Source of the DNA: a virus | Lineage: Duplodnaviria; Caudoviricetes | IMG/VR virus record: IMGVR_UViG_3300021256_000066 | Span: 32,001 to 96,000 of that record | Direction: 5' to 3' (one strand) | Length of the DNA: 64,000 nt | Shown here: positions 1 through 64,000 of the stretch, piece by piece | Layout: every line of letters starts with the position of its first letter | How positions within the stretch are numbered: position 1 is the first letter of the stretch | Made by a program: the position numbers and the translations under genes | The notes under the pieces: model-generated | Database searches by the model: none | What the model saw: the letters and a program-made list of their open reading frames with translations, nothing else | Told to the model about the DNA's origin: nothing

Positions 1-3000
1 CGCGAACTCGACAAGATGTCGGCCAACGACCCTCGCCGCACCAAGATGATTAGCGACATGCGCAAATTGCAGGCGCAGATTGATGCCAACACGGGCTCCC
101 TCAAGAAACAGCAGTCTGCCTGGGGCTCTCTTGGCACTACAATGAAGAATCTGTTTGCATACGCAGGTGTCTTCGCGGGTTTCAACAAGATCAAGTCGCT
201 CATCGAGGACGTGTTCCAGTCGAACCTCAAACTCAGCGACTCGCTCGCCGATATCCGCAAGGTCAGCGGACTGGCCATGACCGACATCAACCGACTGTAT
301 CGTAACATCACGCAGATAGACACTCGCAACACCATCGAGGCGCTCAACCAACTGGCCTACACTGGCGCCAAGCTCGGTATCGGCCAGAACTACGGCGTGG
401 AGGGACTGACGGGCTTCGTCAAGGCCGCAGAGCAGGTGCAGATGGCCCTCGGCGAGGATATGGGCGAGAAAGCACTGCCCGAACTGGCCAAGATGACCGA
501 GGTGATGGGACTGATAGACAAGTACGGCGTAGAGCAGGCCATGCAGAAAGCCGCTTCGGCCATCTTCCAGCTCGGCGCAACCTCTACCGCCACAGGTACT
601 AACATTGTGGAGTTCTCAAAGCGACTCTACGGTCTGGCCAACGTCACCCGCGTATCGACCGACGACCTGCTGGCACTCGGCTCGGCTGCCGACGCAATGG
701 GACTGATGCCCGAAGTAGCCGCCACGGCCTTCAACAAACTGTTTACTTCGGTTCAGAAGAACCACAACATGATTGAAAAGACGTTGGGATTGCAGCAAGG
801 TCTTATCAAGAGCTATTACGACCAGGGCCGCACGATGGAGGCTATCGTAGCCATCTTCGAGAAGATGAACCAGACTGGCAACCTCAACCTGCTCGGCGGC
901 GTGTTCAAAGACCTCGGTAGCGACGGTGCCCGACTGGTGAACGTCATGGCAACGATGGCCGACCGCGTGGATATTCTGAAGAAACACCTCGAAACCTCGC
1001 GCACGGCATTCAAGGAGGGCGAGGCAGTCATTGGCGAGTACATGATTCAGAACCAGACCGCCGCCGCTATGGTGGAGCGTGCCTCCAACCTCTGGGCCAA
1101 GGCGTTCACCAACCCAGAGGGCGTGACGATGGTGCAGACACTGGCAAAGGAGTGGTACGACCTGTCGAAGGAGATGACCAGCAGCCAGTCAACGATGCTC
1201 TCGCTGAAGTCCGCAATCGAGGGCGTGGCTTTGGCACTGCGCACTATCATTAGCCTCGCACCGTTCCTGATCAAGGCTTTCGCCTGGGGAGGCATACTGG
1301 CCATGATCCGTGGCGTAGGCTTCGGCTTATACGGTCTGATTACGCAGTTGCGTGCCGCCACGGGAGCCGCCATGACGCTGCAGGTGGCACTGAAGAGCAA
1401 CTGGGTGCTGGCAGGCGTCAGTGCCGTGGCGGCAGCCATGACCATGCTCTACGAGAAGTCGCAGGCAGCCGCACAGGCCGCAGAAGCCGCCCGTGAGCGG
1501 CAGGCAGAACTCGACAAGGCGTTCGCGTCGTCGAAGGAGGCTGTGCAGAACGTTGTCAAGCCGTTGGAAACCTACAAGCGCGTGCTCGACGATGCCAACC
1601 TCTCCGAGAAGCAGAAGATGGACTTGGTGAAGGACTTCAACAGCACCTACAGCGAGTATCTCGACTTCCTCGGCATCGAGGTCAAGTCTGTCGATGACCT
1701 CCGCGATGCCTATGCCCGCGTGGTAGAGGTGATGCGCATCAAGAAAGCCTACGAGGAGCGGGAGTCATACCGCACGCAGGTCAACGGCACCAACCGCATG
1801 GACCGCATCGGCGCACAGGCACAGGCCGAGAGCGAGGCACGCTCGCTGGGCGTAGAGGGCATCAACAAAGAATACCTGGAGGGCACGCAGAACATCCACC
1901 GCAACGGCCACGTAGTGCGTCAGGGCTCCGACAAAGTGGTGCTCGACATCCTGAGAAAGCGGTACGGCAACAACGTCGGCATGTCGGCCAGCGGACAGGT
2001 GTACCGCATCGAGACCATCGACAAGAGCCAGCCCGTATCGGCCAACAACCAGCGGGTGGTCAATATCGACGTCGATGTGAGCGGACTGCGCTCTGCCGTC
2101 AGCAAGTACGTCAGCAGCTATCGCACAGAGAAACAGACCGACCAAGAGGTTGATCAGAAGTTCGACAGCGAGTTCTCGTGGACCGACGGCACGGGCAGGA
2201 AGCGCAGCCTCTCGGAGTTCAACATCGACGAGTACAACCAGAAGGTGATGGAGGGCCGTTACAAGCGCAAAGGCTCGCTCGACCGTGAGGCCCCCGACAA
2301 AGCCGCCATTCGTGCCGCCAAGAAGGCCGAGGCGGATCACAAGCAGGCGATTCGCAAGGAGCTGCAGGATGCAAAGCAGGAGTCGGATGCCATCATCGCG
2401 AAGATTGAGGAGTGGTACCGGCTGCAGGAGACGGTGGTGACAGGATTCGCCGCCGACGGGAAGTGGACGCAGCAGCAGGCGGAGATGGTGAACCGCGAAC
2501 TGGAGGCGGCGAAGAACGAGGCGCTGGCCAATGCCCGACTGGCCATCAGCGGGCGCGACACCCAGACGTGGGAGCAGACCAAGGAGAGCCTGCGCGTGAT
2601 GATGTTCGACACGGGCGAGTGGTCGCAAGAGCTCTTCAAGCAGATATTGGACGTTTCGATGTCCGCCATCAGCAACAAACTCGCAAAGATCGACGCAGCT
2701 GGCGGCAAGTACGGCATCACCACCTCGTCGCTGAAGGACGGACTCGACAAGAACGCCGCCGGCAACCGCCGCAAGGTGCAGGAACTGCGCAACAAGACCG
2801 CCAAGGAGGTGGAGAAGATGCTCAAGCAGTACGACTTCTTGCAGCAGGCGATGGACGCTTTCGACAACCGCCTCGCCCAGTTGGGGCTGCTTACTGACAG
2901 TGCCGTGGCCGCTGCCAACCGTATCCGTCAGGCTGCGGAGAACCCGGACGAGGCACTGAAGGCTGGCTATCAGGCACCGCCAACCGCAGAGCAGGTACAG

Positions 3001-4782
3001 CAGCAGCGCCGACAGGGACTGGAGACCGCCGCCACCAGGTTTATCGCCGGAGGCGGCAAGTCAATGGCTGTGAACTACAACGACAGCAAGGAACTCAACG
3101 ACTGGCTGCGCGAACTGACCAATGCCACCGTCAGCATGGGTGCCAACGGTATGGAGTTTAAGTTTGAATCGTGGGCAGATGCCTTCAAAGAGGATTTCGA
3201 CAAGTGGTTGCACAACACTGAGAAATACAAGTCGGAGATTCAGGCATTCTATCTCTCGCTCGTTCAGGCCAGCGACGACTACACCGAGGCCACGAAGAAA
3301 GCCTACGAGCGCGAAAAGAAACTGCAAGACCAGCGATTCCAGTTGGCTGGCTACCGTGATCAGGAAGAGCAGACCGACAAGTCGTTGGAGCGTCAAGGTA
3401 TCTTAAAGGATGCGGGTATCGGGCAGACTATTCCTGAACAACTCGGACTTGATAAGATTGCCGACGATCCTGAAATCCTGCGCATACAAAACCGCATCCA
3501 TTGGCGAAAGGTGGAATACGATGATGCCAAACGTAATCTCGAAGCACAGATGGAACTCGACCGTCTGCGCATAGAGGAAATGCAGCGCAACGGAGCCACT
3601 GAGCAGGAGATAGAAGATGCCAAGATGACGCTGAAGCAACAGCGGTCAGGACTGGAGGAACTGATGAAAGAGCGCGAGACGGCGCTTATCAACGAGACCT
3701 ACAATCTGACATCTCAGGTAGCCCAGCAGATGCAGAAGCGCGTAGATTCCATCAAGAACTTCGTCAAGCCCGTCACCGACTTCACGCAGGCCGCAGGTCG
3801 CAAGATTGGCGACATGATATTCAACATGAAGAGTGAAGAAGCCACTTGGGAAGAGTTGTGGAAGAATATGGCTCTGGCCGTTGGACAGGCCGTCATTGAG
3901 ATGGGAGCGCAGTATATGCAGAACTTTATCATGCAACAGTCTATCAACCGTGCCAGCGAGAGCGAGGCCGTCAGCGACGCAACGGTGAAGACCACGGCAG
4001 GTATCGCAGCCGGTTCGGCCAAGACCATCGGTGAACTCGGATGGTGGGGCATTCCGCTCGTAGCCGTTATCTCTGCCTTGCTGATGGGATTGTTGCAGGC
4101 TGCCCTTTCCACCAACCGCGATAGTGGCAGTAACGCCAATGCTGCCAAGCCGAAGATTAAGCTCGCACAGGGGATGCTGACGTATGATTCCGGCAACCTG
4201 CAAGAGGTTGCCGGTGAAGGACGCTCGACCTCTGGTCGCTTGCTACCAACGGGACGCAAGAACGTGCAGACCGTCGTGGGCGATGACGGACGGGTGTATC
4301 GGGCTCGCGAGCAGCAGTCGTTGCCGGATGGTGTGTCGATGGTGACGGAGCCGATTGCCACCCGCGTGAACGGTCAGCAGGCGCTCGTCGGTGAGCGCGG
4401 ACCTGAGATTGTCATCGGGCGACGCACGACAAGGGCGATCCAGATGAACCGTCCCGACCTGTTGCGCGACCTGGCGATGATCGACCGTGGCATCACGACG
4501 CGCAAAGTCAGAACCTTCGATGAAGGTAATATCAGCGACATGGCGAGTGCCTTCGCAGGGCAGCTGCCTGCCACGCAGCAGGGGCAGCAGGGTGGCGGCG
4601 ACGCCCAGCGTGAGCGCGACCAGGCGATGTTGGCGACGCTCGGTACGCTGTCGCAGACCATCGGTCAGTTGCAGCAGCAGCTTGCGGCTGGCATCCATGC
4701 CGAGATGAATATGTACGGTGACAACGGGGCTTACAAGAAGTTCCAGCAGGCTGATAAGTACTATAAAAAGTATGGCGGTTAG
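1..4782 (+). CDS. Phage tail tape measure protein (frame is open from base 1, so probably 5'-truncated; first ATG at 16)
   Basis: 1588-aa Ala/Gln-rich helical ORF with TMP-like core (LSDSLADIRKVSGL...LALGSAADAMGLMPEVAATAFNKL), hydrophobic stretches, and C-terminal ALVGERGPEIVI motif. Confidence 0.9.
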   Translation, partial: RELDKMSANDPRRTKMISDMRKLQAQIDANTGSLKKQQSAWGSLGTTMKNLFAYAGVFAGFNKIKSLIEDVFQSNLKLSDSLADIRKVSGLAMTDINRLYRNITQIDTRNTIEALNQLAYTGAKLGIGQNYGVEGLTGFVKAAEQVQMALGEDMGEKALPELAKMTEVMGLIDKYGVEQAMQKAASAIFQLGATSTATGTNIVEFSKRLYGLANVTRVSTDDLLALGSAADAMGLMPEVAATAFNKLFTSVQKNHNMIEKTLGLQQGLIKSYYDQGRTMEAIVAIFEKMNQTGNLNLLGGVFKDLGSDGARLVNVMATMADRVDILKKHLETSRTAFKEGEAVIGEYMIQNQTAAAMVERASNLWAKAFTNPEGVTMVQTLAKEWYDLSKEMTSSQSTMLSLKSAIEGVALALRTIISLAPFLIKAFAWGGILAMIRGVGFGLYGLITQLRAATGAAMTLQVALKSNWVLAGVSAVAAAMTMLYEKSQAAAQAAEAARERQAELDKAFASSKEAVQNVVKPLETYKRVLDDANLSEKQKMDLVKDFNSTYSEYLDFLGIEVKSVDDLRDAYARVVEVMRIKKAYEERESYRTQVNGTNRMDRIGAQAQAESEARSLGVEGINKEYLEGTQNIHRNGHVVRQGSDKVVLDILRKRYGNNVGMSASGQVYRIETIDKSQPVSANNQRVVNIDVDVSGLRSAVSKYVSSYRTEKQTDQEVDQKFDSEFSWTDGTGRKRSLSEFNIDEYNQKVMEGRYKRKGSLDREAPDKAAIRAAKKAEADHKQAIRKELQDAKQESDAIIAKIEEWYRLQETVVTGFAADGKWTQQQAEMVNRELEAAKNEALANARLAISGRDTQTWEQTKESLRVMMFDTGEWSQELFKQILDVSMSAISNKLAKIDAAGGKYGITTSSLKDGLDKNAAGNRRKVQELRNKTAKEVEKMLKQYDFLQQAMDAFDNRLAQLGLLTDSAVAAANRIRQAAENPDEALKAGYQAPPTAEQVQQQRRQGLETAATRFIAGGGKSMAVNYNDSKELNDWLRELTNATVSMGANGMEFKFESWADAFKEDFDKWLHNTEKYKSEIQAFYLSLVQASDDYTEATKKAYEREKKLQDQRFQLAGYRDQEEQTDKSLERQGILKDAGIGQTIPEQLGLDKIADDPEILRIQNRIHWRKVEYDDAKRNLEAQMELDRLRIEEMQRNGATEQEIEDAKMTLKQQRSGLEELMKERETALINETYNLTSQVAQQMQKRVDSIKNFVKPVTDFTQAAGRKIGDMIFNMKSEEATWEELWKNMALAVGQAVIEMGAQYMQNFIMQQSINRASESEAVSDATVKTTAGIAAGSAKTIGELGWWGIPLVAVISALLMGLLQAALSTNRDSGSNANAAKPKIKLAQGMLTYDSGNLQEVAGEGRSTSGRLLPTGRKNVQTVVGDDGRVYRAREQQSLPDGVSMVTEPIATRVNGQQALVGERGPEIVIGRRTTRAIQMNRPDLLRDLAMIDRGITTRKVRTFDEGNISDMASAFAGQLPATQQGQQGGGDAQRERDQAMLATLGTLSQTIGQLQQQLAAGIHAEMNMYGDNGAYKKFQQADKYYKKYGG

Positions 4783-4834
4783 CGAGATTTCCCTACCTAC
4801 CTTTTTTGTAGGGCGCGTGCCCTACGGTTCCCCG

Positions 4835-4914
4835 TTCATTTTCTCGCTCGCTCCGAGAAAACGAACCAAAAGAGGGGCGCTACCCCCAAGGCCCCCTTCA
4901 AAGGGGGATGCAAC
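4835..4914 (+). repeat. REP/MITE-like double-hairpin repeat, copy 1 (related copies on the - strand at about 5177-5223 and 9509-9589)
   Basis: TTCATTTTCTCG-ctcgctc-CGAGAAAACGAACCAAAAGA...CCAAGGCCCCCTTCAAAGGGGGATGCAAC resembles the reverse complement of 9509-9589 with different but still pairing stems. Confidence 0.65.
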
Positions 4915-5226
4915 ACGAAAAGTCGCAGAGACCGCCGACTTTTCTCCGTTTTGGTATCGCGGGACACGCGATAATCTTTTTTTGTTTTATAAATTCTCGA
5001 AAACATTCCGCACGAAGAGGTCTTTAGAGGATGTACTATTATCGGAATCTTCTTCGATTCTTGTGTCGCATAAGCGAGACAAGCAAATCGACATGAGATG
5101 CTGTCTGAGCGAAGCGAGTTCATCGAATGATTACGATAATCGGACAGCCGGCCTCTGAGACAGGACGTTTTCGCGCTCTTTCTTTTGATTCGGTTTTCTT
5201 TCTGGCGACAGAAAGAAAATGAATGC

Positions 5227-5262
5227 TTGTCCCATTTTCCAATGGTCGCGACATTAATTTTG
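5227..5262 (+). promoter_or_regulatory. Candidate late promoter (TTGTCCCA ... TAATTTTG) upstream of portal
   Basis: Bacteroidetes -7 box TAnnTTTG at 5255 with GTCCCA 26 nt upstream; same arrangement at 28400 and 36560. Confidence 0.55.
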
Positions 5263-5298
5263 GAGCAATGATACAAATAAATAAAAAGGTATAACGAT

Positions 5299-7215
5299 AT
5301 GAGAAAGAAGAAAAAAGACCACCCCAACGTGACGGTGGTGACGAGCCGCGAGGAGTTTGAGCGCGAGGCGCAGCGGCTGCGCGAGAGCGGATTTACGGAA
5401 GTGCCGGGTGCGCTCGGCGGCGGCAGCGGCGGCGGCATCAGCCCCGACTATGCCGACTACCTCGAAGCGAAGTTGTCGTGCGAGGCGAAGACCGGCAGCG
5501 GCAAGACCTCTCTGCCCCTGCTCCACGTGAGCAGCGGCTGTGCCCAGCCCGTGACGGCGGCCAACGGCCACAAGGGAAGCTACATCACCTGGGGCGCGGG
5601 CAACCGCATCCCGAACGTCATCTCACTGCTCTGTTCGCTGCTGCCCTACACGGCGGCTGCGCTGAAGTTCAACATCGACCTCTGTTGCGGGATGGGGCCA
5701 CGCCCGATGTACGCCTACACGCAGTATATTGGAGGTAACGTCTCGCAGAAGTCGATACCATACGACCAGGCCGACAAGCTCATCCTCGGACAGATACGCG
5801 ACCTGCAGCTGCAACTGGTGAAGCTGGAGGCAGAACATCCGGAGTTGACTGAGGATGACGGCGCAGCAGGCATAGCGCTTGTTCAGACCACCCCACCTGT
5901 CGGCACCCCTCCTAACTCAGGAGGGGAAACAGATACCTCGAAGCCTCGCAAGTCTGCCGCCGAGGAGATGCGCGACGAACTGCGGGAGCAGATAGAGAGC
6001 CTGCGCAAGGACCTCGCCACGTGGCAGCTGACGATGAAGCAGCTCTACGGCGACCCCGACGCGACGGAGGCCGAAGACCGCATCGGATTCCTCGGGCGCA
6101 ACAACCTGCTGCAGACCTTCCAGCAGCTCTACGCCGACATGCTGCAGTACAACATCTGCTTCCCCGAGTTCGAGTTGCAGAAGTCGTACCTCGTGCCCTC
6201 GCAGCAGACCGACCCCGCGACCGGCAAGACGGTGATGAAGGACGTGCCCGCCTCGCAGTGGTCGCCCAAGGTGGTCGGACTGAAATGGCGCAACGCCAAG
6301 ACCATGCGCCTCGAAATGATGTCGAACCAAAACCGTATAGAACATGTTTACATCTCAAACCAGTGGCTTTCATCGCCCGAACAGACCATCCCAACGCAGG
6401 ATAGTGATTTCAAGATCGACGCTCTTCCGGCACTCTCCTATCAACAGCCAGCCCAAGACCTGGAACGGCTTGCGCGAGACGCCCGAACCGCTCGAACTGG
6501 CAAAGCTGCCAGACCCACTCATGTAGTGATGCCCGTCACGTACAACGAGTACGGCCACCCTTATTACCCCGTGCCGGCGTGGTACTCCGTCTTCAGCGGC
6601 GATGTCTATACCTACGCCTCGCTGCTCATCTCCGACCGCAAGAAGCGCCGCGACAATGCCAATGTGATAGGCAGGATTCTGTATGTTTCGGACGAATACA
6701 TACAACGAATGTATATCCAAAGGCATCTCGACACGCCCGAACAGCGCCGCGAGTTCTTCCAGAAGGAGATTGTGGAGCCCATCAACAACTTCCTGAAGAA
6801 CCGCGACCACATGGGAGAGCCGATGCTCGCCTACACGTTCAAGGATGCCGACGGCAAGGTGTATAAGTCGTGGGAGATCGTCGAGGTGCAGGAGAACAAC
6901 GCCCAGCAGGCCGAGGCCAACAAGGAGGAGCTGGCCGAGATTTCGAGCATCATCCTCTTTGCGTGGGGCGTCGATTCGCAACTGATCGGCAACACCCCCG
7001 GCACGACCACCCGCAGCGGTGGAACCGATTTGCGCGAGCGATACCTGCTGAAACAGGTGAACATGGCGCTGATGCAGCAGCTGGTGCTCAACACGCTCCA
7101 GGTCGTCAACGTCCGCAACCAGTGGGACCCGCACCTCCAGTGGCAGATCAAGAAAGAAGTGCTCACCACGCTCGACAACTCGAAGACCGGCATCACCGAG
7201 GCCGAGAGCGCGTAA
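5299..7215 (+). CDS. Phage portal protein (Bacteroidetes type)
   Basis: 638 aa; motifs WGAGNRIPN, YYPVPAW, SGGTDLRERYLL, LTTLDNSKTG; directly upstream of a DUF6712-like gene. Confidence 0.75.
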   Translation: MRKKKKDHPNVTVVTSREEFEREAQRLRESGFTEVPGALGGGSGGGISPDYADYLEAKLSCEAKTGSGKTSLPLLHVSSGCAQPVTAANGHKGSYITWGAGNRIPNVISLLCSLLPYTAAALKFNIDLCCGMGPRPMYAYTQYIGGNVSQKSIPYDQADKLILGQIRDLQLQLVKLEAEHPELTEDDGAAGIALVQTTPPVGTPPNSGGETDTSKPRKSAAEEMRDELREQIESLRKDLATWQLTMKQLYGDPDATEAEDRIGFLGRNNLLQTFQQLYADMLQYNICFPEFELQKSYLVPSQQTDPATGKTVMKDVPASQWSPKVVGLKWRNAKTMRLEMMSNQNRIEHVYISNQWLSSPEQTIPTQDSDFKIDALPALSYQQPAQDLERLARDARTARTGKAARPTHVVMPVTYNEYGHPYYPVPAWYSVFSGDVYTYASLLISDRKKRRDNANVIGRILYVSDEYIQRMYIQRHLDTPEQRREFFQKEIVEPINNFLKNRDHMGEPMLAYTFKDADGKVYKSWEIVEVQENNAQQAEANKEELAEISSIILFAWGVDSQLIGNTPGTTTRSGGTDLRERYLLKQVNMALMQQLVLNTLQVVNVRNQWDPHLQWQIKKEVLTTLDNSKTGITEAESA

Positions 7216-7249
7216 AAGAAAAAAAGTAAAAAGGTAAAACGATACAATT

Positions 7250-8425
7250 ATGTTAATTACAACAATCGAGGAATTAAGACTGTGCTTCCCCAGCCACGCC
7301 ATCGACCACATCGACGCATTTGTCGGCTATATCGACAACTCCGAGCACGAGTTTCTGCTCCAGCCCCTCGGACAGCCGCTGTATGACAAACTCTGCGACT
7401 GGTACGACCAGAACAAACCCGTGATGACCACCATCGACGACAAGCAGGCAGGCTATTACAACAAACTCCTGCTCATCGCCCAGCGCTGCGTCGCCTTCGA
7501 CGCCATGTCGAGAGCCATCGACCAGCAGGCCATCTCGATCAACGGCTCCGGCATCAACTTTGCCAGTGCCGACGACTACAAGCCTGCCGACCGCGACGCC
7601 ATCAACGCCGCCAAGCTCTCCTATCAGAAGGAAGCCCACTCAGCCCTCAACCGCCTGCTCTACACGCTGGAGCTGTGGACTTGCCAAGGGTCTGACGACA
7701 CCGAGCGCACGGAGATCACCGCCCTCTGGCGCCAGTCGCGCTACTTCTACCTCGTCGCCCAGCTGCTCATCCCCTCAGCCGTCGTGCTGCAGGAATACCT
7801 GAATATCTACGACAGCCGCGAGAAGTATATCCAGATGCTTCCCGACCTCCACTTCATCCAGGAAGAACAGATTGCCCCCGCCATCGGTGAGGACTTCTGC
7901 GACAGGCTCGTGGCGCTGCAACTCCGTGGCGGCACCCGTCGCGACCTCACCGCAGCCACCGCCGCACAGCCGAAGACCGCCGAGGACGACACGCTGCCAG
8001 CCACCGTCCGCCGACTGCTCCACAAGCTGCGCAAGATAGAGGCCACCCTGCTCGAAGGCCGCACGAAGGTGCTCCGCGTCGAGAAAGACCGCCGCATCGC
8101 CGCCCGCGACGAGGGTATGCGACTGCTCAGCGACTGGCTCGCGTGGTGCCAGCAGCATCAGCAGGCCATCCTGCACGACCTCGACACGCTTGCCGGACTG
8201 CCCGCCACCGCCGCCGCCCTGCTCTCGCCCGACGATCAGAAGAAGCTCGACCCCGCACAGCTCGCCGCCCTGCTCGAAGCCGAGCGCCCCTTCACCGACA
8301 GCCCCATGTTCCTCGCCCCCGTCTGGGAGCAGCCGCAGTCATCGGGCACAGCCCCAGATGCCTGTCCCCACGACACCCACGACTGCGAAATCGACGGCAT
8401 GCTGGTGACAGCTCCGCTTCTCTGA
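7250..8425 (+). CDS. DUF6712-like phage protein (putative head completion/adaptor)
   Basis: N-terminus MLITTIEELR...IDNSEHEFLLQPLGQPLYDKL, internal repeat IAPAIGEDFCDRL; position after portal. Confidence 0.6.
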   Translation: MLITTIEELRLCFPSHAIDHIDAFVGYIDNSEHEFLLQPLGQPLYDKLCDWYDQNKPVMTTIDDKQAGYYNKLLLIAQRCVAFDAMSRAIDQQAISINGSGINFASADDYKPADRDAINAAKLSYQKEAHSALNRLLYTLELWTCQGSDDTERTEITALWRQSRYFYLVAQLLIPSAVVLQEYLNIYDSREKYIQMLPDLHFIQEEQIAPAIGEDFCDRLVALQLRGGTRRDLTAATAAQPKTAEDDTLPATVRRLLHKLRKIEATLLEGRTKVLRVEKDRRIAARDEGMRLLSDWLAWCQQHQQAILHDLDTLAGLPATAAALLSPDDQKKLDPAQLAALLEAERPFTDSPMFLAPVWEQPQSSGTAPDACPHDTHDCEIDGMLVTAPLL

Positions 8426-8446
8426 CCCCCCCAAAAAAAAGGCGAT

Positions 8447-9427
8447 ATGAAACCGACAACATTAGATTTGAAAGTGCCTCGCGGATGGCAGCAGTGCTCC
8501 ACCCGTGAGCTTGAGATGATAGCCGAGGAGATGATCCGCTCGCAGATGATAGCATCGCTCTCCCGATTCCATCCCTTCGACTGGACCGAAATCAAGACCC
8601 GCCTCTTCTTCCGCTTCTCGGGAGTGGAGGTGACGGACATGGTGGAAGACGAATACGAAAACGACGTCTTTATCTGCCGACACCCGTCGCTCGGCAAGGA
8701 GACGTTCGAGTTGCAGACCTGGCAGGTGTATTCGTTCCTCGAACAGCTGAAGTGGCTCGACGCCACCGACGCGAAAGGCCGACCCCTGCCGATGCCGAAG
8801 ATGATGTGGCCCTACCCCGAACGGCTGTGGCGACTCCGATGGAAACGCTGGAAGCCCGAGAAAGATTACTACCGACCTGGCGAACTGCTCGACGGTCTCT
8901 CGTGGGCGCAGTACCGACTGGCGAACGACTGGATGGAGGTATATACCAATGCGGCGAACGGGCTCATCGCTGAACAAGAGAAGCACGCCAAGGCCAATCC
9001 AGAGCGCATCCGCAGCCTCGCAGAGCAGCAGGAGAACGCCCGACTGGAGGTGCTGGCGCAACTGTTCTACGTGAGCGACCCCGCAGAGCCGTCGAAGGTG
9101 AAGTCAGCCCCGCGCCGACTGCTGCGCAAGATTACCGAGGTCGAATGGCAGGTCATCATGTTCTGGTGGTCGTCGATGATGCAGTACCTGAAAGAACAAT
9201 ATCCGAAGTGCTTCAAGTCGTCGGCCAAGAATCCGAGGTCGCGCTCGAAGCAACAGCCGCTGCCGATTGAGTTATATACCCGCTCGATGGCCACGCTGCA
9301 GAAGTACCTCGGCGGCCTCACGGAAGATGAAATCAACGCCCAGACCGCCCACGCCATCCTGCGCCACCTGAACGACATGGCCGTAGAAGCCGAGGAAATG
9401 GAGAAACTCCGCCGCAAGCACAAATAA
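8447..9427 (+). CDS. Conserved phage hypothetical protein (morphogenesis module)
   Basis: 326-aa ORF, LKVPRGWQQ N-terminus, FWWSSMMQYLKEQYPKCF; follows the DUF6712-like gene. Confidence 0.65.
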   Translation: MKPTTLDLKVPRGWQQCSTRELEMIAEEMIRSQMIASLSRFHPFDWTEIKTRLFFRFSGVEVTDMVEDEYENDVFICRHPSLGKETFELQTWQVYSFLEQLKWLDATDAKGRPLPMPKMMWPYPERLWRLRWKRWKPEKDYYRPGELLDGLSWAQYRLANDWMEVYTNAANGLIAEQEKHAKANPERIRSLAEQQENARLEVLAQLFYVSDPAEPSKVKSAPRRLLRKITEVEWQVIMFWWSSMMQYLKEQYPKCFKSSAKNPRSRSKQQPLPIELYTRSMATLQKYLGGLTEDEINAQTAHAILRHLNDMAVEAEEMEKLRRKHK

Positions 9428-9508
9428 CTATGCGCCAGCCGACAAAAAACCAAGCCGACCCTTTGATGGGTCGAGCTTACCTTAATGAATGAGCGACGAG
9501 TAGGAGCG

Positions 9509-9589
9509 GTTGCATCCTTCCCTTGGGGGAAGGCCTTGGTTGGGGGAATGCTTTCTTTGGTTCGTTTCTTTCGCGCCGAAAGAAATGAA
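9509..9589 (-). repeat. REP/MITE-like double-hairpin repeat, copy 2
   Basis: Reverse complement resembles 4835-4914. Confidence 0.6.
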
Positions 9590-9623
9590 TAAACAGAATT
9601 ATAAATTTTAAAATACATAAATT

Positions 9624-10193
9624 ATGAGTTTTCTAAGCTATTTTTCAAAACAGCGCCGCGAGCAAAGGCGCAAGTTAAAAGAGTTGAAGGCCTTCGCCGA
9701 CAAGTTCTCGACCCTCGACCGCCTCGAACAGTCGGGACTCCTCGTCTGGGACCAGAATCAACGGCGCCTGTTCATCGCCCAGTCGCTCGCCCTACTGATG
9801 ATGAAGTCGGCAGAGTCGTGGACGGCCTTCGTGCAGAACGTCTATCTCTGGCTGGCTTATCAGCAGGCGCAGGAGGCTTGGAACGCCCACTTCTTGCGCT
9901 GCGAACTCGATGCCGTGCGCCGCGCCTCGGTCGGTGAGAACCACGAGACCGTCCGGCTCTCCCGCGCCGACGTCGAGCGCATCCGTCTCGCAGCCCGTCA
10001 GCAGGTCGCTGAATCAGACATCGAACCGCCGAAGGTCGAACCCTTCGAGATGTTCATCGTCGAAGATACCGTCGATGCGAAACCGAAGATTATCGCCGTC
10101 GGCTACTTCGACCCCGAGACCAACGCCCAGGAACTCGCCCCGTGGAGCGAAATCAGCGGTTTTGTAAGATCATCATCAGACGAGAAGCCATGA
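9624..10193 (+). CDS. Hypothetical protein
   Basis: 189-aa ORF, AT-rich leader, phage-like codon usage. Confidence 0.7.
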   Translation: MSFLSYFSKQRREQRRKLKELKAFADKFSTLDRLEQSGLLVWDQNQRRLFIAQSLALLMMKSAESWTAFVQNVYLWLAYQQAQEAWNAHFLRCELDAVRRASVGENHETVRLSRADVERIRLAARQQVAESDIEPPKVEPFEMFIVEDTVDAKPKIIAVGYFDPETNAQELAPWSEISGFVRSSSDEKP

Positions 10194-10441
10194 CCGACGA
10201 CAAGAAGACGCTCCAGATACAGCTGATGATGCTCGACATCGACGAGGTACTGACCCGCCACGGGGCCACGACCGAACAGCTGCTGACCGCCGCCCAGGCC
10301 ATCGCCACCGCCGCCATCGGCGACCTCGTGAACCGTGGCACCGACCCCGACGCACTTCACAAAGCCGCCGACGCCATCGCCGAGCAGATCCGCACCGCCC
10401 TGCATAAGCGCATAGAGGAAGGGAAGCTACCTGAATGGTAA
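10190..10441 (+). CDS. Hypothetical protein
   Basis: ATGA overlap with the upstream stop; 83 aa. Confidence 0.6.
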   Translation: MTDDKKTLQIQLMMLDIDEVLTRHGATTEQLLTAAQAIATAAIGDLVNRGTDPDALHKAADAIAEQIRTALHKRIEEGKLPEW

Positions 10442-10459
10442 TGTTAACAAACCTTCATC

Positions 10460-10535
10460 CGCATCAAGCGGGGTGCGTGATGCGCATCAAAGGGGGTGCG
10501 TGATGCGCATCAACCACCCCGTGCGATGCGCATCA
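10460..10535. repeat. Tandem 23-bp repeat (3 copies plus a partial) containing palindrome GATGCGCATC
   Basis: CGCATCAAGCGGGGTGCGTGATG / CGCATCAAAGGGGGTGCGTGATG / CGCATCAACCACCCCGTGCGATG. Confidence 0.8.
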
Positions 10536-10604
10536 TCCTAAAAAATGGTCATTCAGATGACACATAGTTAATATATTTATTCACCAATTAAAAGCATTAT
10601 CATT

Positions 10605-11147
10605 ATGATTAATGTAATCAAGAAAAAGGGTGCAAACCCTATCACCAAGCAGGAGCTCCACTTTATCCAGTGGACGCGAGTATCAACCGTCTTAGAGACC
10701 GCACTCGCCAAGAAGATGGCACGCGGCGGCACCTACTCAGTCGGTGAAGCCTCGGGCGTCATGCTCGACTTCCCGCAGTTTATCATCGACGAGCTGCTCA
10801 ACGGCAACGCCGTGAAGGTCTCAGGACTGGGCACGTTCAAAATCAAGGTGAGCGGCAAGGCCGACCCCGATCCAGAGAAGGTCACGACACGTGGTGCCAA
10901 GGCCAGCGTGGTGTTTGAGGTAGATGCCGAACTCGCCTCACGCATTGAGAACGAGGCTGAGTTCAAGCTCGTCACCACCCCTACACCCGAAGGACAGAAA
11001 GACGCCGACAGCGCCGAGACTCCAACGGGCAATGAGGGCGAGGGTGCCGGTGGCAACACCCAGACTGACGACTCTTCGACAGGCTCAGAGACCGCGGGCG
11101 CGGATCCGCAGAATCCCGGTGATGGGGATGGGCTTGACCAGGATTAA
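10605..11147 (+). CDS. HU-family DNA-binding protein (Bacteroidetes type) with acidic tail
   Basis: IIDELLNGNAVKVSGLGTFKI HU signature; Gly/Asp-rich C-terminal tail. Confidence 0.85.
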   Translation: MINVIKKKGANPITKQELHFIQWTRVSTVLETALAKKMARGGTYSVGEASGVMLDFPQFIIDELLNGNAVKVSGLGTFKIKVSGKADPDPEKVTTRGAKASVVFEVDAELASRIENEAEFKLVTTPTPEGQKDADSAETPTGNEGEGAGGNTQTDDSSTGSETAGADPQNPGDGDGLDQD

Positions 11148-11151
11148 TACC

Positions 11152-11245
11152 TCAAGGCTAATGCAAGTCGAGAGCAATGCCAAATCGCATTTGAGCATTG
11201 CCGAGGCGCAGCCTAAGCTCGACGCGCAAGCGTCAAGGCTAATGC
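11152..11245. repeat. Palindromic repeat CGAGAGCA...TGCCGAG flanked by 13-bp direct repeat TCAAGGCTAATGC
   Basis: Direct repeats at 11152-11164 and 11233-11245; hairpin GCAATGC...GCATTGC. Confidence 0.65.
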
Positions 11246-11264
11246 CCGACAGGGCAACCTAATC

Positions 11265-11305
11265 AAGAGCCCCCGATGGAAGCGATATCCACCGGGGGCT
11301 CTTCT
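11265..11305. terminator. Bidirectional intrinsic terminator
   Basis: AAGAGCCCCCG-ATGGA...TCCAC-CGGGGGCTCTT hairpin between convergent genes. Confidence 0.75.
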
Positions 11306-11354
11306 TCATTAAATCGCCAAATCTAATGATTGGAAGGTAAGAGAGTTTATACTG

Positions 11355-11861
11355 TCAGTTGCTCGGCTGGAAGCCGTGCTCATAGTCCACGTCCATCCAC
11401 GCCACCTTCGGGAAATACTGCCCGATGTTGTCGCGGGTGATGATGATGGTGTCGCTCGGCGAGCGGTCCATGTAGTCGATGTAGATCTCACGAGGGAATG
11501 CCGTCAACTTCATCGGATAGATGAACGACCCCGACGCCCAGCGCCCGTACTTCTTGCCCGGCTCAAAGGGGCCTACCACGTGGAAGAAGTAGTTCTTCGT
11601 GTGCTTCACGTTCGCGTTCACCGCCCCCACGATGTCGGAGCACACCGCGTCGCCCACCTGATCGACACCGCTGTAGAGCACGTTTATCGACTTGATGGCC
11701 TTGTCGCCAGTTACCTTGAACTTAGTGTCCGTCATCTTCCGTCCCGGGCAGCAGCCGAATGGTCTGTCCTGCTTGAACACGAACTTCGAGAACACCACCT
11801 GTGCCTCTGCCGCCGTCGCCACCATCAGCGCCATTGCGGCCAATACCAATATCTTTCTCAT
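11355..11861 (-). CDS. Secreted hypothetical protein
   Basis: Signal peptide MRKILVLAAMALMVATAAEAQ. Confidence 0.75.
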   Translation of the reverse strand: MRKILVLAAMALMVATAAEAQVVFSKFVFKQDRPFGCCPGRKMTDTKFKVTGDKAIKSINVLYSGVDQVGDAVCSDIVGAVNANVKHTKNYFFHVVGPFEPGKKYGRWASGSFIYPMKLTAFPREIYIDYMDRSPSDTIIITRDNIGQYFPKVAWMDVDYEHGFQPSN

Positions 11862-11909
11862 ATCGCCAAAAAATTATAGGGTTAAACAATAGCCATACCT
11901 TTATATATA

Positions 11910-12332
11910 TTACTCCTCTGCAAAGAGCCTGATAGCCCTGCCGCACTGCGGACAGCGCACCAGCCCCACCAGCGTAGTGCCCTGCGGCTGCTGCTCCTGC
12001 GCTGGCTGCTTATCGAAGGGCAACTCTTCCTGCTCTGACTGCTGACCGTCGGTCTGAGCCGATGCCGCCTGCTGCTGCCCAGCCGATGCCGATTCAGCGG
12101 CAGGCTGCTGTGCGGACTGCGACGGCTTCTGGGCGGTCTTGCCCTCGTTCTCATACCAGTCGCCGAAGAACTCGGCGGGCGAACAGCCGATGACCAGAGC
12201 GATCTCGATAAGTTTCTTCACGTTGGGCGAGCCGTTGATGGTGGCGCTGAGCGAACCTTTGGTGATGCCGAGCGCGTTGGCCACATCCTCCAGCCTGAAT
12301 CCGTGCTTTTTGATAACTGCTAATATCTGCAT
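11910..12332 (-). CDS. XRE-family HTH regulator with C-terminal CxxC
   Basis: IKKHGFRLEDVANALGITKGSLSATINGSPNVKKLIEIA; C-terminal CPQCG; -7 box TAATTTTG on - strand at 12372-12379. Confidence 0.85.
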   Translation of the reverse strand: MQILAVIKKHGFRLEDVANALGITKGSLSATINGSPNVKKLIEIALVIGCSPAEFFGDWYENEGKTAQKPSQSAQQPAAESASAGQQQAASAQTDGQQSEQEELPFDKQPAQEQQPQGTTLVGLVRCPQCGRAIRLFAEE

Positions 12333-12780
12333 AGTTTTAATATTTTTACTCGTTTTGTTGTAATTCTGCTGCAAAATTACAACTTTTCTCCAAATATCCA
12401 AACCTTTTTCTCTAAAAAGTTTGGCTGTTTTAAGATTTTTAATACTTTTGGTTTGGAAGTTTGAAAATATACTCTTAACTTTGCCGTGTTAAACATTAAC
12501 ACTTGAATTGTTAAATATCAAATCTGCTTTAACTTAACATATTAACACATGAAATGTTAAATCGGAGGTCTAAACCCTGTTAAAACGTCGTTTTAGTTGC
12601 GTATCTTTAATTAATGTAGTCAGATTGGCAATTTTTGGTATACCAATGATAATTGCTAATTTGCTGATAATCATATAGTCCTGTTTCTGGCGGAAAACCC
12701 GAAGCCTTCCAAACAGACGCGAGACCGCCGCCACACTGCCGCGCCTCGCCGGCACCCCATTGTCTGGAATGGGGTGTAAT

Positions 12781-13216
12781 ATGCGGGTGAGGGTGCGCGG
12801 TGTGGTGATCATCTCACTTTGCGGTGTGGTGCGGGTTTCTCTCTGTGTGGGTTTCGGTGTGGTGTGGTGGTGGTGTGATCCTCTCACCTCATCAGAGAGT
12901 GAGAGAGTGAGAGAGAGAAACCCCAAACAGATTGCACCCTCATTTCTTTGTGTGTGTGTTCAGGTGGTGGTGTGTGTTCCGGTGGTGGTGTGGGTTTCTC
13001 TCTGTGTGGGTTTCGGTGTGGTGAGGGTGCAATCTGATTGCAGCCATACCACCACCACCAAACCACCACCACACCACACCACAAAATGAGGTGTGAGAGA
13101 TCACCACACCACCACACCACCAAATGAGAGAGAAAACGAAACCAAATACCACCAAAAGCAACAAACAGAGAGAAACCAAAACCCAATACCACCAGAAACC
13201 CAAACAGAGAGAAACC
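12781..13216. repeat. Low-complexity GT-rich / CA-rich region with direct and inverted repeats
   Basis: GGGTTTCTCTCTGTGTGGGTTTCGGTGTGGTG at about 12833 and 12992; ACAGAGAGAAACC (its reverse complement) twice at 13165-13216; CAGATTGCACCCTCA / TGAGGGTGCAATCTG inverted pair at 12928/13022. Confidence 0.85.
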
Positions 13217-13328
13217 GCAAAAAATCGGCACACCTTATTATATATATAGGGGCAAAAACGCAAAAGTTTGAATATTTTGTAACTTTTTCGGAAAAAGTTT
13301 GGTTATTTTGAAAAATTTTCGCTCAAAA

Positions 13329-13361
13329 GTTTGGAATATTCAAAACTTATTCTTACCTTTG
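13329..13361 (+). promoter_or_regulatory. Host sigma-type promoter driving the small-gene array
   Basis: TTTG (-33) at 13329 and TACCTTTG (-7) at 13354. Confidence 0.7.
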
Positions 13362-13391
13362 CAGCGTAAAATTAAAACTTTAAGCAAAATA

Positions 13392-13432
13392 TTAAAACCG
13401 AAACCCCAATGGCATATAATAGGGGATTAAGA
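13392..13432 (+). repeat. Leader hairpin motif A, copy 1 (others at about 14423, 15994, 16351, 16912, 17690, 20450)
   Basis: AACCGAAA-CCNC-AATG..ATAA..-GNGG-ATTA just before ATG; copies 1 and 2 are identical over 41 bp. Confidence 0.85.
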
Positions 13433-13434
13433 CA

Positions 13435-13851
13435 ATGACACATTTTAATTTTAATGGTACAGAGGTAAAAGTTAGTGCATCTTTCAAAGGTGAGGTTTCA
13501 AATGTTTGGGGTGATGGTATGCAGCATTTTAAGTTCATCATTACCATTACAGCCAATGACAAAAAAACATCTTTCACTTATTATGATTCATTTGCTAATT
13601 GGCAAAAGAACAAACAGAACTTAGATTCTGACGATCTCAAATCTGCATTGGACTGTTTTTTCTCTGATGCATCATGTTATGAGAGTGCAACAGATTTGGC
13701 GGATTTTCTTTGTGAGTTTGGGTACAATGAGGACACAGAATCTTTGCGCAAAGGTATGAAAGCGTTTGACGGATGCAAACGTCATTATCAAAGTGCGGTT
13801 AGAGTGTTCGGATCTGATTGGTACGACATCGCAAACGCTATTAATGAATAG
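13435..13851 (+). CDS. Small acidic hypothetical protein (array gene 1)
   Basis: 138 aa, preceded by motif A. Confidence 0.8.
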   Translation: MTHFNFNGTEVKVSASFKGEVSNVWGDGMQHFKFIITITANDKKTSFTYYDSFANWQKNKQNLDSDDLKSALDCFFSDASCYESATDLADFLCEFGYNEDTESLRKGMKAFDGCKRHYQSAVRVFGSDWYDIANAINE

Positions 13852-13920
13852 TTACTAATTAATCCCTATTACAGAGAATCAGATAAAAAGAGTACAGAAC
13901 CATATAAAAAACATTGAGTT

Positions 13921-14148
13921 ATGACTACAAAAGATAAATATTCGTATGAGGTGAGAAAACAGGTCAAAAATGGTGTGGATTTCTCAAAGAATGTATTTGA
14001 AACCCCTATTATATTACGCATTGATTTAGCAGAGATCGCACGAAAATACCATTATAAGAAAACTAATCCTAACCACTCTTTGGGTGTGTGTTTCTATCTG
14101 CTATTGCAAAGAGTATATAACCAGTTAAGAAATGAGGGTGCAATCTGA
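13921..14148 (+). CDS. Hypothetical protein
   Basis: 75 aa, co-oriented in array. Confidence 0.7.
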   Translation: MTTKDKYSYEVRKQVKNGVDFSKNVFETPIILRIDLAEIARKYHYKKTNPNHSLGVCFYLLLQRVYNQLRNEGAI

Positions 14149-14204
14149 TTGCACCCCATACAGAGAGAGAAAAAAGAGTTATAAACAATTTAATCCGGTA
14201 AGTT

Positions 14205-14345
14205 ATGAATAAGTTATTTTTAGTGATCCTTTGTGTTGGTGGTGTGGGTATGTCGCAAATCTACTCATATAGCCCTACACAGTTACTTTGTGATTTAGTG
14301 AGAAGTGGCGAGACCATAAGCAATGTAACAATAAAGAGCGCATAA
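14205..14345 (+). CDS. Small hydrophobic protein (46 aa, not in ORF track)
   Basis: MNKLFLVILCVGGVGMSQ..., preceded by ACAATTTAATCCGGTAAGTTATG, a variant of the array leader. Confidence 0.55.
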   Translation: MNKLFLVILCVGGVGMSQIYSYSPTQLLCDLVRSGETISNVTIKSA

Positions 14346-14465
14346 AATCGGATTAGGGGCAAATATTGAACTTTGTGCGGATCGTAACCGTGTACCCCTA
14401 CAATTATAGAGTAATAGACAATTTAAAACCGAAACCCCAATGGCATATAATAGGGGATTAAGAAC

Positions 14466-14744
14466 ATGAAATATAATACATTTTATTCCCACAAACTGAA
14501 ATGTGAGGTTAGGCAAATAAATGTAAGAACCGCAAAGAAACTCTTTGAGAATGGGAAAGGTATTTTCTTTCAATCCTCAAATATGACATTTGACAATGTA
14601 TGGCACACACCATTCTTTTTTAATGCAGAGTGCGCAAATGGTCAAAGTTTCGAAACTCTTTGTAACTCATACAGATATTATAATTGCGACAATTACAGAG
14701 GGAAATATATCAATTACTTTATGAGGGTTTCGGATTTCTCATAA
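14466..14744 (+). CDS. Hypothetical protein
   Basis: 92 aa, preceded by motif A. Confidence 0.75.
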   Translation: MKYNTFYSHKLKCEVRQINVRTAKKLFENGKGIFFQSSNMTFDNVWHTPFFFNAECANGQSFETLCNSYRYYNCDNYRGKYINYFMRVSDFS

Positions 14745-14799
14745 TACCCCATACCCCTACATTATAGGCAATTTATAGAATCCCTAAAATATTGCAGAT

Positions 14800-15063
14800 A
14801 TGAAAAAAATGGCATACATCAAAGTTAATGGTACGACATTTGGCTACATTTGGCAATGTACCAAAAACAAAGAGTATTTTGTTAATTGGTGTGGGTGTAA
14901 TGGTGGTGAGTTTGCGCAATGGTGCAAACAGATTGCAGAGATACCAAACGCAATAAACTCAATCTTTGGTGTGAGGGTTTCTTTAAAACCTTTGAAATGG
15001 TGTGCAAATTCTTTCGACCAGATTGCAGCAGATCACCCCACAATTATAGAGAATATTATCTAA
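14800..15063 (+). CDS. Hypothetical protein
   Basis: 87 aa, preceded by motif B (ACATTATAG..TTATAGAATC). Confidence 0.7.
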   Translation: MKKMAYIKVNGTTFGYIWQCTKNKEYFVNWCGCNGGEFAQWCKQIAEIPNAINSIFGVRVSLKPLKWCANSFDQIAADHPTIIENII

Positions 15064-15109
15064 TCCCTACATTATAGACATATTATAGAATCACTTAAAT
15101 ATTATAGAT

Positions 15110-15559
15110 ATGGCAAAGATTGATATTTCAAAAGAGAGTTTAGAGAGTTTTAGCCACAATAAAAATGTGTGTGGTATCTCTCAAAGTGAGGTGATCACAA
15201 AGAGAATGATTGCACCCATTGATGAGAAAAACGTTACATCCGATTGGATAGAGCAAATATTTGACGGATATAATTGTACCTATACAGAGGTAAAACGCAC
15301 ACACAAATATTGCGGTTTCGTTGGTGGTGAATTGGTGATGTGTTCTTACACCTTTGGCACAAATACCCTGCAATGGTGGATTGTTATACCCTCTTATGAT
15401 AGTGAAACCGCATACCATTACAATGAGAGATTGCAGAGAGTAAACTCTATCTTATTAGAGAGATTGCAAAAATTTGAGAATGATGAGAGTGATCTGTTTT
15501 CCTACATTGATAACAAAGGTTATTTGATTTATCAGGATTTCTATTTCAAAGGTGAGTAA
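15110..15559 (+). CDS. Hypothetical protein
   Basis: 149 aa, motif B leader. Confidence 0.75.
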   Translation: MAKIDISKESLESFSHNKNVCGISQSEVITKRMIAPIDEKNVTSDWIEQIFDGYNCTYTEVKRTHKYCGFVGGELVMCSYTFGTNTLQWWIVIPSYDSETAYHYNERLQRVNSILLERLQKFENDESDLFSYIDNKGYLIYQDFYFKGE

Positions 15560-15604
15560 TCCCACATTATAGGCATATTATAGAATCACTTAAAAATTAC
15601 AGAT

Positions 15605-15955
15605 ATGGCAAAGTTTACGATAGATTTAGACTATTTCGACATTAAGAGTAAATCTTTGGTTGGTGATATGTGTTTCTTCTTTGAAACCTCATTGGAAAAC
15701 TCTATTTGGTGTGAATCTGCAAAAGAGATGCAACAGAGTTTTGAGGATGGTTTCAATGGTGGTGATATTGGCAATGAGATCGAAAACCCAGAAATCCACA
15801 ATGTATGTGAGGTGGTAGATGAGTTTGGTATGATTGGGTATCCTAAAATCTCTAATATAGTTCTGCTGCAAAATCAGAGAGATTTAGAGAATCATATCCG
15901 GAAAATGGTTTCACAGAAATACCCACAATCGGAAATCAAAGTTTGGTATAAGTGA
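15605..15955 (+). CDS. Acidic hypothetical protein
   Basis: 116 aa, motif B leader. Confidence 0.75.
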   Translation: MAKFTIDLDYFDIKSKSLVGDMCFFFETSLENSIWCESAKEMQQSFEDGFNGGDIGNEIENPEIHNVCEVVDEFGMIGYPKISNIVLLQNQRDLENHIRKMVSQKYPQSEIKVWYK

Positions 15956-16033
15956 TACCCATTATAGAGAGTTTATAGAATCACAGATAAATTTAGAACC
16001 GAAACCCCAATGTGATAACAGGGGATTACGACA

Positions 16034-16303
16034 ATGAGTAAAACAGAGATTTTAAAGAATGCTTACAACCGCATAAAGAATGGCGAAACATTGGTATGTA
16101 ATGGGTGTGTAATGTGGAAATATTATGATCCGTTTGCAGGGCATAATGTAATAGAATGGCGCAATTTCGGACAAAGTGCAAACCGCATGAATTTCGACAA
16201 TTTCAAATGGATTGTAGAGGTGATCGCAAAGAGTATAGATTACATCTTTGAAACCCCACAAGAGTATGCACAAAGAAAGAACATACCATTGTATTTGGTT
16301 TAA
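16034..16303 (+). CDS. Hypothetical protein
   Basis: 89 aa, motifs B and A. Confidence 0.75.
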   Translation: MSKTEILKNAYNRIKNGETLVCNGCVMWKYYDPFAGHNVIEWRNFGQSANRMNFDNFKWIVEVIAKSIDYIFETPQEYAQRKNIPLYLV

Positions 16304-16389
16304 TATCTCTTTATAGGTATATAGAGAGTTTATAGAATCAGAGAATTATTAGAACCGAAACCACAATGTGATAATAGTGGATTACAAAG

Positions 16390-16851
16390 ATGGCAAAGAA
16401 TTTAGAGTTTATCAATGTATTAGAGGATTCTTACCCATTGTATGAGTATTGCAAAGAGAATGGTTTTACCGATTGTGAGGATTACGATGAGTGGTTTGAC
16501 AATGGTGGTGAGTTGAGTTTCTTTGAGGGTGATCCCGACATTATCAAAGTGAATGGTGAGATAGGTTATTTCTGCAAATGTGGTGATGTGGTTTTCTACT
16601 ACTTTGATGATTGTTTCACACATGATGCAGAACAGATACTCAAAGGTTTCTTTGCAGCATTCAATGTGGGTACTACCATTGGCGGTGAGAGTTGGATGAG
16701 TGGTGAGTTACCAAAGGGTGTGAGTGATGCAGCAGAGATACAGAATTGGGATGTGTGGGAAAAGATTAGATGCGGTATTGCATACAGAGGTGGTGCCGGA
16801 TATACCTACACTATACAGAGTTGGGGTAACTATTTGAGGTATGCAGCATAA
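16390..16851 (+). CDS. Acidic hypothetical protein
   Basis: 153 aa, motifs B and A. Confidence 0.75.
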   Translation: MAKNLEFINVLEDSYPLYEYCKENGFTDCEDYDEWFDNGGELSFFEGDPDIIKVNGEIGYFCKCGDVVFYYFDDCFTHDAEQILKGFFAAFNVGTTIGGESWMSGELPKGVSDAAEIQNWDVWEKIRCGIAYRGGAGYTYTIQSWGNYLRYAA

Positions 16852-16950
16852 CCCCATATTATAGACATTATAGGAAATCAGAGATATTACAGATAAACAA
16901 TTTAATTCATAAGAACCGAAACCACAATGTGATAATAGTGGATTACAGAG

Positions 16951-17637
16951 ATGAAGAACTATAAAGTAAAGTTATTCCATTTTGATGAGTTATCAGAGGA
17001 TGCAAAAGCAAAGGTGTGCGATAAGGAGAGAGAGAGTGATTATAACTTTGGCTATCTCTCACAAGAAACAGATGCAGAGGAAAGAATCGCCACATTGGAT
17101 AAGTTCTGTGAGGTATTTGGCATTAAGTATAATATAGATTACGATCATAATCACAGATTCATCGAATGGCATTTCCTGGATGTGGATATGAATGGGTATG
17201 ATTGGTGTGATGAGGATATAGAGGGTAAGTATCTGTTGAGATTTCTCAATCGCTACTACTTTGATATTCTCTCAAAGAAATACTACTCATGCAATCAGCA
17301 TTACGATGAGAATGGCAAATTCCATTACGCACACAGATATTCACGTTTTCAGTATGAGAGAGGTAATTGTCCTTTTACCGGAATGTGTTACGATTGCGAC
17401 ATATTGGATAAGATTTTTGAGTGGTATGACAAACCTAATTGGAAAATCTCTTTGCATGATCTCTTTGAGGATGTTTTCTCTCACTATATGAGTTTGTGGG
17501 AAAGTGAGGATGATTACCGCATGAGTGATGAACACATTTCCGACATGATTTCTGCTAATTGGGGTGATAAACTCTACTTTGAGGATGGTAGAGAGTTTAA
17601 CGGCAATGAGGATGATTTAGAACCGATTGCAGCATAA
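16951..17637 (+). CDS. Acidic phage protein of the FDELSEDAK type
   Basis: N-terminal KLFHFDELSEDAKAKV, CPFTGMCYDCDIL and C-terminal YFEDG resemble a widespread mobile-element family. Confidence 0.7.
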   Translation: MKNYKVKLFHFDELSEDAKAKVCDKERESDYNFGYLSQETDAEERIATLDKFCEVFGIKYNIDYDHNHRFIEWHFLDVDMNGYDWCDEDIEGKYLLRFLNRYYFDILSKKYYSCNQHYDENGKFHYAHRYSRFQYERGNCPFTGMCYDCDILDKIFEWYDKPNWKISLHDLFEDVFSHYMSLWESEDDYRMSDEHISDMISANWGDKLYFEDGREFNGNEDDLEPIAA

Positions 17638-17732
17638 TTATAGGGTAAGTGAGAAATTAAGCGATTACAAACGATTATAGATAGGAATTAGAACCGATCC
17701 CCGAATGTGTATATAAGAGTGGGTTTATAAAG

Positions 17733-18005
17733 ATGAAGAAAAACGATATTTACAGAGAGTTTCAAAGGATTGCAGCAGAGGTAGTGGGTGACAACCGCAA
17801 AGCTCAAAAGTATTATGTGATGCAGATGTGCGAACAGTTGGGTAAGGTGAACCACAAGAACCCATTTGTGATGTGGTGCAGCAGGAAAAGATGTATGGTG
17901 TATCAGAGTGGTATGGTAGAGAAACCTACACCAAAAAACTCACAGAATGGTGCATACTACCTTTTCCGCAATAACTCACAGAGTGCAGAGAGAGTATCTT
18001 TTTAA
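17733..18005 (+). CDS. Hypothetical protein
   Basis: 90 aa, diverged motif A. Confidence 0.7.
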   Translation: MKKNDIYREFQRIAAEVVGDNRKAQKYYVMQMCEQLGKVNHKNPFVMWCSRKRCMVYQSGMVEKPTPKNSQNGAYYLFRNNSQSAERVSF

Positions 18006-18063
18006 GTGAAGAGTGAATAGTGAAGAATTACATATTATAGAACCGGTAAAATATCACAGAATT

Positions 18064-18609
18064 ATGAACAATGATGTATATATGGTGGAATACAAAGGTA
18101 AGAAATTCCCCACAAGAGAGATTGAGATTGAACACTACATTAAGGGTATGGGTGTAGTAACTATTGCCGATTGGGAATTGTGGAAAACAATAGAGGATGA
18201 TTGCCGAAATGGGGATAGCAGAGCAACCGCAATCGACAATGGCATATTCTACTACTGCAATTCGGGAATGATAGCAAGCAATCCGTCTGATACAGAACTT
18301 ATCTACTCTGTATTGAGGGGTATGCACAATGAGGATGATTTTACGGATGAGTGGTGGTACAATCTAATGCGCAATGCAACCTTTGAGATTGCACAGATGC
18401 ACGAAAGAGGTGAGATCAACTGCAATGTAGAGGGTTATGAGTGTGGTGGTTATTATTCGGTGTATGGTTATAGTGATGGTGTGAATCACTCTCTTTATGA
18501 GGGTAAGAGTGCAAAGATGGCTGCAATGGCTGCAATGAGTGCAATCACCACCATCCGGCTGATGAACTATCCGTATTGGAGTATCACAGAGGGTGTAAGT
18601 ACATTATAG
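18064..18609 (+). CDS. Hypothetical protein
   Basis: ATG after AATATCACAGAATT leader. Confidence 0.7.
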   Translation: MNNDVYMVEYKGKKFPTREIEIEHYIKGMGVVTIADWELWKTIEDDCRNGDSRATAIDNGIFYYCNSGMIASNPSDTELIYSVLRGMHNEDDFTDEWWYNLMRNATFEIAQMHERGEINCNVEGYECGGYYSVYGYSDGVNHSLYEGKSAKMAAMAAMSAITTIRLMNYPYWSITEGVSTL

Positions 18610-18660
18610 AGTTTATAGGATATTAGAGATATTACAAACAATTTAATTCAGAATAAGATT

Positions 18661-19245
18661 ATGGCACAGAAATATTCGTTTAAGACAATGTGGATTGATG
18701 ATAAGGAAATGTTTTCAGTTTCATTGTTATGCAATGGTGAGGTGGTAGAAACTCACACATTCAAAGGACACCAGGATATGATGATGTGGATTTCGGACAC
18801 AATGGCAGGGTTGCAACTCTGTGGCGATGATTGGGAATTTGTATGCAAAGAGAGAACCTATATTGAGAAACCCAAAGACAATAACCTTGATGCGCTATTC
18901 AATAGTGTGGTGGAAAAGAGACAATCAGATTACGATAAGCGCAGAGCAGAGGGTAAGGCAAAGGAAAGAGAGTGGATGCAGAGAACACAAGAGTTTTTCG
19001 CAAAGATCGAGTTCTTAAATCAGTATGGTTTCGGTTTCCACATTTCAGAGGAAAAGGAAACTGGTTGCACCTCTTATCCCGATGAACATAGAATATATAT
19101 CCGTCCTTCAAAAACTCATGGGCGTATCAATGTAATGCCGAATGGTGACATACATTGCTCTTGCTATGTAGGCACTTACGACAAGACATTCAAGAGTGTA
19201 GAGGAATTTGTGAAAGCAATGGCAGAGTGTATCAGAATGAAGTAA
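18661..19245 (+). CDS. Hypothetical protein
   Basis: 194 aa, full motif B leader ending ACAATTTAATTCAGAATAAGATTATG. Confidence 0.75.
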   Translation: MAQKYSFKTMWIDDKEMFSVSLLCNGEVVETHTFKGHQDMMMWISDTMAGLQLCGDDWEFVCKERTYIEKPKDNNLDALFNSVVEKRQSDYDKRRAEGKAKEREWMQRTQEFFAKIEFLNQYGFGFHISEEKETGCTSYPDEHRIYIRPSKTHGRINVMPNGDIHCSCYVGTYDKTFKSVEEFVKAMAECIRMK

Positions 19246-19275
19246 CATTATATAACCGATTAAAATTCACAGACT

Positions 19276-19476
19276 ATGGCACAGAACAATATGCAATCAG
19301 ACGAGTTGGTAATCACTATCCGCATTACATTTGAGCATGACGGAAGAATGGGTGATCGGGATGAACGTAATGAGTATGTGGCTGCAAAGGTGATTGGCGA
19401 TGCGCTATCGCACACCCACACCATTGAGAACGGCATACAGATACACGACATCGAGAATTGTGGTGAGAATTGGTAA
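19276..19476 (+). CDS. Hypothetical protein
   Basis: 66 aa in array. Confidence 0.65.
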   Translation: MAQNNMQSDELVITIRITFEHDGRMGDRDERNEYVAAKVIGDALSHTHTIENGIQIHDIENCGENW

Positions 19477-19537
19477 CATTATAGACATTATAGGAAATCA
19501 GAGTAATTAACGAATTAAACAATAGGAGAATTAAGTT

Positions 19538-20410
19538 ATGGCAAAAGAGATTAGTGTTTGTAAGGTAGATATGGGTAGAAACATTGAAAAACCCACAAAG
19601 GTGAATAGGTTTAAGAATTTCTGTACCTACTGCAAAGTACCCACAATAGGTTGGGGCAAGCCATTCTATGCAATCATGCAGGGTAAGTTGAGGGCAGTAA
19701 AGTTCATTCGTATTGAATACTACACCTACAATACCTTTAACAACACAGATAGTTTGGAGTGTAAGTTTGCAGTAATCTATCTTGATGTGGCAGGAATTGG
19801 TGAGGTGAAAGTTTCAGCACACTATTGGTACGACATTCCATTCTCTATCTTTGAGAGTGTAGAGGATTTCAGAAACAATGTGGAGTACGATGTTAGTCAC
19901 GATGCAGGTGAGGTACACCTTTTAGATATGCTGCATGATGTTGCAAATGGTAGGCAGATGTTTAAGCATATTAGTGCAGGAGAGAATGATACCCTATTGC
20001 AGTTTGTGTGGGATGCAGCAAAGTGTGAGGTGAGAACCGCTTACACAGAGATACCCTCATGTATCAGTTACACAGAGAGAGAGGGTTTCTATACCAAAGA
20101 GAAATGGGTATTAGGCAATGGCAGATTTGCCACAAGAGAGGATTGTGAGAATGCCAACAATGTAGAGGTGGTGGAGTTTGAGGACGATCCTACTCACATT
20201 GAAAAGGATTTGCGCAAGCAGATTCGTACTGAAGTAATGCGTACCTTTGCTGATTGGCTAACTGCATCCGACATTGAGAATATGGCAGAGAGTATCATTG
20301 ATGATTGTGTTGAGGATGTTAAGGTATGCAGCGACTACCCACACTACAATGATGATGATGTGCGTATTGCCATTCAGAGGGTAATTCTTAACAGAGTGGT
20401 TGGTGAGTAA
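19538..20410 (+). CDS. Hypothetical protein
   Basis: 290 aa, motif B leader. Confidence 0.75.
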   Translation: MAKEISVCKVDMGRNIEKPTKVNRFKNFCTYCKVPTIGWGKPFYAIMQGKLRAVKFIRIEYYTYNTFNNTDSLECKFAVIYLDVAGIGEVKVSAHYWYDIPFSIFESVEDFRNNVEYDVSHDAGEVHLLDMLHDVANGRQMFKHISAGENDTLLQFVWDAAKCEVRTAYTEIPSCISYTEREGFYTKEKWVLGNGRFATREDCENANNVEVVEFEDDPTHIEKDLRKQIRTEVMRTFADWLTASDIENMAESIIDDCVEDVKVCSDYPHYNDDDVRIAIQRVILNRVVGE

Positions 20411-20488
20411 TCTTATTATAGAGTTTATAGGATATTAGAGATACAATTCAGAACCGAAACCGCAATGCGATAATGGCGGAGTAAGACA

Positions 20489-21190
20489 ATGAAAGAGAAT
20501 ATTGCAGTATTGTTGGCAGAGAGGAACGATTTGGTGGAGAAGTTCAACAAGCGTAAGGACTATGCAGTCCAGGGTACGCAGGACAGAATGGATGAGATTT
20601 GCCGGCAGATAGACAGTCTGATGACAGAGGACAACTCCATTGAGGTGACTTTTTTAGAGTATGGTGTGGTGAGGTACACACAATCACAGATTGATGAGTT
20701 GAAAGCAAAGGGAGTGGATTTATTTCGCTATACGAAGAAAGCAGACGGGATGTACGATCATACGGAGAAGATACTCAAGCAGGGCAGGGTGATACTCTCT
20801 GATAATGACGAGAAGAATCGGTTTTTTCTCTTCTGCATTGGCTACCACAAGTATTTGGATGAGTACACTCCATTCTACCATATCCATGATCACTATCCCT
20901 GCTATCCCCACAAGATACAAAACTCTCTTGACATCTATGAGGGTACATACAAGAATCAGTTTGTGGATGATTTTGTCTATACGACTGCAAACGGAGAGTT
21001 GGCAATCAAGTATGGCAATAAGAGAGTGGATAGTTGGAATACCGCATACAACTGCGTATTGACTACCTCTATTCATGCCAACCTATTCAGCATTAGTCCT
21101 GCATTGATAAGCAAGAACCGCAAAGAGGTGCAGCGTTATGAGGGCAACCGATGGTATCACACTAACCGCATGATTGGGAGTTATCAGTAA
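20489..21190 (+). CDS. Hypothetical protein
   Basis: 233 aa, motifs B and A (CCGC/GCGG variant). Confidence 0.75.
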   Translation: MKENIAVLLAERNDLVEKFNKRKDYAVQGTQDRMDEICRQIDSLMTEDNSIEVTFLEYGVVRYTQSQIDELKAKGVDLFRYTKKADGMYDHTEKILKQGRVILSDNDEKNRFFLFCIGYHKYLDEYTPFYHIHDHYPCYPHKIQNSLDIYEGTYKNQFVDDFVYTTANGELAIKYGNKRVDSWNTAYNCVLTTSIHANLFSISPALISKNRKEVQRYEGNRWYHTNRMIGSYQ

Positions 21191-21319
21191 ACATATTATA
21201 GACATTATAGGAAATCAGAGTAATAACAACTTTTCGATTAAGCGAGTAAAATCAAATGTATTTGAATTGTCGAGCGTGAGAAAAGTCAAACGAAGTTTAA
21301 TTTAATTCAGAATAAGATT

Positions 21320-22051
21320 ATGGTACAGATTGAAAAGATAGACGGAATGTATAAGTGGGATTTGAACCGCATGGTGGATGATTGCTCAAAGAGGATTGGC
21401 GATAATGGCTACTTTGGCAGTTGGCACAAGATTCAGATAGACGGAAAGCAGACGATGGTGTATTGCGATGATAGGGATGCACTCTGCTTTACTGCAATCA
21501 ATGAGTGGTTTGACGAGGTGGTAGTGTTGGAATGGAGTGGTGACTATCGTTGGAATAGCGACAAACCCGCAATCGTAAGGAATGGCGATAAGTTCAATAT
21601 AGTGGAATGTCCCAAAGGTGGAATGTATAATAGCAGCAAGAAAATGCGCTTGCTCTGTGATGTGTGGTTTGAGTTAGTGGGTGATCCCAAATGGAAGTTT
21701 GACGATGAGCTGCATACCTACTGCATCATGGCAAAGATAGATGGCAATGTGGTGAAGATTACCAAAGAGGGTAGCATTGTAGAGGGAAACCCTCAAGAAC
21801 TGATGGCAGAGGTTAGCCATTATAGCATGGATGAGATATTAGAGAAGTGGATTCGTGCAGGCAAACGCTGCATCTATCGTGAGGGATGGGCATACAGAGG
21901 TGCAAAGTCAAAGGTTATCAGCAATGAGGATGCAGAGAGAATGTTACCTCAATACCATTTCGGCAAAGGATTCTATGAGTTGCGTTGGACGATGGATGAT
22001 GGCAAGGTAGCATTGGAGTTCAATGAACTATCAGTATTGGATATGGAGTAA
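21320..22051 (+). CDS. Hypothetical protein
   Basis: 243 aa, motif B leader with inserted palindromic repeat. Confidence 0.75.
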   Translation: MVQIEKIDGMYKWDLNRMVDDCSKRIGDNGYFGSWHKIQIDGKQTMVYCDDRDALCFTAINEWFDEVVVLEWSGDYRWNSDKPAIVRNGDKFNIVECPKGGMYNSSKKMRLLCDVWFELVGDPKWKFDDELHTYCIMAKIDGNVVKITKEGSIVEGNPQELMAEVSHYSMDEILEKWIRAGKRCIYREGWAYRGAKSKVISNEDAERMLPQYHFGKGFYELRWTMDDGKVALEFNELSVLDME

Positions 22052-22112
22052 CCCTTTATAGCGAGTGTAAGAAATCAGAGTAGAAACAATTAAAGTATAG
22101 GAGAAACAAGTT

Positions 22113-22880
22113 ATGATTATCAATATTGAGTTTACAACCGCAAGAGGTTACAAGTATGAGACGATGCGCACAGAGTTTGACCGCAACTATCGGGATGAGG
22201 AACAGGCATTGATCTTCGTGGAGAGCGAGGAGGATGATTTCAATGGCTACTTTGAGGTGAACATCCGCAAGGACAAGCAGGGCAAGGCTATCAGCGAGGG
22301 TTATGTGTGCGAGTATGCAAGCACAGAGGATAGCGACCCACAGACTATCTATGAGGATGCGAAGATTGAGGTCAAGCTGCATGACTTTGACGATGTGTTG
22401 GAGTTGGCTAATGCGGAACTGTGGCAGGATGATTTGCAGATTGTGTTGGAGTACGATGGTGAGTGTTATTGGGCTATCGGCACAGAGATTAAGGCTACAA
22501 AGGAAATTAAGTGGTATGTATCGGCAGACTTTGAGAACGAGGTGCGAGGGCATATCTATGAGTGTTGGGCACACGCAAGGGCTATGGCAAAGGAATTGGC
22601 AAAGACTGACGATAAACCGAAGATGTGGTGTGTGACTTATGTGGGTTTGTCGGATTCGGAGTACAAGGCTAATGGCTATTCAGAGGTTGCTCTGTATGCC
22701 ACAAAGGATGCAGCGAAAGCGAAACTGAAAGCATGGCGAGACAACGAGATTGCGGAACTGAAAGAGCAGGAACGTGACTATGAGATATTGGAAGATGAGG
22801 ACGATGAGTGCCGTATCAGTTGGTGCGGACATGGTGAGCAAATCCGCATTGAGGTACACGAAGTGGAGTTGAATAAGTAA
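22113..22880 (+). CDS. Highly acidic hypothetical protein
   Basis: 255 aa, D/E-rich. Confidence 0.75.
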   Translation: MIINIEFTTARGYKYETMRTEFDRNYRDEEQALIFVESEEDDFNGYFEVNIRKDKQGKAISEGYVCEYASTEDSDPQTIYEDAKIEVKLHDFDDVLELANAELWQDDLQIVLEYDGECYWAIGTEIKATKEIKWYVSADFENEVRGHIYECWAHARAMAKELAKTDDKPKMWCVTYVGLSDSEYKANGYSEVALYATKDAAKAKLKAWRDNEIAELKEQERDYEILEDEDDECRISWCGHGEQIRIEVHEVELNK

Positions 22881-22946
22881 ACCCCTACATATTATATACA
22901 TTATAGAATATTACAGAAATCAGCAACAATTTAATTCAGAAAGATT

Positions 22947-23495
22947 ATGAAGAAAGAGATTATTTTGGCAGTAGCCAATCAGATACAGAACATGATGTAT
23001 AACGACATTACTTGTGAGTATGGAGTGGAGAGTTTTGAGAGTTGGTGCAACGATGGTGAGGTGTTTGAGAACGAGGGTATGGATGCAGCCGATGTGAAAG
23101 AGTGTATGCAGTTGGTTAAGGTGGTTGCTCCATTGGTGGATAACTTGGTGATGAACAACCTCAATATCGACAATCCCGAAGTGGCGGTTGCGAAGAAAGA
23201 GTATGTGGTGCGGTCTATCTCATGGGATGATAAGTTGAATGCTATTATAGAGGCTGCGAGAAATGAGGGATTTGCCGAAGAGGTGGAGGATATAGACTTG
23301 CTCTCATATATCAAGGTGAACGACAAAGGAGAGAAAGAAACCTTTGAGGAACGTTTCGACTATATCGACACTACCACCATTCCGATATCTGTTCACTTTA
23401 TCTGTGGCACCGGCTATGAGAACTATTCCGTACCTATCGGATGGCTGACAGACGAGAGTATTGATAAACTCTATGAGTGCGTGATAAACAAGTAA
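22947..23495 (+). CDS. Acidic hypothetical protein
   Basis: 182 aa, motif B leader. Confidence 0.75.
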   Translation: MKKEIILAVANQIQNMMYNDITCEYGVESFESWCNDGEVFENEGMDAADVKECMQLVKVVAPLVDNLVMNNLNIDNPEVAVAKKEYVVRSISWDDKLNAIIEAARNEGFAEEVEDIDLLSYIKVNDKGEKETFEERFDYIDTTTIPISVHFICGTGYENYSVPIGWLTDESIDKLYECVINK

Positions 23496-23563
23496 TCACC
23501 TTTTATATATTATAGTGAGATTATAGGATTTAGTGAGAAATTAAAAGTATAGGAGATAAGATT

Positions 23564-23788
23564 ATGGGATGGATTAAAACACCAACGAAATCGAGCGAGG
23601 AAATCTTCAGCGAGATTGTCAAAGACAGACCGACTTGGAACGGACGGATTGGCGATAGCACAACACCATACGAATATTGGAGTGACTGGCTGCGTGATAA
23701 CTATGACCTCACAATAAAGCAAGCTGACGAGGTTTGCAGAGGACTTAAAGAGTATTACCATATAGAGCATTTCTATTATGGAGAGTGA
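23564..23788 (+). CDS. Hypothetical protein
   Basis: 74 aa in array. Confidence 0.7.
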   Translation: MGWIKTPTKSSEEIFSEIVKDRPTWNGRIGDSTTPYEYWSDWLRDNYDLTIKQADEVCRGLKEYYHIEHFYYGE

Positions 23789-23826
23789 GAAAAATCAGAG
23801 AAATAACAATTTAATTCAGTAAGATT

Positions 23827-24396
23827 ATGGATAAGACGAATAATACGATGTATTCAAAGGGTATGGTTGATAACATGATTGTGAGCGGTACTGCGGAGAA
23901 CCGCAAAGTGTTGAACGGCACAAACTATCAGTTTGACGAGATGGGCGAGTGCGAGATAGAGATGCGTTTCTTTGACGGATTGGCGGTGGCTACTGACGAT
24001 AGCGGAGTGGTGGTGCGCTATCCTAAGTTGAGCGAGGTGCAGGGGTCTGTAAAGATGCAGCAGGCTATCTACCGACATACGGGATTGAACTGCGCGAGTC
24101 AGTTTGATGTGGCTCTGACCTTTGGCAAGGCTGACCGCTATAAGATGGTGGCTGACTACGACATTTGGCGGTTGCAGGGCGACAACGAGGACTTGGATAT
24201 TACCGCTATACATTCTGCTGACGGAAAGTTTCTGTTTGATGTGTTGGAGGATGACTATGAGGAAATGATGAATGCTGACATCGTGGAGGATGGCTATCTG
24301 TGTGGGCAGCCTACTGACGAGCAGATCAAAGAGTGGCAGGCTAAGTATGGCATTCTGTGGACGGAGAACTTTACTAAGGAGTTGGTGGGTGCTTAA
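23827..24396 (+). CDS. Acidic hypothetical protein
   Basis: 189 aa, ACAATTTAATTCAGTAAGATTATG leader. Confidence 0.75.
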   Translation: MDKTNNTMYSKGMVDNMIVSGTAENRKVLNGTNYQFDEMGECEIEMRFFDGLAVATDDSGVVVRYPKLSEVQGSVKMQQAIYRHTGLNCASQFDVALTFGKADRYKMVADYDIWRLQGDNEDLDITAIHSADGKFLFDVLEDDYEEMMNADIVEDGYLCGQPTDEQIKEWQAKYGILWTENFTKELVGA

Positions 24397-24426
24397 CATT
24401 ATAAACTATATAGGAGATTAAGGACT

Positions 24427-24648
24427 ATGGTACATTTGGAGAGGAAGAATCCCGAAGTGAGGGAACATCTGACTGACGAGGGAGTGCAGATCGTGATGGA
24501 CGCTCTGTTGCACGAAATGGAGCGATACAACAAGGCAATGGACTTGGTGACGTACGGGAACGCACGTCATGCTATCGACTATGCGAAGAAAAAGGTTTAT
24601 CGGGTTTATCAAGTGATGAACAACCTTATGCCCGAAGATAAGGGGTGA
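24427..24648 (+). CDS. Hypothetical protein
   Basis: 73 aa in array. Confidence 0.7.
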   Translation: MVHLERKNPEVREHLTDEGVQIVMDALLHEMERYNKAMDLVTYGNARHAIDYAKKKVYRVYQVMNNLMPEDKG

Positions 24649-24705
24649 CACCACATTATAGACAATCGGAAATATCACAGAAGTTTAATTTAATTCAGTA
24701 AGATT

Positions 24706-25332
24706 ATGAGTACAAGAGCAACGATTAAGATCAAGCAGAGTTTCTATAACACAGACGAGGATTACGACAAGGGCATACTGACACCTTACGAAATCGAGTT
24801 GTATCACCATTCAGACGGATATCCCAAAGGCATTGGGGCGGACATCGTGGAGTTCCTACGCAACAGAAACGATGGCTACGACACCGACAAACCGATATGG
24901 GAAGCTGAACGCATAGCAACGGACATGGTGAGGGGTGAGGTGCTGACGAGCAAGTCGTTGAGCGAGCCAAAGGATGTGCATCGGGATATGGGCTACGATG
25001 TGGCTATCTGTCAGCATGGCGACTGCGTGTATGGCTATCTGATAGACTGCGATGAGCGCAAGGTGACGTGCTACGATATAGAGCCAGGGCAAGAGGATTG
25101 GACGGATGACTGCATTGTGGAGATACCCGACACTTGGGCGCAGTTTGGCGGTCTGCATCTCCCCGAAGAGACGGACGGACTGAAGAAGTTTAGCGAGGCT
25201 ACCGCAGTACAGAAAGCGGAGTGGCTGCTTGAGGTGGCAGAGGAGTGCAAGGTGAAACATCCCGATCTGGAGTGGGACGACATCATCAGCCGTGCCAAAG
25301 AGCGACTGGCAGAGGCAAAGGGAGAGAAATAG
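24706..25332 (+). CDS. Conserved phage protein of the MSTR...YxHxDGYP type
   Basis: MSTRATI...LYHHSDGYPKGIG...HGDCVYGYLID. Confidence 0.75.
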   Translation: MSTRATIKIKQSFYNTDEDYDKGILTPYEIELYHHSDGYPKGIGADIVEFLRNRNDGYDTDKPIWEAERIATDMVRGEVLTSKSLSEPKDVHRDMGYDVAICQHGDCVYGYLIDCDERKVTCYDIEPGQEDWTDDCIVEIPDTWAQFGGLHLPEETDGLKKFSEATAVQKAEWLLEVAEECKVKHPDLEWDDIISRAKERLAEAKGEK

Positions 25333-25366
25333 GCATATTATAGGACATCGGAAATATCACAGCATT

Positions 25367-25528
25367 ATGAGACAAGTATCAGAATCAGACGAGATCAGAA
25401 TGATTGTGCCGTTCGCAGCGTGGCTTGACCGCCACCCGGCAATCGCCAACATCATCATCGGGATTATGGCACTGGCACTCGCCTATGCCGTGTTCTCCTA
25501 CGAGTTCACCATCCCCGCCTATCAGTAG
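25367..25528 (+). CDS. Small membrane protein
   Basis: 53 aa with TM segment IANIIIGIMALALAYAVF. Confidence 0.6.
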   Translation: MRQVSESDEIRMIVPFAAWLDRHPAIANIIIGIMALALAYAVFSYEFTIPAYQ

Positions 25529-25603
25529 CCCCCACACCTTTATATATATTATACACGTTAGAGAACATCACAGAAATCACAAACAATTTAATTCGGAAAG
25601 ATT

Positions 25604-26128
25604 ATGAACACAAAGAACAATATCACGCTCAACACGCTTTGCACCGACAGCAAGTCCGTTAGCCAGGCAAAGGAGAATATCACGAAGAACTGGTGTGACA
25701 TCAACTTCGACGAGCGCACAGACAACTTCATGTTTGAAGAGCGCGACCTGCGCCACTACGATGACGGCGCAATAGAGTTTGATTACTGCTACGTTATACG
25801 CGGCTATGAATATTGGGACTGCGGACACGACGGCTGCGAGTTCTGCTACGAGCTGGCACTGGTGCCTGCATGGGACAGTCTGAGCCGTGACAATCAGGAG
25901 GCCGTGCGCCGAGCCATCGGCGACTCCGACGTTACCGAGGGCTACGCCTACGACATCGCGGAATATGGCATCGAAATCGTCATCGGCACGATCCGCACGC
26001 TCAACGAGTGGCCAGACATCGACATCGTGGCACTGGCTGCTACAGCCATCAACCATCAGGAGCAGACGCTGAAAAGCGATATCCCGCATGACTACTACCG
26101 TCTGTACGACTGGCTGAAGGCCGCGTAA
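25604..26128 (+). CDS. Acidic hypothetical protein
   Basis: 174 aa, array leader. Confidence 0.75.
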   Translation: MNTKNNITLNTLCTDSKSVSQAKENITKNWCDINFDERTDNFMFEERDLRHYDDGAIEFDYCYVIRGYEYWDCGHDGCEFCYELALVPAWDSLSRDNQEAVRRAIGDSDVTEGYAYDIAEYGIEIVIGTIRTLNEWPDIDIVALAATAINHQEQTLKSDIPHDYYRLYDWLKAA

Positions 26129-26183
26129 CACCATTTATATATTATACACCCATATTATAATCACTTTCTAAAATCAGAGCATT

Positions 26184-26978
26184 ATGAATACTTTACAGAA
26201 CAAAATAGACTGGAACAACGAAGTGAAGAACAACCCCACGCGCTTTGACGCTCGTTATTATGCGGAGTCGATTGTGGCCCCGTGGTATCAGGACACAGAC
26301 CCGCGACTCTTCGAGTTTGGCGACGTGGTGGTGAAGGCTTACAAGTGCTGCCCCGCCAACGGATTCACGGAGAAGACTGCGGGATGGCTTGTGGACTTCC
26401 AGCAGGACGTGGACGGACACACCCAGGCGCACACCGAGCGCATGACTACGGAGGTACTGGCTATGCGGCTGGCCGAGTTGTACCGCTTGAAGGCCGACGA
26501 GCAGACACCCCGCGAGGACATCAGCGAGGGTATGACGGTCTATCCTGACGACTGCCTGGCTGAGTGGCACGGACGCGCCGCAAAGGTTGTGCGCCGATGG
26601 CTGGCCGATTGGGGTACGTGGTGTCTGGAACTGGAGTTCAGCGACGGCACGCGCTACGAATACGCCGAGAAATACGTCCTGACACATCAGCCCTGGAGCG
26701 TGGTGGGCGCAACGTGTCACCACCGATGGGCAGACAACGACGTGGTCCTGAAGGTTACAGCCGTAGGCCAGTATTACGGCATCAAGGCCGAGAGCGAGGA
26801 CGGCAAGGTGAAGTGGACGGGACTTGCCCGCGACTTTGTGCCCTGCACACCTGACGGACGCGATCTGCTGCCGGAGCCGCCCGCAGAAGTCACGGAGCAG
26901 CGAGAGCAAAACGATGCTTGCTTCAGTTCTGCCGAGTCGCGACGTGATAAGGCCGAAGGCCAAGTCACCATCGACTAA
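26184..26978 (+). CDS. Hypothetical protein with in-frame palindromic repeat at the C-terminus
   Basis: 264 aa; EQREQNDACFSSAESRRDKAEGQ encoded by the CGAGAGCA...TGCCGAG repeat. Confidence 0.7.
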   Translation: MNTLQNKIDWNNEVKNNPTRFDARYYAESIVAPWYQDTDPRLFEFGDVVVKAYKCCPANGFTEKTAGWLVDFQQDVDGHTQAHTERMTTEVLAMRLAELYRLKADEQTPREDISEGMTVYPDDCLAEWHGRAAKVVRRWLADWGTWCLELEFSDGTRYEYAEKYVLTHQPWSVVGATCHHRWADNDVVLKVTAVGQYYGIKAESEDGKVKWTGLARDFVPCTPDGRDLLPEPPAEVTEQREQNDACFSSAESRRDKAEGQVTID

Positions 26979-27042
26979 TCACCCCCTTTACATTATACAC
27001 CCTTTATACAATCACTTTTTAATCACAGAAAGGAAACGAGTT

Positions 27043-27264
27043 ATGACAAAGAAGAGTAATTATAAGTTCTACATGTGCTACACCCACACCATTGATGGGA
27101 GAGTGGGAGAGGCAAAGATAATATCAGCCGACACCGACATCGTGGCACGTGTGAAGGCTGGCGGAGAGTTTGACCGCTGCGAGAACGCACGCATCGGAAT
27201 ACTCGTAAAGACTGAGGGACGTAGTGAAACCGTCGTAAGCTCGTTTGAGCGCAAAGTGATATAA
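27043..27264 (+). CDS. Hypothetical protein
   Basis: 73 aa after array leader. Confidence 0.65.
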   Translation: MTKKSNYKFYMCYTHTIDGRVGEAKIISADTDIVARVKAGGEFDRCENARIGILVKTEGRSETVVSSFERKVI

Positions 27265-27332
27265 TTTTTGAAACCAATTTTTGTATAATTTCTGCGCGAC
27301 AGCGCATCAAAAAAAAATAGGAGAAACGAATT

Positions 27333-27647
27333 ATGACATCGAACAATACGAATAGCGGCCTGGAGCCGAGAATCATCAAGGGACACAAGTTTATGTGCAA
27401 GAAGTCCGTTCAGATGTATGTTATCAGGGATAACGGAACAAGGAAAGCAACAGGCATGGAAGCCTATACCAAGGGCAAGGTGTACGAGTGTGAAGTTGAA
27501 ACGCCATATCCGGGCACAAGGTACTCCGGCGGTTGCATCACCGACAACCAGGGCGACAAAGGGCATGGATGGTCATACGACCCGGCACACCACCCATGGG
27601 CAGGCGAAAGATGGACGGACTTCTTCGAGGACTTGGGCGAGGCATGA
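27333..27647 (+). CDS. Hypothetical protein
   Basis: 104 aa. Confidence 0.7.
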   Translation: MTSNNTNSGLEPRIIKGHKFMCKKSVQMYVIRDNGTRKATGMEAYTKGKVYECEVETPYPGTRYSGGCITDNQGDKGHGWSYDPAHHPWAGERWTDFFEDLGEA

Positions 27648-27729
27648 GCCGCACGGAGAGTTGGATCTAATCACCTTTATATATATATTATACACATACG
27701 TTACAATCACTTTTAAAAATTATAAGATT

Positions 27730-28260
27730 ATGAATACAGTAAACACAAACAATATCGAGACATTGATGGGCGCGACGCTGACTTGGCAGGGCGCAAGTAA
27801 CTTGCAGAGTGAGTATCTGCTGGAGTCGTACACCAGAGCCTCCAGGGGCAAGGTGGAGGTGTGGCTGCGCGACAAGGCTAACGGGCATATCATCACAATG
27901 GACCTGAGCCGCCGCACGCTGGGCGACCTGCAGCAGAAGGGCGAACGACGCACGGACGCAGGCACCACGATAAGGGTGAGGCAGGACGCGGAACGCCCGT
28001 TGTGGATCACGATAAACAACGGCGTGGCAGGCGACATCTTCAAGAACTGGGGCATGGCCGTGAGCGACCTGCAACGCCACGTATATAACACTTTGCAGGA
28101 CTGCTGCGGGTGCGAGATACACCGCGAGAGCGCAACACGCTATCAAGCATACTTCGAGGACGATGACAAGTGGGAGGTGTCGGAGGTTGTGCCCTTCGAC
28201 CCCGCCAAGCCCGACCACCGCGAGGCTTACGAGGCGCAACGCGACCGCCTGGCTTTATAG
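27730..28260 (+). CDS. Hypothetical protein (last array gene)
   Basis: ATG after CACCTTTATATATATATTATACAC leader. Confidence 0.7.
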   Translation: MNTVNTNNIETLMGATLTWQGASNLQSEYLLESYTRASRGKVEVWLRDKANGHIITMDLSRRTLGDLQQKGERRTDAGTTIRVRQDAERPLWITINNGVAGDIFKNWGMAVSDLQRHVYNTLQDCCGCEIHRESATRYQAYFEDDDKWEVSEVVPFDPAKPDHREAYEAQRDRLAL

Positions 28261-28455
28261 CGTCGTTACAGGAGGTCTGGGAGATTTGGCTCTTCTATGA
28301 GGTTCGACACCTCGCCAGGCCACAAGTTATATATCTTAAAGGATTAAATTGTTTTTTCGGGCTGCTGGGCTGTGAAGTTCGGCAGCTCTTTTTTGTTTAG
28401 TCCCAATTTTGCGGCTGACCATCGGTAATTTAGCACCAGGAAACAAGCGATATTT

Positions 28456-28797
28456 ATGCCGAAGATGATACCGACACGGAGTTGGAATGAGGTTAGGAAC
28501 ATGACCGAGAAGTTTGAGTGGCGCGATCCTCGCACGGGGATTGTGACGCGAGGGTATAATCCCCCTGGCGGGAAGGACGGACGTGGAGTTAAGCGCGTGC
28601 CCTTCCACATCCGCTACATCACGGGTAAGGGCTGCGTGGAGGAGGGCTTTTGCATCTGTCTGAAGGTTTATCCAGAGCTGCGGCAGCGGATGATTCAGTT
28701 TGTAGGTCCTGACGGCACGGGCGGTTCGCGCCAGATTCGCCGCGTGAGGGATTATCTCATCATCGAGATCGACGGCATCCGCATCGTGACGCACTGA
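28456..28797 (+). CDS. Phage hypothetical protein
   Basis: 113 aa; C-terminal QIRRVRDYLIIEIDG; upstream of amidase. Confidence 0.7.
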   Translation: MPKMIPTRSWNEVRNMTEKFEWRDPRTGIVTRGYNPPGGKDGRGVKRVPFHIRYITGKGCVEEGFCICLKVYPELRQRMIQFVGPDGTGGSRQIRRVRDYLIIEIDGIRIVTH

Positions 28798-28917
28798 TTT
28801 AAGGGAATAGTGAATAGTGAACTTTCCGATTAAGCGAGAGCCATGATGCTTGCATCAATGGCCGAGCGTGAGGAAAGTCAAACGAATTTAATAGTGAATA
28901 GTTAAAAAATAAAGACT

Positions 28918-29670
28918 ATGGGAATGATGACTTATCGCGAGGGATCACGCGGGCCGGTTGTGGCAATGATCCAGAAGGCCGTCGGATGTTACCCCGATTC
29001 TATATGGGGTAAACTCACGACGGAGGCTCTGAAGGCATGGCAGCGGGCTCACGGGCTGACGGCTGACGGCATCGCGGGGCCGAGGACGCTGGCGGCTATG
29101 GGTATCGAGGCAATGACTCCGAAGGGCGACGGCCTGCATATAGGTCCTGACTCGGTGGTGAGCAGCTATGGCGGCAAGGCTGTCAGGCTGAAGCGGTCGC
29201 GGCGCAGGATTGACTATATCGCGGTGCATTGCACGGCGACGCCGGAGGGCAGGGACATGACCGTGGAGCAGATCCGAAAGCAGCACAAGGCGCAGGGCTG
29301 GTCAGACGTGGGCTATCATTATTTAATATATAGGGACGGCACGGTGCATCTGGGGCGTGACGTGGATATCAGCGGGGCGCACGTCTCTGGCTACAACGCA
29401 AACTCTATCGGCATCGCGTATGTCGGCGGCTTGGAGAACCGTCCAGGCGTGGCGTATAATAAGCTGAAGGCGAAGGACACGCGGACGGAGGCACAGAAGG
29501 CCTCGCTCATGGCGCTGCTGGCAGACTTGCGCAAGCTATACCCGAAGGCCGTGATTCAGGGGCACCGCGACTTCTCGCCCGACAAAAACCACGACGGCGT
29601 AATCTCGCCCGACGAGTGGGTGAAGGACTGTCCGTCGTTCGCAGCTAAATCCGAATATCGCAATATCTGA
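28918..29670 (+). CDS. Endolysin: PG-binding domain plus N-acetylmuramoyl-L-alanine amidase (Amidase_2, T7 lysozyme-like)
   Basis: LTADGIAGPRT PG-binding motif; IAVHCTAT, GWSDVGYHY, GHRDFSPD, KDCPSF zinc-amidase motifs. Confidence 0.93.
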   Translation: MGMMTYREGSRGPVVAMIQKAVGCYPDSIWGKLTTEALKAWQRAHGLTADGIAGPRTLAAMGIEAMTPKGDGLHIGPDSVVSSYGGKAVRLKRSRRRIDYIAVHCTATPEGRDMTVEQIRKQHKAQGWSDVGYHYLIYRDGTVHLGRDVDISGAHVSGYNANSIGIAYVGGLENRPGVAYNKLKAKDTRTEAQKASLMALLADLRKLYPKAVIQGHRDFSPDKNHDGVISPDEWVKDCPSFAAKSEYRNI

Positions 29671-29792
29671 AATATATCGCAATCTTTGAATTACATTTGA
29701 ACTTTTTCTTCATGCCGAGCGCGGCGAGATTTGTTTAGTAGTAGTTTTTTCATATTAGTTTAAAGTTTTAGTTATTGGTAATTTTTTCTCCG

Positions 29793-29826
29793 GACTGCCG
29801 CCTGTGAAGGCCGCAGTCTTTTTTGT
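29793..29826 (+). terminator. Intrinsic terminator
   Basis: GACTGC-CGCCTGTGAAGGCC-GCAGTC followed by a T run. Confidence 0.65.
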
Positions 29827-29991
29827 TTGTTGCTATCATTAATTGTGAATGAACGTGAAGGAATCGTGCCGTTTTGTTGCTATCACCTAAAAGATGTTAA
29901 GCGCAAGCAACTTTTCTTATTAAATGCTTGCAACAAATAGATATTTTTCGTACCTTTGCCGATGAAAATATTAATAATTAAAATTTAGTTT

Positions 29992-30468
29992 ATGGAGATT
30001 GATGTGACATACACGGCGAAGGACGGGCGGAGATTCAGCGACCCGTATGAGTGCGAGGAGTATGAGAAGCGGCTGGGTACTAAGGCGGGCACGGTTGGAC
30101 GGGCACGCATCGACCTGAAGGAACTGGGCGAGGACAGATACGTGTTCGGAATGCTGAAGGTGAGGCATGATGACTGCAACCACTACCGTACCTATGTGAC
30201 ACGGTGCGTGGACGACAAGCTGGAGGACTACGTGAACGTGAACAGTCTGGACGTGGACAAGCGGTGGATTAGGAACACTGTCGCCGACGTGCTGCGCGAC
30301 ATTGAGCAGTTCGGTGACGATGATCTCTGCGAGTATGAGTTCATCTTCTGCGATCACTGGGAGTTCGGCGGTGAGCATGCGTTCGGCTGCTGTCGCACGC
30401 ACAACCAGGAACTGTGGGACGAAATGGAGAAAGCCGCCAAGGCTGATGCTGAAAATACAAAGAAATAA
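29992..30468 (+). CDS. Hypothetical protein
   Basis: 158 aa; -7 box TACCTTTG at 29951. Confidence 0.75.
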   Translation: MEIDVTYTAKDGRRFSDPYECEEYEKRLGTKAGTVGRARIDLKELGEDRYVFGMLKVRHDDCNHYRTYVTRCVDDKLEDYVNVNSLDVDKRWIRNTVADVLRDIEQFGDDDLCEYEFIFCDHWEFGGEHAFGCCRTHNQELWDEMEKAAKADAENTKK

Positions 30469-30478
30469 TAGAAAGAAT

Positions 30479-30628
30479 ATGGAAGAGAAGAGAAGACGGG
30501 GGCGGCCTGTGACGCCCTACAAGGTGGGCGTGATGGTTCGCGTGACACCGGAGGCTGCGGAAATCCTGAAACGGCAGCCGAACCAGAGCGAGTTTATCGA
30601 CGAGCTGATCAAAAAGTCTGGAAAGTAA
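30479..30628 (+). CDS. Small DNA-binding protein (RRGRP plus RHH-like)
   Basis: MEEKRRRGRP...VRVTPEAAEILKRQPNQSEFIDELIK. Confidence 0.6.
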   Translation: MEEKRRRGRPVTPYKVGVMVRVTPEAAEILKRQPNQSEFIDELIKKSGK

Positions 30629-30657
30629 TTCATCTGTTAATTTAAAATTTTGGCGAT

Positions 30658-31098
30658 ATGAAAAAGAATTTGTTTTTTGTGTGTATGATGGTGGCCATGA
30701 TGGCCGCAAGTGTAGGACTGGGCGGCTGCTCGAAGAGTGACAGCGACAATGTAATCCCAGGCGGATATGTGGGAACATGGACGTGTGACGAATATTGTCC
30801 ATCCGACAACATGAACCTGGAGGTGGCAATGTATGAGGAGGACGGTTGGCCCCCGACTACGGTGACAATCAACGGTGACGGATCATGCAGCGGCAGCGGA
30901 CTGGTAATCAACGGCAACGGCACGTGCTCCATCAAAACTGGGAACAAATGGGAGGACGGCTATTGGGCGATTATTACCTTCTACCAGAACGGCAAGATGG
31001 TGAGCACGGCGACGGTGAAAACCTATACAAACGACCACAGAACTGGCTATGTGGCACTGCAGGGATATCCGGACAAGTTATTCATCTTTACCAAATGA
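30658..31098 (+). CDS. Lipoprotein
   Basis: Signal peptide with lipobox GLGGC-SKSDSD. Confidence 0.8.
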   Translation: MKKNLFFVCMMVAMMAASVGLGGCSKSDSDNVIPGGYVGTWTCDEYCPSDNMNLEVAMYEEDGWPPTTVTINGDGSCSGSGLVINGNGTCSIKTGNKWEDGYWAIITFYQNGKMVSTATVKTYTNDHRTGYVALQGYPDKLFIFTK

Positions 31099-31112
31099 TT
31101 GTTTGCAGAATT

Positions 31113-31150
31113 AAAAGAGAGCGGGGCTATTGAGGGCCTCGCTCTTTTTT
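31113..31150. terminator. Bidirectional intrinsic terminator
   Basis: AAAAGAGAGCGGGGC...GCCTCGCTCTTTTTT. Confidence 0.7.
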
Positions 31151-31284
31151 GAGAGTCTTGCCGACGGTTGGTATCATCGTCGGAATGGTTCCATGAGTTA
31201 GCTTGCGCTGACTCAAAAGTTCACTTGATTTTATTAACACGTCGCATCACTGCGATTTGGGGTTAGTCGGATGACCATTGATAT

Positions 31285-31842
31285 TTATGGTATCATAATG
31301 ACTATTGATTTATGACAATTCGGACATTCGTACATGGGATTTTTCTCTCCACTTCTTCCGTCAGGAATCCCTTTTTCTTTATCACAATAATGTATAACCG
31401 CACCTAATTTAACAGGAAAGCGTTGACCACAATTAGGGCATGATATATTGTGAGTTCTTCCCCATACAACTCTCCCGTAATTAGCCATCTCTCCTCTAAA
31501 TATATTTTCCGTGTCTTTTCTTGAGTTTAATGTAGGATTAAGATCTTTGATAAAACGAGATTCAGACCTTCTTAAAAACTCATTGTTTGGATGATCAAGA
31601 GCATACACATCAAAACTTTTGTTCTTATTAAATGCTTCTTGAATTTTTTTAGCTTTATATTTGCCGTTTCTTAGAGCGGAAACATATTGGCTGAACCTTC
31701 TGTGTATGTTTTTTGCAGACCCGACGTATGAATCATCTCCAATCATTATCAAATAAACAATATTGAGCGACCGCGACAAAGACCATTTTATTTCTCCGTC
31801 ACGGAACTCACCAATCTTTTCGTACTTGCTGACATCTATCAT
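31285..31842 (-). CDS. GIY-YIG nuclease with C-terminal zinc ribbons
   Basis: IVYLIMIGDDSYVGSAKNIHRRFSQY...ESRFIKDLNPTLN; CPNCG and CPNCH. Confidence 0.8.
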   Translation of the reverse strand: MIDVSKYEKIGEFRDGEIKWSLSRSLNIVYLIMIGDDSYVGSAKNIHRRFSQYVSALRNGKYKAKKIQEAFNKNKSFDVYALDHPNNEFLRRSESRFIKDLNPTLNSRKDTENIFRGEMANYGRVVWGRTHNISCPNCGQRFPVKLGAVIHYCDKEKGIPDGRSGEKNPMYECPNCHKSIVIMIP

Positions 31843-32126
31843 TGCTCTACCTTTATCTTAATGGTATTGCCACACTTATCACACTTAATAGTCAGTTCAT
31901 CCTTGGGCAGTGTTTCTTCTTGAATATAGCCAATACCTTCTGGAGCAAACAGCTGCCAGAACTCTACGTCAAGTGCTTCGGCAATACGCTCAAAAACAGC
32001 CATCGAAGCTGTATATCGGCCACTTATGGTATTATTCAGTTGCTGAATCGACATATCCAGTTTCTCGGCCAATTCTTTCTGCGTCATGCCCTTTTGTTTA
32101 ATGATTGATTTTATTTGTAAGTTCAT
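31839..32126 (-). CDS. XRE-family HTH regulator
   Basis: IKQKGMTQKELAEKLDMS...IAEALDVEFWQLF, C-terminal CDKCG. Confidence 0.88.
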   Translation of the reverse strand: MNLQIKSIIKQKGMTQKELAEKLDMSIQQLNNTISGRYTASMAVFERIAEALDVEFWQLFAPEGIGYIQEETLPKDELTIKCDKCGNTIKIKVEQ

Positions 32127-32298
32127 ATAAATCCGTCTTATTTAAATTTGCTGGTGCAAAGTTAATGCTTTTTTCTAATTAAATATATTCTATTTAGTTA
32201 AATAGCCTTAAATAAATAGACTTTATTTATTATTTTCTTGTAAGTTACATTTATTTTATGTACTTTTGCATTATCAAACAATAAAATAAATAAACGAC

Positions 32299-32589
32299 AT
32301 GAATAAATTCAAGAAATTGCTGGATGACCAGCAGAAGATTAACGAGGCGGTGAAGGCAATCTTCAACCTGTTCACGGACTGCCCCTACGCTTCGTATGTC
32401 GAAGGGATGGCTGAAGCCCAGACGCAGATTATAGGACTGATGGAAATGGCAAAGCAGCAGGCGGCCATTCACGAGGCCAGCGAAGAAATCCAAACCAACG
32501 AGATCACCATGTTCCTGATGGATATGAGCTCTTTCTTTAAGGTTCTTCGCCCGTTTGCGGATATGCTCAACGAATCAGGCAAAGATTAA
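32299..32589 (+). CDS. Hypothetical protein
   Basis: 96 aa, divergent from the HTH gene. Confidence 0.7.
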   Translation: MNKFKKLLDDQQKINEAVKAIFNLFTDCPYASYVEGMAEAQTQIIGLMEMAKQQAAIHEASEEIQTNEITMFLMDMSSFFKVLRPFADMLNESGKD

Positions 32590-32612
32590 GACGATATAAT
32601 ATATAAAGGTAT

Positions 32613-33332
32613 ATGAGACATTTCAATTTCGAGACGAATATCCAGGAACGGATGCCGCAGACGGGCAAGGTGTTCTTCGTGAAGCGCATGACCGCCGACT
32701 ATGCGGAGTGCTATCCCTTCGACGTGGACGGATTCATTGAGGACATCTATCAGAAGTATCAGCAGGTGGCCGCCGACGATCCGAGACTGGCAGCGTGGGC
32801 AAAGACCCGCGATGAACTGCGCCGTCAGTGGGTGAAGACACTGAGCGTGACTCGCAAGAGCGGTGACGCGACGATCTACCCGAATCGCGACGGACGGCAG
32901 GAGCCTGCGCTGATGGAGGTGTGGCAGAAGGCTGGAGACTACTGGGCTCGCGGACTGCGCATCGGTGACACACTGCCGCAGATTGTGCCGCCGTGCAGGA
33001 TTACGCGCTTGCCTGAAGGCGGCTGGATTGCGCTGTTCCCGAATGAAATGCACTTGTTAGAGAGTCGCTCGGAAATCACGGAGCCGACGGAAACGGCTCT
33101 GGCGTTCGACGAGCCACAGACTGACGACGAATCTACTCTCCCCAAGATAGATGGCGGTGACGGCATGGAGCGCGAGGCTCTGGAGGCCGAGGAAGCTGCA
33201 CGCGATGAAGAGCGTCGTAAGATTTTTGCGGCTGTCGGTGCGGTGGCCGTGACGGCAGTGATGATCTATTTCTTCGGGCTACTCGGTCCGGCGGTGTTCG
33301 GCCTGCTCTGCGGCGGTCTGCTGAAAGGATGA
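32613..33332 (+). CDS. Hypothetical protein with C-terminal membrane anchor
   Basis: 239 aa; hydrophobic C-terminus. Confidence 0.7.
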   Translation: MRHFNFETNIQERMPQTGKVFFVKRMTADYAECYPFDVDGFIEDIYQKYQQVAADDPRLAAWAKTRDELRRQWVKTLSVTRKSGDATIYPNRDGRQEPALMEVWQKAGDYWARGLRIGDTLPQIVPPCRITRLPEGGWIALFPNEMHLLESRSEITEPTETALAFDEPQTDDESTLPKIDGGDGMEREALEAEEAARDEERRKIFAAVGAVAVTAVMIYFFGLLGPAVFGLLCGGLLKG

Positions 33333-33341
33333 AGACAGTGA

Positions 33342-33430
33342 CAAGAAATCAAGAAAACAAGAAATCAACGTTTCAGCATTTGCGCCAAGCAACGTTTCTT
33401 GATTTCTTGCAATCGAACAAGAAAACAATG
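33342..33430. repeat. parS/centromere-like 8-bp repeats (CAAGAAAT/CAAGAAAA), upstream cluster
   Basis: CAAGAAATCAAGAAAACAAGAAATCAA plus inverted TTTCTTGATTTCTTG. Confidence 0.6.
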
Positions 33431-33453
33431 TTTAATTCAAAATATCAAGCAAG

Positions 33454-34302
33454 ATGGAAACAAAACAAAATTCAAATCAATCTGTCAATCAAATAAGATT
33501 GAAAGAAGTATTGGCAATCGTAAATCAGAAAGGTGGTGTAGGCAAGACCACCACCGTACAAAGTCTGGCTGTAGCCTTGATGCGACACTGCAAGTCGTTG
33601 CACATACTGGTTATTGACCTTGATCCGCAGGGCGACCTGTCGAAGCTGATGCACTGGGACGCCGAGTTTGGTGACAGACCGACTGTGACGGATGCCCTGG
33701 CCGACGAGCGTGGCATGCTGCCTATCTACAAGAGTGACCGAGGTGTGTATTACGTCCCGTCATCGAAGGATCTGCAGAACATCGAGCCGAAGATGATGGA
33801 CCAGATGAAGTATATCCACCCCTACCTGCTGCTGCGTCAGCGGCTGTTGGGCAAGATTGAAGACTGCACGGGCGAAGGTATCACAAGCATCCCTGAGTGG
33901 TTCGACTACGTGCTGATAGACTGCTCGCCCGCTCTGTCGATGTGTACCTATAATGCGATGGGTGCTGCCAGTGGCTTGCTTATACCCGTCCAGATGGAGG
34001 GTTTGTCGGTAGATGGCATTGGCTCTATCGTGGTGGAGATGGCTCAGATGCAGCAGGGACTGAACCCGCAGTTGCAGTTGCGTGGCTTGTTGCCTGTGAT
34101 GGTCGATGCCCGTCCAAACATCGTGAAGGGCTTTATCTCCTACCTGCGCACGGCCTACGGTGACAATGTGACGCAGACCACTATCCCCCGTTCGGTGAAG
34201 GTGAACGAGGCACAGACGAAGAAGCAGGACATCTATGAGTATAAGCAATGGAGCCCTGCGGCTTGCGCCTATGAGAGTCTGGTGAAGGAGTTGTTTGATT
34301 GA
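33454..34302 (+). CDS. parA: ParA/Soj partition ATPase
   Basis: NQKGGVGKTTT Walker A, IDLDPQG, DYVLIDCSP. Confidence 0.95.
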   Translation: METKQNSNQSVNQIRLKEVLAIVNQKGGVGKTTTVQSLAVALMRHCKSLHILVIDLDPQGDLSKLMHWDAEFGDRPTVTDALADERGMLPIYKSDRGVYYVPSSKDLQNIEPKMMDQMKYIHPYLLLRQRLLGKIEDCTGEGITSIPEWFDYVLIDCSPALSMCTYNAMGAASGLLIPVQMEGLSVDGIGSIVVEMAQMQQGLNPQLQLRGLLPVMVDARPNIVKGFISYLRTAYGDNVTQTTIPRSVKVNEAQTKKQDIYEYKQWSPAACAYESLVKELFD

Positions 34303-34356
34303 TCGACGGGAAAAGCGATGATGAAGTTGATTGCCTGAATGAAAGAAATGCGCTTT

Positions 34357-34445
34357 TCAAGAAAACAACATTTCTTTCAAGCAATATTTCAACATTTCAA
34401 GAAAACAAGAAATCAAGAAACAAAACTATCAATCAAGTATTCAAT
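34357..34445. repeat. parS/centromere-like 8-bp repeats, downstream cluster
   Basis: TCAAGAAAACAA...TCAAGAAAACAAGAAATCAAGAAACAA. Confidence 0.6.
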
Positions 34446-34465
34446 CAATTTAAATTGTAATCAAT

Positions 34466-34849
34466 ATGGCAAACAAGAATGAAACCAAGAAAGAAAACCA
34501 GTGGGACTTCCAGAAGATGCAGGAGTCGCTGGTGAGAGACCACGAGAAGAAGATTACTCAGGGTTTTGAGCATATCAAGAGTGGAAAGAGTGGGGCAGAG
34601 TTGTCTGTGGCTTCGGAGCCCGCACCGCAGGCACCTGTGCCGGGAGTGGCAAACCATCAGGCGCAGGAGGCAAGCAGACCCCATGAGAAGGTACAGGAAC
34701 CGACGAAGGGTGTGCAGACGTATATCCCGATGTCGCAGTACATCAGACTGAACAACATCCGTGCCGTGCGCGGTGAGACCATCGGCAACCTCGTGGCGCA
34801 GTCGATCGCCCTCTGGCTCGATGTGCAGGAGGGGAAGAGCAAGCCATAA
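34466..34849 (+). CDS. Putative partition partner (C-terminal RHH-like)
   Basis: Directly after parA; disordered N-terminus then VQTYIPMSQYIRLNNI...IGNLVAQSIALWL. Confidence 0.6.
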   Translation: MANKNETKKENQWDFQKMQESLVRDHEKKITQGFEHIKSGKSGAELSVASEPAPQAPVPGVANHQAQEASRPHEKVQEPTKGVQTYIPMSQYIRLNNIRAVRGETIGNLVAQSIALWLDVQEGKSKP

Positions 34850-34854
34850 CTCTA

Positions 34855-35168
34855 AATCGGTTACGCTATGACCGCGACGGAAGTGTACCTAAACTCCCAA
34901 TCGGTTACACTAAACACGGCTGAAAGGCCGATGGGCAGGGAGAATCGGGTGCGCTATAAGTCAAGACAAGACACCATCTTTATACGCTTTATAGAAAAAG
35001 AGAGAAAGCAGAGATTTCATTACATGGTATATTGTCTTACGGAAAACAGAAATGCCGACAAACAAAGGGTTTCAAGGGCGAGAAGTGTAACCAATCGGGA
35101 GTTGTGGTACACCTTTGCGGGAGTTTAGCGACACCCGCAAGTGTAACCAATCGGGAGTATAAGTACAC
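34855..35168. repeat. Iteron-like repeats / putative replication origin
   Basis: AAGTGTAACCAATCGGGAGT at 35083 and 35139; inverted ACTCCCAATCGGTTACACT at 34893; further GGGAGT..TACAC half-copies. Confidence 0.7.
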
Positions 35169-35184
35169 ATTTTATATATTATAT

Positions 35185-36450
35185 ATGGCACAACAGACAG
35201 ACAGACAGCAGCAGATGGCACTGGCACAGCAGATGGTGAGTCAGCGGGCTTGGGTGAAGACCCCGTGGAAATATACCACGCTGGGCACGGGGCTCTCGCT
35301 GGTGCAGCAACAGGCATTGCTCATGGTCAGCGAACACCTGCAGGGCTATATCCACAAGTTCTTCGACCTAAAGCTCGACAAGGCGCACGGCAAGCCGAAG
35401 TCGCTCTTTACAGACTACGTGCTGGAACAGGGCATCCCGCCGTTCCGCATCTACCTGCAAGACCTCGGCGTGCAGCCGAACCACTACAAGGAGACGCGGC
35501 GGGTGATTGAGGAAATCAACCTGAAGGTGGAGCACCCGGAGTTTGACGAGGACGGACGGCCTACGGGCAAGACCACGCTGACCAACGTCTTTTCGCAGTT
35601 CGGCTTTGAGGACACGGGCGACTACTACCACTTTACCGACGATGACGGCAAGCGCCAGCCGGTGATGATGAAGCAGCCGTATATCGATGTCAAGATCAAT
35701 CCCGACGTGGCGATGTGGGCGTTCGATATGTCACAGGGCTACGTGAGCCACCTGAAGATGATTGCACTCTATGCCACCAAGCGGCCTACACCGCGTGTCT
35801 ATCTGCTGCTGATGCGCGAACTAAAGCGCGACCAGGCGAGAGCCGACATCCGCATACCGCTGTCGGAGCTGAAGGAATATCTGGGCATCGTGCCATATAC
35901 CGACCGCAAGACGGGCGAGGTGATTACTCCCTATCCGATGTTCCGCTCGTTCAGGCAGAAGGTGCTCGATGCCGTGCAGCAGGACTTGCAGCGCATGGCA
36001 CGGGAGGTGCCGCCGCAGACCGACATCACCTTCACCTACGACCTGTGCTACCCCGGACGGCGCAAAATGGGCGACCCCGACGCGATACTCTTCCACGTGG
36101 AGCGCACCAGCCTGGGCATGGCCTACGGCATCGTGGTGAGCAAGGCGCGGTTGCCGGTAGAGCCGGATATGTTCGCCACCGACCCGCAGCAGCAGCCGTA
36201 TCGTGACGCTTTCGGACGGATGATGGCCGAACTGCTCGCCGTGGCTAAGACGGAACAGGCTCGCGAGGTGTTCCAGTCGCTGCGCTTCGAGCACTATGAC
36301 GAAGCAAGGCATACCGTGCTGGTGAAACTGACCGACAAGCGGCACTACGACTTCCTGGAGAGTGCCGCCGTGCGTCCGCATTACCTCGCTGCCCTGCGAC
36401 GGCACTTCAGCGACGATGCCGTGCCGCTGTATCGGTTGCCGAAGGACTGA
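35185..36450 (+). CDS. Plasmid-type replication initiator (Rep_3/RepB-like)
   Basis: KTPWKYTTLG..LSLVQQQALL, RVYLLL, IPLSELKEYLG, YPMFRSFRQKVLD, DITFTY; next to iterons and parA. Confidence 0.8.
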   Translation: MAQQTDRQQQMALAQQMVSQRAWVKTPWKYTTLGTGLSLVQQQALLMVSEHLQGYIHKFFDLKLDKAHGKPKSLFTDYVLEQGIPPFRIYLQDLGVQPNHYKETRRVIEEINLKVEHPEFDEDGRPTGKTTLTNVFSQFGFEDTGDYYHFTDDDGKRQPVMMKQPYIDVKINPDVAMWAFDMSQGYVSHLKMIALYATKRPTPRVYLLLMRELKRDQARADIRIPLSELKEYLGIVPYTDRKTGEVITPYPMFRSFRQKVLDAVQQDLQRMAREVPPQTDITFTYDLCYPGRRKMGDPDAILFHVERTSLGMAYGIVVSKARLPVEPDMFATDPQQQPYRDAFGRMMAELLAVAKTEQAREVFQSLRFEHYDEARHTVLVKLTDKRHYDFLESAAVRPHYLAALRRHFSDDAVPLYRLPKD

Positions 36451-36467
36451 GGCGCATCATTTTGCGG

Positions 36468-36510
36468 TGGTGACGAAAACTATCCCTCACGGGATGACTT
36501 TCGTCACGAC
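36468..36510 (+). terminator. Hairpin after rep gene
   Basis: GTGACGAAA..ATCCC-TCAC-GGGAT..TTTCGTCAC. Confidence 0.45.
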
Positions 36511-36606
36511 TCGGCAGAGCTGATGCGGGCATCGCTCTGCGCTCGCTGCTCCGAAAGTTGTCCCATTTTTTATTTTCTTAATATTACCTTTGCCAAAGAA
36601 AGATTT

Positions 36607-37344
36607 ATGAAACCGATTTTTGATATGAACAAGACAAAGCAACTATTACGCGACATCGCGGCCATCTGGCGTCGGCGATGGGAACACACGAACTGGACGG
36701 CGGCGCTGACATGGGTCGTGGGCGGCATCCTGACGGCGGCTGCCTACGTGCTGGTCGTGTCGGTCATCATGGGCATGCTCAGTTCGTGCGCCACGAAAAA
36801 GGAACTCCACGAGCATCACCAGCACACCGTCAGTGCCGACACGCTGGCCCAGGAGGCCCGTCACGACAGTCACACCAGCCATACGACCGCCAACATCGAC
36901 TCGCTCGTAACGGCCTCCGTCTGGGCGGCGATGCAGGAGTTCGTGGCGCAGGAAAAGAGCATGGAGACCACCACTGAGACGATCACGACCTGGGTGGACT
37001 CGCTCGGAAGGGAGATGCGGCAGGAACAGCGCACCACGCAGCGCGAGCTCTCGCGGCAGGAACAGCAGCGCTGGCAGCAGACCGAGGCACGCTGGCAGAA
37101 CGAGCTCCACCAGACGCTGCGGCAGATGGACTCAACGTGGAGCGACCGCATCAGCCGCTTCGAGAGCCACCTGCGCGACTCGCTCAACCACGAACTCAGC
37201 AAGCAGACCGAGACCAGCGGCGCACCCGCCCTCACGTGGTGGCAGCGAATGTGGCAGTGGCTCAAAGGCATCCTCGCGGGTGTCGCCATCTGTGGCGCCC
37301 TCTATCTTACCCGCCGTTTCTGGCAGCCTCTCATCAAACGGTAA
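36607..37344 (+). CDS. Lipoprotein with C-terminal TM helix (unimolecular spanin-like)
   Basis: Lipobox-like MLSSC-ATKK, coiled coil, LTWWQR..WLKGILAGVAICGALYL; preceded by the GTCCCA/-7 promoter. Confidence 0.55.
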   Translation: MKPIFDMNKTKQLLRDIAAIWRRRWEHTNWTAALTWVVGGILTAAAYVLVVSVIMGMLSSCATKKELHEHHQHTVSADTLAQEARHDSHTSHTTANIDSLVTASVWAAMQEFVAQEKSMETTTETITTWVDSLGREMRQEQRTTQRELSRQEQQRWQQTEARWQNELHQTLRQMDSTWSDRISRFESHLRDSLNHELSKQTETSGAPALTWWQRMWQWLKGILAGVAICGALYLTRRFWQPLIKR

Positions 37345-37349
37345 CGGCG

Positions 37350-37586
37350 ATGAATAACATGCACGGACACAGGCGCATCCAGTGGACCGACGAGCAGCTG
37401 GACTACATGCGCAAGCACTTCCCGACGGAGCCTGCGTGCGACATCGCCGACGTGCTCGGGTGCAGCAGCGCCACGGTGAGCAACCTCGCACGCAGCATGG
37501 GACTGAAGAAGTCGCCCGACTTCAAGGTGAGTAACTACACGAACCGCTACGTGCAGCGCGGCGGGGTCGTCAGAAAGGTGGAATAA
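37350..37586 (+). CDS. Small HTH protein
   Basis: WTDEQLDYMRKHFP...DIADVLGCSSATVSNLARSMGLKK. Confidence 0.7.
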   Translation: MNNMHGHRRIQWTDEQLDYMRKHFPTEPACDIADVLGCSSATVSNLARSMGLKKSPDFKVSNYTNRYVQRGGVVRKVE

Positions 37587-37621
37587 TCTATACACTTCTT
37601 TTGAATTTTATATAAGGCGAT

Positions 37622-37951
37622 ATGAAACAGACGACGGAAACAAATTACAAGCATTTCTACACCAAGGGCAACACCGACTACTTCATCACGAAGGAGGGCA
37701 CGGTGCTGAGCGCAAGCGACCCTGACAGCGACCCGCAGACGTGGCGCGAGATAGCCACCTATAACGGCAAGGGCTACCGCCGCGTCAGGCTGCAGGGTAA
37801 GACGTTCAAGGTACACCGCCTCGTGGCAGAGGCCTTCGTGCCGAACCCCTACAGCCTGCCAAACGTGCTCCACAAGGACGGCGATCGTGAGAACAATCAC
37901 TACACCAACCTGGAGTGGAGCTCACGCCAGAGTAATCATCCACGAGCATGA
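37622..37951 (+). CDS. HNH endonuclease (HNH_3 type)
   Basis: VHRLVAEAFVPNP...VLHKDGDRENNHYTNLEW. Confidence 0.9.
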   Translation: MKQTTETNYKHFYTKGNTDYFITKEGTVLSASDPDSDPQTWREIATYNGKGYRRVRLQGKTFKVHRLVAEAFVPNPYSLPNVLHKDGDRENNHYTNLEWSSRQSNHPRA

Positions 37952-38097
37952 CTGACCGACCGATGATACTGGGGCGGTACAGCCCGAGCCAGAACGGCAT
38001 AGTGGTAAGTCCATCGGGGATTGCCCTGTGCCTTGCATGGGGGGGTAACGGGCACGACACCGATAAACCGAAAATACTGATAGAGTATGATATTTAG
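37948..38097 (+). CDS. MTase variable-region-like module 1 (G7 at 38039-38045, in frame)
   Basis: MTDRPMILGRYSPSQNGIVVSPSGIALCLAWGGNGHDTDKPKILIEYDI. Confidence 0.7.
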   Translation: MTDRPMILGRYSPSQNGIVVSPSGIALCLAWGGNGHDTDKPKILIEYDI

Positions 38098-38275
38098 AGT
38101 GACCAATACTGCGCAGCCGAAGCCGATACGGGGGGGGCAAATCAGAGCAGTCAACACGACGGGCGACCTGTGTGCCGCCACGCTTACCACGAGATACGAT
38201 GCCGTCGGCCCTACGAATATAATTACGCTGGCACACTATCCGATGACCGTAATACTGATAGAGTATGAAATGTAG
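38087..38275 (+). CDS. Module 2 (G8 at 38130-38137, in frame)
   Basis: KPIRGG..VNT..ATLTTRYD..TLAHYPMTVILIEYEM; paralog of module 12. Confidence 0.7.
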   Translation: MIFRVTNTAQPKPIRGGQIRAVNTTGDLCAATLTTRYDAVGPTNIITLAHYPMTVILIEYEM

Positions 38276-38418
38276 TGGAATAATAAGAATAGGCAACCTC
38301 TTCTACGACAGTTTCCGCAGTGGATTCGACGGAAACGTTCAGGGCTGTATGGGTGTCACTCAGACGGTCTTGGCTGCCAACGGGGGGGGTATATCTTGGT
38401 AGAATATGACAACCTATA
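38265..38418 (+). pseudogene. Module 3 (G8 at 38382-38389, frameshifted; G9 restores YILVEYD end)
   Basis: MKCSGIIRIGNLFYDSFRSGFDGNVQGCMGVTQTVLAANGGG, then premature TAG. Confidence 0.65.
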
Positions 38419-38588
38419 AGGCAATCGGCTGGACGCGCAGCGGCAACGGCAGGGGCGATGTGGACCGCTACCACCTCCGCGACATCTCCAACACCATCAC
38501 CTCGTTCTGTGGGGGGGGTATTGGGAAGGATTCTGCCACCGGCATGTATAACACCACACCGTATATACTCGTAGAATATGAACTATAA
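38406..38588 (+). CDS. Module 4 (G8 at 38511-38518, in frame)
   Basis: DISNTITSFCGGG...NTTPYILVEYEL. Confidence 0.7.
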   Translation: MTTYKAIGWTRSGNGRGDVDRYHLRDISNTITSFCGGGIGKDSATGMYNTTPYILVEYEL

Positions 38589-38773
38589 CAACTCGCGACT
38601 GAACGCGATGATCATGGGGGGGGCAATGGGAGCCGAACTACCACGGCGAGATGCTCGACACCTACAACCAGCAGGCACACCGCCACACGGCGATCACCAT
38701 ACTGGCAGGCATATCGTCGCGCAACCACTACTTCGTGTGTGAAGAACGTTTACCATCAAAACTTAGAAAATAT
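38578..38773 (+). pseudogene. Module 5, continuous with the MTase frame but frameshifted at G8 (38616-38623)
   Basis: With G7 or G10: MNYNNSRLNAMIMGGQWEPNYHGEMLDTYNQQAH...NHYFV continuing into the MTase. Confidence 0.65.
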
Positions 38774-40246
38774 ATGATTGCAAAAATTTATCCTGACGGG
38801 CACCCTGACTTGCAGGGAAAGAAAGACCCTACGCACCCAGTGCGCTATTTCGACATCCGAAAACTCACTCCACGCGAGTGCTATTCACTGATGGGCGTGC
38901 CGCCGCAGCAGATCGACACGCTGATGAAAACCGAAAAGAGACCATATATGGCATGGGTGGGCGTAGATGCCGAACTGGCTGTGTTTGGACTGGAGCCGAG
39001 TGCCACGCGCCGCGAGGTGGATGAAGCATATCGCGAGGCTATCGAGAGCCTGAATAACCAGGCAGCTGACGATGCAGACGCACAGGAAGAAACCGACGAA
39101 GATACCGCACGGCTGATGGCAGAGAAGCCCGAAGACAATGCCGAGGAAACCGCGCTGATGCGACAGAACTACGAGATGAACTATCAGCGCATCATCGCTG
39201 CCAGTCAGGAGCAGCGTTACGGTGACGTGCAGATTATTGCCAACTCATCGCATTACAAGCTGGCGGGTAACTCCATCGTCTGCGACGTACTGATGTATAT
39301 CTACGAGGAATTGCTCTACCCCACGTACCGCCGACTGCCGCAGGAGCAGACCGACCTATTCGCCCAGCCACAGTTCCGCTTGACCCGAGACTGGAAGAAA
39401 GAGCCGCTGAAGTTGGTAACACTTTGCAGCGGTTACGACAGTCAGGCAATCGCTATGGATATGCTGCAACAGCGATATCCGGACTTCCGATGGGAACTGA
39501 AGGCATGGAGCGAGTTCGACCCCGAGAGCAGCCGACCATTGGAAGAGCAGCCCGCCATAGTGGCCCATAATCTGCTGTTCCCACAATACAAGGATTTGAA
39601 CCGGGGCGACATGACCAAGGCTGATTGGAGCGACCTCGCCGATGCAGGTATCGACCTGCTGACATATAGCACTCCGTGTCAGTCCATCTCACAGGCTGGC
39701 AAGCGAGAGGGTATCAAGAAAGGTAGTGGCACTCGCAGTGCCGTACTTTGGAGTACCGAAGAAGCTGTTCGCCAGATGCGACCGAAGGTGCTGCTGCAGG
39801 AGAACGTGCGGGCGCTTATCAACAGCGTGAACATGCCCGACTTCAAGGAGTGGTGCAGTCTGCTGGAGAGCCACGGCTACGTGAACTTCCTCGCGCCCTC
39901 GTTCCCGACGGTCTGGGGCACCGACAAGCGCGACAAGAAGACCGTGCCGGGCATCCTGAACGCCAAGCACTACGGCGTGCCACAGAACCGCGAAAGGGTG
40001 TATATGGTCTCCGTGCGTGCCGACATGCTCGGCGGCACGCAGTACGAGTTTCCACGTCCTTTCCCGCTCGACAAGTGCATCGCCGACGTGCTGGAGGACA
40101 ATGTGGACGAGCGCTTCTTCCTAAAGCCCGACTCGGTGATCAAGTTCCTCACCGTCAACGAACAGACCGACGGCAGCGACATACACTATATGGTAACGGA
40201 CCACAAACTGAGTGATGAGGAAATCAGACGTGCAAGAGGTGAATAG
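38651..40246 (+). CDS. Circularly permuted C5-cytosine DNA methyltransferase (motif order IX-X-I...VIII); alternative start at 38774
   Basis: IRKLTPRECYSLMG (IX), YKLAGNSIV (X), TLCSGYDSQ (I), YSTPCQSISQAG (IV), LQENVRAL (VI), GVPQNRERVY (VIII). Confidence 0.93.
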   Translation: MLDTYNQQAHRHTAITILAGISSRNHYFVCEERLPSKLRKYMIAKIYPDGHPDLQGKKDPTHPVRYFDIRKLTPRECYSLMGVPPQQIDTLMKTEKRPYMAWVGVDAELAVFGLEPSATRREVDEAYREAIESLNNQAADDADAQEETDEDTARLMAEKPEDNAEETALMRQNYEMNYQRIIAASQEQRYGDVQIIANSSHYKLAGNSIVCDVLMYIYEELLYPTYRRLPQEQTDLFAQPQFRLTRDWKKEPLKLVTLCSGYDSQAIAMDMLQQRYPDFRWELKAWSEFDPESSRPLEEQPAIVAHNLLFPQYKDLNRGDMTKADWSDLADAGIDLLTYSTPCQSISQAGKREGIKKGSGTRSAVLWSTEEAVRQMRPKVLLQENVRALINSVNMPDFKEWCSLLESHGYVNFLAPSFPTVWGTDKRDKKTVPGILNAKHYGVPQNRERVYMVSVRADMLGGTQYEFPRPFPLDKCIADVLEDNVDERFFLKPDSVIKFLTVNEQTDGSDIHYMVTDHKLSDEEIRRARGE

Positions 40247-40378
40247 GGGGGGCAAATCGGCGGTTGCTACTGGAAACAGAAGGACGGCTATGTGCGCCGT
40301 CCGCTCTGGGGACTGTCCCGCACGCTGAAAGGCGATGGCAATCATCCTGCAGGAATAATCATTGAGTATGAATTATGA
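40215..40378 (+). pseudogene. Module 6 (G7 at 40246-40252, frameshifted; G8 restores). Its 3' part is in frame with the MTase behind the TAG
   Basis: GGQIGGCYWKQKDGYVRRPLWGLSRTLKGDGNHPAGIIIEYEL. Confidence 0.65.
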
Positions 40379-40509
40379 AACAGACACCGAGAGCGTGCAT
40401 CTACTACAACTTGTCGCTGATGTATAACGACGGCATGAAGTGGGACTTGGTGGCCAAGACGGTCATCGGCGACACGCATCCACAAGCGCTATTGATAGAG
40501 TATGAGTAG
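40375..40509 (+). CDS. Module 7 (no tract)
   Basis: MKQTPRACIYYNLSLMYNDGMKWDLVAKTVIGDTHPQALLIEYE. Confidence 0.65.
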   Translation: MKQTPRACIYYNLSLMYNDGMKWDLVAKTVIGDTHPQALLIEYE

Positions 40510-40702
40510 CATTACCCCCCCCATATTGCGGCAAGTCCCTGTTCGGCGAGTGCGGACGGAGTGGGCAAAAGCCGTCAGGCGGCAGACTGGTACCAACCCT
40601 TTTCAGGCCAAGCAACTGGAGGAGTTTGTGTCGGACTACATGCCTACCATCACCGCCAGCGCAAACATCGAGAACTATATCAAAGTAGAATATGAAATAT
40701 AG
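40502..40702 (+). CDS. Module 8 (C8 at 40515-40522, in frame)
   Basis: RTEWAKAVRR...MPTITASANIENYIKVEYEI. Confidence 0.7.
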   Translation: MSSITPPILRQVPVRRVRTEWAKAVRRQTGTNPFQAKQLEEFVSDYMPTITASANIENYIKVEYEI

Positions 40703-40864
40703 AATACAGACAACAAGCACCATGCCGATATACGAAGGCCACCTGGTAAAACCCGGATGGCACCACAAGGCTTGTGAGGTGCTGAATGTGGGGGGGTATC
40801 GACATGTATTCACACCCAGAGCAACAATCTGCTTCAAAAAATCATCATAGAGTATGAGTTATGA
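40692..40864 (+). pseudogene. Module 9 (G7 at 40790-40796, frameshifted; G8 restores)
   Basis: With G8: ...EVLNVGGVSTCIHTQSNNLLQKIIIEYEL. Confidence 0.65.
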
Positions 40865-41024
40865 AACCAATTAGTTATAAACTTGGAGTCCACATCGTAG
40901 GTCATCGCCTGGAGTGGAAAGGTGGGGGGGTATTGAGAGTAATATGTGGAAGAACATCTGCCCTTGCATCCGTATGAACGATTACAAATGTCCAATGAAT
41001 TGTCTGATAGAGTATGACGATTAA
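40861..41024 (+). pseudogene. Module 10 (G7 at 40924-40930, frameshifted; G8 restores)
   Basis: With G8: ...GGGGIESNMWKNICPCIRMNDYKCPMNCLIEYDD. Confidence 0.65.
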
Positions 41025-41162
41025 GACGCGATATATCAACTGCAACTGCGACAATACGGTCAAGTCGATACTGGCCGGATGTTACAAGTTCGGTGCTGCC
41101 ACTCTGCTTAGGGGGGGCAAGCCAGTATGACATCGGTATTGTTTGAATATGAATACGATTAA
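41014..41162 (+). pseudogene. Module 11 (G7 at 41111-41117, frameshifted; G8 restores)
   Basis: With G8: ...TVKSILAGCYKFGAATLLRGGQASMTSVLFEYEYD. Confidence 0.65.
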
Positions 41163-41349
41163 ACTGCGACAGACCACATCGGCCACGGCCAAGCCTATAC
41201 GGGGGGGGTACTTCCTGCCCGTCAACACAGCATCAGGAGGTGTCGCTTGCACGCTCAACACCCGCTACGACGGCATGCAGCTGCCAGAAGACATCCTCAC
41301 GCTGGCCCATTACCCCAAGACCGTCGTGCTCAGAGAGTATCATTTATGA
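41149..41349 (+). CDS. Module 12 (G8 at 41201-41208, in frame)
   Basis: KPIRGG..VNT..ACTLNTRYD..TLAHYPKTVVLREYHL; paralog of module 2. Confidence 0.7.
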   Translation: MNTIKLRQTTSATAKPIRGGYFLPVNTASGGVACTLNTRYDGMQLPEDILTLAHYPKTVVLREYHL

Positions 41350-41461
41350 AGGACGAATCAACAGCAGTCAGGACGGCATCGTCATCAGCGCCCGAGGCAT
41401 TGCCCTCACCCATACCGCTGGTCACGGCAATTGCCCGAAGATATTGATAGAATATGAGTGA
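41339..41461 (+). pseudogene. Module 13 (ATC where the junction ATG is expected; no tract)
   Basis: IIYEGRINSSQDGIVISARGIALTHTAGHGNCPKILIEYE; paralog of module 1. Confidence 0.6.
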
Positions 41462-41708
41462 AGCGAAACGATACAGCACAGCAGGTCGCCCGTTCCTTGA
41501 AATCGCCACGAGGGGGGGGCAGACCGTACTGCGAATCCGACAAGCCACCGAACAGGGCTATATCGAGTGCGACCCGCAGGGTGTCTGCGACCTTGCCTAC
41601 CCGGAGAGCGAACTGCGCCGTGCCCGTGTCAAGGACCGAGGCCGCGTCTGCGGAACGCTGATGAGCGACAATCAGCAGTTCTGCGTCTTCATCGAACATG
41701 ACATATAG
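41454..41708 (+). CDS. Module 14 (G8 at 41512-41519, in frame)
   Basis: IRQATEQGYIEC...DLAYPESELRRARV...CGTL resembles the ATKKGY...PNSKTRRGRV segment of phage C5-MTase variable regions. Confidence 0.75.
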   Translation: MSEAKRYSTAGRPFLEIATRGGQTVLRIRQATEQGYIECDPQGVCDLAYPESELRRARVKDRGRVCGTLMSDNQQFCVFIEHDI

Positions 41709-41752
41709 TACAAAATATATACGAATATCTCAACAAACAAAACAAGAATCTT

Positions 41753-42076
41753 ATGAAACAGACATTTGAATTTGACGAAGAGCAGGTGCTGACGATTGTA
41801 ACGGCACTTGGAGTATTGAAAGACCGCATCGGTCAGAAAGGCAGCTGGTTGCAGCGCAAGCGAATGCCGACACTGCGCGGACGATTGGCCGACTGTATCA
41901 CCATTGGTGACGAAACGGAGGCCGACGGGGTGCGCAAGGCTCTGGCTAAGGCGCAGAAGGATCACCAGAGCCGCATTACCCGAGGCGAGAAGATTGCCGA
42001 ACTGATGAACGATATCAAGCAGCAGGCGGGTGTGACCACCGAAAGACTGCGTGACTACGACATCGCGGAGGGCTGA
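41753..42076 (+). CDS. Hypothetical protein
   Basis: 107 aa. Confidence 0.7.
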   Translation: MKQTFEFDEEQVLTIVTALGVLKDRIGQKGSWLQRKRMPTLRGRLADCITIGDETEADGVRKALAKAQKDHQSRITRGEKIAELMNDIKQQAGVTTERLRDYDIAEG

Positions 42077-42079
42077 CCG

Positions 42080-42247
42080 ATGGCAGACCTCACTATCACT
42101 ATCCCGAGCCAAGACCTCGGTGACTTCTATCGGATGTTGCGGGACTTCAGGCGAAATCGTGGCAACACGTTCGCCTACCTGCAAATCGAACTTGAACAGC
42201 GATACCCCAAACTGAAAGAGCGATATGGAACTGCATCTGAAGATTAA
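42080..42247 (+). CDS. Small hypothetical protein
   Basis: 55-aa ORF closely packed between its neighbours. Confidence 0.5.
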   Translation: MADLTITIPSQDLGDFYRMLRDFRRNRGNTFAYLQIELEQRYPKLKERYGTASED

Positions 42248-42605
42248 CGACGTGGTGGGCATGGACGACGAGAAGCGCCACATACTGCGAGTGGACGAGG
42301 AAAGCCTGCGCACGGCACTGATGGCTCACCCAGGATGGCTGACGCAGAACGTGGTCAAGGACTGGCTCTTGAAGCACAACACCAGACTGCTGAACGAAAT
42401 CATCGACGACCCCACGCTGCGCAACAACATCTATATGGCCGAGAAAGCCAAGCGCGACGGCAAGGCCGAGCAGCGTGAGCGGCATCGGCTGTTTGAGATT
42501 GAGAAAAAGCGCAGGCACGACCAGTTCATCGCATCGCAGAACTATCGGCAGAGCGTAGATTACATTCACAACGTATTAGGATGGAACAATGACGAAACCG
42601 ATTAA
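42225..42605 (+). CDS. Hypothetical protein
   Basis: 126 aa. Confidence 0.7.
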   Translation: MELHLKINDVVGMDDEKRHILRVDEESLRTALMAHPGWLTQNVVKDWLLKHNTRLLNEIIDDPTLRNNIYMAEKAKRDGKAEQRERHRLFEIEKKRRHDQFIASQNYRQSVDYIHNVLGWNNDETD

Positions 42606-42631
42606 GGGGTCTAACCCCGTGACTATATAAT

Positions 42632-43453
42632 ATGCGAAACTACAAGGAACTATCAGAGGAGGAGGTGGAGCAGCTGGAGCGGCTCTACCCCGTGACACCG
42701 AACAGGCGGTTGAGCCAGATGTTTGGCGTGTCGGTGGATGCCATCAACGACCACTTCGCACGACCTCGCGGCTGGCAGAAAGACCAGTCGGCCATCAAGC
42801 ACGCCACGCACGGCACCTACCACGAGTTGACGGAGAAGGAGGAGCAGTGGATCGTGCGCCACTACCACAACACCCGCAACGGCGACATCCTGGCGAAGTA
42901 CGGCATCGGCGAGAGTCAGCTGCACAAGGTGCGCAGGAAGTACGGACTGAAGAAGAGCGACCGATTCATGCAGAAGACGCGGCGCGAGGCGGTGGCGCAT
43001 AGTGTGACGGCCTTCCGCGAGCACGGTGAGAGTGAACGGGCTGCGGAGCGGGCACGGCAGGCGTGGGCCGAGCGCAAGCGCAAGGGCGACTACGGCAACG
43101 TGGGCTTTAAGAAAGGAGAATCAAACAAAGACCGCATGTCGCCAAGGCGATACAAGCAGATGATGGAGAAGGCACGGCAGAAGCGCAACGAGACCATCCG
43201 TCGCGACCGTGTGCGCATCCACTTCGGACTGGAGCCGAAGACGAAGCTGGTGAAGAACTGGGACGCCAACCGCGACTGGCGCAAGTGCCACTATCGGTAT
43301 AAGTTCCGCGAGTTCGGCTACGACGTGGAGAAGGGCGGCAACGATATCTACTACTTCGCCGACACCGTGCGCCACCCCATCATGGAGCGCAACGCACAGC
43401 GGCATGGCATCAGGATTCTGCCTGCGGAGGAAGAGGAACAACGAATTGTCTAA
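42632..43453 (+). CDS. Basic HTH-repeat DNA-binding protein
   Basis: Two LSEEE/LTEKE..Y..T.N HTH-like repeats; GFKKGE motif. Confidence 0.65.
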   Translation: MRNYKELSEEEVEQLERLYPVTPNRRLSQMFGVSVDAINDHFARPRGWQKDQSAIKHATHGTYHELTEKEEQWIVRHYHNTRNGDILAKYGIGESQLHKVRRKYGLKKSDRFMQKTRREAVAHSVTAFREHGESERAAERARQAWAERKRKGDYGNVGFKKGESNKDRMSPRRYKQMMEKARQKRNETIRRDRVRIHFGLEPKTKLVKNWDANRDWRKCHYRYKFREFGYDVEKGGNDIYYFADTVRHPIMERNAQRHGIRILPAEEEEQRIV

Positions 43454-43475
43454 CAATAATAACACTGGAAATCTT

Positions 43476-44240
43476 ATGAAACAGAACGAGAGAGAGGGGC
43501 AGACTTTGCTACCGGAGAACTATCACTACTACAAGGTGCTGGCCGAATCAGCCACGGGCAAACGGCTGATGGCGCTGCTGCACGCCTGCAAGAAGTGCGA
43601 ACAGGCCGCCGACGACTGGTGCAAGAAGTTCGGGGCGAAGTATTACTGCGACGATCCGAACTACTTTGCGGGGGGCGTGGCGTGCGTGGCTTTCGACGGC
43701 AAGCCCGACCCGAAGCTGTGGCGGGAATACACGACGGTGGAGGGTGAGCAGTATTACCTGCCGGCCTGCGAGGCGGTGGCCGACAGGGTGGAGATACCTC
43801 ACAGGGACTATGCTCTGCACGACACTTGGGACACGATGTATCTGCGCAACCAGATACGGGAGGTCACGGAGAAGGGCGACGACGGCACGGATGTGAAGCG
43901 GCTCTACGTGGCACGGCTGTCGTTCCGGCCTGCTGGCAATCAGACAGACTCGCACGGAAGGCCTGTCCAGGCCGGACGGGCACTGCGGCGGGCTATCGGG
44001 GCCGAACAGAAGCGGCTGCGCCTGCCGGTGGTGACAGTTCAGCAGGTCTATCAGGCCTTCGGGGCCGTGGTGCCCGACGGACGGCTCACTCCGCGCACAC
44101 CCATCGTGTTCCTCTGGGGAGCATCCATCTACATCGGCTCTGCCTACCCCTGCGAGGCGAAGGGACTGACGGAGATCACGATGCAGCAGTGCCGCACCGC
44201 CGCCTGCAAGTTCGAGCGAGAGGACGGACGGGGGAGTTAG
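43476..44240 (+). CDS. Hypothetical protein
   Basis: 254 aa. Confidence 0.7.
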   Translation: MKQNEREGQTLLPENYHYYKVLAESATGKRLMALLHACKKCEQAADDWCKKFGAKYYCDDPNYFAGGVACVAFDGKPDPKLWREYTTVEGEQYYLPACEAVADRVEIPHRDYALHDTWDTMYLRNQIREVTEKGDDGTDVKRLYVARLSFRPAGNQTDSHGRPVQAGRALRRAIGAEQKRLRLPVVTVQQVYQAFGAVVPDGRLTPRTPIVFLWGASIYIGSAYPCEAKGLTEITMQQCRTAACKFEREDGRGS

Positions 44241-45433
44241 GTCTTGGCGGCAGCGTCGGTGTCGAACACGCGGTCGAGCAGACGGAAATTATTGTCGTTG
44301 ATCACCGAGAAATCTTTCTGAATATAGATATCAGCCACGTCGTAACTGCCGACGTGGTTGAGTGCTTCATCGACATCGCCTTTCGAGAAGTGCATCAGGT
44401 TGCGCGAGAGCGTGGCGAAGGTATGCCGTGCCTGGTAGAACTGCAGGCCGTCGATTCCAACCGCCTCGCCGACGGTTTTCAGTCCGAGGTTCAGTGCCTT
44501 GTTGAACGTCGATTCGTCGCGGTAGCGCTCGTGGAACGAGAAGACGCGACTGCTGCCCCGATAGCGCTTGATGAGCTTGGCGATGACGGGGTGGATGCGC
44601 ACCTCGATATAGGCATCGTCCTGACGGCGGTCGCGGGTCTTTATGCGGTTATACTTTAACACACCACCCGTCAGCGTCCGTGCCTCGTACATATCCACGG
44701 AGTTCATACCCATCAGACAGAACGAAAGCACAAAGCAGTCGCGGGCCAGTTGCGGTCGGCTGTGCGCCTTGCCCTTGTAGCGATAGATGGCGAGCAACTG
44801 TTCCAGCGTGAGCGCACGGACACCCTTCTTCATCGGCTGTCGCGGCACACGGAAGCGCAGGAATGGGTCGTTCTGGATAGGCTGGTCGTAGTCGGTATTG
44901 TAGCGTCGCATGGCCTCGCGGTAGAGGTGGCGCATCTGTCCGAGGTAGAGCGACGCGGCACGGGGCTTGTCGTGCATCGTCTGCGCAAAGCTGTCGAGCA
45001 GGGGGTAGGTGATCTGCGCGAACGGCAGCGACCGCCGACCGAGGTGCTCCTCCAGTCGGTTCAGCATCGTGCGGTAGTTCTTGGCGCCCTTGATGTCGTG
45101 GCGCCGCAGCCATTCGTCGGTAAACGTGAAGAAGTCGAGCACCTGCTCTCCCTGTGTCAGTCGGGCGGCAATCTCCTGAGCGTCCATCGTCGCCGTGCCA
45201 AGCGACTCCAGTTGCAGTGCGTCGAGCCGTTCCTGCAACTCGCGTCGCTTCTGTTCAATCATCTTCGCCTTCTCCGGCTCACGGATGCGCTTGCCGTTGG
45301 TAGTCAGTTCCGAGTCGGTGGCGGTGACACCCGTCGGGATGCGCTTCTTCGTCCGGCCTTCGCACACCAGGAACGACACCGGGTGCAGCCGTTTCTTATT
45401 CTTCTTGCCAATCTCAATCGTAATTGTTGCCAT
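44237..45433 (-). CDS. int: Tyrosine integrase (Bacteroidetes type)
   Basis: LARDCFVLSFCLMGMNSVD, YNRIKT, FYQARHTFATL, EALNH, DIY; N-terminal arm-binding region. Confidence 0.93.
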   Translation of the reverse strand: MATITIEIGKKNKKRLHPVSFLVCEGRTKKRIPTGVTATDSELTTNGKRIREPEKAKMIEQKRRELQERLDALQLESLGTATMDAQEIAARLTQGEQVLDFFTFTDEWLRRHDIKGAKNYRTMLNRLEEHLGRRSLPFAQITYPLLDSFAQTMHDKPRAASLYLGQMRHLYREAMRRYNTDYDQPIQNDPFLRFRVPRQPMKKGVRALTLEQLLAIYRYKGKAHSRPQLARDCFVLSFCLMGMNSVDMYEARTLTGGVLKYNRIKTRDRRQDDAYIEVRIHPVIAKLIKRYRGSSRVFSFHERYRDESTFNKALNLGLKTVGEAVGIDGLQFYQARHTFATLSRNLMHFSKGDVDEALNHVGSYDVADIYIQKDFSVINDNNFRLLDRVFDTDAAAKT

Positions 45434-45475
45434 ACCTTTATATATATTATAGGTCCTGCGCCCGACGTCGAAAGC

Positions 45476-45530
45476 TCCCCGTAACTCCCCGTAACTCCCC
45501 GTTACTTTTGACGGAAATCTGACGGAAATT
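45476..45530. repeat. Putative integrase arm-type sites
   Basis: CTCCCCGT(A/T)A x3 and TGACGGAAAT x2; another TGACGGAAAT at about 45735 on the far side of the core. Confidence 0.6.
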
Positions 45531-45624
45531 TATCGGCCTGAAAGTGGAGATTCCATCCAAAAACGACCTCTCCAATTTTTGCCGAAAATCCACGCAAACC
45601 TTTATTTGCAGGGATTCCACGGCT

Positions 45625-45670
45625 GTGATCCCGTTGGGATTCAAACCCAAGACCTTCAGAACCGGAATCT
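45625..45670 (-). other. attP core: 3' half of tRNA-Arg(CCG)
   Basis: Reverse complement AGA-TTCCGGT-TCT GAAGGTC TTGGG-TTTGAAT-CCCAA CGGGATCAC gives anticodon arm (CCG), T arm and acceptor strand; no D arm or 5' half. Confidence 0.8.
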
Positions 45671-45761
45671 ATGCCGCAGAAACCCGCATGGAGCCTTTGC
45701 CCGTCGGTGTTTCGTTGTTTTTTGTTTGCTCGTTTGACGGAAATACAGCGGAAATCCGTCA

Positions 45762-46271
45762 CTACTCTCCCGCCGACGGGAGGTCTCCCTCACCCGTCGT
45801 TCCGAGTTTGAACGGCAGGTCGCCCATCAGTTCTTTCGAGCGGTAGGCCGCCAACTGCCGTCGCAGGTCGGCCACCTGTTCCTGCAGGTTGTCGATCAGT
45901 GCCTGCTTGTCGGCAATCCGTCCGTCTTTGTCGGCCAGCAGTGCGTCTTTGTCCTTCAACTGAGCCTTCAGTGTAGCGATGGTCTCGTTCTTTGCCGCGA
46001 GGGTGCCCTTCGCGTCGCCCTGTTCGGTCGGCTCATCCACAACAAGCATCTCCCCCTCACCGTGCATCAGCCAGTTGGCCGAGATACAGCCGTAGGAGCG
46101 CTGCACTCTCACGCAGATATTGTCGGTCAGCACTTTCGGGTCGCCTTTCAGCATCCGAGATACGTTTGGCGCCGTCGAACCGATGGCGTCCGCCATGTCT
46201 TTTTGGGTATGCAGATACCCGTGGTCACGCAGATAGTTGAACGCTGCGTTCATCCGTTCCTTCTTATCCAT
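45762..46271 (-). CDS. CI-like repressor (HTH plus coiled coil)
   Basis: TQKDMADAIG...NVSRMLKG...ISANWLMHGEGEM. Confidence 0.85.
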   Translation of the reverse strand: MDKKERMNAAFNYLRDHGYLHTQKDMADAIGSTAPNVSRMLKGDPKVLTDNICVRVQRSYGCISANWLMHGEGEMLVVDEPTEQGDAKGTLAAKNETIATLKAQLKDKDALLADKDGRIADKQALIDNLQEQVADLRRQLAAYRSKELMGDLPFKLGTTGEGDLPSAGE

Positions 46272-46329
46272 AATAACTAAAATAAGTTAAATAATAACCT
46301 AAGTTGCGATGGATAATAATATTAATTCT

Positions 46330-46460
46330 TATCTTTGCAATCCGTAAGCAAGTAGTAAACTACGAACTAATCGGGCAAAAGAATAGCCGTTGACGCATAA
46401 AGTTCTAATCCACAAGACATTTGCGCCACTTTGCAATACCAAAATCCAAGCGCAAAGATA
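46330..46460. promoter_or_regulatory. Face-to-face promoters of the lysis/lysogeny switch
   Basis: TATCTTTG on + at 46330 and on - at 46453-46460. Confidence 0.6.
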
Positions 46461-46511
46461 CGGCTTTCTTCCCGATTATTGTAAGATAGGTGTAAACTTT
46501 TTAATTAATTT

Positions 46512-46757
46512 ATGATTTGCGAAAAGGTAGGAAGAGCCGAATGGCAGAGTATGAAAGTGGGTGATGTCCGTATCTATACATTACCTGACGAGAAGGCAAA
46601 GGAAGCCGCACGGGTGGCCGCTCAGGCCGTGCAGAAGAACGACCGGTACGACTTCCAGCGTTTCTTCGAGCAGGATTTGCGACAGTTGTTGGGTGGTGAT
46701 TTCGATGCCGTGGTGCCGAACATGGACACGACCATCGCATTCAAACGTATCAGGTAG
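46512..46757 (+). CDS. Small protein in the cro position
   Basis: 81 aa, divergent from the repressor. Confidence 0.7.
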   Translation: MICEKVGRAEWQSMKVGDVRIYTLPDEKAKEAARVAAQAVQKNDRYDFQRFFEQDLRQLLGGDFDAVVPNMDTTIAFKRIR

Positions 46758-46761
46758 GCGT

Positions 46762-47073
46762 ATGAACATCGAACTGAAAGACTTGTTGTCGCTGATGACC
46801 GATGCGGTGGATGCAGGCGTACAGAAGTACGTGCGCTCTTGTGACCCGCAGGCCGACTATATCAAGCAGGCCGAGGCAAAGCGCTACCTGCAGAAGCTGG
46901 GCTTCAAGGCGGCGATGCTGCAACGGTGGGTCGATGGCGGACTGCTCACCCCCGTGAAGACGAGTGACGCGCAGAATGCGTCGGTCATTTATTCGATGGC
47001 GGACATCAAGGCGCTGGTCAGTTCGGTACGTCTGAAGACCCTTACCAACAAGTCGGACCACGACTATATATAA
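46762..47073 (+). CDS. Putative excisionase-like DNA-binding protein
   Basis: YIKQAEAKRYL...LQRWVDGGLLTP...IYSMADI. Confidence 0.55.
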   Translation: MNIELKDLLSLMTDAVDAGVQKYVRSCDPQADYIKQAEAKRYLQKLGFKAAMLQRWVDGGLLTPVKTSDAQNASVIYSMADIKALVSSVRLKTLTNKSDHDYI

Positions 47074-47255
47074 AGGTAGGTATGATTGCCGATGGTCCTA
47101 TCATCCACTTTTCGCCCGCCGACGCGCCCGACCTGCCTGAGCTCCACAATCCGAAGGAGCTTCAGCCGAAGAAACGCGAGACACCAGGGCCGAAGGACTG
47201 GCAACCGATAGGCGACATCTGGTGAAAACAGAGAAACAATAATTCATCAATCGAT

Positions 47256-48947
47256 ATGGGAATAACAGTGTTAATTGTATTCGTACTTGCAATAGCAGGG
47301 GCAATCGTGTGGTTCTTCATCAAAAACAAGAAAGAGCCGAGTGTTCAACCGGAGAAGCCATCAGAGGCTGCCTCACAGCCTTCAGCGCCACCTGTGGATG
47401 ACACATCAGCGCAACAAGAACAGCCGAAGGAAGAACCGAAGGAAGAGGTAAAGGAAGAGCAGAAGCCAGTGGAGGAAGAGAAACCAGTGGTCTCCAAGCC
47501 AAAGCCTGATGACAAACCCAAGCCCATTCCCTTTGATGACAAACCAAAGTATGACGAGGAGTTTGAAGGCTACCTTGACAAGTATAGCCAATTTGCTAAG
47601 ATAGAGAGGGATTCTTATACATATAGATACTTCTATGAGCTGTTCATAGAGGCAAAATCACAGTTGCGGATAGACACTTCTCATGGGTTGCCTATCCTTC
47701 TGAAACAAGAAAACTTTCCCACTCTCTACGAATGGGGAGACGAAGGCGATCCAAAGAAAGCACAAGACTCTCTTATTGGCTGGCTATTCGCTCTGCAACT
47801 TGCAGAACTGAAGCCCTATTACAGGGCAGACATCTTCAAGGTAGGCTATGAGATGGGTGGCTATGATAAGTATTCTAATATCTACGGCTATAAGTTTGAA
47901 CTTGACCCGAATGTTATGCGTATATTGGCTGGTGCGATCTACCCCGCAATGAAGGGTTTTTGCAAGCCAGTGACGGAGACTCTGAGAAGAGAGGTGGAAG
48001 GCTCAAAGTATAGCAAGACATTAGGTCAGCTATACACAGATGAGAAACGTGATAACGTGGCACCGAGTGGATTCTTTACTGACTTCCGTGTGTTCATGCC
48101 TACAGCACCGGCTCCATACCTCTCCACATACAGCAAGAGAAGCGACAGGACTTATCCCAATGAGCCGAGGGATGAGTATGACAATCTCAAGATTGACCGC
48201 CAGATTCACGAAATGATAGTAGAGGCATACAACCTCAATCAGCCAGAGCACTACCAGGAGGTAGTGCAAGCCATAGCCGACAAGGAGGCTAAGAAAGAGC
48301 ACCTGTTTGGTAAAAACGTTAATACAAAGCATTATCACTTCCACCCTGTATTCGGTGAGGACACGATTGGTGTTGAACTACCCTATGATGGTGTACTTGG
48401 TGACTTTGCATACCTATGCCTGCAGACCGGCAGCGCATCAAGGGGAATACTACAGAGTGCCACGATTACACCTCCGCAGTATGGCAGATTAAGACCTGGG
48501 TGTAGTTGGAGTCAAGAGGCAAAGAAAAACTCTAAAACTGACGACAGGAGGAATATCCTCACTAACTTTGAGATTGAGGATGGTGATGGATCACCAACAG
48601 GCTACTATGACAAGAATGGTAACTGGGTATATATGAACGGGATTCATAATCCCGCAGAGTTTGAAGAGTACCAGAAGACACATCTATATGCCAACTCATA
48701 TCCAAGTGGTCATTCAAGTGGTATGTTCTGCTGTTCAATGGTATTGATGGAACTGATGCCCAACAAGGCAGACCTTATTCTGAAAGCTGCCAACCAATAT
48801 GCAGTGAATCGCACGATTGCCCGTTACCACTGGACATCGGACACTATCAACGGAAGGGTGCTTGGAAGTGCCACCAATGCAATATGCCATGCGGCGAGCG
48901 ACTATTACAAGATGCTGAAAACCATCGAGAAAGAGTTGTCGTGTTAA
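47256..48947 (+). CDS. Membrane-anchored PAP2-superfamily phosphatase/haloperoxidase-like protein
   Basis: N-terminal TM, Pro/Glu/Lys linker; GRLRPG, SYPSGHS, NRTIARYHWTSD. Confidence 0.8.
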   Translation: MGITVLIVFVLAIAGAIVWFFIKNKKEPSVQPEKPSEAASQPSAPPVDDTSAQQEQPKEEPKEEVKEEQKPVEEEKPVVSKPKPDDKPKPIPFDDKPKYDEEFEGYLDKYSQFAKIERDSYTYRYFYELFIEAKSQLRIDTSHGLPILLKQENFPTLYEWGDEGDPKKAQDSLIGWLFALQLAELKPYYRADIFKVGYEMGGYDKYSNIYGYKFELDPNVMRILAGAIYPAMKGFCKPVTETLRREVEGSKYSKTLGQLYTDEKRDNVAPSGFFTDFRVFMPTAPAPYLSTYSKRSDRTYPNEPRDEYDNLKIDRQIHEMIVEAYNLNQPEHYQEVVQAIADKEAKKEHLFGKNVNTKHYHFHPVFGEDTIGVELPYDGVLGDFAYLCLQTGSASRGILQSATITPPQYGRLRPGCSWSQEAKKNSKTDDRRNILTNFEIEDGDGSPTGYYDKNGNWVYMNGIHNPAEFEEYQKTHLYANSYPSGHSSGMFCCSMVLMELMPNKADLILKAANQYAVNRTIARYHWTSDTINGRVLGSATNAICHAASDYYKMLKTIEKELSC

Positions 48948-49327
48948 AACGAGGTGATGATGACGGAGCGCATGGTAATGATAGCGATAGAACTGTTTGC
49001 CATGCTGGCAGCAGTGTCGCTCTTTTGGAACAAACCCGACAAACAATAATGAAACCCCGTTGCAGACCAGCCGCCGACGCTGCGGGGAATAATGTATAAA
49101 ACTATAAAACTTATGAAACCGATTATGAACAAAGAGACAAAGACAACGGAGCCAGACCGAAGGGGACCGTCGATGACCGACGAGTCGCCGACACCGAGTA
49201 TCTGGTACAGCTGAGTCGCGTCCGACCAACGATTCTGACTCCAGCCCCGCCGTCATCCCATTCTTGATGCTACGGCAGCCTACCACAGACGGCGGGGCAT
49301 TTTCAAACATTCAAAAGAAAAGGCGAT

Positions 49328-51610
49328 ATGCGAACTATTTTGCTATCACACAACAAGACAGCCTACGAGAAGGTGATGCGGGCATTCGAGACGAGCCGCA
49401 TGACCTGCGTGTGCCACCCGACGGGTACGGGCAAGTCGTACATCGTAGCAGCCGTGGCGGAGTCGTTCGACAAGGTGCTGATACTGGCACCCAACAACTT
49501 CATACTCCAGCAGCAGAAGAGCATCCTCGACTGGCACGGTGGCATCGACTACCGCAACTATTCTTGGCTGATTAAGAACGTATGGAATGTCACTGAGAAG
49601 TACGACCTGATAGTGCTCGACGAGTTCCACCGCGCCGGTGCCCAAGAGTGGGGTGCTGCCGTCTCCCTGTTGTTGGAGAGTCAGCCGCAGGCGAAGATAT
49701 TCGGTACGTCGGCAACCCCCATCCGCTATTCCGAGGATGAGCGCGACATGAGTGACGAGCTGTTCGACGGCCATGTGGCCAGCTATATCACCATTGCCGA
49801 GGCATGGACGGTTTACAACATCCTACCAATACCTCGCTATGTCAGTGGACTGTTCCGATGGGACAAGACTATCAGCGAGGCACAGGAGCGCATTGAGCGC
49901 AGCCGTAGTCTGAGTGACAAGGAGAAGCGCGAGCGCATCTTCCGACTGAGCAATAAGCGACTCGACTGGGATTTGTCGTATGGGATGCCGACTATTCTGA
50001 AGAAGCACATGGATAAGGATGCCCGTCGCGTCATCGTGTTCTGTGCCCATATCGAGGACTTGGAGCAGATGCGTCAGCAGGTTTGCCGTTGGTTCCGCGA
50101 GGCGGGCTTTACTATTGCCAGCATCAGCATCCTGCACAGCAAACTAAAGGATAGTGAACAGCACGAGCAGATGAACAGATTCGAGGACGATAGCACTGAT
50201 GGCGTTAAACTGATGTTTGCTATTGACATGCTGAACGAGGGCATCCATGTGCCCAATGTCAGTGCGGTCATCATGCTCCGTACAACCGAGAGCCGTATCA
50301 TCTATATGCAACAGATGGGGCGTTGTCTGACCGCTGCCAACACAGAGAATCCGCTGGTATTGGATATGGTGGACAACATCACCACAACGACGGCCATCAA
50401 AGACTTGCAGATTGAGTTTGACCGCTTGGAGCATATACAGGCCGAGCGCGAGGGACGCGAGCCCCGCAAGTTTGAGGTAATAGATTATACGCTGGGGGTT
50501 CGTGACCTTATCAGTAAGCTGGTTCCTCAACGGGTCGTGATGACCGCCGATGAACGTCTGGCACTGGTCAAGCAGTTTATCGCAGACAACGACCGCCAAC
50601 CCGTTCAAGGTAAGGATAAGGAGATGTTTGTTCATTGGCGGTGGCTCTGTATGTATGCCGCCGATAACGAAGAGGTTAAAGCACTCCGCCGCAAGTATGG
50701 TTATATACCTGTGACGATAGACGAGGCAGTAGCCGAATTAGAGGCTTATCATCAGCGCACAGGACTGTTTCTGTCGTTTCCCAACCAAAGAGAAAACAAG
50801 GAGGTTGAACGGCTGAGCGGAATATGGCAGCGGCTGCGCAGGAATCATCCGAATCACCCCGTAGTGTCTGCGTGGCTGAAACGGCTGGAAGAGCAGAAGG
50901 CCGCGAAGTTCACAGAGACGATGCAGAAGGTCAGGCAGATGGCTGAACGTGGCGAGAAGTTCATGAAGACCAACGAATATCTGTTTCTGCACCGCAACTA
51001 TGCTGACCACCCAGAGTTTGTGGCTTTCTACAAGCAGTATTGTAAGCAGAATGTCATCATGACCGTTGACGAACATCTGGATGTGCTTGATGCGTTCTGT
51101 CATCATACTGACCGGCTACCAACCCATGAGACCGACGGACAGGCATACAACTCGTATAACTATCTGCGGCGGCATTGTGCTGATCATCCACGACTGAAAG
51201 CCATCGTTGAGTGCTACCATAAAGACAACAAACTGGCACGTCGCAGGGCAGAAGACCTGAAAGCCATCGAGCAGTTTTATTGCGAGAACGGCTACCTGCC
51301 GCTGACACGCACATCACTCGGTCTGAGATGGTCGAGACTAAAGCGGTCATACCCCGATGACCCTGACGTGCAGCGCATCGAACAGAACTGCCGCTATAAG
51401 CAGACCCGTACAGCCTATGTGAAGGAGGATGTTCGGATATACTGTGAGATGAACGGCGAACTGCCGACGAAAACAAAGAACCGCCAGCTTTACAATCAAT
51501 GGCGCGGTCTGCGTATGCGACATCCACACGACCCAGACGTACTGGACCTGATTGCCAAATACGGTAATCCAAGACAACAGCCAAGGAAGAATAAACAAAA
51601 GCAAAAATAA
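49328..51610 (+). CDS. SF2 DExH helicase with helicase-associated C-terminal repeats
   Basis: PTGTGKS, LDEFHR, SATP, MLNEGIH, QQMGR. Confidence 0.9.
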   Translation: MRTILLSHNKTAYEKVMRAFETSRMTCVCHPTGTGKSYIVAAVAESFDKVLILAPNNFILQQQKSILDWHGGIDYRNYSWLIKNVWNVTEKYDLIVLDEFHRAGAQEWGAAVSLLLESQPQAKIFGTSATPIRYSEDERDMSDELFDGHVASYITIAEAWTVYNILPIPRYVSGLFRWDKTISEAQERIERSRSLSDKEKRERIFRLSNKRLDWDLSYGMPTILKKHMDKDARRVIVFCAHIEDLEQMRQQVCRWFREAGFTIASISILHSKLKDSEQHEQMNRFEDDSTDGVKLMFAIDMLNEGIHVPNVSAVIMLRTTESRIIYMQQMGRCLTAANTENPLVLDMVDNITTTTAIKDLQIEFDRLEHIQAEREGREPRKFEVIDYTLGVRDLISKLVPQRVVMTADERLALVKQFIADNDRQPVQGKDKEMFVHWRWLCMYAADNEEVKALRRKYGYIPVTIDEAVAELEAYHQRTGLFLSFPNQRENKEVERLSGIWQRLRRNHPNHPVVSAWLKRLEEQKAAKFTETMQKVRQMAERGEKFMKTNEYLFLHRNYADHPEFVAFYKQYCKQNVIMTVDEHLDVLDAFCHHTDRLPTHETDGQAYNSYNYLRRHCADHPRLKAIVECYHKDNKLARRRAEDLKAIEQFYCENGYLPLTRTSLGLRWSRLKRSYPDDPDVQRIEQNCRYKQTRTAYVKEDVRIYCEMNGELPTKTKNRQLYNQWRGLRMRHPHDPDVLDLIAKYGNPRQQPRKNKQKQK

Positions 51611-51750
51611 TGATTATGGAACAGAAGAAAAAGGATGAAATGACCGATGCCACCCGTGCCGCATTTCGCGATGTGCTCGATATCTATTATGCGCAAGGTT
51701 TTGAAGCAATGCTCGACAAGGTGAAGGAACTAAGCGGAGTGGAGAGGTGA
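51610..51750 (+). CDS. Small hypothetical protein
   Basis: 46 aa, overlaps the helicase stop. Confidence 0.5.
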   Translation: MIMEQKKKDEMTDATRAAFRDVLDIYYAQGFEAMLDKVKELSGVER

Positions 51751-51752
51751 TT

Positions 51753-52715
51753 ATGAGCAAGACATTAAAGATACTTTCCCGACCAAAGGGGAATGCCGAG
51801 GAATACGGACGATGGAGCGTGAACCCGTACATCGGATGCAGTCACGGCTGCCTGTACTGCTATCTGAAGAAAGGCCCGTCCGGGGCCTATCTCGGGCAGG
51901 ACAAGCCCGTGCTGAAAAAGGGTGTGGTGAGCCAGGGACATGCCTACCATCTGGCGATGGCGGAGATTATCGAGAATCGCGAGGAAATCGTGAAAGACGG
52001 CGGGCTGTTTATGACGTTCACAAGTGATCCGTATCTGCCGGAAACACGCAAGTTGACATCATGTATCGTTAAAGAGTGCATACAAACATACAAGGTGCCA
52101 GTAACCCTTCTGACCAAGCGTGCAGACTTCTTGCCGCTTGTGAAAAATCCAAGATTTGAAGATGTCGAACGCTGCAAGGAGTGGGCAACATCAGTCGGGT
52201 GTTTTGTAAAAGAGTTGGAAACGCTGAACAAATTACTCGCTACGGGATTTACCTTGACTGGTCACGACGAACTGGAGCCTAATGCTTCGCCAAACGCAGA
52301 CCGCATTAAGGCAATGCGCTTCCTGAACGAACTGAAATTGAACGTCTGGGCATCCATCGAGCCGGTGATCGACTTCCCTTCTTCGCTCGACATGATATAC
52401 CAGGCACTGAACGCTGGATGCCAGCACTTCAAGATCGGACTGCTGACGAACAACACTCGTGTGGTGCGCAAGGACTTCCAGATAGGCGAGCATCAGTTCA
52501 AGGCTTACGATTTGCGCGGCCTCCTGCACTTCGTCGATGACGTGATGCGGATGACCGACGGCAAGGCGACGGTGTATTGGAAGCAATCGGTCGTTGACTT
52601 CTGTACGACGGGAGCTGCGCATTACAGATTCTCCGAGAGAGAAGTCAGGAAGGCGATTATGGATTACCCGCACTCCGTCGGCAAGGACTGGAGTATGTTC
52701 AAGAAGGAGGACTGA
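51753..52715 (+). CDS. Radical SAM protein (SplB-like)
   Basis: NPYIGCSHGCLYCY, TSDPY, LTK, ASIEPV. Confidence 0.88.
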   Translation: MSKTLKILSRPKGNAEEYGRWSVNPYIGCSHGCLYCYLKKGPSGAYLGQDKPVLKKGVVSQGHAYHLAMAEIIENREEIVKDGGLFMTFTSDPYLPETRKLTSCIVKECIQTYKVPVTLLTKRADFLPLVKNPRFEDVERCKEWATSVGCFVKELETLNKLLATGFTLTGHDELEPNASPNADRIKAMRFLNELKLNVWASIEPVIDFPSSLDMIYQALNAGCQHFKIGLLTNNTRVVRKDFQIGEHQFKAYDLRGLLHFVDDVMRMTDGKATVYWKQSVVDFCTTGAAHYRFSEREVRKAIMDYPHSVGKDWSMFKKED

Positions 52716-52718
52716 CCT

Positions 52719-53123
52719 ATGGCAAAGAAAAAGAACCAGAAGACATCGACAGAGATGCTGCAGGAGATGGCCGACGACTTCGGCAGGATGGCGGAAGACA
52801 TGAAAGCGCTGATGGAGGGCTATATCGGACCGACACAGCAGGAGTACATCGACAAGATCAATGCCGACTGGAACGGCTATAACTTCATCGTCGTCTTCGG
52901 TCACGTGTACCGTCTGACCAACGAGAAGAAATACAAGGAGAACGGCTCGCTGCGCTGCCCCTGCGAGGTGTGCGAACTGAACGGCAGTTGCTGTCAGGAC
53001 TCCGACAAGACGCTCTGCGGCATCCTTCGTGCTGATACCGACGAGTATTTCTACGATGCAGGCGAGCTGGTCATCGACAAGCGCGGCAAGATGAAGGTTA
53101 AAAAATGGTATGGTGATAAATAA
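52719..53123 (+). CDS. Cys-rich hypothetical protein
   Basis: 134 aa. Confidence 0.7.
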   Translation: MAKKKNQKTSTEMLQEMADDFGRMAEDMKALMEGYIGPTQQEYIDKINADWNGYNFIVVFGHVYRLTNEKKYKENGSLRCPCEVCELNGSCCQDSDKTLCGILRADTDEYFYDAGELVIDKRGKMKVKKWYGDK

Positions 53124-53135
53124 AGACTAAGATAT

Positions 53136-53346
53136 ATGGCAAAGAAAGTATTTCTCGGAAATGGACTAAGCCGCACGGCGATGGTGTTCAAGATTGCGAC
53201 GCTGGCAGGACATAAGCTGACAGTGCCTGAAATGAACCGCATCAAAGATATCAACCCCCGCGCCCTGGAGCGAGTCTATGACTCCGTATTGGGGGGGGGT
53301 AAGTAAGGGCGACGCGCTGTTTGCACTCAGACTTGTATTGAAATAA
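53136..53346 (+). CDS. Small protein truncated at a G9 tract (stop at 53306; G8 would extend it to 53346)
   Basis: MAKKVFLGNG...VYDSVLGGGK* versus ...LGGVSKGDALFALRLVLK*. Confidence 0.55.
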
Positions 53347-53367
53347 TATAAAGGTATATAGACGATT

Positions 53368-53955
53368 ATGGAAGAAGACATAAGACCGGAAGATTATGGC
53401 TACGATAGTGAGGCCATTGCTGAACAGGCACGGGAGATTCTGAAGCACAACAGGCCCTATCAGAAAATCTACGAGCAACTGGAGCGACTCGATCCACGAA
53501 CTGACTTCGTGAAGCGCAACTACCTGTTGACACAGGCTCGGCTGATGGAAGAAAATGAAATCAAGCGGCTGATGGATCTCACTAACAAGCGCCGTCAGGA
53601 CGTGCGTCGCATCGGTGACTATCTGGAGCAACACAACCCCGAGGACAGCGAGAAATATGAGACGTTGATGGCTGGCTTTGCCTTCCTGCTCGACATGATA
53701 GATTTCACGCTCCACGACATCAACGAAATCCTCTTCCGCAACAAGACCGACATCAAGATGGAGAACTTTCCCGAAATCGTGAAGTGCCGCAAGTTGGCAG
53801 AGGAAATGGCAGGTAATGACATCCAGAAGATGCCCGAATGGCAGCGCAATATGTGGATGTATGAGAGCGACCGTCTGTTCAATTACCTCAAGACGCGTTC
53901 TGCAGATTATCTCCGACGGGCCGAGCGGGAAGAGAAGAAACGTATCAAAAAGTAG
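53368..53955 (+). CDS. Hypothetical protein
   Basis: 195 aa. Confidence 0.75.
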   Translation: MEEDIRPEDYGYDSEAIAEQAREILKHNRPYQKIYEQLERLDPRTDFVKRNYLLTQARLMEENEIKRLMDLTNKRRQDVRRIGDYLEQHNPEDSEKYETLMAGFAFLLDMIDFTLHDINEILFRNKTDIKMENFPEIVKCRKLAEEMAGNDIQKMPEWQRNMWMYESDRLFNYLKTRSADYLRRAEREEKKRIKK

Positions 53956-53965
53956 CCGACTGACC

Positions 53966-55219
53966 ATGCCGAAACCGAAGGGAGTGATGAGAACGGCGCT
54001 GCCCGTCAGGCCACGAAGGAACGTGGCACTTGCGATGGACTGGCAGGGCGATGGCGACGGAGAACTGGCCGTCATCACGGCGGGTGCCGACGTGGAGTGG
54101 CTAAAGGAGATATTCACAAGTCTGTGCAGTTCCATGAACGGCGTGGCCAGAGGCTTCCGTATCGAGAGCCAGCGACCGCCGATGTGCCGCAACGGTTTCG
54201 TGAACGAGCGGCTGGCCGTGGTGCTGGAGGGCTACGATAGCAACCTGCTGATGCCAGACGGAGTACTTACGGTCGTGCAACTTATGTTGGAGCGCTACGT
54301 GAACGGAGGCTATGTGGACTGCTACCGGCTCGATGACCTGCTGAACCTGTCCGGGCGCGATGAATGGAAGATTATTGTGCCGCAGGCTATATCCGTGCCG
54401 AAGACCAGGCGTAAGCCGCAAAAGAGAAAGACCGGCGGGCTGTCGGCACGACCTGACAATGAAACAAAAGAGAAAATGGCAAACATATATTTGAGAGTAC
54501 CTTGGTATGTGGCTGCGTACTATCGTGGCCGAGAGGAGAACAACCAGCTGACCGAATGGCAGCCGGTGGAGTTCGCCGAATATACGCATGAGTATATGAT
54601 CCTTCAGAACAACCTGCGCTATATGCCGGAGCAGGTGCAGTCGCGTAACTGCTACTCGCAGCGGGCATGGAACAACATCCTGAAAGGCAAGAGCCCAGAC
54701 GGCAGTCAGACCATCCTGCGCCGCGACCCTGGCGAGTGGCCGTCAATACAGGAGGTATCGACGCTCATCGGTGCCGCCTGCCACGGCAAGCAGTCTGGCT
54801 CGGAGTACCTCTGTATCAGGATGCCCCGCGAGGTGTACTACAACAAGCATGTGTACCGCACCACTGCCGACTACTGCCTGTCCTACGACATCGGCATCCA
54901 CCTGTCGGCGGTGCTCATGCAGAAGTTCTGCTATGAGTACCTTGAGTGGACCGAATACCGCAAGGAGTTCTGTCGCCGTCAGGGGTTCAGGGCGAAGACC
55001 ATAGACATCGTGGAGATGTTCTTTACCCAGTTCAATTTCCCTGCGGCCATCCTGCCGACGGAGCGCGAGTCGCTCAGACGCTACCACACCCGCTGGCTCT
55101 CGAACGCCCGGCGACGAGCCGCCTACCACTACCAGTTCGAGGACACTTCTTTCCTTGAACACATCAGTGACGATGACCAGCGCCGTCTCGAACGCGAAAA
55201 GAAGAAAAAGGATTCATAA
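53966..55219 (+). CDS. Hypothetical protein (possibly two fused genes; internal start at about 54476)
   Basis: Long ORF; A-rich leader before MANIYLRVPWY. Confidence 0.65.
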   Translation: MPKPKGVMRTALPVRPRRNVALAMDWQGDGDGELAVITAGADVEWLKEIFTSLCSSMNGVARGFRIESQRPPMCRNGFVNERLAVVLEGYDSNLLMPDGVLTVVQLMLERYVNGGYVDCYRLDDLLNLSGRDEWKIIVPQAISVPKTRRKPQKRKTGGLSARPDNETKEKMANIYLRVPWYVAAYYRGREENNQLTEWQPVEFAEYTHEYMILQNNLRYMPEQVQSRNCYSQRAWNNILKGKSPDGSQTILRRDPGEWPSIQEVSTLIGAACHGKQSGSEYLCIRMPREVYYNKHVYRTTADYCLSYDIGIHLSAVLMQKFCYEYLEWTEYRKEFCRRQGFRAKTIDIVEMFFTQFNFPAAILPTERESLRRYHTRWLSNARRRAAYHYQFEDTSFLEHISDDDQRRLEREKKKKDS

Positions 55220-55252
55220 ACATAAACATGACAGAATAAAAATAAGGAAATT

Positions 55253-55723
55253 ATGAAACAAGAAGAGTATTTGTCTGGCATCAAGAAGCAGCAGAGTTTG
55301 ATTAGGAAGTTGTTTGCCAACCGCAAGCGCCGCTCAGAGGTGATTGACGAAATAACCCGTGAGCGCTACGGACACCTGAGAGGAAAGTTCTTTAAGGCAG
55401 GGGGTGAGTACTTTAAGAGGCAAGACGGCGTGACCTATTATATTGCTGCCGTGCATGGTGACAGCAAGGACACCGTTACAGACGAAGTGTCCGTCAGACT
55501 TGAATGTCGGTTTATCATGCCGTCGGCTGTTATTCCTGGCTTTCACATCGAGTGCGACGAAACCAACGACAACATCGGTTTCTATACAGAAACATTCCGA
55601 TTTGCCGTCACCGACAACCTCGACGACATCCTGGCACCACTCTATATCACAGAGGAAAAAGCTGCCAATGAGCTCAGGGTGATGTACGACAAGTTTGTCA
55701 GGAAATTCCTGAAGAAAGGCTGA
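55253..55723 (+). CDS. Hypothetical protein
   Basis: 156 aa. Confidence 0.7.
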   Translation: MKQEEYLSGIKKQQSLIRKLFANRKRRSEVIDEITRERYGHLRGKFFKAGGEYFKRQDGVTYYIAAVHGDSKDTVTDEVSVRLECRFIMPSAVIPGFHIECDETNDNIGFYTETFRFAVTDNLDDILAPLYITEEKAANELRVMYDKFVRKFLKKG

Positions 55724-55755
55724 AGGACAAATCATAACATATAATCAAAGGCGAT

Positions 55756-56418
55756 ATGAACGAAAGAAAAATGACCATCGGCGAGGTCAAACAGCTTGTC
55801 GAGAATGTATTGAGTGAGAACAGCAACGTGACCGTGGAAAGTATTGAACCGAACAGCGACGGCGACTATTGCACCGTGGTTCTGAATGGCGACGTGTGGC
55901 TGAATGTATTGAATGCCATCGCTAAGGCTGTCGGCGATGAACTTATTATCAGTGGCGAGGACTATAATCAGATCAACCTGTTCTTCCGCATGCCTGAAGC
56001 TGGTAAGGCTGGTGTTGGCTACGACAATCATGAAAAGAAAGCTGCACCAGCCATCCCTGCCGACATGAGGCACAAGAAAGAGTTCTACGACTCCGAAGAA
56101 ATTATAATCCCCGGTACGGATGTGAAACGCAGTCGTACCGAGGAAAACGAACAGGTGGTGGCGTGGATGAAAGAGACAGGGCATTATCCCATCGTGTATC
56201 TCCGCCTTGACGACGTTGTGCATGTGGAGGTGAGCGACATCTATGACCAGAAGGTGCGCGACATCCTGGAGCGCGGCGCGGCGGTAGGCGGCGACGGTCG
56301 CAAATATAAGATCGAGAATCCCGACAACATCTTCCCCATCGGCGACAGCATCTGCGTCCGTGCCACCTGCGTCGATACGGGTCGCAGCGATGTCTATGGA
56401 CTGGATTTCTTGGTGTAA
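55756..56418 (+). CDS. Hypothetical protein
   Basis: 220 aa. Confidence 0.7.
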   Translation: MNERKMTIGEVKQLVENVLSENSNVTVESIEPNSDGDYCTVVLNGDVWLNVLNAIAKAVGDELIISGEDYNQINLFFRMPEAGKAGVGYDNHEKKAAPAIPADMRHKKEFYDSEEIIIPGTDVKRSRTEENEQVVAWMKETGHYPIVYLRLDDVVHVEVSDIYDQKVRDILERGAAVGGDGRKYKIENPDNIFPIGDSICVRATCVDTGRSDVYGLDFLV

Positions 56419-56433
56419 GGATGGACTGACAGT

Positions 56434-57204
56434 ATGATCACAAAGGTGGTAATCAACAACAACGTGGACACGCCCATCGAGTATCTGAGCGGACTCGGGG
56501 CGTTCAAGAACGGCAAGACGTATGAGTTCAAGCCCGGCGTGAACATCATCGTCGGCAAGAACGGCTGCGGCAAGACCACGCTGATGAACCTGATAAGGAA
56601 GTATCTGCTGGTGGACCTGTCGGAGTGCTCAGCGGGTGCGCTCAACCACAACATCAATGCCATCTGCTTCGGCCTTGGCGACGACAAGCACATGTATGCA
56701 GGTGCCGACGTGTATGCCGACTACCGGCGCAACACGTTCCGCCTGTGCCATGCGGGGGAGAGGCAGCACAACGACGAGATATTCGAGAACGATCACTCCA
56801 TCAGCGAGTTCTTCGGGCAGCGGGAGTCGTCAACGGGCGAGGGCGTTATCGTGGCACTGAACGCGCTCTTCACCAGGATGTTCAGCAAGGGCGCGAACCT
56901 GACGTTCGACTACACGCGGTTCAAGGACAACTACAAGCCCTATACGGATTACGTTGCCGACCACATCGTCGATGGCGACGAGTGGACCATCCTGATGGAC
57001 GAGCCCGACAGGAACCTCGACATCGAGAACATCGGGCATATCAAGTCCGTGCTCGACTTCCACAAGCCGCACACGCAGATTATCGCCGTGGTGCATAACC
57101 CGCTGCTCATCTGCGCCCTCTCGAAGAACCCGGAGGTCAACTTCATCGAAATGACGCGAGGGTATGTGAAGAATATCAGGAAAATGGTAAAGGAGCTGGT
57201 GTGA
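56434..57204 (+). CDS. ABC/AAA-type ATPase
   Basis: GKNGCGKTT, SSTGE signature, ILMDEPDRNLD, IIAVVHNP. Confidence 0.88.
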   Translation: MITKVVINNNVDTPIEYLSGLGAFKNGKTYEFKPGVNIIVGKNGCGKTTLMNLIRKYLLVDLSECSAGALNHNINAICFGLGDDKHMYAGADVYADYRRNTFRLCHAGERQHNDEIFENDHSISEFFGQRESSTGEGVIVALNALFTRMFSKGANLTFDYTRFKDNYKPYTDYVADHIVDGDEWTILMDEPDRNLDIENIGHIKSVLDFHKPHTQIIAVVHNPLLICALSKNPEVNFIEMTRGYVKNIRKMVKELV

Positions 57205-57210
57205 GTGGCA

Positions 57211-57723
57211 ATGATTGACAAGAAAGAACTGCAAGACAGTGGGGAGACGATGCGCTGGAACGAGGACGTGGAGCGCAGGCGCAGGGAGTACCACGAGCAG
57301 CGGTGCGCCGAGAATGCACTGTACCGCCGTGCATACGAGCGGCAGCAGGAAATGCGGCGGCGCATGCAGAGACAGGTCAGCGAAGCCCTGACACAGTTGG
57401 CCGACGCGATGCACACGGACTGTATGCAGCGTGTGAACAGCATAACGGAGGATGCCTGTTGTCAGCCGGTAAAGACGCATGAGGAAGTGATGCGCGAGCA
57501 GGCCCTGATGGACAGCATGAGTAGGAACCCGACCGAGTGGTTTGCGCATAGCACGGGCTTCGGACTTGGCTTTGCCGTGGCAGCGATGATGTTTGCCGAC
57601 GGCGAGAAGATGAAACGCCAGATGCAGGAGATAGAAGAAGAACGTCCGTACCTCGAAGAAATCAACCGCATCGACGCGCAGTTTGACAGAGAAATCATTC
57701 GCATGAGCGGGTTTGAATGGTAA
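57211..57723 (+). CDS. Hypothetical coiled-coil protein
   Basis: About 170 aa. Confidence 0.65.
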   Translation: MIDKKELQDSGETMRWNEDVERRRREYHEQRCAENALYRRAYERQQEMRRRMQRQVSEALTQLADAMHTDCMQRVNSITEDACCQPVKTHEEVMREQALMDSMSRNPTEWFAHSTGFGLGFAVAAMMFADGEKMKRQMQEIEEERPYLEEINRIDAQFDREIIRMSGFEW

Positions 57724-59630
57724 AAACAATAGAATGTATGAGCAACATTATTAAACATTCGGATGTGGTATTGGCCACGAAGCAGCCGCACGAGGGATTC
57801 CGCATCGGCGACTACATCACCGACAGCAGGTTTGAAGCGTTCTATCTGATAGAGTCGGTTGAGACAAGACAGTGGGACGGACGAGACCATGAGGTGTACG
57901 TCTGCAAGGGGGTGAACCCTATTACGCTGGAAATGGACGGCAACGACCGAAACTTGAGCATCGACGAACTGACGAGGTACTATCAGGTGGTGGATGCCGA
58001 CGTGGTTAAGCTGCGCGATATTGCCCACCGCGTACTGAACGAGGGTGCAAGCATTGAGGACATGCAGGAGTCGAGCGACACGTCACTGATGGCACTCGGC
58101 AACAAGCAGTCGCTCATTGCTTTGAGACAGAAGATAGATGAGACACAGCGGTCGGTGACGCTGGTGAAGAACTACTGCCACATGATGCAGACACAGGTGA
58201 TGAACGAGCTTAAAAAGAAGATTAGTCAGGTGAACGGTATCGTTGAGAAGATGGGACGCGAAATAAAGAGGTTGGACTACGTGATTCAGACCATCGAGAC
58301 CTACGCAGGCATCAAGGAGGAGATTATCACCTTGCAGTGCGGCGAACCCGCTCCAGAGACGGAACCGATAGTCATCCGGCAGGCCGTGCTGTTCATGGAC
58401 GAGGAGTTTGCCTTAATAGACGATGATTTCGATTGGGAAAAGATAGAGTCGTTTGATAAGTGGCTGACCGAGGACGGGAACTTCAAGATACTGCTGCCCG
58501 ATGCCAAGAGCGTGGTGGCCATCAAGCCGCGCCGCACGGACAAGAAATATAGCGACGACTGGTGGGAGAATAAGATTATGAACCGTCCGAACCATGTCAC
58601 GCTCTTCCTGATTCGCAACGGCGAGAACCTATATCGTCTCGACAGCGAGCACATCTATCTCGAAGACCGCATGTTCCCTAATCTTGACGAGTATCAGCAG
58701 ACGCTGGAGAAGGAGCAGAAGAATGGATGGTATGAGATTAACAAGGAGAAGGACAATCTGGCATCCGACAGAATGCGCCGCCGCTTCACCAAGGTAGCTT
58801 TCCTACTGCAAGGCTTGTTGGATCGTAGTGACGTGTTCACACCACACAATGTCAAATGTTCGTTCCTGAAGATGGAGGGGTTGAACGAACAGGTGAAGAT
58901 GGACTATGAGCTCGACACGTCGCATCTGCTGATGGACGGTCGCCCCAGTGTCACCGAATGGATCAAGCAGACCAATGCTGGAATCAAGGAGGGCAGTCGC
59001 ATCCTGCTCGTTAGTTGCAGCGATATGAACAGCGAAATGTTCCTGCGCTATTACAGCGACCGCTACAGCGTGCCCGGCTACCCCTCGTTAGGTGTATATA
59101 CCGTCAAGAAAAATCCAAAATATACTACAGACAAAGACCACCAGTGGCGTGAAGCATATCGTCGTCCGTTCTATATATCCTATATGCCTAAGCAGGATGC
59201 CTATTCGTGGACGGACGGGCCGCACGACCGCAAAATCAAGTCGGGTATATGTTTCAATGAGAACGGCTACGATATCTTGAACTATGATAATCTGAATATC
59301 GACGAACTTGACTATTACCTGAACAGCCGACTATATCGGTCGCAGTATTATCTCTACGTGCGATTGCTGAAGACGGCGCGGTCACTGGTCGAGAGGGAGT
59401 ATCGCCAAGAAACTGACTTCATCAACATGCTATGCGGTGAACTCATTGCCGAAAGCCTTTGGCCCAAGGACGGCTACACCCACGACGGCATCGCTCGCAT
59501 CGCCCTGCAGACCGTCAAAGACCGCCTGAAATGGAAACGCCCTATCTCGTCGAAGGAGCGCGAGACCTACTATCTTGTCCGCCGCACCTTATTTTCGGAA
59601 GCATTCAGGAAGAAGTATTTTAAGGCATAG
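57717..59630 (+). CDS. Large phage hypothetical protein with coiled coil
   Basis: 637 aa; IETYAGIKEE...IRQAVLFMDEE, FLIRNGENLYR, LQGLLDRS. Confidence 0.75.
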   Translation: MVKTIECMSNIIKHSDVVLATKQPHEGFRIGDYITDSRFEAFYLIESVETRQWDGRDHEVYVCKGVNPITLEMDGNDRNLSIDELTRYYQVVDADVVKLRDIAHRVLNEGASIEDMQESSDTSLMALGNKQSLIALRQKIDETQRSVTLVKNYCHMMQTQVMNELKKKISQVNGIVEKMGREIKRLDYVIQTIETYAGIKEEIITLQCGEPAPETEPIVIRQAVLFMDEEFALIDDDFDWEKIESFDKWLTEDGNFKILLPDAKSVVAIKPRRTDKKYSDDWWENKIMNRPNHVTLFLIRNGENLYRLDSEHIYLEDRMFPNLDEYQQTLEKEQKNGWYEINKEKDNLASDRMRRRFTKVAFLLQGLLDRSDVFTPHNVKCSFLKMEGLNEQVKMDYELDTSHLLMDGRPSVTEWIKQTNAGIKEGSRILLVSCSDMNSEMFLRYYSDRYSVPGYPSLGVYTVKKNPKYTTDKDHQWREAYRRPFYISYMPKQDAYSWTDGPHDRKIKSGICFNENGYDILNYDNLNIDELDYYLNSRLYRSQYYLYVRLLKTARSLVEREYRQETDFINMLCGELIAESLWPKDGYTHDGIARIALQTVKDRLKWKRPISSKERETYYLVRRTLFSEAFRKKYFKA

Positions 59631-59667
59631 GATTGACACAAAATCTTTAGTATAAAGATAAAAGATT

Positions 59668-60054
59668 ATGAAATGTAAACAATGCGGAGAAGAGAACGGT
59701 GATGCAAAGAGGACTTGCAGCCGTTGCGGAGCCTTCCTGGAGGGCTACACGCTGAACAATGTGACGGGCGAATACGGCTACCGTGGTGCTGACGGCGGGT
59801 GGTATAAGTCCGAAGAAGAGTACCGCGCTCACTGTCCGGGTGCGACGCACAGCGATGCCATCGACACAGCAAAGTTAGCGATGCGTCTGGCGATGACCGA
59901 GCGTGTCAAGACGGTAACGCAGACGGCAATGCGCGAGAAAATCAGTCCGATAGTCAGTCAGATGACCGCCCTAATAGCCGAAGCCTTCCAAGTTGGTTTC
60001 GACGCAGGAATGGAGTGCGGCAGATATACGGACTATAGCACAAAGGAAGGCTGA
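59668..60054 (+). CDS. Zinc-ribbon protein
   Basis: MKCKQCGEEN....TCSRCG. Confidence 0.75.
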   Translation: MKCKQCGEENGDAKRTCSRCGAFLEGYTLNNVTGEYGYRGADGGWYKSEEEYRAHCPGATHSDAIDTAKLAMRLAMTERVKTVTQTAMREKISPIVSQMTALIAEAFQVGFDAGMECGRYTDYSTKEG

Positions 60055-60058
60055 CACG

Positions 60059-60676
60059 ATGCAGAAACTATTCAAGCGATTACTCGATCTGCTGAATATC
60101 CACCCCGACGAGAACCAGCTGTGGACGCTATCTACATTGTTCATCGTCGGGCTGCTGGATGCCTATGTCGGCCCGGCCATCTCGAAGGCGTGGGTGACCG
60201 AACTGCCTGCCGAATGGCTCGCGTTCCAGTCACTCGTCTATTCCGTGGTCGGACTGTTCATCGGTATGATATGGAAAGGTTGGGTGCGCCGCAAGGCTAT
60301 CCAATGGTTCACAGTGCTCTGCATCATCGAGTCGGCAGCAGGCTTCTGCGTCGGCATGTGGCTCTGCTTCGTGGAGTACAACGTGTGGGTGCTGGCCATC
60401 GCCTGCCTGCTCTACGGCACGCTGGTGTCTGAGTTCATCGGCAAGTGTCTGATGACGTTCCGTCCGAAGCTATGGAACGAGCACGAACGCGAGGTATATG
60501 ACAACAACAACGACGTGGTGTGCGGCATCTACTGCATCGCCGGCTACGTCTGCGCCCTGCTGTTCATGCCCTCTCTAAAGGTGGCCATGTTCATCTGGGG
60601 CCTGTGCTGCGCCATCGACAACATCGGCTGGCTGGTAGTGTATCACAGAAACAAGGATAAATTTACGGAGGACTGA
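60059..60676 (+). CDS. Polytopic membrane protein
   Basis: About 6 hydrophobic segments. Confidence 0.75.
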   Translation: MQKLFKRLLDLLNIHPDENQLWTLSTLFIVGLLDAYVGPAISKAWVTELPAEWLAFQSLVYSVVGLFIGMIWKGWVRRKAIQWFTVLCIIESAAGFCVGMWLCFVEYNVWVLAIACLLYGTLVSEFIGKCLMTFRPKLWNEHEREVYDNNNDVVCGIYCIAGYVCALLFMPSLKVAMFIWGLCCAIDNIGWLVVYHRNKDKFTED

Positions 60677-60679
60677 CGT

Positions 60680-60739
60680 ATGCGACAAATAAGATTTAGA
60701 GCAAAGCCCAGCATATGGGCGGTAATCAAACGACATTAA
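60680..60739 (+). pseudogene. YopX-like N-terminal remnant
   Basis: MRQIRFRAK matches the YopX start motif; stops after 19 aa. Confidence 0.45.
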
Positions 60740-60743
60740 GCGT

Positions 60744-61076
60744 ATGGCACAGCATCAGTATTATTGCGAAGAGTGCGGCATGCACCTCTTCGACAGCGAG
60801 AAGGATGGCGGCGCGGCTGGCGCAGAGGCGCAGCGGAAGGGCTTTGTGTTCAAGATGCCGATTCTCTTTGGTATCGAGGGCTGTCACTTCTTCTGTTCAA
60901 AGGACTGCTGGAACAAGTGGCTCAACAGCCGCACCACTGAGCAGGAGCGTGCCGACGGCAACCGCTCCGCCCGTGAGATAAGGCAGCGTATAGAGGCCGA
61001 CAAACCGAAACTCATAGAGGGGCTGCAGCGAATACAGCGAGCCTTTGAGATAGCGAGAATTCGCCGAAAGAAGTAA
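60744..61076 (+). CDS. Cys-rich hypothetical protein
   Basis: CEECG...FCSKDC. Confidence 0.7.
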   Translation: MAQHQYYCEECGMHLFDSEKDGGAAGAEAQRKGFVFKMPILFGIEGCHFFCSKDCWNKWLNSRTTEQERADGNRSAREIRQRIEADKPKLIEGLQRIQRAFEIARIRRKK

Positions 61077-61098
61077 ATAACTTAAAAGAAATACGATT

Positions 61099-61824
61099 AT
61101 GGAAGAACAAAACAAAAAGAACCAGCGTCCTGATGCGGTACCTGCATCTTTATCGGTGGACGCAGTAGAGCCAAAATATAAGAAGGGCGACCACGTGTGG
61201 GCCAAGCAGCCGAAAGAGTTGGCAGGGCGCACAGGCTATGTGATGGCGGTTGACACCTATCGCATGGTATATGAAGTGAGGTTCGGAACAGAGTTGTGGA
61301 AGATGTTGGAGGATGACCTCGAACTTGTTGACCCAGCGACGGAAGAAGTCCGTCAGGCCGTCTTTAAGCGCGAGGATGATGCCGACCAACCACTTACAGA
61401 ACAGGCGGCTTACGACGAGTATCAGGAGCGCAGTAAGGTGTCTGCCGACCAACCACTCACAGAGCAGGCGGCCTACGACGAATATCAGGAGCGCAGCAAG
61501 ACGTCTGGCGACCGTGCCGAGCAGCTGGCATGGGCGATGATTGTCCTGCTGGCGGGTCAGCTCATCGGCGGCTCGAAGTATGCGGAGTTCTACGTGCTGG
61601 GCGGTGCAGCATTGCTCTACTTGTTGCTGTCAACCATGCAGTATGTGTGGCAGTCGGTGACTATCTGGCTTGTCAAGCGCCGCATCAAGCGCACGGGCAT
61701 CAAGCTCAACGACTATCCCGACTGGGTAGGTTTCGGCGCATGGGTGTTCTATTGGCTGAAGATGATCATCATCGCCCTCGGAGCCATCTACGGCGCAAGC
61801 CACTTCATTTCGTTTGCAATGTAA
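61099..61824 (+). CDS. Chimeric protein: KOW/SH3-like N-terminus, 21-aa duplication, membrane C-terminus
   Basis: PKYKKGDHV; ADQPLTEQAAYDEYQERSK x2; 3 TM segments. Confidence 0.7.
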   Translation: MEEQNKKNQRPDAVPASLSVDAVEPKYKKGDHVWAKQPKELAGRTGYVMAVDTYRMVYEVRFGTELWKMLEDDLELVDPATEEVRQAVFKREDDADQPLTEQAAYDEYQERSKVSADQPLTEQAAYDEYQERSKTSGDRAEQLAWAMIVLLAGQLIGGSKYAEFYVLGGAALLYLLLSTMQYVWQSVTIWLVKRRIKRTGIKLNDYPDWVGFGAWVFYWLKMIIIALGAIYGASHFISFAM

Positions 61825-61838
61825 AGGGGGACTGAGCG

Positions 61839-62351
61839 ATGAATTTATCAGAAGATATCAGGAAAGATATCTGGCAAATGGCTTCCGGCCCTGAAAGTGT
61901 ATGCTATATAGAGAAGCACGACGGCGAGGGATTCAAGGTGGAAGAGATTGACGGCGACTACTGTCATCTCTGTGCCACCGAGAAAGCGAGGGAGCTCGAC
62001 AAAGAGGATGGCGGCAAGTATTATCATCAGGTATGTGAAGAGACATCGCCGGAGAGCGACCATTTCAGCCATTGCGCGGAGTGCGGCTGCCTGCTCAATG
62101 CCGCGCTAATCGTCAGCAGCTGGAATGAAGATGACATCAACTGCATTGTTGAAGATTTGAAGCAGGTGAAATCTTTTGAGGACATCAAAGGCGACCTTGC
62201 GTGGAAAATCGACCAGGTACTCGACAGCGAGGATGAAGCCTGCGAGTTATTCCCCAAACAGATGAAGTACATTGCGAGGAGACTGACTAACCTTTATAAG
62301 AAACAGAATCACACGGGGTCTGTCCCCCTTGTGAGTACGGCGCAAGAATAA
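61839..62351 (+). CDS. Hypothetical protein
   Basis: 170 aa with CxxC pairs. Confidence 0.7.
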   Translation: MNLSEDIRKDIWQMASGPESVCYIEKHDGEGFKVEEIDGDYCHLCATEKARELDKEDGGKYYHQVCEETSPESDHFSHCAECGCLLNAALIVSSWNEDDINCIVEDLKQVKSFEDIKGDLAWKIDQVLDSEDEACELFPKQMKYIARRLTNLYKKQNHTGSVPLVSTAQE

Positions 62352-62367
62352 ATAAAATAAAGGAATT

Positions 62368-62949
62368 ATGGCAGAAAAGAAACAAATAGAGTTAAAGGTT
62401 CTGAAGAAAGACCAGTACGGGTACAGATGGATATTGGAGCCCAAGGAGCGCATCAAGTTCCGCGAGAAGTGCAAGCACAACAAGCTGGGCACGCTCTGCG
62501 ATAAAGGCTACGAGTGCTACGTTGACGGTGGCGTACTGTTGGGCTGCACACCAGACGTGTCATGTCCGCGACTGAGGATGTGGGATAAGAAACACGGACT
62601 GGAGAGACCTTTTACGATGGTCGAGAACAAATACCCAGACATGAAGCCGACCTCATTCACATGGCAGCCTGCCACCGAGAGTCCCGGAAAGCGACGGGTG
62701 CTGATGGCGCTTACGAGAAAAGACTTGGAAAAAGGTCAGTACGTGTTTGAATCCGTGCGGTTTCTCTCTCCCAATGTGCGGCCAGCCGAGTGTGAATTTC
62801 ACGACAGCGAGGGGCGTAAGCAGTTGCCTGTTGCGTGGGCATACTACGACGAGATTATCAAAGGTATCGAACCTTGGATGATCAGCCGCGCCGAGAGTGC
62901 AGCGTGGGCTTGGTGGCCCGACAAGGAAGAAAACAAGCAGGAGGACTGA
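62368..62949 (+). CDS. Hypothetical protein
   Basis: 193 aa. Confidence 0.7.
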   Translation: MAEKKQIELKVLKKDQYGYRWILEPKERIKFREKCKHNKLGTLCDKGYECYVDGGVLLGCTPDVSCPRLRMWDKKHGLERPFTMVENKYPDMKPTSFTWQPATESPGKRRVLMALTRKDLEKGQYVFESVRFLSPNVRPAECEFHDSEGRKQLPVAWAYYDEIIKGIEPWMISRAESAAWAWWPDKEENKQED

Positions 62950-62952
62950 CGT

Positions 62953-63660
62953 ATGAACGAACCGATTTGTGCCGACTGCAAGAAATGGGAGATGGGCGAG
63001 ACGTGGGGAACGGGACGCGGCAAGACCATCGTGGAGTGCCGTGGGTGGTGCTGCAAGACACCGTGGCGCAAACCCCGATGGAACTACCAGTCTGTTTGTG
63101 GCAGCTTCGATCCCCGCGAGCAAACGAGCCTGATACTGCACGGGCAGGGCTACCCGACCGAAGAGCAGTTGCAGGAGATTGACGAAGAGATTATGAACTT
63201 CTTAAACAAAGATGGTATGGAACAACAGGAACCACCCAAGCGGGACAAGGCGGCTGAGTATGCCCAGGTCGCAGGCCGACGCTTCCGACCGACGTTCGAC
63301 TCGCCGATTGACTATTTCGAGATTCGCGGCTACGATGCCGAGCGCGACATGGTGCTGACCACGGCGCACCCCAAAGGCGGCAGTGCTTTCGACGACGAGA
63401 TTGAGGAGCGCTACCTCGTGGGAGCCTTCGAGACGGGCGATTACGTGGCGCTGCCGATGGCGGCTCAGCCGGGCGAGACCGTCTATGTGCTGCACACCTA
63501 CCACATGCCTGAGACCACCCGCGCCGTGCGCCAACAGAAGTTCTGTGGCCCCTCGTGCGCCCGCTGCCACCACCGTTTCGGCACGACGAGCAACGCCGCG
63601 TGGTGCGAGACCCACTGGCAGCAATCCCGCTGCTATCGGTTTAAGTTAGAAAAACGATAA
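62953..63660 (+). CDS. Cys-rich hypothetical protein
   Basis: 235 aa. Confidence 0.7.
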   Translation: MNEPICADCKKWEMGETWGTGRGKTIVECRGWCCKTPWRKPRWNYQSVCGSFDPREQTSLILHGQGYPTEEQLQEIDEEIMNFLNKDGMEQQEPPKRDKAAEYAQVAGRRFRPTFDSPIDYFEIRGYDAERDMVLTTAHPKGGSAFDDEIEERYLVGAFETGDYVALPMAAQPGETVYVLHTYHMPETTRAVRQQKFCGPSCARCHHRFGTTSNAAWCETHWQQSRCYRFKLEKR

Positions 63661-63680
63661 TTATTAAAAGATATAGGATT

Positions 63681-63995
63681 ATGGCAAGACGAAAGAAGAA
63701 ATCACGGGGGCTGTACGACGAGTTCATCAGCGAGTACAACCGCCTGAAACTGACGAAACTGGAGCCGTATGTGCTGGCCGACATCATCGTGCAGGCTAAC
63801 CGCCGACGCAAGCGGGAGGTTGCGAAGTGGAAGCACGAGACCACGGCATACCGCAGGCAGTTCATTCGCGAGAGGGATGCGCATGTCAGGACGCAGAACA
63901 ACTTCCGCAAGTACCTCGATGAATGCGAGCGCCGCGAACAGGACGGTAGTCATCTGCCCGAAGAGTGGAGCGACTTAAAGGAGAAGGAGGATTGA
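63681..63995 (+). CDS. Hypothetical protein
   Basis: 104 aa. Confidence 0.7.
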   Translation: MARRKKKSRGLYDEFISEYNRLKLTKLEPYVLADIIVQANRRRKREVAKWKHETTAYRRQFIRERDAHVRTQNNFRKYLDECERREQDGSHLPEEWSDLKEKED

Positions 63996-64000
63996 GCGTA

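Follow-up and report, generated by a model that had tools for sequence, protein, structure and literature searches.

Repeated leaders in the early gene array

The window considered here, the whole 64,000-nucleotide stretch of DNA that was analysed, corresponds to positions 32,001-96,000 of IMGVR_UViG_3300021256_000066, a phage of Bacteroidota. The 129.5-kb genome contains seven copies of a leader of 42-46 nt, all on the + strand and all in the early array, and each is built from a 5' box, a C/G stem of 4-5 bp, a conserved A/U-rich loop of 12-15 nt, an A-rich spacer of 9-10 nt and the ATG. The box, AGAACCGAAA, is A-rich and single-stranded and lies directly 5' of the helix; in the form AACCGAAA it starts at 13396, 14427, 15997, 16353, 16914 and 20452, with the box of a diverged copy at 17692. 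The distance from the 3' arm to the ATG is 9 nt in the copies of this genome, and 10 nt in the diverged one. A 16-nt core pattern run over the whole 129.5-kb genome matched six times on the forward strand and never on the reverse, and the reversed-pattern control gave no match. The promoter and the seven copies are as follows.

13330..13361, + strand: Bacteroidota-type promoter (TTTG, 20-nt spacer, TAccTTTG), the only one ahead of the + strand early array
13394..13437, + strand: copy 1, in the 5'UTR of the first early gene; arms 13404-13407/13422-13425, CCCC/GGGG, 14-nt loop, ATG 13435; 53.4 bits
14425..14468, + strand: copy 2; arms 14435-14438/14453-14456, CCCC/GGGG, ATG 14466; 48.2 bits
15995..16036, + strand: copy 3; arms 16005-16008/16021-16024, CCCC/GGGG, 12-nt loop, ATG 16034; 69 bits
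16351..16392, + strand: copy 4; arms 16361-16364/16377-16380, CCAC/GUGG, ATG 16390; 68.2 bits
16912..16953, + strand: copy 5; arms 16922-16925/16938-16941, CCAC/GUGG, ATG 16951 of a 228-aa gene
17690..17735, + strand: copy 6, diverged; arms 17700-17703/17720-17723, CCCG/UGGG with one G-U pair, 16-nt loop, ATG 17733 of a conserved 90-aa gene; 17.7 bits, E 0.12
20450..20491, + strand: copy 7; arms 20460-20463/20476-20479, CCGC/GCGG, ATG 20489; 64 bits

The Bacteroidota-type promoter pattern occurs six times in the window against 0.85 expected, with four sites grouped at 12372-12483 and 13330, and the scan for host-type promoters found none further along the + strand of the early array and none inside the leader cassettes. 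Copy 1 begins about 30 nt past the promoter at 13330..13361, about 25 nt downstream of the predicted start, and in nine contigs the first element sits 28-34 nt past the -7 box of a promoter of this type, which places copy 1 in a 5'UTR. Since only one promoter stands ahead of the array and copy 1 follows just after it, every copy falls within 5'UTR or intercistronic RNA. Of the first ~16 genes of the array seven are preceded by the module, and other genes of the same early operon have no hairpin. A scan for intrinsic terminators returned five terminator-like sites against 8.2 expected, a single weak one of them on the + strand, and called none of the seven copies, the stem being 4-5 bp and followed by no U-tract.

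The element is narrowly distributed. Three complete or large phage records, two related IMG/VR phages among them, have seven copies per genome, all on the + strand and confined to the first 8 kb of the early array, with none elsewhere; one related phage without the motif contained no copies. Some 25 metagenome contigs supply further copies, giving 52 distinct sequences from ~30 contigs in all. With blastn the region had no match among 50,697 phage records, a strict pattern scan of genome contigs returned single chance-like matches in unrelated MAGs only, and a permissive viral scan gave 53 single chance matches and just two true relatives.

Within this group the leader is far better kept than the flanking intergenic and coding DNA, being 98% identical where the adjoining 228-aa gene of copy 5 is only 70-78% identical. 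Of 50 distinct leaders, 38 have a spacer of 9 nt between the 3' arm and the ATG, 11 have one of 10 nt and a single leader has one of 11 nt, even though the spacer sequences differ. Leaders and genes have also been exchanged, with the same ORF found behind different leader classes and the same leader before different ORFs in related phages. The ORF of copy 4, for example, has a CCAC/GUGG leader here and one of the CCCC/GGGG class in contigs L007 and L075.

Pairing and covariation of the stem

The earlier note had read stems of CCCC/GGGG at 13404, 14435 and 16005, of CCAC/GTGG at 16361 and 16922 and of CCGC/GCGG at 20460, together with a diverged copy near 17690 and a third stem position varying in three ways. 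All of these are recovered here, with the diverged copy pairing as CCCG/UGGG through one G-U, and with C-G, A-U and G-C all occurring at pair 3 of the 52 sequences. The same note had regarded a larger alignment as capable of dissolving the covariation; in the enlarged set two stem positions covary, and slid-register controls have almost none. Across the 52 distinct sequences 95.7% of cells are paired, with CG38/AU9/GC2 at pair 3 and CG43/AU2/GU1/UG1 at pair 4, and variation is centred on these two pairs, where changes on both sides are complementary in 14 cells compared with 2.7 in shuffles. A gap-free alignment of 13 sequences is 100% paired over the stem (pair 3 CG6/AU6/GC1, pair 4 CG12/AU1), and its covariation score was reached by none of 500 shuffles, slid registers scoring at most 0.02. 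A MAFFT alignment of all copies was left out of the counting because it put the 3' arm in the wrong place where the loop is 12 nt long.

Single-sided stem variants are mostly wobble pairs or are saved by a shift of register. The variants form a network in which the mismatched CCCC/UGGG is linked to CCCA/UGGG, to CCCG/UGGG or to a shifted ACCC/GGGU, and one orthologous site, before the 228-aa gene, has three different paired stems. In five contigs the orthologues of copy 6 have a 5-bp CCCAC/GUGGG stem, and a further CCGC/GCGG copy with another loop and tail lies at 2973-3014 of contig L100. An unpaired stem position is present in three or four copies (L078 4310, L085 2133, L110 914, L102 1799).

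The helix is short and thermodynamically weak, at -5.6 to -10.3 kcal/mol in the copies of this genome and -4.7 to -10 kcal/mol across the foldings. It is the minimum-free-energy fold in five of seven 60-nt contexts, where the z-scores of about -1 to -2.6 are not significant; when leaders were folded alone, the hairpin or a shifted version of it was the minimum-free-energy fold in 42 of 44 distinct sequences. Because the fold energy is weak, it is repetition and covariation that support the hairpin, rather than its stability. All copies are paralogues from one narrow phage clade, so independent compensatory events are few, about five or six, and gene conversion could inflate the apparent conservation.

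The earlier note had proposed either an uncharacterised structured RNA or a DNA hairpin or operator. The RNA half is supported by the covariation, by the absence of an Rfam match, by co-orientation with the genes and by the one-promoter transcript, whereas the DNA half is disfavoured by the pattern of variants, as the arms are spaced by 12, 14 or 15 nt, the G-U and U-G pairs would read as A-C mismatches in the opposite strand, and a protein operator is not expected to show compensatory change. A comparison with Rfam, also suggested in the earlier note, identified no family that fits the element at gathering or lax thresholds: Rfam 15 gave no match over the whole window at gathering score, and with E values up to 5 over 12300-21300 no match overlapped any copy. 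The element is best read as an RNA module, and it fits no described RNA family. The loop AUG was considered as the start of an uORF or leader peptide and rejected, since a stop follows directly in the classes with a 12-nt loop, three L049 copies have ACG in place of AUG, and the classes do not share a frame.

A putative translational leader module and its alternatives

The explanation that we favour, tentatively and as a real possibility rather than a probability, is that the leader may be an RNA module acting in cis where translation of the first (immediate-early) cistrons is initiated, likely bound by a trans-acting factor and carried on a leader cassette that shuffles. In such a scheme, one Bacteroidota-type promoter would produce a long polycistronic early transcript with seven modules, and the box and loop, displayed on the helix, would bind an early protein of the phage, or else a ribosomal or RNA-binding protein of the host. 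Such a factor, at -10 to -35 relative to the AUG, would occupy the place where the 30S platform touches mRNA, and once bound it would control ribosome loading across the gene set jointly. Shut-off in the manner of a translational operator is the direction we would favour, with activation as the alternative. The whole leader, moreover, acts like a portable cassette, moved by recombination between unrelated early ORFs. Repetition, position, strand, the paired and covarying stem, strong conservation and the exchange of cassettes are observed; action on translation, binding of a factor and the direction of control are inferred.

Phage translational operators are known in several forms, including the coat-protein operator hairpins of MS2 and PP7. 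The T4 gp43 operator hairpin and the T4 RegA regulon are further examples (PMC3014915). The element resembles these operators in being a small hairpin or RNA site in the initiation region, with a conserved loop and a stem in which pairing is kept, and it resembles RegA control in that many early mRNAs would be governed jointly. It differs from them in lying, as a putative operator, wholly upstream of the AUG (-10 to -35), in having seven near-identical copies per genome and in belonging to a host phylum without Shine-Dalgarno pairing. One candidate for the putative binding factor is the conserved 90-aa early protein (17733-18005), which a presence/absence table picks out as the one co-occurring with the element. 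An AlphaFold model of it (pLDDT 69) gave no PDB match at a useful E-value, and the idea that it is a zinc finger was dropped because it has only two conserved cysteines. A Pfam search of about 20 early proteins for a candidate binding protein found no match, and PHROGs matched large ORFs to structural and replication families only.

It is unlikely that the element acts like a nut site in processive antitermination, with box and hairpin on the nascent early RNA loading a phage N-like protein together with host Nus factors onto RNA polymerase so that the array of 12 kb or longer is read through. The nut sites of lambda combine boxA with a boxB hairpin that has a 5-nt GNRA-like loop and is bound by N protein, and the leader shares their layout, in which a conserved box left single-stranded comes first and a short hairpin with a GC stem and a conserved A-rich loop comes next, early in the early transcript. 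The constant position of the first copy relative to the predicted early-promoter start and a long array with no other host-type promoter would also suit this role, and N-like proteins are small and would escape Pfam. In contrast, nut sites are unrelated to start codons and one or two suffice, while here each genome has seven copies, every one of them 9-10 nt away from an ATG, and the array has hardly any + strand terminator-like sites to overcome. The sequences bear no similarity to lambda nut, and the loop is 12-15 nt. Membership in the lambda type was rejected, as box and loop sequences differ and no N-like protein was found by Pfam among the ~20 early proteins.

Equally unlikely is a role in mRNA processing or stabilisation, in which a host or phage endoribonuclease would cut the box and the hairpin would then shield the downstream cistron, as at the RNase III sites of the T7 early operon or with 5' stabiliser hairpins. 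Consistent with processing, the element sits between cistrons of a polycistronic early RNA and has a conserved, A-rich, single-stranded box immediately 5' of its helix, and a sister clade has a different, highly variable hairpin in nearly every intergenic region of a similar array. However, RNase III would need a much longer stem, copy 1 already lies close to a primary 5' end, and a stabiliser needs neither strong loop conservation nor a fixed distance from the ATG.

We consider it improbable that the cassette works at the DNA level like the PeSLs, the promoter-early stem-loops of T4-like phages, whether as a phage-specific promoter with a -10-like TATAAT or GATAAT in the loop and the box upstream of it, as a recombination hot spot bracketed by a poly-C/poly-G inverted repeat, or as both. 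The loop does contain TATAAT or TGnGATAAT, copies 1, 2 and 7 score as sigma-70-like, and leader exchange between ORFs is seen here as in the shuffling by PeSLs. Against a promoter, host promoters are of the Bacteroidota TTTG/TAnnTTTG type rather than sigma-70, sigma-70-like sites are not enriched in the scan (33 against 40.5 expected), the register from the box to the -10-like hexamer shifts by 2 nt between classes, and the TG is missing in the three L049 copies; moreover, a promoter would leave the compensatory stem changes and G-U variants unexplained. Neither sigma-70 region 2 nor S21 was found among the phage proteins, with valid controls, and a search for a T7-type RNA polymerase with RNA_pol (PF00940) gave no match, although its control was uninformative. 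Hairpin promoters of the N4 type, used by a phage-encoded single-subunit RNA polymerase of the virion, have a 5-7-bp stem and a 3-nt loop on the template strand. This type was rejected, as the stem here is 4-5 bp, the loop is 12-15 nt and the wobbles would be A-C mismatches on the template strand; the tape measure protein aside, there is no giant polymerase-like ORF. In the PeSLs of T4-like phages a GGGG..CCCC stem overlaps the -10 box, the 3' end reaches the ribosome site and start codon, and the elements border early ORFans and bring about shuffling (PMC2839356); what defines them is a strong sigma-70 promoter together with a stem-loop that ends transcription (PMC2839356, PMC4122927). The leaders are like them in forming a repeated cassette 5' of small early ORFans, with poly-G/poly-C stems and a patch of homology for shuffling, and they do flank early ORFans and mark points of gene exchange. 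They differ in having no host-type promoter, no U-tract and a stem of only 4-5 bp, and on the promoter and terminator scans they were not classed as PeSLs.

A further reading that we hold to be improbable concerns the helix itself, which might be a cis-supplied stand-in for the Shine-Dalgarno/anti-Shine-Dalgarno helix, recruiting ribosomes to immediate-early genes. Ribosomes of Bacteroidia are reported not to make use of Shine-Dalgarno sequences (PMC7797042, PMC9976891). With the 16S tail locked by bS21, bS18 and bS6, the platform cleft would be without a helix, and a C-rich/G-rich mini-helix with its loop contacts, 9 nt from the AUG, might attach to the 30S platform and bring the start codon into position. 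At 9 nt before the ATG, the G-rich 3' arm takes exactly the place that GGAG has in the remaining, Shine-Dalgarno-like leaders of the array. Duplex energies with an assumed 16S tail sequence are -8.8 kcal/mol for GGGGUG, -9.6 for GAGGUG and -3.1 for GUGG. The arrangement resembles Shine-Dalgarno sequestration hairpins in that the C-rich 5' arm would mask the G-rich 3' arm, but it differs from Shine-Dalgarno leaders in that the GUGG/UGGG variants pair poorly with the anti-Shine-Dalgarno (-3.1 to -4 kcal/mol).

It is very unlikely that the hairpin has no function of its own and is a recombination-homogenised repeat with complementary variants arising by coincidence or hitch-hiking, for although copies from one genome or from different genomes are almost the same, exchange of cassettes is clear and the thermodynamic z-scores are unremarkable, variation falls on two stem pairs with complementary changes well above shuffles, single-sided variants are mostly wobbles or rescued by a register shift, and leader conservation far exceeds that of the flanking DNA.

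Implications for early genes of Bacteroidota phages

Very little is known of early gene control in phages of Bacteroidota, the dominant phylum of gut and rumen, and the element offers a handle on it. As a compact, multi-copy, covariation-supported element at a fixed distance from the ATG of the genes expressed first after infection, it is likewise a handle on how start codons are chosen without Shine-Dalgarno pairing in this phylum. The exchange of leaders indicates that PeSL-like modular cassettes shuffle early ORFans in a phage group unrelated to the T4-like phages. Study of the element might reveal a new regulator that binds RNA, or a signal that recruits ribosomes through its structure; the helix mimic, if true, would be a case of structure-based, Shine-Dalgarno-independent recruitment of ribosomes.

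Copies of the leader hairpin and their setting

Re-reading of the sequence bore out the region as first described, with a hairpin repeated in the leaders of early genes. Matches to its 5' box and to a Bacteroidota-type promoter pattern lie at the following window positions:

13396, 14427, 15997, 16353, 16914, 20452, + strand: exact matches to the 5' box AACCGAAA, an 8-mer
17692, + strand: diverged box copy, an inexact counterpart of AACCGAAA
12372, − strand: Bacteroidota-type promoter, pattern match
12420, 12452, 13330, + strand: Bacteroidota-type promoters, pattern match

After each box come a 4-nt C-rich arm, a loop of 12-16 nt starting AAUG, a complementary G-rich arm, a spacer of 9 nt (10 nt in the diverged copy) and the ATG of a real ORF. 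The stem classes named in the earlier note, CCCC/GGGG (three copies), CCAC/GUGG (two) and CCGC/GCGG (one), were all recovered, and the diverged copy has CCCG/UGGG. Across the whole 129.5-kb record, whose positions 32001-96000 make up the window, a 16-nt core pattern matches six times on the forward strand and never on the reverse strand, and a reversed-pattern control has no match.

The GC content is 51% for the window and only 34-44% between 13.3 and 25 kb, a region where G strongly outnumbers C and about 25 small ORFs share one orientation. The promoter pattern (TTTG, 17-23 nt, TAnnTTTG) occurs six times in the window versus 0.85 expected, and is absent from the + strand inside the early-gene array. 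Copy 1 starts 34 nt 3' of a -7 box (13354-13361), and the same promoter-then-element layout is seen in nine contigs with a gap of 28-34 nt; because of these promoter positions and the recurring gap, all seven copies lie in 5'UTR or intercistronic RNA, the transcript being most simply one long early RNA. The divergent promoters (12372-12483) are followed by a GT-rich stretch that turns CA-rich (12372-13260 overall), and the equivalent region of a related phage (L008, 5960-6400) holds four tandem repeats of about 100 bp in which the 5' box is fused directly to the G-rich arm, without C-rich arm or loop. The genome encodes a tape-measure protein, a head protease and a sliding clamp; neither sigma-70 region 2 nor S21 was found in it by searches whose controls gave signal, and a T7-type RNA polymerase gave no match in a search whose own control was silent.

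No entry of the phage collection matched the window region. By DNA pattern scans, two relatives were found in IMG/VR (L007/L008 and L049), along with about 22 short metagenome contigs that each carry several copies, and homologues of two early proteins led to six further contigs (L100-L102, L108, L110, L111). A covariance model built on 13 gap-free copies found seven copies in each of three large records, all on the + strand and no further than 8 kb into the early array, and none in a 106-kb relative whose homologue of the 228-aa early protein is 61% identical. The element-bearing phages form an uncultivated clade of Bacteroidota phages, with gut or rumen as the probable sample source.

Covariation of the stem

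A covariance model was built, as had been proposed, and stem pairing and covariation hold in both the 13-copy and the 52-sequence alignments. In the gap-free alignment of 13 sequences the four stem pairs are 100% paired; the third varies in three ways, as had been noticed (C-G 6, A-U 6, G-C 1), and the fourth in two (C-G 12, A-U 1). The covariation score was matched by 0 of 500 shuffles, and with the 3' arm slid by 1-3 columns pairing falls to 25-48% and almost no covariation is left. RNAalifold adds two invariant inner A-U pairs past a 1x1 mismatch. For 52 distinct sequences fitted to the covariance model, with the register set by the conserved loop motif independently of the arms, pairing is 95.7%, with pair 3 as CG38/AU9/GC2 (2 unpaired) and pair 4 as CG43/AU2/GU1/UG1 (3 unpaired).

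The stem variants include a CCCC/UGGG mismatch (L078), CCCA/UGGG (L089, L102, L108), CCCG/UGGG (window copy 6, L100) and ACCC/GGGU, a one-step shift (L078, L101), and a plausible path would lead from CCCC/UGGG to CCCA/UGGG, to CCCG/UGGG or to the shifted ACCC/GGGU. At the orthologous site before the 228-aa gene, four phages have CCAC/GUGG, L102 has ACCCA/UGGGU and L108 has CCCGC/GCGGG with a different loop. About 5-6 independent compensatory or wobble events stand beside 3-4 uncompensated ones, which is good evidence for the predicted 4-bp helix, although the sample consists of paralogous copies from one narrow clade. A variant leader with the box AGAACTGCATCCC (L007 1620-1670; L108 about 4728-4780) could form two overlapping helices, CUGC/GCAG and CCC(GC)/(GC)GGG, and may be a pseudoknot form of the element.

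A shuffling leader cassette and its surroundings

The 42-nt leader before the 228-aa gene is 98% identical across phages, the gene itself only 70-78% at the DNA level and the 60 nt 5' of the leader 65-80%. Of 50 distinct leaders, 38 have a 9-nt spacer, 11 a 10-nt spacer and one an 11-nt spacer; in sequence the spacers fall into several unrelated types despite this near-fixed length. In the window, the ORF that starts with the ATG at 16390 has CCAC/GUGG in its leader; in L007 and L075 its leader is of the CCCC/GGGG class and has a 14-nt loop. The same leader also stands before unrelated ORFs at other places, and box-only leaders lack the hairpin, for example before the ATG near 18067. As leaders swap among ORFs and box-only leaders occur, the hairpin is an optional module of a shuffling leader cassette. 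In this it resembles the promoter-early stem-loops (PeSLs) of T4-like phages (PMC2839356, PMC4122927), but it has neither the host-type promoter nor the terminator stem that define a PeSL. Many unrelated early ORFs, at many loci and at window positions 15110, 15605, 16390, 18661 and 19276, open with ATG GCA AAG, and therefore a shared cassette, or start-context selection, reaches 6-9 nt into the coding sequence.

Further features were seen around the leaders and in a sister clade without the element:

14770-14790, 15065-15090, 16860-16885, 19478-19500: examples of a boundary motif
14349-14398, and L007 about 1128-1180, 1548-1600, 2043-2095: conserved nested-hairpin element of about 50 nt
L009 7000-20000, L105 6900-12200, L107 5800-11200: sister-clade hairpin regions

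The boundary motif, made up of two or three units resembling ATTATAGA and spaced 9-10 nt apart, comes next after nearly all stop codons in the array (13850-27000), before the leader proper; it may serve as punctuation, as an array of protein-binding sites or as a promoter recognised by some unknown polymerase. The nested element, an outer AGGGG..CCCCU stem around a GCGG..CCGC hairpin, lies about 25 nt 5' of several leader hairpins and may be a second structured RNA. The sister clade has its own perfect hairpin of 6-9 bp, differing in sequence, in nearly each early-array intergenic region, about 20-25 nt before the ATG and flanked by conserved AAACTTT and AGTACGATAA; these are candidates for a separate RNA motif whose stems vary very extensively. 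Strong depletion of G[GA]AG and of its complement marks the array's first 4 kb, 13392-17400 (observed vs expected: GGAG 1 vs 13.8, GAAG 2 vs 12.1, CTCC 0 vs 3.4, CTTC 1 vs 5.3), and GAGG is not depleted there; the effect on both strands points to a DNA-level (restriction) target that is being avoided.

A possible role in translation initiation

The earlier note had offered either a structured RNA or a DNA hairpin/operator, and it is the former that is favoured, since the strand bias has no exception and follows the coding strand, the copies sit 3' of a promoter, the G-U and U-G variants become A-C mismatches on the opposite strand, and a dimeric DNA operator would have its half-sites out of phase with loops of 12, 14 or 15 nt.

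The G-rich arm occupies the exact position of GGAG in the array's other, Shine-Dalgarno-like leaders, where a strong motif of that kind precedes four genes:

19515-19540, 22090-22115, 23540-23566, 24405-24429: UAGGAGA at a distance of exactly 9 nt from the ATG (19538, 22113, 23564 and 24427, respectively)

Such leaders are surprising for a phage with Bacteroidota-type promoters, as Bacteroidia ribosomes reportedly do not use Shine-Dalgarno sequences. These ribosomes hold the anti-Shine-Dalgarno tail sequestered (PMC7797042, PMC9976891, PMC13000453), and given this and the position of the arm, the helix could be a Shine-Dalgarno sequence in masked form; a more speculative option is that it mimics the Shine-Dalgarno/anti-Shine-Dalgarno helix and is supplied in cis. 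Two uncompensated variants, in L085 and L110, make the arm GAGG(U). Pairing with the tail is poor for the GUGG and UGGG classes, which disfavours a plain Shine-Dalgarno role.

The conserved loop and box, the compensated helix, the fixed short distance to the AUG and the restriction to first cistrons are together consistent with an RNA element in the translation-initiation region, one that a trans-acting factor would recognise. A nut-like antitermination signal is unlikely, as is a processing or stabiliser site. It is quite unlikely that the copies act in DNA as a promoter or recombination cassette: the loop looks like a -10 hexamer, with three copies scored as sigma-70-like sites, but such sites are not enriched (33 vs 40.5 in shuffles), the box-to-hexamer register varies among classes and the host promoters are of a different type. 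A functionless repeat is very improbable.

No binding protein was found, and about 20 early proteins had no Pfam match. Just one protein family follows the element from locus to locus, that of a highly conserved 90-aa protein (17733-18005; 24 cluster representatives, 33 invariant residues). All six of the examined loci with the element encode it, and the covered stretches of three sister-clade loci lack it. Neither Pfam nor fold comparison gave a match for this protein, its AlphaFold model is modest, and it is a candidate partner of the element.

The leader motif is real, structured and previously undescribed. We infer its function from position only, and the direction of control is a guess; the favoured reading, drawn by analogy, is that it would serve as a coordinate translational operator for the immediate-early set, with a logic like that of the coat-protein operators of RNA phages and of T4 RegA and gp43 (PMC3014915).

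Follow-up and report, generated by a model that had tools for sequence, protein, structure and literature searches.

How does a C5 DNA methyltransferase (MTase) select its targets when no target-recognition domain (TRD) lies inside its catalytic core? This question is raised by a locus in the genome of a rumen phage, in which 14 mini-modules (44–84 aa, all on the + strand) flank a circularly permuted C5 MTase core. The array locus covers 3.8 kb, or 2.9% of the length of the 129.5-kb genome, and lies within the window, the whole stretch of 64,000 nucleotides that was analysed. The other genes in the window are intact.

Organization of the array locus

As assembled, the MTase open reading frame runs from 38651 to 40246, with its start ATG at 38651. 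It matches PF00145 above the gathering score of the profile (E 1.3e-37, 130 bits against a cutoff of 22), and the match falls in two stretches. The motif order is IX, X, an acidic insert and I–VIII, with ..IRKLTPRE.. and ..AGNSIV.. standing N-terminal to ..LCSGYDS.. and ..PCQSIS.., as is characteristic of a circular permutation. The catalytic motifs (PCQ, ENV, QNRER and GNS) are invariant in alignments of 13 relatives. In 16 related loci the core starts at exactly the same point, MIAKIY, with a stop just upstream. An HNH endonuclease gene precedes the array and probably shares one operon with it; no + strand terminator was found between this gene and the end of the array. Two N6/N4 methylase genes are also present in the phage. 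The features of the locus are as follows (P0034 is a 672-aa multi-TRD enzyme; codes beginning with L denote related loci).

37622–37951, + strand: HNH endonuclease gene (PF13392 HNH_3, E 1.5e-9); its stop overlaps the start of module 1 (ATGA)
37948–38097, + strand: module 1, 49 aa; G7 at 38039–38045, in frame; relatives carry G8 at this site, where the first G is here T (..AWGGNG); matches the P0034 variable region at 331–395
38087–38275, + strand: module 2, 62 aa; G8 at 38130–38137, in frame; TL-type core (..CAATLTTRY..); matches P0034 264–291 (E 4e-4)
38265–38419, + strand: module 3, 51 aa with G9; G8 at 38382–38389, out of frame as assembled, where it terminates at the junction TAG 38402; in frame in the L007 ortholog, which carries G9
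38406–38588, + strand: module 4, 60 aa; G8 at 38511–38518, in frame; in L010–L013 this family is joined in cis to the N-terminus of the core
38578–38773, + strand: module 5, the cis module, ATG at 38578; G8 at 38616–38623; its frame is offset by 1 nt from that of the MTase, to which G7 would fuse it; G7 in L005, the fused reading
38774–40246, + strand: conserved permuted C5 MTase core (PF00145), starting MIAKIY after an A-rich leader and containing no TRD
40215–40378, + strand: module 6, 54 aa with G8; G7 at 40246–40252, out of frame as assembled; starts within the MTase 3′ end, and its tract abuts the MTase TAG
40375–40509, + strand: module 7, 44 aa; tract-less, in frame
40502–40702, + strand: module 8, 66 aa; C8 at 40515–40522, in frame; C5 in the L001 ortholog, which lacks one CCC codon; matches P0034 398–434
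40692–40864, + strand: module 9, 57 aa with G8; G7 at 40790–40796, out of frame as assembled
40861–41024, + strand: module 10, 54 aa with G8; G7 at 40924–40930, out of frame as assembled; tract-less orthologs in L010–L016 are intact
41014–41162, + strand: module 11, 49 aa with G8; G7 at 41111–41117, out of frame as assembled but in frame, with G8, in the L005 ortholog
41149–41349, + strand: module 12, 66 aa; G8 at 41201–41208, in frame; degenerate junction end (..REYHL)
41339–41461, + strand: module 13, of the module 1 family; no ATG, GTG or TTG start of its own
41454–41708, + strand: module 14, 84 aa; G8 at 41512–41519, in frame; full TRD of the ..QATxxGY..RRxRV.. type

Five stand-alone modules as assembled (starts 38265, 40215, 40692, 40861 and 41014) need a 1-nt change in their G tract to reach ..IEYE.

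A conserved AT-rich junction (..IEYE, its TATGA holding the following ATG) links the modules. The GARTATGA junction occurs 11 times in the locus and four times in the remaining 60 kb of the window, while all 11 occurrences of the protein motif at the module ends, counting both strands of the 129.5-kb genome, fall within the locus. Thirteen of the 14 modules start at an ATG of their own, set in AT-rich sequence, and every canonical junction combines stops in all three frames with a fresh ATG in the +1 frame. The junction (..ATAGAGTATGA..) would close one module and open the next. Its three-frame stops lie no more than about 13 nt from the following ATG, so that ribosomes leaving the preceding module in any phase can start again, which suggests translational coupling. 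Conservation of ..EY[ED] may in part reflect this DNA junction, where TATGA contains both ATG and TGA, and not a role in protein docking. An earlier note on this DNA had described the 14 modules on the + strand, the permuted C5 enzyme and the shared module-end motif; the modules lie where it placed them, and its reading of the other two agrees with ours.

Homology of the modules to target-recognition domains

Searching 1.84 billion proteins with a profile of module 14 retrieved 551 at E≤1e-3 and 94 at E≤1e-10, and nine of ten sampled long matches belong to PF00145. In canonical enzymes (P0050, P0048 and P0034) the match sits between motifs VIII and IX, and in proteins composed of a TRD array followed by motifs IX–X it directly precedes IX–X. 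Against long MTases, module 14 reaches E-values down to 1e-14, and it shares 43% identity with residues 225–280 of a canonical 339-aa C5 MTase. Modeled alone with AF2, it is predicted to form an autonomous beta domain (pLDDT 91.2), which superposes on a PF00145 Atlas cluster with a TM score of 0.64 and 1.8 Å over 64 residues; comparison of this model with solved structures found none resembling it. Its N-terminal ~25 residues are covered by 28 of 63 stand-alone homologs, compared with 3 of 56 long MTases.

The remaining families point to the same regions. Family HMMs for M1, M2/M12, M3, M4, M6, M10 and M11 (M, module) score 16–48 bits in the same C5 MTase variable regions, where the highest score among 1100 shuffled control sequences was 9.4 bits; the module 6 family reaches 21 bits, the module 11 family 48 bits, and the module 3 family 42 bits against a TRD-array protein. 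M2, M1, M8 and M14 map onto successive segments (264–534) of P0034, and the canonical multi-TRD enzymes matched by module 14 also match other module families. M8 and M9 tie to TRDs only through intermediates, module 9 joining the M1/M3 superfamily in this way. Module 7 is the sole module for which family HMM and intermediate-sequence comparison detected no link to TRD families. Judged by their sequences, the modules are homologous to TRDs, module 7 excepted. The resemblance to TRDs that the earlier note had seen, and had pointed out for module 14 in particular, is thus borne out for the families above the shuffled control, and its comparison with multispecific phage MTases proved apt: P0034 and P0048 are tandem-TRD enzymes in canonical motif order.

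The modules are also under coding constraint, as measured by a dN/dS of about 0.18 overall, 0.20 before the tracts and 0.10 after them in the repaired frame; purifying selection had been set beforehand as a test of the proposal. A sister clade without tracts carries the same array, with seven consecutive intact module reading frames and the same stop/start junctions. The comparison with related phages that the earlier note had suggested places the same module family upstream of the core in some phages, downstream in others, or fused to it in cis.

Homopolymer tracts and phase variation

Twelve of the 14 modules contain one homopolymer tract each (G7, G8 or C8). The locus holds 12 of the 17 G/C runs of at least 7 nt in the genome, whereas a first-order Markov simulation of the locus (2000 trials) gave a mean of 0.36 runs and a maximum of 4. 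Codon usage does not favor such tracts: GGG is the rarest glycine codon (12%), and GGG-GGG accounts for none of 43 Gly-Gly pairs in the long reading frames of the window and for 10 of 16 in the modules. Orthologs without a tract have the same GGG, encoded by mixed codons.

The tracts change in length far more quickly than the sequence around them. Contig pairs with no mismatches differ in tract length at three of nine tracts (L006/L046) and at two of eight (L027/L028), and all six indels between L004 and L018 fall at tracts. Among 214 modules in 42 related loci, 196 contain a tract, and of these 72 (37%) are in frame, 99 need +1 and 25 need −1. All 196 are accordingly in frame or one step away, in a census that left out modules that no single-step tract change could open. 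These comparisons demonstrate hypermutable tracts and strongly support phase variation of the modules through them; the earlier note had proposed a phase-variable system but did not mention the tracts. The absence of decay in out-of-frame copies suggests that switching is reversible. The G7 state, one short of in-frame in about half of the tract modules, could mean that slippage sustains a low level of expression, as opposed to a clean OFF state, or could reflect a bias in length calling.

Module 13 may be controlled by its neighbor. Its frame has no stop upstream and is reached from the module 12 start when the tract at 41201 is G7 or G10, and the arrangement recurs in L001, L025 and L003/L004/L018. 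This tract may be a two-way toggle between modules 12 and 13.

Possible modes of action

We favor, as likely though well short of certain, a model in which the modules are separately translated, individually phase-variable TRD subunits that would act in trans on one core. A multispecific C5 MTase would here be taken apart into subunits. One core protein (IX-X-I..VIII), starting at 38774, or at 38578/38651 with the cis module, would supply catalysis and motif IX, and target recognition would come from small TRD proteins of 44–84 aa, each encoded by its own mini-gene. These would dock non-covalently where a cis TRD sits, between motif VIII at the core C-terminus and motif IX at the core N-terminus. 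Replication slippage at G7–G9 (or C8) tracts would turn each specificity on or off independently, while the 41201 tract may toggle modules 12 and 13 and the 38616 tract would fuse or unfuse the cis module. In an AF2 model of a cis-fused relative, the TRD was placed at pLDDT <50, which is uninformative on the docking site. Of the three options in the earlier note, separate trans subunits fit best because the modules have their own starts and stops and are under purifying selection, because 16 relatives have TRD-less cores, and because families occur on either side of the core. Joining by frameshifting or recombination, which the earlier note had also considered, is disfavored.

The modules could instead be translated small proteins other than specificity subunits of this core, acting as modulators or inhibitors of the enzyme or its cis TRD, as DNA-binding proteins in their own right or as partners of another methylase, leaving methylation to be directed by cis-fused TRDs only. 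We consider this unlikely, even though a cis extension is retained on the core in 31 of 47 related loci, the phage has its two N6/N4 methylase genes, and module–core binding is something we infer. Cores without any cis TRD are conserved and intact in 16 related loci and in L074, a different phage in which one module overlaps the core 3′ end and another lies 5 kb off, and we know of no way in which a TRD-less C5 MTase recognises targets. The homology of the modules to working positions of multi-TRD enzymes, and the occurrence of one family both free and cis-fused, also speak against this explanation.

It is very improbable that the modules are linked, among themselves or with the core, into tandem-TRD polyproteins, whether by transcriptional slippage, −1 frameshifting at G7 or recoding at junctions. 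G7 is indeed the commonest state (99/196), from which a −1 slip would restore the frame, read-through from module 12 to 13 runs in an alternative frame, and canonical relatives hold the same TRDs in tandem. However, all canonical junctions have three-frame stops and a fresh +1 ATG, also in the tract-less clade; joining 5 or 9 modules would take as many successive recoding events; and the downstream modules follow the core stop, while families move between the sides of the core. Each module ends in a stop, in place of SPR-type tandem TRDs in one polypeptide.

We see similarly little prospect for silent cassettes recombined, by gene conversion or deletion, into an expressed site before motif IX, in the manner of pilS/pilE or vls. 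A diverged array with short conserved flanks does lie beside an expression site whose module family differs between phages, and one module variant looks like a recombinant of L004 and L018. Yet, unlike pilS/vls-type cassettes, the modules have their own translation signals (ATG, stop and AT-rich start context), with purifying selection over their full length, and lack flank homology to the expression site: the end of the cis module (..YFVCEE) has no DNA similarity to the junction repeat. The repeats are all direct, and exchange would therefore delete; minimal systems hold only one or two modules; and frame-switching tracts would be pointless in silent DNA.

Finally, the idea that the locus was one continuous multispecific MTase gene, interrupted by sequencing errors at homopolymers or by pseudogenisation, can be set aside almost entirely: six modules are frameshifted exactly at homopolymers in the assembly, but the same layout recurs in ~60 contigs (JGI, ENA, NCBI and Logan assemblies), junction stops and starts lie away from homopolymers, dN/dS is 0.1–0.3 on either side of the tracts, and the tracts are enriched against codon usage in a window of otherwise intact genes.

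Separately translated trans subunits would combine features of several known systems. M.BssHII reportedly retains its TRD within the chain, unlike many of the cores described here. It shares with them the order of motifs IX–X before I–VIII in one chain, being a circularly permuted C5 MTase (mentioned in PMC5944983 and PMC3404938). In the multispecific C5 MTases of Bacillus phages SPR, phi3T and rho11s, TRDs lie consecutively in one polypeptide between VIII and IX (Trautner et al. 1996, as cited in PMC12707154). There, as in the uncharacterised P0034 and P0048, several short TRDs, each presumably for one target, serve one core, presumably for anti-restriction by the phage; here, each TRD has a reading frame of its own, complete with start and stop, and these frames flank a permuted core and mostly contain a frame-switching tract. 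C5 MTases tolerate natural or artificial splits of the variable region, as in M.AquI, M.EcoHK31I and M.SssI fragment complementation (PMC3404938). M.AquI (alpha/beta), M.EcoHK31I and the enzymes with "TRD array + IX-X" proteins such as P0030 and P0016 likewise consist of multiple chains, divided within the variable region or beside it. However, these have two fixed subunits, with the TRD attached to conserved motifs, whereas here the TRD would be motif-free and exchangeable among ~14.

Phase-variable bacterial MTases include Type III mod phasevarions, Type I hsdS repeats and inversions, and Type IIG CjeI-like enzymes (PMC4889913, PMC7672463, PMC11868660). Like the array as proposed here, they switch methylation specificity on and off through simple-sequence tracts or shuffling, and a separate HsdS subunit serves a common methylase; those enzymes are adenine/N4, cellular and have one or few switches, in contrast to about 12 independent switches in one operon for a phage C5 enzyme. 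Phage-encoded homopolymers for bet-hedging are known as polyG tracts of receptor-binding genes in Campylobacter Fletchervirus (Sorensen 2021, as cited by PMC12823448) and as contingency loci in T2/T4 phages (bioRxiv 10.1101/2025.10.21.683753). The tracts covered there affect receptor-binding or assorted genes, unlike the C5 TRD array, and our search of the two sources found no mention of C5 TRD arrays. A literature search found neither a paper on such a system nor a detachable whole TRD of a characterised C5 MTase. To our knowledge, no characterised C5 MTase has one.

If trans-acting, switchable TRD subunits operate as proposed, a phage population would carry many methylation patterns. Such diversity would hedge the phage's bets, both where hosts differ in their restriction systems and where restriction depends on methylation.

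Organization of the module locus

The window covers bases 32001–96000 of a 129.5-kb IMG/VR virus record that was judged complete, and a close relative, locus L018, was binned with a rumen Prevotellaceae MAG. The earlier note placed five mini-modules (M1–M5) upstream and nine (M6–M14) downstream of a C5 DNA methyltransferase (MTase), all on the + strand between 37948 and 41708, and our analysis recovered the same layout. The enzyme at the center of the array is:

38651–40246, + strand: C5 DNA methyltransferase ORF, 531 aa; PF00145, 130 bits, in two stretches

In this core, motif IX (..IRKLTPRE..) and motif X (..AGNSIV..) precede motifs I–VIII, so that the usual position of the target-recognition domain (TRD), the interval between motifs VIII and IX, falls at the two gene ends. 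This bears out the proposal that the modules sit exactly where a TRD would be expected.

Successive modules are connected by a conserved junction (consensus ..ATAGAGTATGA..), which encodes the ..IEYE end of one module and, shifted to the +1 frame, contains the ATG of its successor. Genome-wide, both motifs, that of the junction and that of the protein end, are restricted to the module locus. The junctions are AT-rich (GC 0.21–0.39 vs 0.53), and each of the three reading frames meets a stop between −9 and +13 nt relative to the following ATG. We infer that ribosomes of any phase would terminate beside the next start, making the switching of one module non-polar for its neighbor. No + strand terminators were found inside the array, and an Rfam search of positions 37000–42500 returned no RNA family. 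The start context TTATGAAACAGAC (Met-Lys-Gln-Thr) is common to the HNH gene (window position 37620), module 7 (40373), and the ORF following the array (41751). A low-GC island (0.35–0.43 vs 0.5–0.6 elsewhere) with strong positive GC skew occupies window positions 12001–24000.

Module identity and coding capacity

To relate the modules to known proteins, a profile built from four in-frame M14 orthologs (alignment A1) was searched against 1.84 billion proteins, giving 551 matches at E<=1e-3 and 94 at E<=1e-10. Nine of ten sampled long matches are PF00145 proteins. In the canonical 339-aa methylase P0050, the match lies at residues 225–280, between QNRER and motif IX, with 43% identity over 56 residues, which confirms that M14 resembles a variable-region segment of C5 MTases. 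Two longer proteins of canonical motif order, P0034 (672 aa) and P0048 (545 aa), have variable regions of 300–415 residues built of tandem TRDs. About 35 more matches are “TRD array + IX–X” proteins lacking motifs I–VIII; proteins of this kind (P0030, P0016, and about 35 others) are 250–390 aa long and consist of tandem TRDs followed by IX–X alone. They resemble the beta subunits of multispecific C5 methylases that have been split, and seem to be frequent in metagenomes and little described.

For the other module families, HMMs were searched against 55 long proteins, with 1100 shuffled sequences as control. Scores well above the best shuffled sequence included 48 bits for the families of M11, 42 for M3, 21 for M6, 19 for M2/M12, 18 for M10, and 16 each for M1 and M4, compared with 4–9 for the shuffles. 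Successive segments of P0034 match M2 (264–291), M1 (331–395), M8 (398–434), and M14 (481–534). M8 and M9 were linked to TRD-like families through intermediates once more sequences were added; M7 is the only module for which even the enlarged set gave no such link. The resemblance to target-recognition modules claimed in the earlier note is thereby upheld, M7 excepted.

Modeled alone, M14 is confidently predicted as a small beta domain (AF2 pLDDT 91.2), and on superposition residues 21–84 of the model match a PF00145 cluster among the predicted structures in the ESM Atlas (TM 0.64, 1.8 Å). Comparison of the model with the PDB (Foldseek, VIA-align) gave nothing meaningful (best Z 2.2), and phmmer/hmmsearch queries of PDB sequences with M1, M4, and the M14 profile found no methylase; the M14-type TRD has no solved structural relative. 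A Pfam search with the seven in-frame modules gave no match, nor did a word-based search with module 2 for longer fused forms, and an Atlas feature search with module 2 gave no usable one. The sole match in PHROGs was a weak one of M14 to a “DNA methyltransferase” family. Taking these sequence comparisons together, we assign the modules as TRDs; that they are translated but have another role is unlikely.

Approximately 60 related loci were gathered from viral, genome, and metagenome collections. Most modules contain a G or C homopolymer run (tract), at which a change in length shifts the reading frame. When tracts are repaired, orthologous modules have a dN/dS of 0.18 overall, 0.20 before the tract and 0.10 after it, with synonymous sites near saturation. 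These low values on either side of the tract indicate that the inferred frame is the one used in both halves, and that out-of-frame copies are not decaying. Purifying selection, whose absence would have spoken against the earlier note's model, is thus present. A sister clade with a core about 55% identical (for example, loci L053 and L016) has the same architecture and is almost tract-free: a cis TRD and core are followed by seven consecutive intact ORFs of 46–77 aa with the same overlapping stop/start junctions. The evidence argues that the modules are separate, translated genes. It is quite improbable that they are instead joined by slippage or recoding, and equally so that they are silent cassettes; that the locus is an artefact or in decay we regard as barely credible.

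Three further candidates were rejected: stop-codon reassignment, because the modules sit in different frames; a CRISPR-like or RNA repeat array, because of the coding constraint and the lack of an Rfam match; and long-read homopolymer error as the sole cause, because different assemblers produced the same layout and the stops at the junctions do not lie at homopolymers.

Homopolymer tracts and their variation

A G7, G8, or C8 run is present in 12 of the 14 modules. The genome holds 17 G/C runs of at least 7, and 12 of these fall inside the 3.76-kb locus, for which a Markov simulation predicts 0.36. Among the glycine codons of the window's long ORFs, GGG is the least used (12%), and none of the 43 Gly-Gly pairs there is written GGG-GGG, compared with 10 of 16 in the modules. 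Tract-less orthologs encode the same Gly-Gly-Gly with mixed codons. The runs are therefore selected as DNA and are dispensable for the protein.

Frame state of the modules as assembled in the window
M1, M2, M4, M7, M8, M12, M14: in frame
M6, M9, M10, M11: one G short of in frame, each at G7
M3: one G short, at G8
M5: cis module, one G too many for fusion to the MTase
M13: without a start codon

A deduplicated census of the close clade (42 loci, 214 modules) identified tracts in 196 modules, with lengths of six (8), seven (99), eight (63), nine (24), and ten (2); 72 are in frame, 99 need +1, and 25 need −1. In two zero-mismatch contig pairs from different samples, 3 of 9 tracts (over 4651 nt) and 2 of 8 (over 2882 nt) differ. 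Pairs at 94–97% identity have their indels at tracts in 6 of 6, 4 of 4, 1 of 1, and 7 of 11 cases. Cores of relatives can carry a C tract of their own, either at motif IX (TPPE; C8 and in frame in L002–L004, C7 and frameshifted in L018, C9 in L007) or just after it (C10 and frameshifted in L005):

L018, 4107 region: core C tract
L005, 4250: core C tract
L007, 4048: core C tract

Neither tract is present in the window's core, and the two different positions point to independent gains. M2-type modules at the same array position in two closely related phages, L004 (3644–3832) and L018 (3646–3833), have the leader in common up to the tract, and their recognition parts differ (..CASTIVAHY.. vs ..CAATLTTRY..), which suggests module-internal recombination downstream of the tract.

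The tract at 41201 has a further property. At G8, translation from the M12 start yields M12 (66 aa), while at G7 or G10 it enters an open alternative frame that continues into the ATG-less M13 (101 aa); G6 or G9 gives an unrelated reading. In L001, L025, and L003/L004/L018, too, the alternative frame runs open into a module resembling M13; in M2-type modules that do not precede M13 it closes after 8–43 codons. These patterns are suggestive of a toggle between M12 and M13.

Upstream of the window (L075:1614–3197; genome 22613–24196), three further long tracts, C11, G7, and G10, affect a radical-SAM-like ORF and two N6_N4 DNA methylase ORFs. In the methylase ORFs they are at the 3′ end, and both of these ORFs end prematurely near profile position 182 of 221. 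Since 15 of the genome's 17 long G/C runs fall in this cluster or in the C5 locus, the phage's other methylases may also be phase-variable. A G9 run also occurs at window positions 53291–53299, between ORFs 52719–53123 and 53368–53955 (intergenic or in an uncalled small ORF), and a C7 run directly followed by A8 at 8426–8440.

A proposed shared core with detachable specificity

The core ORF starts at MIAKIY, with a stop just upstream and no TRD in cis, in 16 loci (the window equivalent is ATG 38774, after an A-rich leader), and has a module fused in frame in 31. The M4 family, free-standing in the window, is fused to the core in L010–L013. Module order, which the earlier note singled out for comparison among related phages, varies: families that lie upstream of the core in some phages are found downstream of it in others. 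The 64-kb contig of an unrelated phage, L074, encodes a TRD-less core of 384 aa. One 59-aa module overlaps the 3′ end of this core, a single gene of M14 type lies 5 kb away, and the system has no tracts. The contig also encodes (20068–20264) a polyvalent protein of 4993 aa that combines PBECR1, DNA_methylase, and ART-PolyVal domains. The first ~25 residues of M14 are covered in 28 of 63 stand-alone homologs vs 3 of 56 long methylases; the leader may have evolved to suit a free-standing module. In an AF2 model of the cis-fused relative L012, the catalytic domain is well predicted and TRD residues 1–62 have pLDDT <50, so that the model does not locate the TRD. Two-subunit C5 enzymes are known from nature, and complementation between fragments divided across the variable region has likewise been reported (PMC3404938). 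A covalent link between module and core is apparently unnecessary.

We consider it probable that free TRD proteins dock on a single core, each switched by its own tract. With somewhat less assurance, we favor a Type I-like C5 MTase in which one core would take any of ~14 free TRD subunits, with their own hypermutable on/off tracts, one two-way toggle, and one cis-fusion switch, a design that could give thousands of methylation phasotypes from a single phage genome. The likeness to Type I enzymes lies in the proposed single catalytic core with separately encoded specificity subunits. Full-text literature searching turned up adenine methylases that are phase-variable, C5 enzymes of multispecific and of split kinds, Campylobacter phages with polyG tracts, and a preprint from 2025 dealing with contingency loci in phages; split or phase-variable C5 TRD arrays were described in none of these sources. 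If true, the Type I-like reading would give the C5 class its first known detachable TRD, and no denser cluster of contingency switches would be known from a virus.

Should the modules act in trans, C5 TRDs would be recognition units that are both autonomous and portable. To our knowledge, it has been an open question since the SPR/phi3T studies how tandem TRDs alternate on a single catalytic domain, and free TRDs would allow a direct test. Core and plug-in specificity proteins would also form a parts kit for programmable 5mC writing. Gene callers would label such loci frameshifted junk or hypothetical mini-ORFs. For the phages, action in trans would point to combinatorial epigenetic bet-hedging, with protection from Type II restriction set against exposure to methylation-dependent restriction. 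With ~60 loci and 551 relatives of a single module, the system is frequent in rumen and gut metagenomes and may therefore influence the host range of phages in communities rich in Prevotellaceae.

Follow-up and report, generated by a model that had tools for sequence, protein, structure and literature searches.

A circularly permuted, TRD-less C5-methyltransferase core flanked by tract-bearing TRD mini-genes in a phage genome: a putative phase-variable anti-restriction locus

The phage described here has a genome of 129,506 bases (129.5 kb, rumen-type), and the stretch of 64,000 nucleotides that was analysed is referred to as the window. The window contains one circularly permuted C5-methyltransferase (MTase) core without a target-recognition domain (TRD), flanked by 14 overlapping TRD mini-ORFs, M1 to M14 (Table 1). 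Homopolymeric G or C tracts are present in 12 of these 14 modules and absent from M7 and M13, so that the rule of one tract per module given in the initial annotation is correct for 12 modules only. The layout is common to eleven related phage loci, among which the order and content of the modules vary, and a module family that precedes the core in one phage may follow it, downstream, in another. An HNH endonuclease gene adjoins the array, and its stop codon is overlapped by the ATG of M1. We found no earlier published account of a TRD-less core with an array of tract-switched TRD mini-genes.

Table 1. Features of the locus, with window positions and tract states as assembled (ON, in frame; OFF, out of frame)
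Feature	Position	Strand	Description	Tract and state
M1	37948..38097	+	TRD mini-ORF, 49 aa, TDKPK family	G7 38039-38045; ON
M2	38087..38275	+	TRD mini-ORF, 62 aa, YPMTV family	G8 38130-38137; ON
M3	38265..38419	+	TRD mini-ORF, KWGGY family	G8 38382-38389; OFF, needs G9
M4	38406..38588	+	TRD mini-ORF, 60 aa, NTTPY family	G8 38511-38518; ON
M5	38578..38773	+	TRD module without own stop	G8 38616-38623; OFF
Core	38774..40246	+	C5 cytosine MTase core, circularly permuted, TRD-less, 490 aa, starts MIAKIYPDG	
M6	40215..40378	+	TRD mini-ORF	G7 40246-40252; OFF, needs G8
M7	40375..40509	+	TRD-like mini-ORF, 44 aa	without tract, intact
M8	40502..40702	+	TRD mini-ORF, 66 aa, NIENY family	C8 40515-40522; ON
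M9	40692..40864	+	TRD mini-ORF	G7 40790-40796; OFF, needs G8
M10	40861..41024	+	TRD mini-ORF, KCPHC/KCPMN family	G7 40924-40930; OFF, needs G8
M11	41014..41162	+	TRD mini-ORF, ASMTS family	G7 41111-41117; OFF, needs G8
M12	41149..41349	+	TRD mini-ORF, 66 aa, YPKTV family	G8 41201-41208; ON
M13	41153..41461	+	GNCPK-type TRD frame without own ATG	open back through M12 tract
M14	41454..41708	+	TRD mini-ORF, 84 aa, ETSQC/NQQFC family	G8 41512-41519; ON
Junctions	38077..41461	+	12 inter-module junctions, consensus (A/G)T(A/T)GA(A/G)TATGA	

The core matches Pfam PF00145 with 130.4 bits (E 1.3e-37, cut-off 22); the match is also recovered by the genome search, and both matches fall in two pieces in permuted order. 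The motif order read from the translation is IX-X-I-IV-VI-VIII, with RKLTPRE (IX), AGNSIV (X), LCSGYDS (I), TPCQSIS (IV), QENV (VI), and PQNRERV (VIII), and PC, ENV, and QxRxR are invariant or nearly so in the C5-methylase alignment A1. The AlphaFold model of the core (pLDDT 87.2, pTM 0.81) has M.MpeI (4dkj, E 6.7e-14), M.HhaI, and M.HaeIII as top Foldseek matches, and on this predicted structure we are confident that the core has a C5-MTase fold. It begins ~25 residues before motif IX and ends after the post-VIII segment. A TRD in the same chain between VIII and IX is absent, and the sole fusable TRD, M5, is out of frame at G8. Consequently no TRD is fused upstream of motif IX in the window as assembled, and none ever is in five relatives without a fused slot (L003, L005, L006, L010, and L011), where the core ORF starts at its ATG without a TRD. 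TRD-core fusions are present in the distant relatives L012-L015, L018, and P0013. The dN/dS of the core (0.08-0.20) indicates purifying selection. In relatives, a C tract in motif IX may make the core itself switchable.

The 14 modules are TRDs. Their sequences fall into about 12 families with homology to canonical C5-enzyme TRDs and match internal TRDs of both canonical and multispecific C5 methylases, and the same TRD types are found in tandem in the single-chain relatives P0072, P0126, and P0088. For example, M14 is 34-43% identical to the single TRD of the canonical C5 MTases P0075 and P0121, in which motif IX directly follows that TRD, M10 matches internal TRDs of P0088, P0131, and P0039, and L012, L015, and P0013 carry a homologue of M4 as a TRD fused N-terminally to the core. 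The mini-ORFs stop just short of the motif IX position, motifs IX and X being on the core. In public data, proteins like M14 also occur free-standing, in at least 99 clusters.

Each junction joins the hhEY(E/D) ending of one module to the ATG of the next, located within TATGA, and carries stops in two or three frames. Across loci, the ATG is present in 69 of 78 junctions, stops occupy all three frames in 45 of 78, and the Tyr codon is TAT in 72 of 78, compared with 46% genome-wide. From these frequencies we infer that codon choice at the junctions is selected for the ATG and the stops. Since the junctions carry both, with stops in several frames, each module would start anew regardless of whether its neighbour is ON or OFF.

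A regex scan of the window reproduced exactly the coordinates and lengths of the 12 tracts reported in the initial annotation, together with its count of two other G/C runs of at least 7 in the 64 kb (C7 at 8426 and G9 at 53291). Across the complete phage genome there are 17 such runs, 12 of them within the 3.5-kb locus. First-order Markov simulations of the genome gave a mean of 7.0 runs per genome and ~0.19 (about 0.2) per 3.5 kb; the clustering of the tracts is far beyond chance, and the 5 runs in the remainder of the genome are at the Markov expectation. Glycine is least often encoded by GGG (11%), and only 4 of the 127 Gly-Gly dicodons outside the locus are GGGGGG; therefore the runs are not a by-product of Gly-Gly coding.

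Half of the 12 tract-bearing modules are in frame, and each of the other six is out of frame by a single tract base. As previously assigned, M1, M2, M4, M8, M12, and M14 are in frame, each being open from its junction ATG as far as the hhEY(E/D) ending, and re-derivation of the frames again restored M3 at G9 and M6, M9, M10, and M11 at G8. As assembled, the M3 ORF ends at a stop at 38402 and the M5 ORF at a stop at 38742. The fusion of M5 to the methylase, also noted before, is restored from G8 at G7 (or G10), and read-through into the core at G7 gives a TRD-IX-X-I..VIII enzyme. The ATG of M6 overlaps the 3' end of the core in a different frame, with the tract directly 3' of the core TAG stop. 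The M13 frame is reachable from the M12 ATG at G7 or G10, and an overlapping open frame of the M12/M13 type also occurs in L003, L005, L006, and L019; judging from these frames, the choice between M12 and M13 seems to be made by the M12 tract, as a selector with three states. The M14 tract sits in an N-terminal leader; at G9, M14 would instead be entered from a second leader in another frame (GTG 41458). Because of the apparent selector in M12 and the second leader of M14, the 2^12 combinations proposed for 12 independent switches are only nominal.

Comparison of tract lengths among relatives, a check suggested with the initial annotation, gave a pattern that fits slippage-driven phase variation. 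In orthologous modules of 10 tract-rich related loci, lengths from G6 to G10 are found at the same site, with the module ON at one length and OFF at one base more or less. The usual ON length is G8, and the same family is OFF at G7, G9, or G10 in other phages. Thus, the TDKPK family of M1 is OFF at G6, G7, or G9 in 7 relatives, where G8 would be ON; M2 is ON at G8 in the window, L006, and L009 and OFF at G7 in L004, L007, and L008; M3 is ON at G9 in L009 and OFF at G8 in L004 and L008; M4 is OFF at G9 in L003; M5 is OFF at G7 in L004 and L008, which need G8, and ON in L007; and M11 is ON at G8 in L007. The M8 ortholog of L003 has no tract, nor do the M10 orthologs of L012-L018, which are intact 46-aa ORFs. 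In phage pairs of 95-97% identity, isolated array indels of 1-2 bases lie mostly in tracts: 7 tracts differ between L008 and L009 (96.8% identical), and between L006 and L019 (95.5% identical) 6 of 7 tracts differ and 6 of 9 indel events are within tracts. In both pairs, tract-length polymorphism exceeds other indels.

Tract lengths therefore vary among close relatives while the rest of the modules is conserved. All junction-defined modules (60/60) are intact or mended by one tract base, with no other lesion, and dN/dS downstream of the tract is 0.06-0.12 with OFF copies included, synonymous sites being near saturation, which indicates strong purifying selection on the OFF copies too. About 60% of tract-bearing modules are OFF, and most OFF copies are one base short (16 at G7, where the ON length is G8). 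The phage has two more methylase genes, both for PF01555 amino-methylases, that are split exactly at G7 and G10 tracts. The role first assigned to poly-G slippage as the driver of phase variation is supported by the tract variation of the orthologs together with the intact, selected OFF copies. On sequence evidence alone, without read-level heterogeneity data, phase variation by slippage is well supported, and heritable, reversible switching within a population may be inferred from intact OFF alleles under purifying selection. In the absence of reads, individual ON or OFF states could be consensus or homopolymer miscalls.

We suggest that the locus is an anti-restriction system built of separable parts, a TRD-less core and phase-switched TRD mini-genes; we lean towards this reading, in which docking, slippage in populations, and methylation are all inferred. 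The core would supply all catalytic and cofactor motifs, and each of the fourteen mini-genes one TRD. Slipped-strand mispairing during replication would alter a run by one base and so either align the TRD body with the reading frame of the start codon or displace it, making each specificity module a heritable and reversible ON/OFF contingency switch. The TRD mini-proteins would dock non-covalently between the C-terminus of the core (after VIII) and its N-terminus (before IX), and the docked complexes would be active enzymes of differing specificity. Progeny with differing methylation patterns would be a bet-hedge against the varied restriction systems of hosts, methylation-dependent ones included. 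Population-level slippage, specificity-varied methylation, and bet-hedging remain inferences, and for a switch to alter methylation the mini-proteins would have to work with the core, a partnership that is itself inferred. It is probable that many different methylation patterns can coexist in the phage population as a defence against host restriction enzymes. With M5 ON, the core would carry its own TRD, with which free TRDs would have to compete in some way, a point that we count against the proposed reading.

The mini-proteins may be made and switched but act independently of the core, for example by masking DNA sites or by modulating or inhibiting the core or host methylases or restriction enzymes. 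The AlphaFold runs, single-chain surrogates for docking, provided no docking evidence, as M6 read through onto the core was disordered (pLDDT <50) and M14 alone folded poorly (pLDDT 56), and we found no precedent for a TRD without motif IX as a separate subunit. However, the TRD of a C5 MTase belongs to the small domain and recognises DNA jointly with motif IX and the flipped base, the modules are invariably grouped around a conserved TRD-less core that would otherwise be unable to read DNA, and the module ends coincide exactly with the boundary between TRD and motif IX. We consider core-independent action unlikely.

Alternatively, the array may be a cassette library, whose specificity shifts mainly by recombination between junction repeats into the fused M5 slot and not through mini-proteins in trans. 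In favour of this, recombination could make use of the 11-base junction repeat, M5 provides a fused slot, the HNH endonuclease gene is adjacent, and modules vary among phages in order, content, and position relative to the core. Nevertheless, silent cassettes would not each need a start codon, stops, and a frame switch, direct repeats favour deletion over exchange, a fused slot is wholly lacking in five relatives, and neither a recombinase nor inverted repeats were noted at the locus, which leaves this explanation improbable.

We judge equally improbable an action of the G runs in expression, through transcriptional slippage or ribosomal frameshifting, that would give a fixed mixture of products per infected cell and no heritable switching. 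Homopolymer runs can trigger RNA polymerase slippage, and such a mechanism would account for selection on OFF alleles. Yet the tract lengths differ in DNA between near-identical phages, known transcriptional slippage is mostly on longer A/T runs, and both mechanisms can coexist.

It is very doubtful that the frameshifts are homopolymer sequencing or assembly errors, with all modules really in frame and no switching, even though every sequence is a metagenome consensus and the excess of G7 among OFF copies is of the kind that homopolymer under-calling typically leaves. At orthologous sites, eleven independent assemblies have lengths from G6 to G10, over-length G9 and G10 included, G8 is correctly called beside G7 tracts on the same contigs, and the ON length follows the flanking sequence (G7 in M1 of the window and M5 of L007, G9 in the KWGGY family). 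Error would also leave the existence of the tracts, their clustering, and the rare-codon use unexplained, as the original caveat on clustering had anticipated. Finally, decay of a multispecific methyltransferase into pseudogene fragments can practically be set aside, despite the same TRD types in one chain in P0072, P0126, and P0088 and the large share of OFF modules, given the low dN/dS at near-saturated synonymous sites, the lack of lesions beyond the tract, the conserved junction ATGs with skewed codon choice, the intact mini-ORFs of tract-less relatives, and the many clusters of free-standing M14-like proteins.

The Bacillus phage multispecific C5 methyltransferases of the Trautner laboratory (M.SPRI, M.Phi3TI, M.Rho11sI, and M.H2I) are likewise phage-encoded, combine one catalytic framework with several TRDs of about 40-60 residues, and protect phage DNA against several restriction systems. 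The locus resembles them in that several distinct TRDs, here 14 modules, would serve one catalytic framework, the service being inferred. Unlike their TRDs, which are invariably produced as part of a single polypeptide, between VIII and IX, each TRD of the window is a mini-gene of its own with start, stop, and homopolymer switch, next to a permuted, TRD-less core; as each module closes with a stop and the next opens at its own ATG, the TRDs are not contiguous in one polypeptide. In permuted C5 MTases of the M.BssHII type, the N-terminus is within the variable region, which places a fused TRD ahead of motif IX (PMC5944983). M.BssHII shares motifs IX-X ahead of I-VIII, but its TRD remains N-terminally fused, as in L012 and P0013, and the small subunit of the naturally split M.AquI alpha/beta carries the TRD with motifs IX and X, which the mini-ORFs lack. 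In contrast to both, the TRD alone is detached in the window, on both sides and in 14 versions.

Bacterial phasevarions (Type III mod, Type I hsdM/hsdS, and Type IIG cj0031) are simple-sequence-repeat (SSR) contingency loci in methyltransferase genes, where a homopolymer or repeat within the coding sequence toggles methylation specificity by frameshift (PMC4889913, PMC7383803). The tracts described here are of the same kind, being within coding sequences and shifting the frame between full-length and truncated products upon length change. Whereas a bacterial genome carries one or a few phasevarion switches, which act on a whole enzyme or subunit and regulate host gene expression, the viral locus packs 12 switches into 3.5 kb, assigns each of them to a single recognition module of a C5 enzyme, and likely serves restriction evasion. 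Hypermutable polyG tracts that create phenotypic diversity in a phage population are known from Campylobacter phages (Sorensen et al. 2021, Cell Rep 35:109214, cited in PMC12823448); there, they are in receptor-binding protein genes and alter host recognition, unlike tracts in methylase specificity modules.

Type I restriction-modification systems with switchable HsdS also combine a catalytic methylase with separately encoded specificity subunits and have a stochastically varying specificity repertoire (PMC7394358). Their proteins are unrelated adenine methylases, however, and switching is mostly by recombination of hsdS copies. The evidence is evenly balanced, in our estimation, as to whether the locus encodes a Type I-like C5 MTase, in which the TRD-less core would take any of ~14 plug-in mini-proteins (45-85 aa) in trans, each with its own homopolymer switch and with one tract choosing between two TRDs. 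If this is true, the virus population would explore thousands of methylation-specificity combinations.

All twelve runs of G or C that the initial annotation had located by eye in the array, eleven of G7/G8 and one of C8, were reproduced in position and length by a regex scan, and its statement that just two other G/C runs of at least 7 occur elsewhere in the 64 kb (a C7 and a G9) is correct. The parent IMG/VR record, of which the window is bases 32001-96000, has 129,506 bases and is rated complete. Across this whole phage genome there are 17 such runs, 12 of them inside 3.5 kb, where first-order Markov simulations predict 7.0 per genome and ~0.19 per 3.5 kb; the remainder of the genome outside the locus holds long G/C runs at the Markov expectation. 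The tract runs encode Gly-Gly. Because GGG is the rarest Gly codon in this phage (11%), and just 4/127 Gly-Gly pairs outside the locus are written GGGGGG, selection on the homopolymer runs acts at the nucleotide level.

Three-frame translation and the ORF list reveal a head-to-tail array on the + strand, comprising an HNH_3 endonuclease gene, the mini-ORF modules M1-M5, the C5 methyltransferase ORF, and modules M6-M14. A gene end resembling that of the HNH_3 gene also precedes M1 in three related loci (L004, L007, and L011). The modules are 44-84 codons long and close, just before the stop, with a hydrophobic pair and then E-Y-(E/D), with the ATG of each following module placed within the TATGA of the preceding ending. 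At 78 junctions from the window and eight relatives, ATG is present in 69 and stops in all three frames in 45; the Tyr codon is TAT in 72, compared with 46% genome-wide, and the codon before it ends in TA in 48, creating a TAG in the +1 frame. These codon choices look as though the junctions were built to stop ribosomes from any frame and then restart them; each module would in that case be independent of the rest.

Features of the locus and of the phage genome (window coordinates unless marked genome or prefixed by a locus)
Feature	Position	Strand	Remark
HNH_3 endonuclease gene	37622-37951	+	E 1.5e-9; stop overlaps M1 ATG
Core start, MIAKIYPDG	38774		ATG
Core insertion	38930-39230		between motifs IX and X
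M13 frame	41153-41461		spans all of M12
M14 N-terminal leader	41454-41519		contains M14 tract
Second M14 leader frame	41458		GTG
M6-M14 array end	41708	+	
C7 run (C7A8)	8426		intergenic, just ahead of ATG at 8447
G9 run	53291		3' end of 56-aa ORF (region 53130-53300); would alter only its tail
Radical-SAM-like ORF	genome 21739-22746 (L021:740-1747)		PF04055, E 1.8e-5, below cut-off
C11 tract	genome 22613		near 3' end of radical-SAM-like ORF
Two N6_N4 amino-methyltransferase genes	genome 22877-24303 (L021:1878-3304)		PF01555; tandem, outside window
Amino-methyltransferase tracts	genome 23422, 24187		G7, G10
Motif IX C tract of relatives	L004:5215, L005:193, L006:5107, L007:5250, L008:5218, L009:4048, L019:5095		C7-C10

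Modules were called ON or OFF (in or out of frame from start to ending at the tract) by the junction-ATG rule, the first module on either side of the core being checked by hand. The frame states proposed in the initial annotation stood: M1, M2, M4, M8, M12, and M14 are open from junction ATG to ending, M3 would require G9, M6, M9, M10, and M11 would require G8, and M5, which lacks its own stop, would continue into the methylase at G7. M7 and M13 lack a tract. Among the window modules, only M14 has an alternative-frame start able to rescue an OFF state, and no plausible second start was found in the others. Each of the 60 modules whose junction start is defined forms a complete ORF, as assembled or after a one-base tract change, with no other frameshift or internal stop in any of them. 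Families that include many OFF copies have a dN/dS of 0.06-0.12 after the tract, their synonymous sites being almost saturated, and the L010-L018 orthologs that lack a tract are intact mini-ORFs. Considering that the modules are intact, selected, and otherwise free of lesions, the OFF states must, to judge from the sequences, be both recent and reversible in evolutionary terms.

Relatives of the core were found in sixteen viral loci and in one contig (L019) binned with a rumen Prevotellaceae MAG, and ten of them (L003-L010, L019, and more weakly L011) have the array in common, with 4-14 tracts each of G6-G10. Comparison of tract lengths among related genomes, which had been proposed as a check, bore out the expectation of switching, the ON length being constant for each sequence family and OFF copies being one base off. 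The NTTPY family is ON at G8 in five phages and OFF at G9 in L003; ETSQC is ON at G8 in four and OFF at G7 in four; YPMTV is ON at G8 in three and OFF at G7 in three; KWGGY is ON at G9 in L009 and OFF at G8 in three; and FGLPK, ASMTS, and RGATA follow the same pattern. The M1 type is ON in the window only and OFF at G6, G7, or G9 in seven phages, and the post-core QKDNLL type is OFF in five phages and tract-less and intact in L010. Among all tract-bearing modules, ~28 are ON, mostly at G8, and 46 are OFF, mostly at G7.

Homopolymer under-calling is an alternative source of OFF calls, and it would likewise produce the G7 bias seen in OFF copies. The cleanest control for tract-length variation is provided by near-identical phage pairs. 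Over 7.5 kb, L008 and L009 share 96.8% identity, with 7/13 tracts differing, and the only other short gaps inside their arrays are parts of one complex in-frame replacement. L006 and L019 are 95.5% identical over 11.4 kb; 6/9 indel events between them are tract changes, and 6/7 shared tracts differ in length. A switch in which tract slippage would cause a frameshift, and thereby decide whether a target-recognition domain (TRD) is made, is well supported and in our judgement very probable, albeit not proven in the absence of reads. Readthrough or recoding of the TAG at the end of the core, by which core and M6 (in frame past the TAG at G7) would be fused, found no support, since ARAGORN detects no tRNA genes in the whole 129.5-kb phage genome, translation table 11 gives normal long ORFs, and all three stop codons occur among the module stops.

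The core ORF matches PF00145 (E 1.3e-37), with its motifs in the order IX, X, I, IV (PCQ), VI (ENV), and VIII (QNRER), and its AlphaFold model (pLDDT 87, pTM 0.81) matches M.MpeI, M.HhaI, and M.HaeIII in Foldseek. In L003, L005, L006, L010, and L011, the core ORF opens at a conserved MIAKIYPDG, also present in the window, immediately behind the stop that closes the module before it, and has a TRD on neither side. Purifying selection acts on these TRD-less cores (dN/dS 0.08-0.20), in which the N-terminal ~30 residues are nearly invariant. By motif order and gene layout, the enzyme is a permuted C5 methyltransferase core without a TRD. Its insertion of ~100 residues contains an acidic low-complexity stretch; the model gives it strands and long helices, mostly with high pLDDT, and L012-type relatives do not have it. 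A megablast search of GenBank phages with the locus gave no match.

Single modules gave no match against Pfam and only chance matches against PDB structures and, by word search, against longer proteins; such searches are uninformative for sequences this short and divergent. Only phmmer connected the modules to TRDs, when every module peptide was compared with the 150 top homologs of the core in a library of 1.8 billion proteins. The database homologs P0075, P0121, and others have a single TRD to which M14 is 34-43% identical, and in them motif IX begins within a few residues of the point where M14 stops; for M4, the match is to the TRD fused at the N-terminus of L012, L015, and P0013. On this homology, the modules are TRDs. 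Members of the family are frequent in public metagenomes, where free-standing proteins of one module type form at least 99 clusters. In P0088, a 750-aa canonical multi-TRD homolog, residues ~75-390 appear by eye to be an intein-like insertion within motif IV (FPC ... HNC TDISSAG).

Tracts are not confined to simple modules. In relatives, core motif IX (KLTPPEC) holds a C tract that is in frame at C8 (ON in four phages) and breaks the core at C7, C9, and C10 (OFF in L019, L009, and L007); the window core reads KLTPREC without the tract and is thus fixed ON. The M12 tract at G8 gives the M12 TRD frame, ON in the window and in L019. The M13 frame passes through the same tract and remains open for ~100 codons, with the M13 TRD, which lacks a separate ATG, at its end; in L005, L006, and L019, the third frame runs into a stop a few codons past the tract. 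With these overlapping frames seen in five phages (window, L003, L005, L006, and L019), the M12 tract may select M12, M13, or neither, as a possible three-state switch. The M14 leader is readable in two frames, and the public proteins P0172, P0173, and P0187 use the second, joined via one more G; the window holds this same second frame. In both amino-methyltransferase genes outside the window, a poly-G tract within the SAM-binding motif GG-VLDPF-GSGTT marks the exact point where the gene breaks into two frames, and both genes are OFF as assembled. Just upstream of them, the radical-SAM-like ORF has an alternative frame continuing beyond its C11 tract. In total, 14/17 of the phage's long G/C runs are within methylase genes, and 15/17 are in DNA-modification genes if this weakly supported ORF is counted.

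How the TRDs would act is less certain. We lean, without much confidence, towards free TRD mini-proteins complementing the core in trans, which is inferred, docking and activity being without direct data. The inference rests on a conserved TRD-less core that would have no other means of reading DNA, on module ends that coincide exactly with the TRD/motif IX boundary, on modules being translated units under selection, and on the efficient reassembly of C5 methylases split next to the TRD (PMC5944983). When AlphaFold was given the core read through the TAG (as Q) into M6, the core was modelled well and M6 was disordered; M14 alone, with only a 12-row alignment, reached pLDDT 56. As to why TRDs would be switched rather than all made, evasion of methylation-dependent restriction is a likely reason, although speculative, and competition of 14 TRDs for one core is another speculation.

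If the mini-proteins program the core, the system would be the first C5 methyltransferase whose specificity subunits can be detached and exchanged and, to our knowledge, the densest contingency switch set in any virus, with 12 switches in 3.5 kb and 2 more in the amino-methylases of the phage. Variation of the epigenetic coat would then act against restriction and methylation-dependent defences, a concrete mechanism of host-range bet-hedging in rumen and gut. A small TRD-less core with ~50 aa TRD peptides would also lend itself naturally to use as a toolkit for programmable cytosine methylation, and would allow TRD sequence to be mapped directly onto DNA specificity.

No description of poly-G-switched free TRD genes was found in the literature searched, in which phase-variable bacterial methylases and split and permuted C5 methylases are known. 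PolyG tracts are known in Campylobacter phage receptor-binding genes (Sorensen 2021, cited in PMC12823448); if our proposal is true, localised hypermutation in phages varies the epigenetic coat besides receptor binding. Natural permutants such as M.BssHII retain an N-terminally fused TRD (PMC5944983), an arrangement found here in the distant relatives L012-L015, L018, and P0013. In classic multispecific methylases, tandem TRDs lie in one chain, and several module types are likewise in tandem in single-chain relatives (P0072, of 672 aa, P0126, P0107, and P0088); the locus therefore looks, by this likeness, like a multispecific methylase disassembled into a core and free TRD genes.
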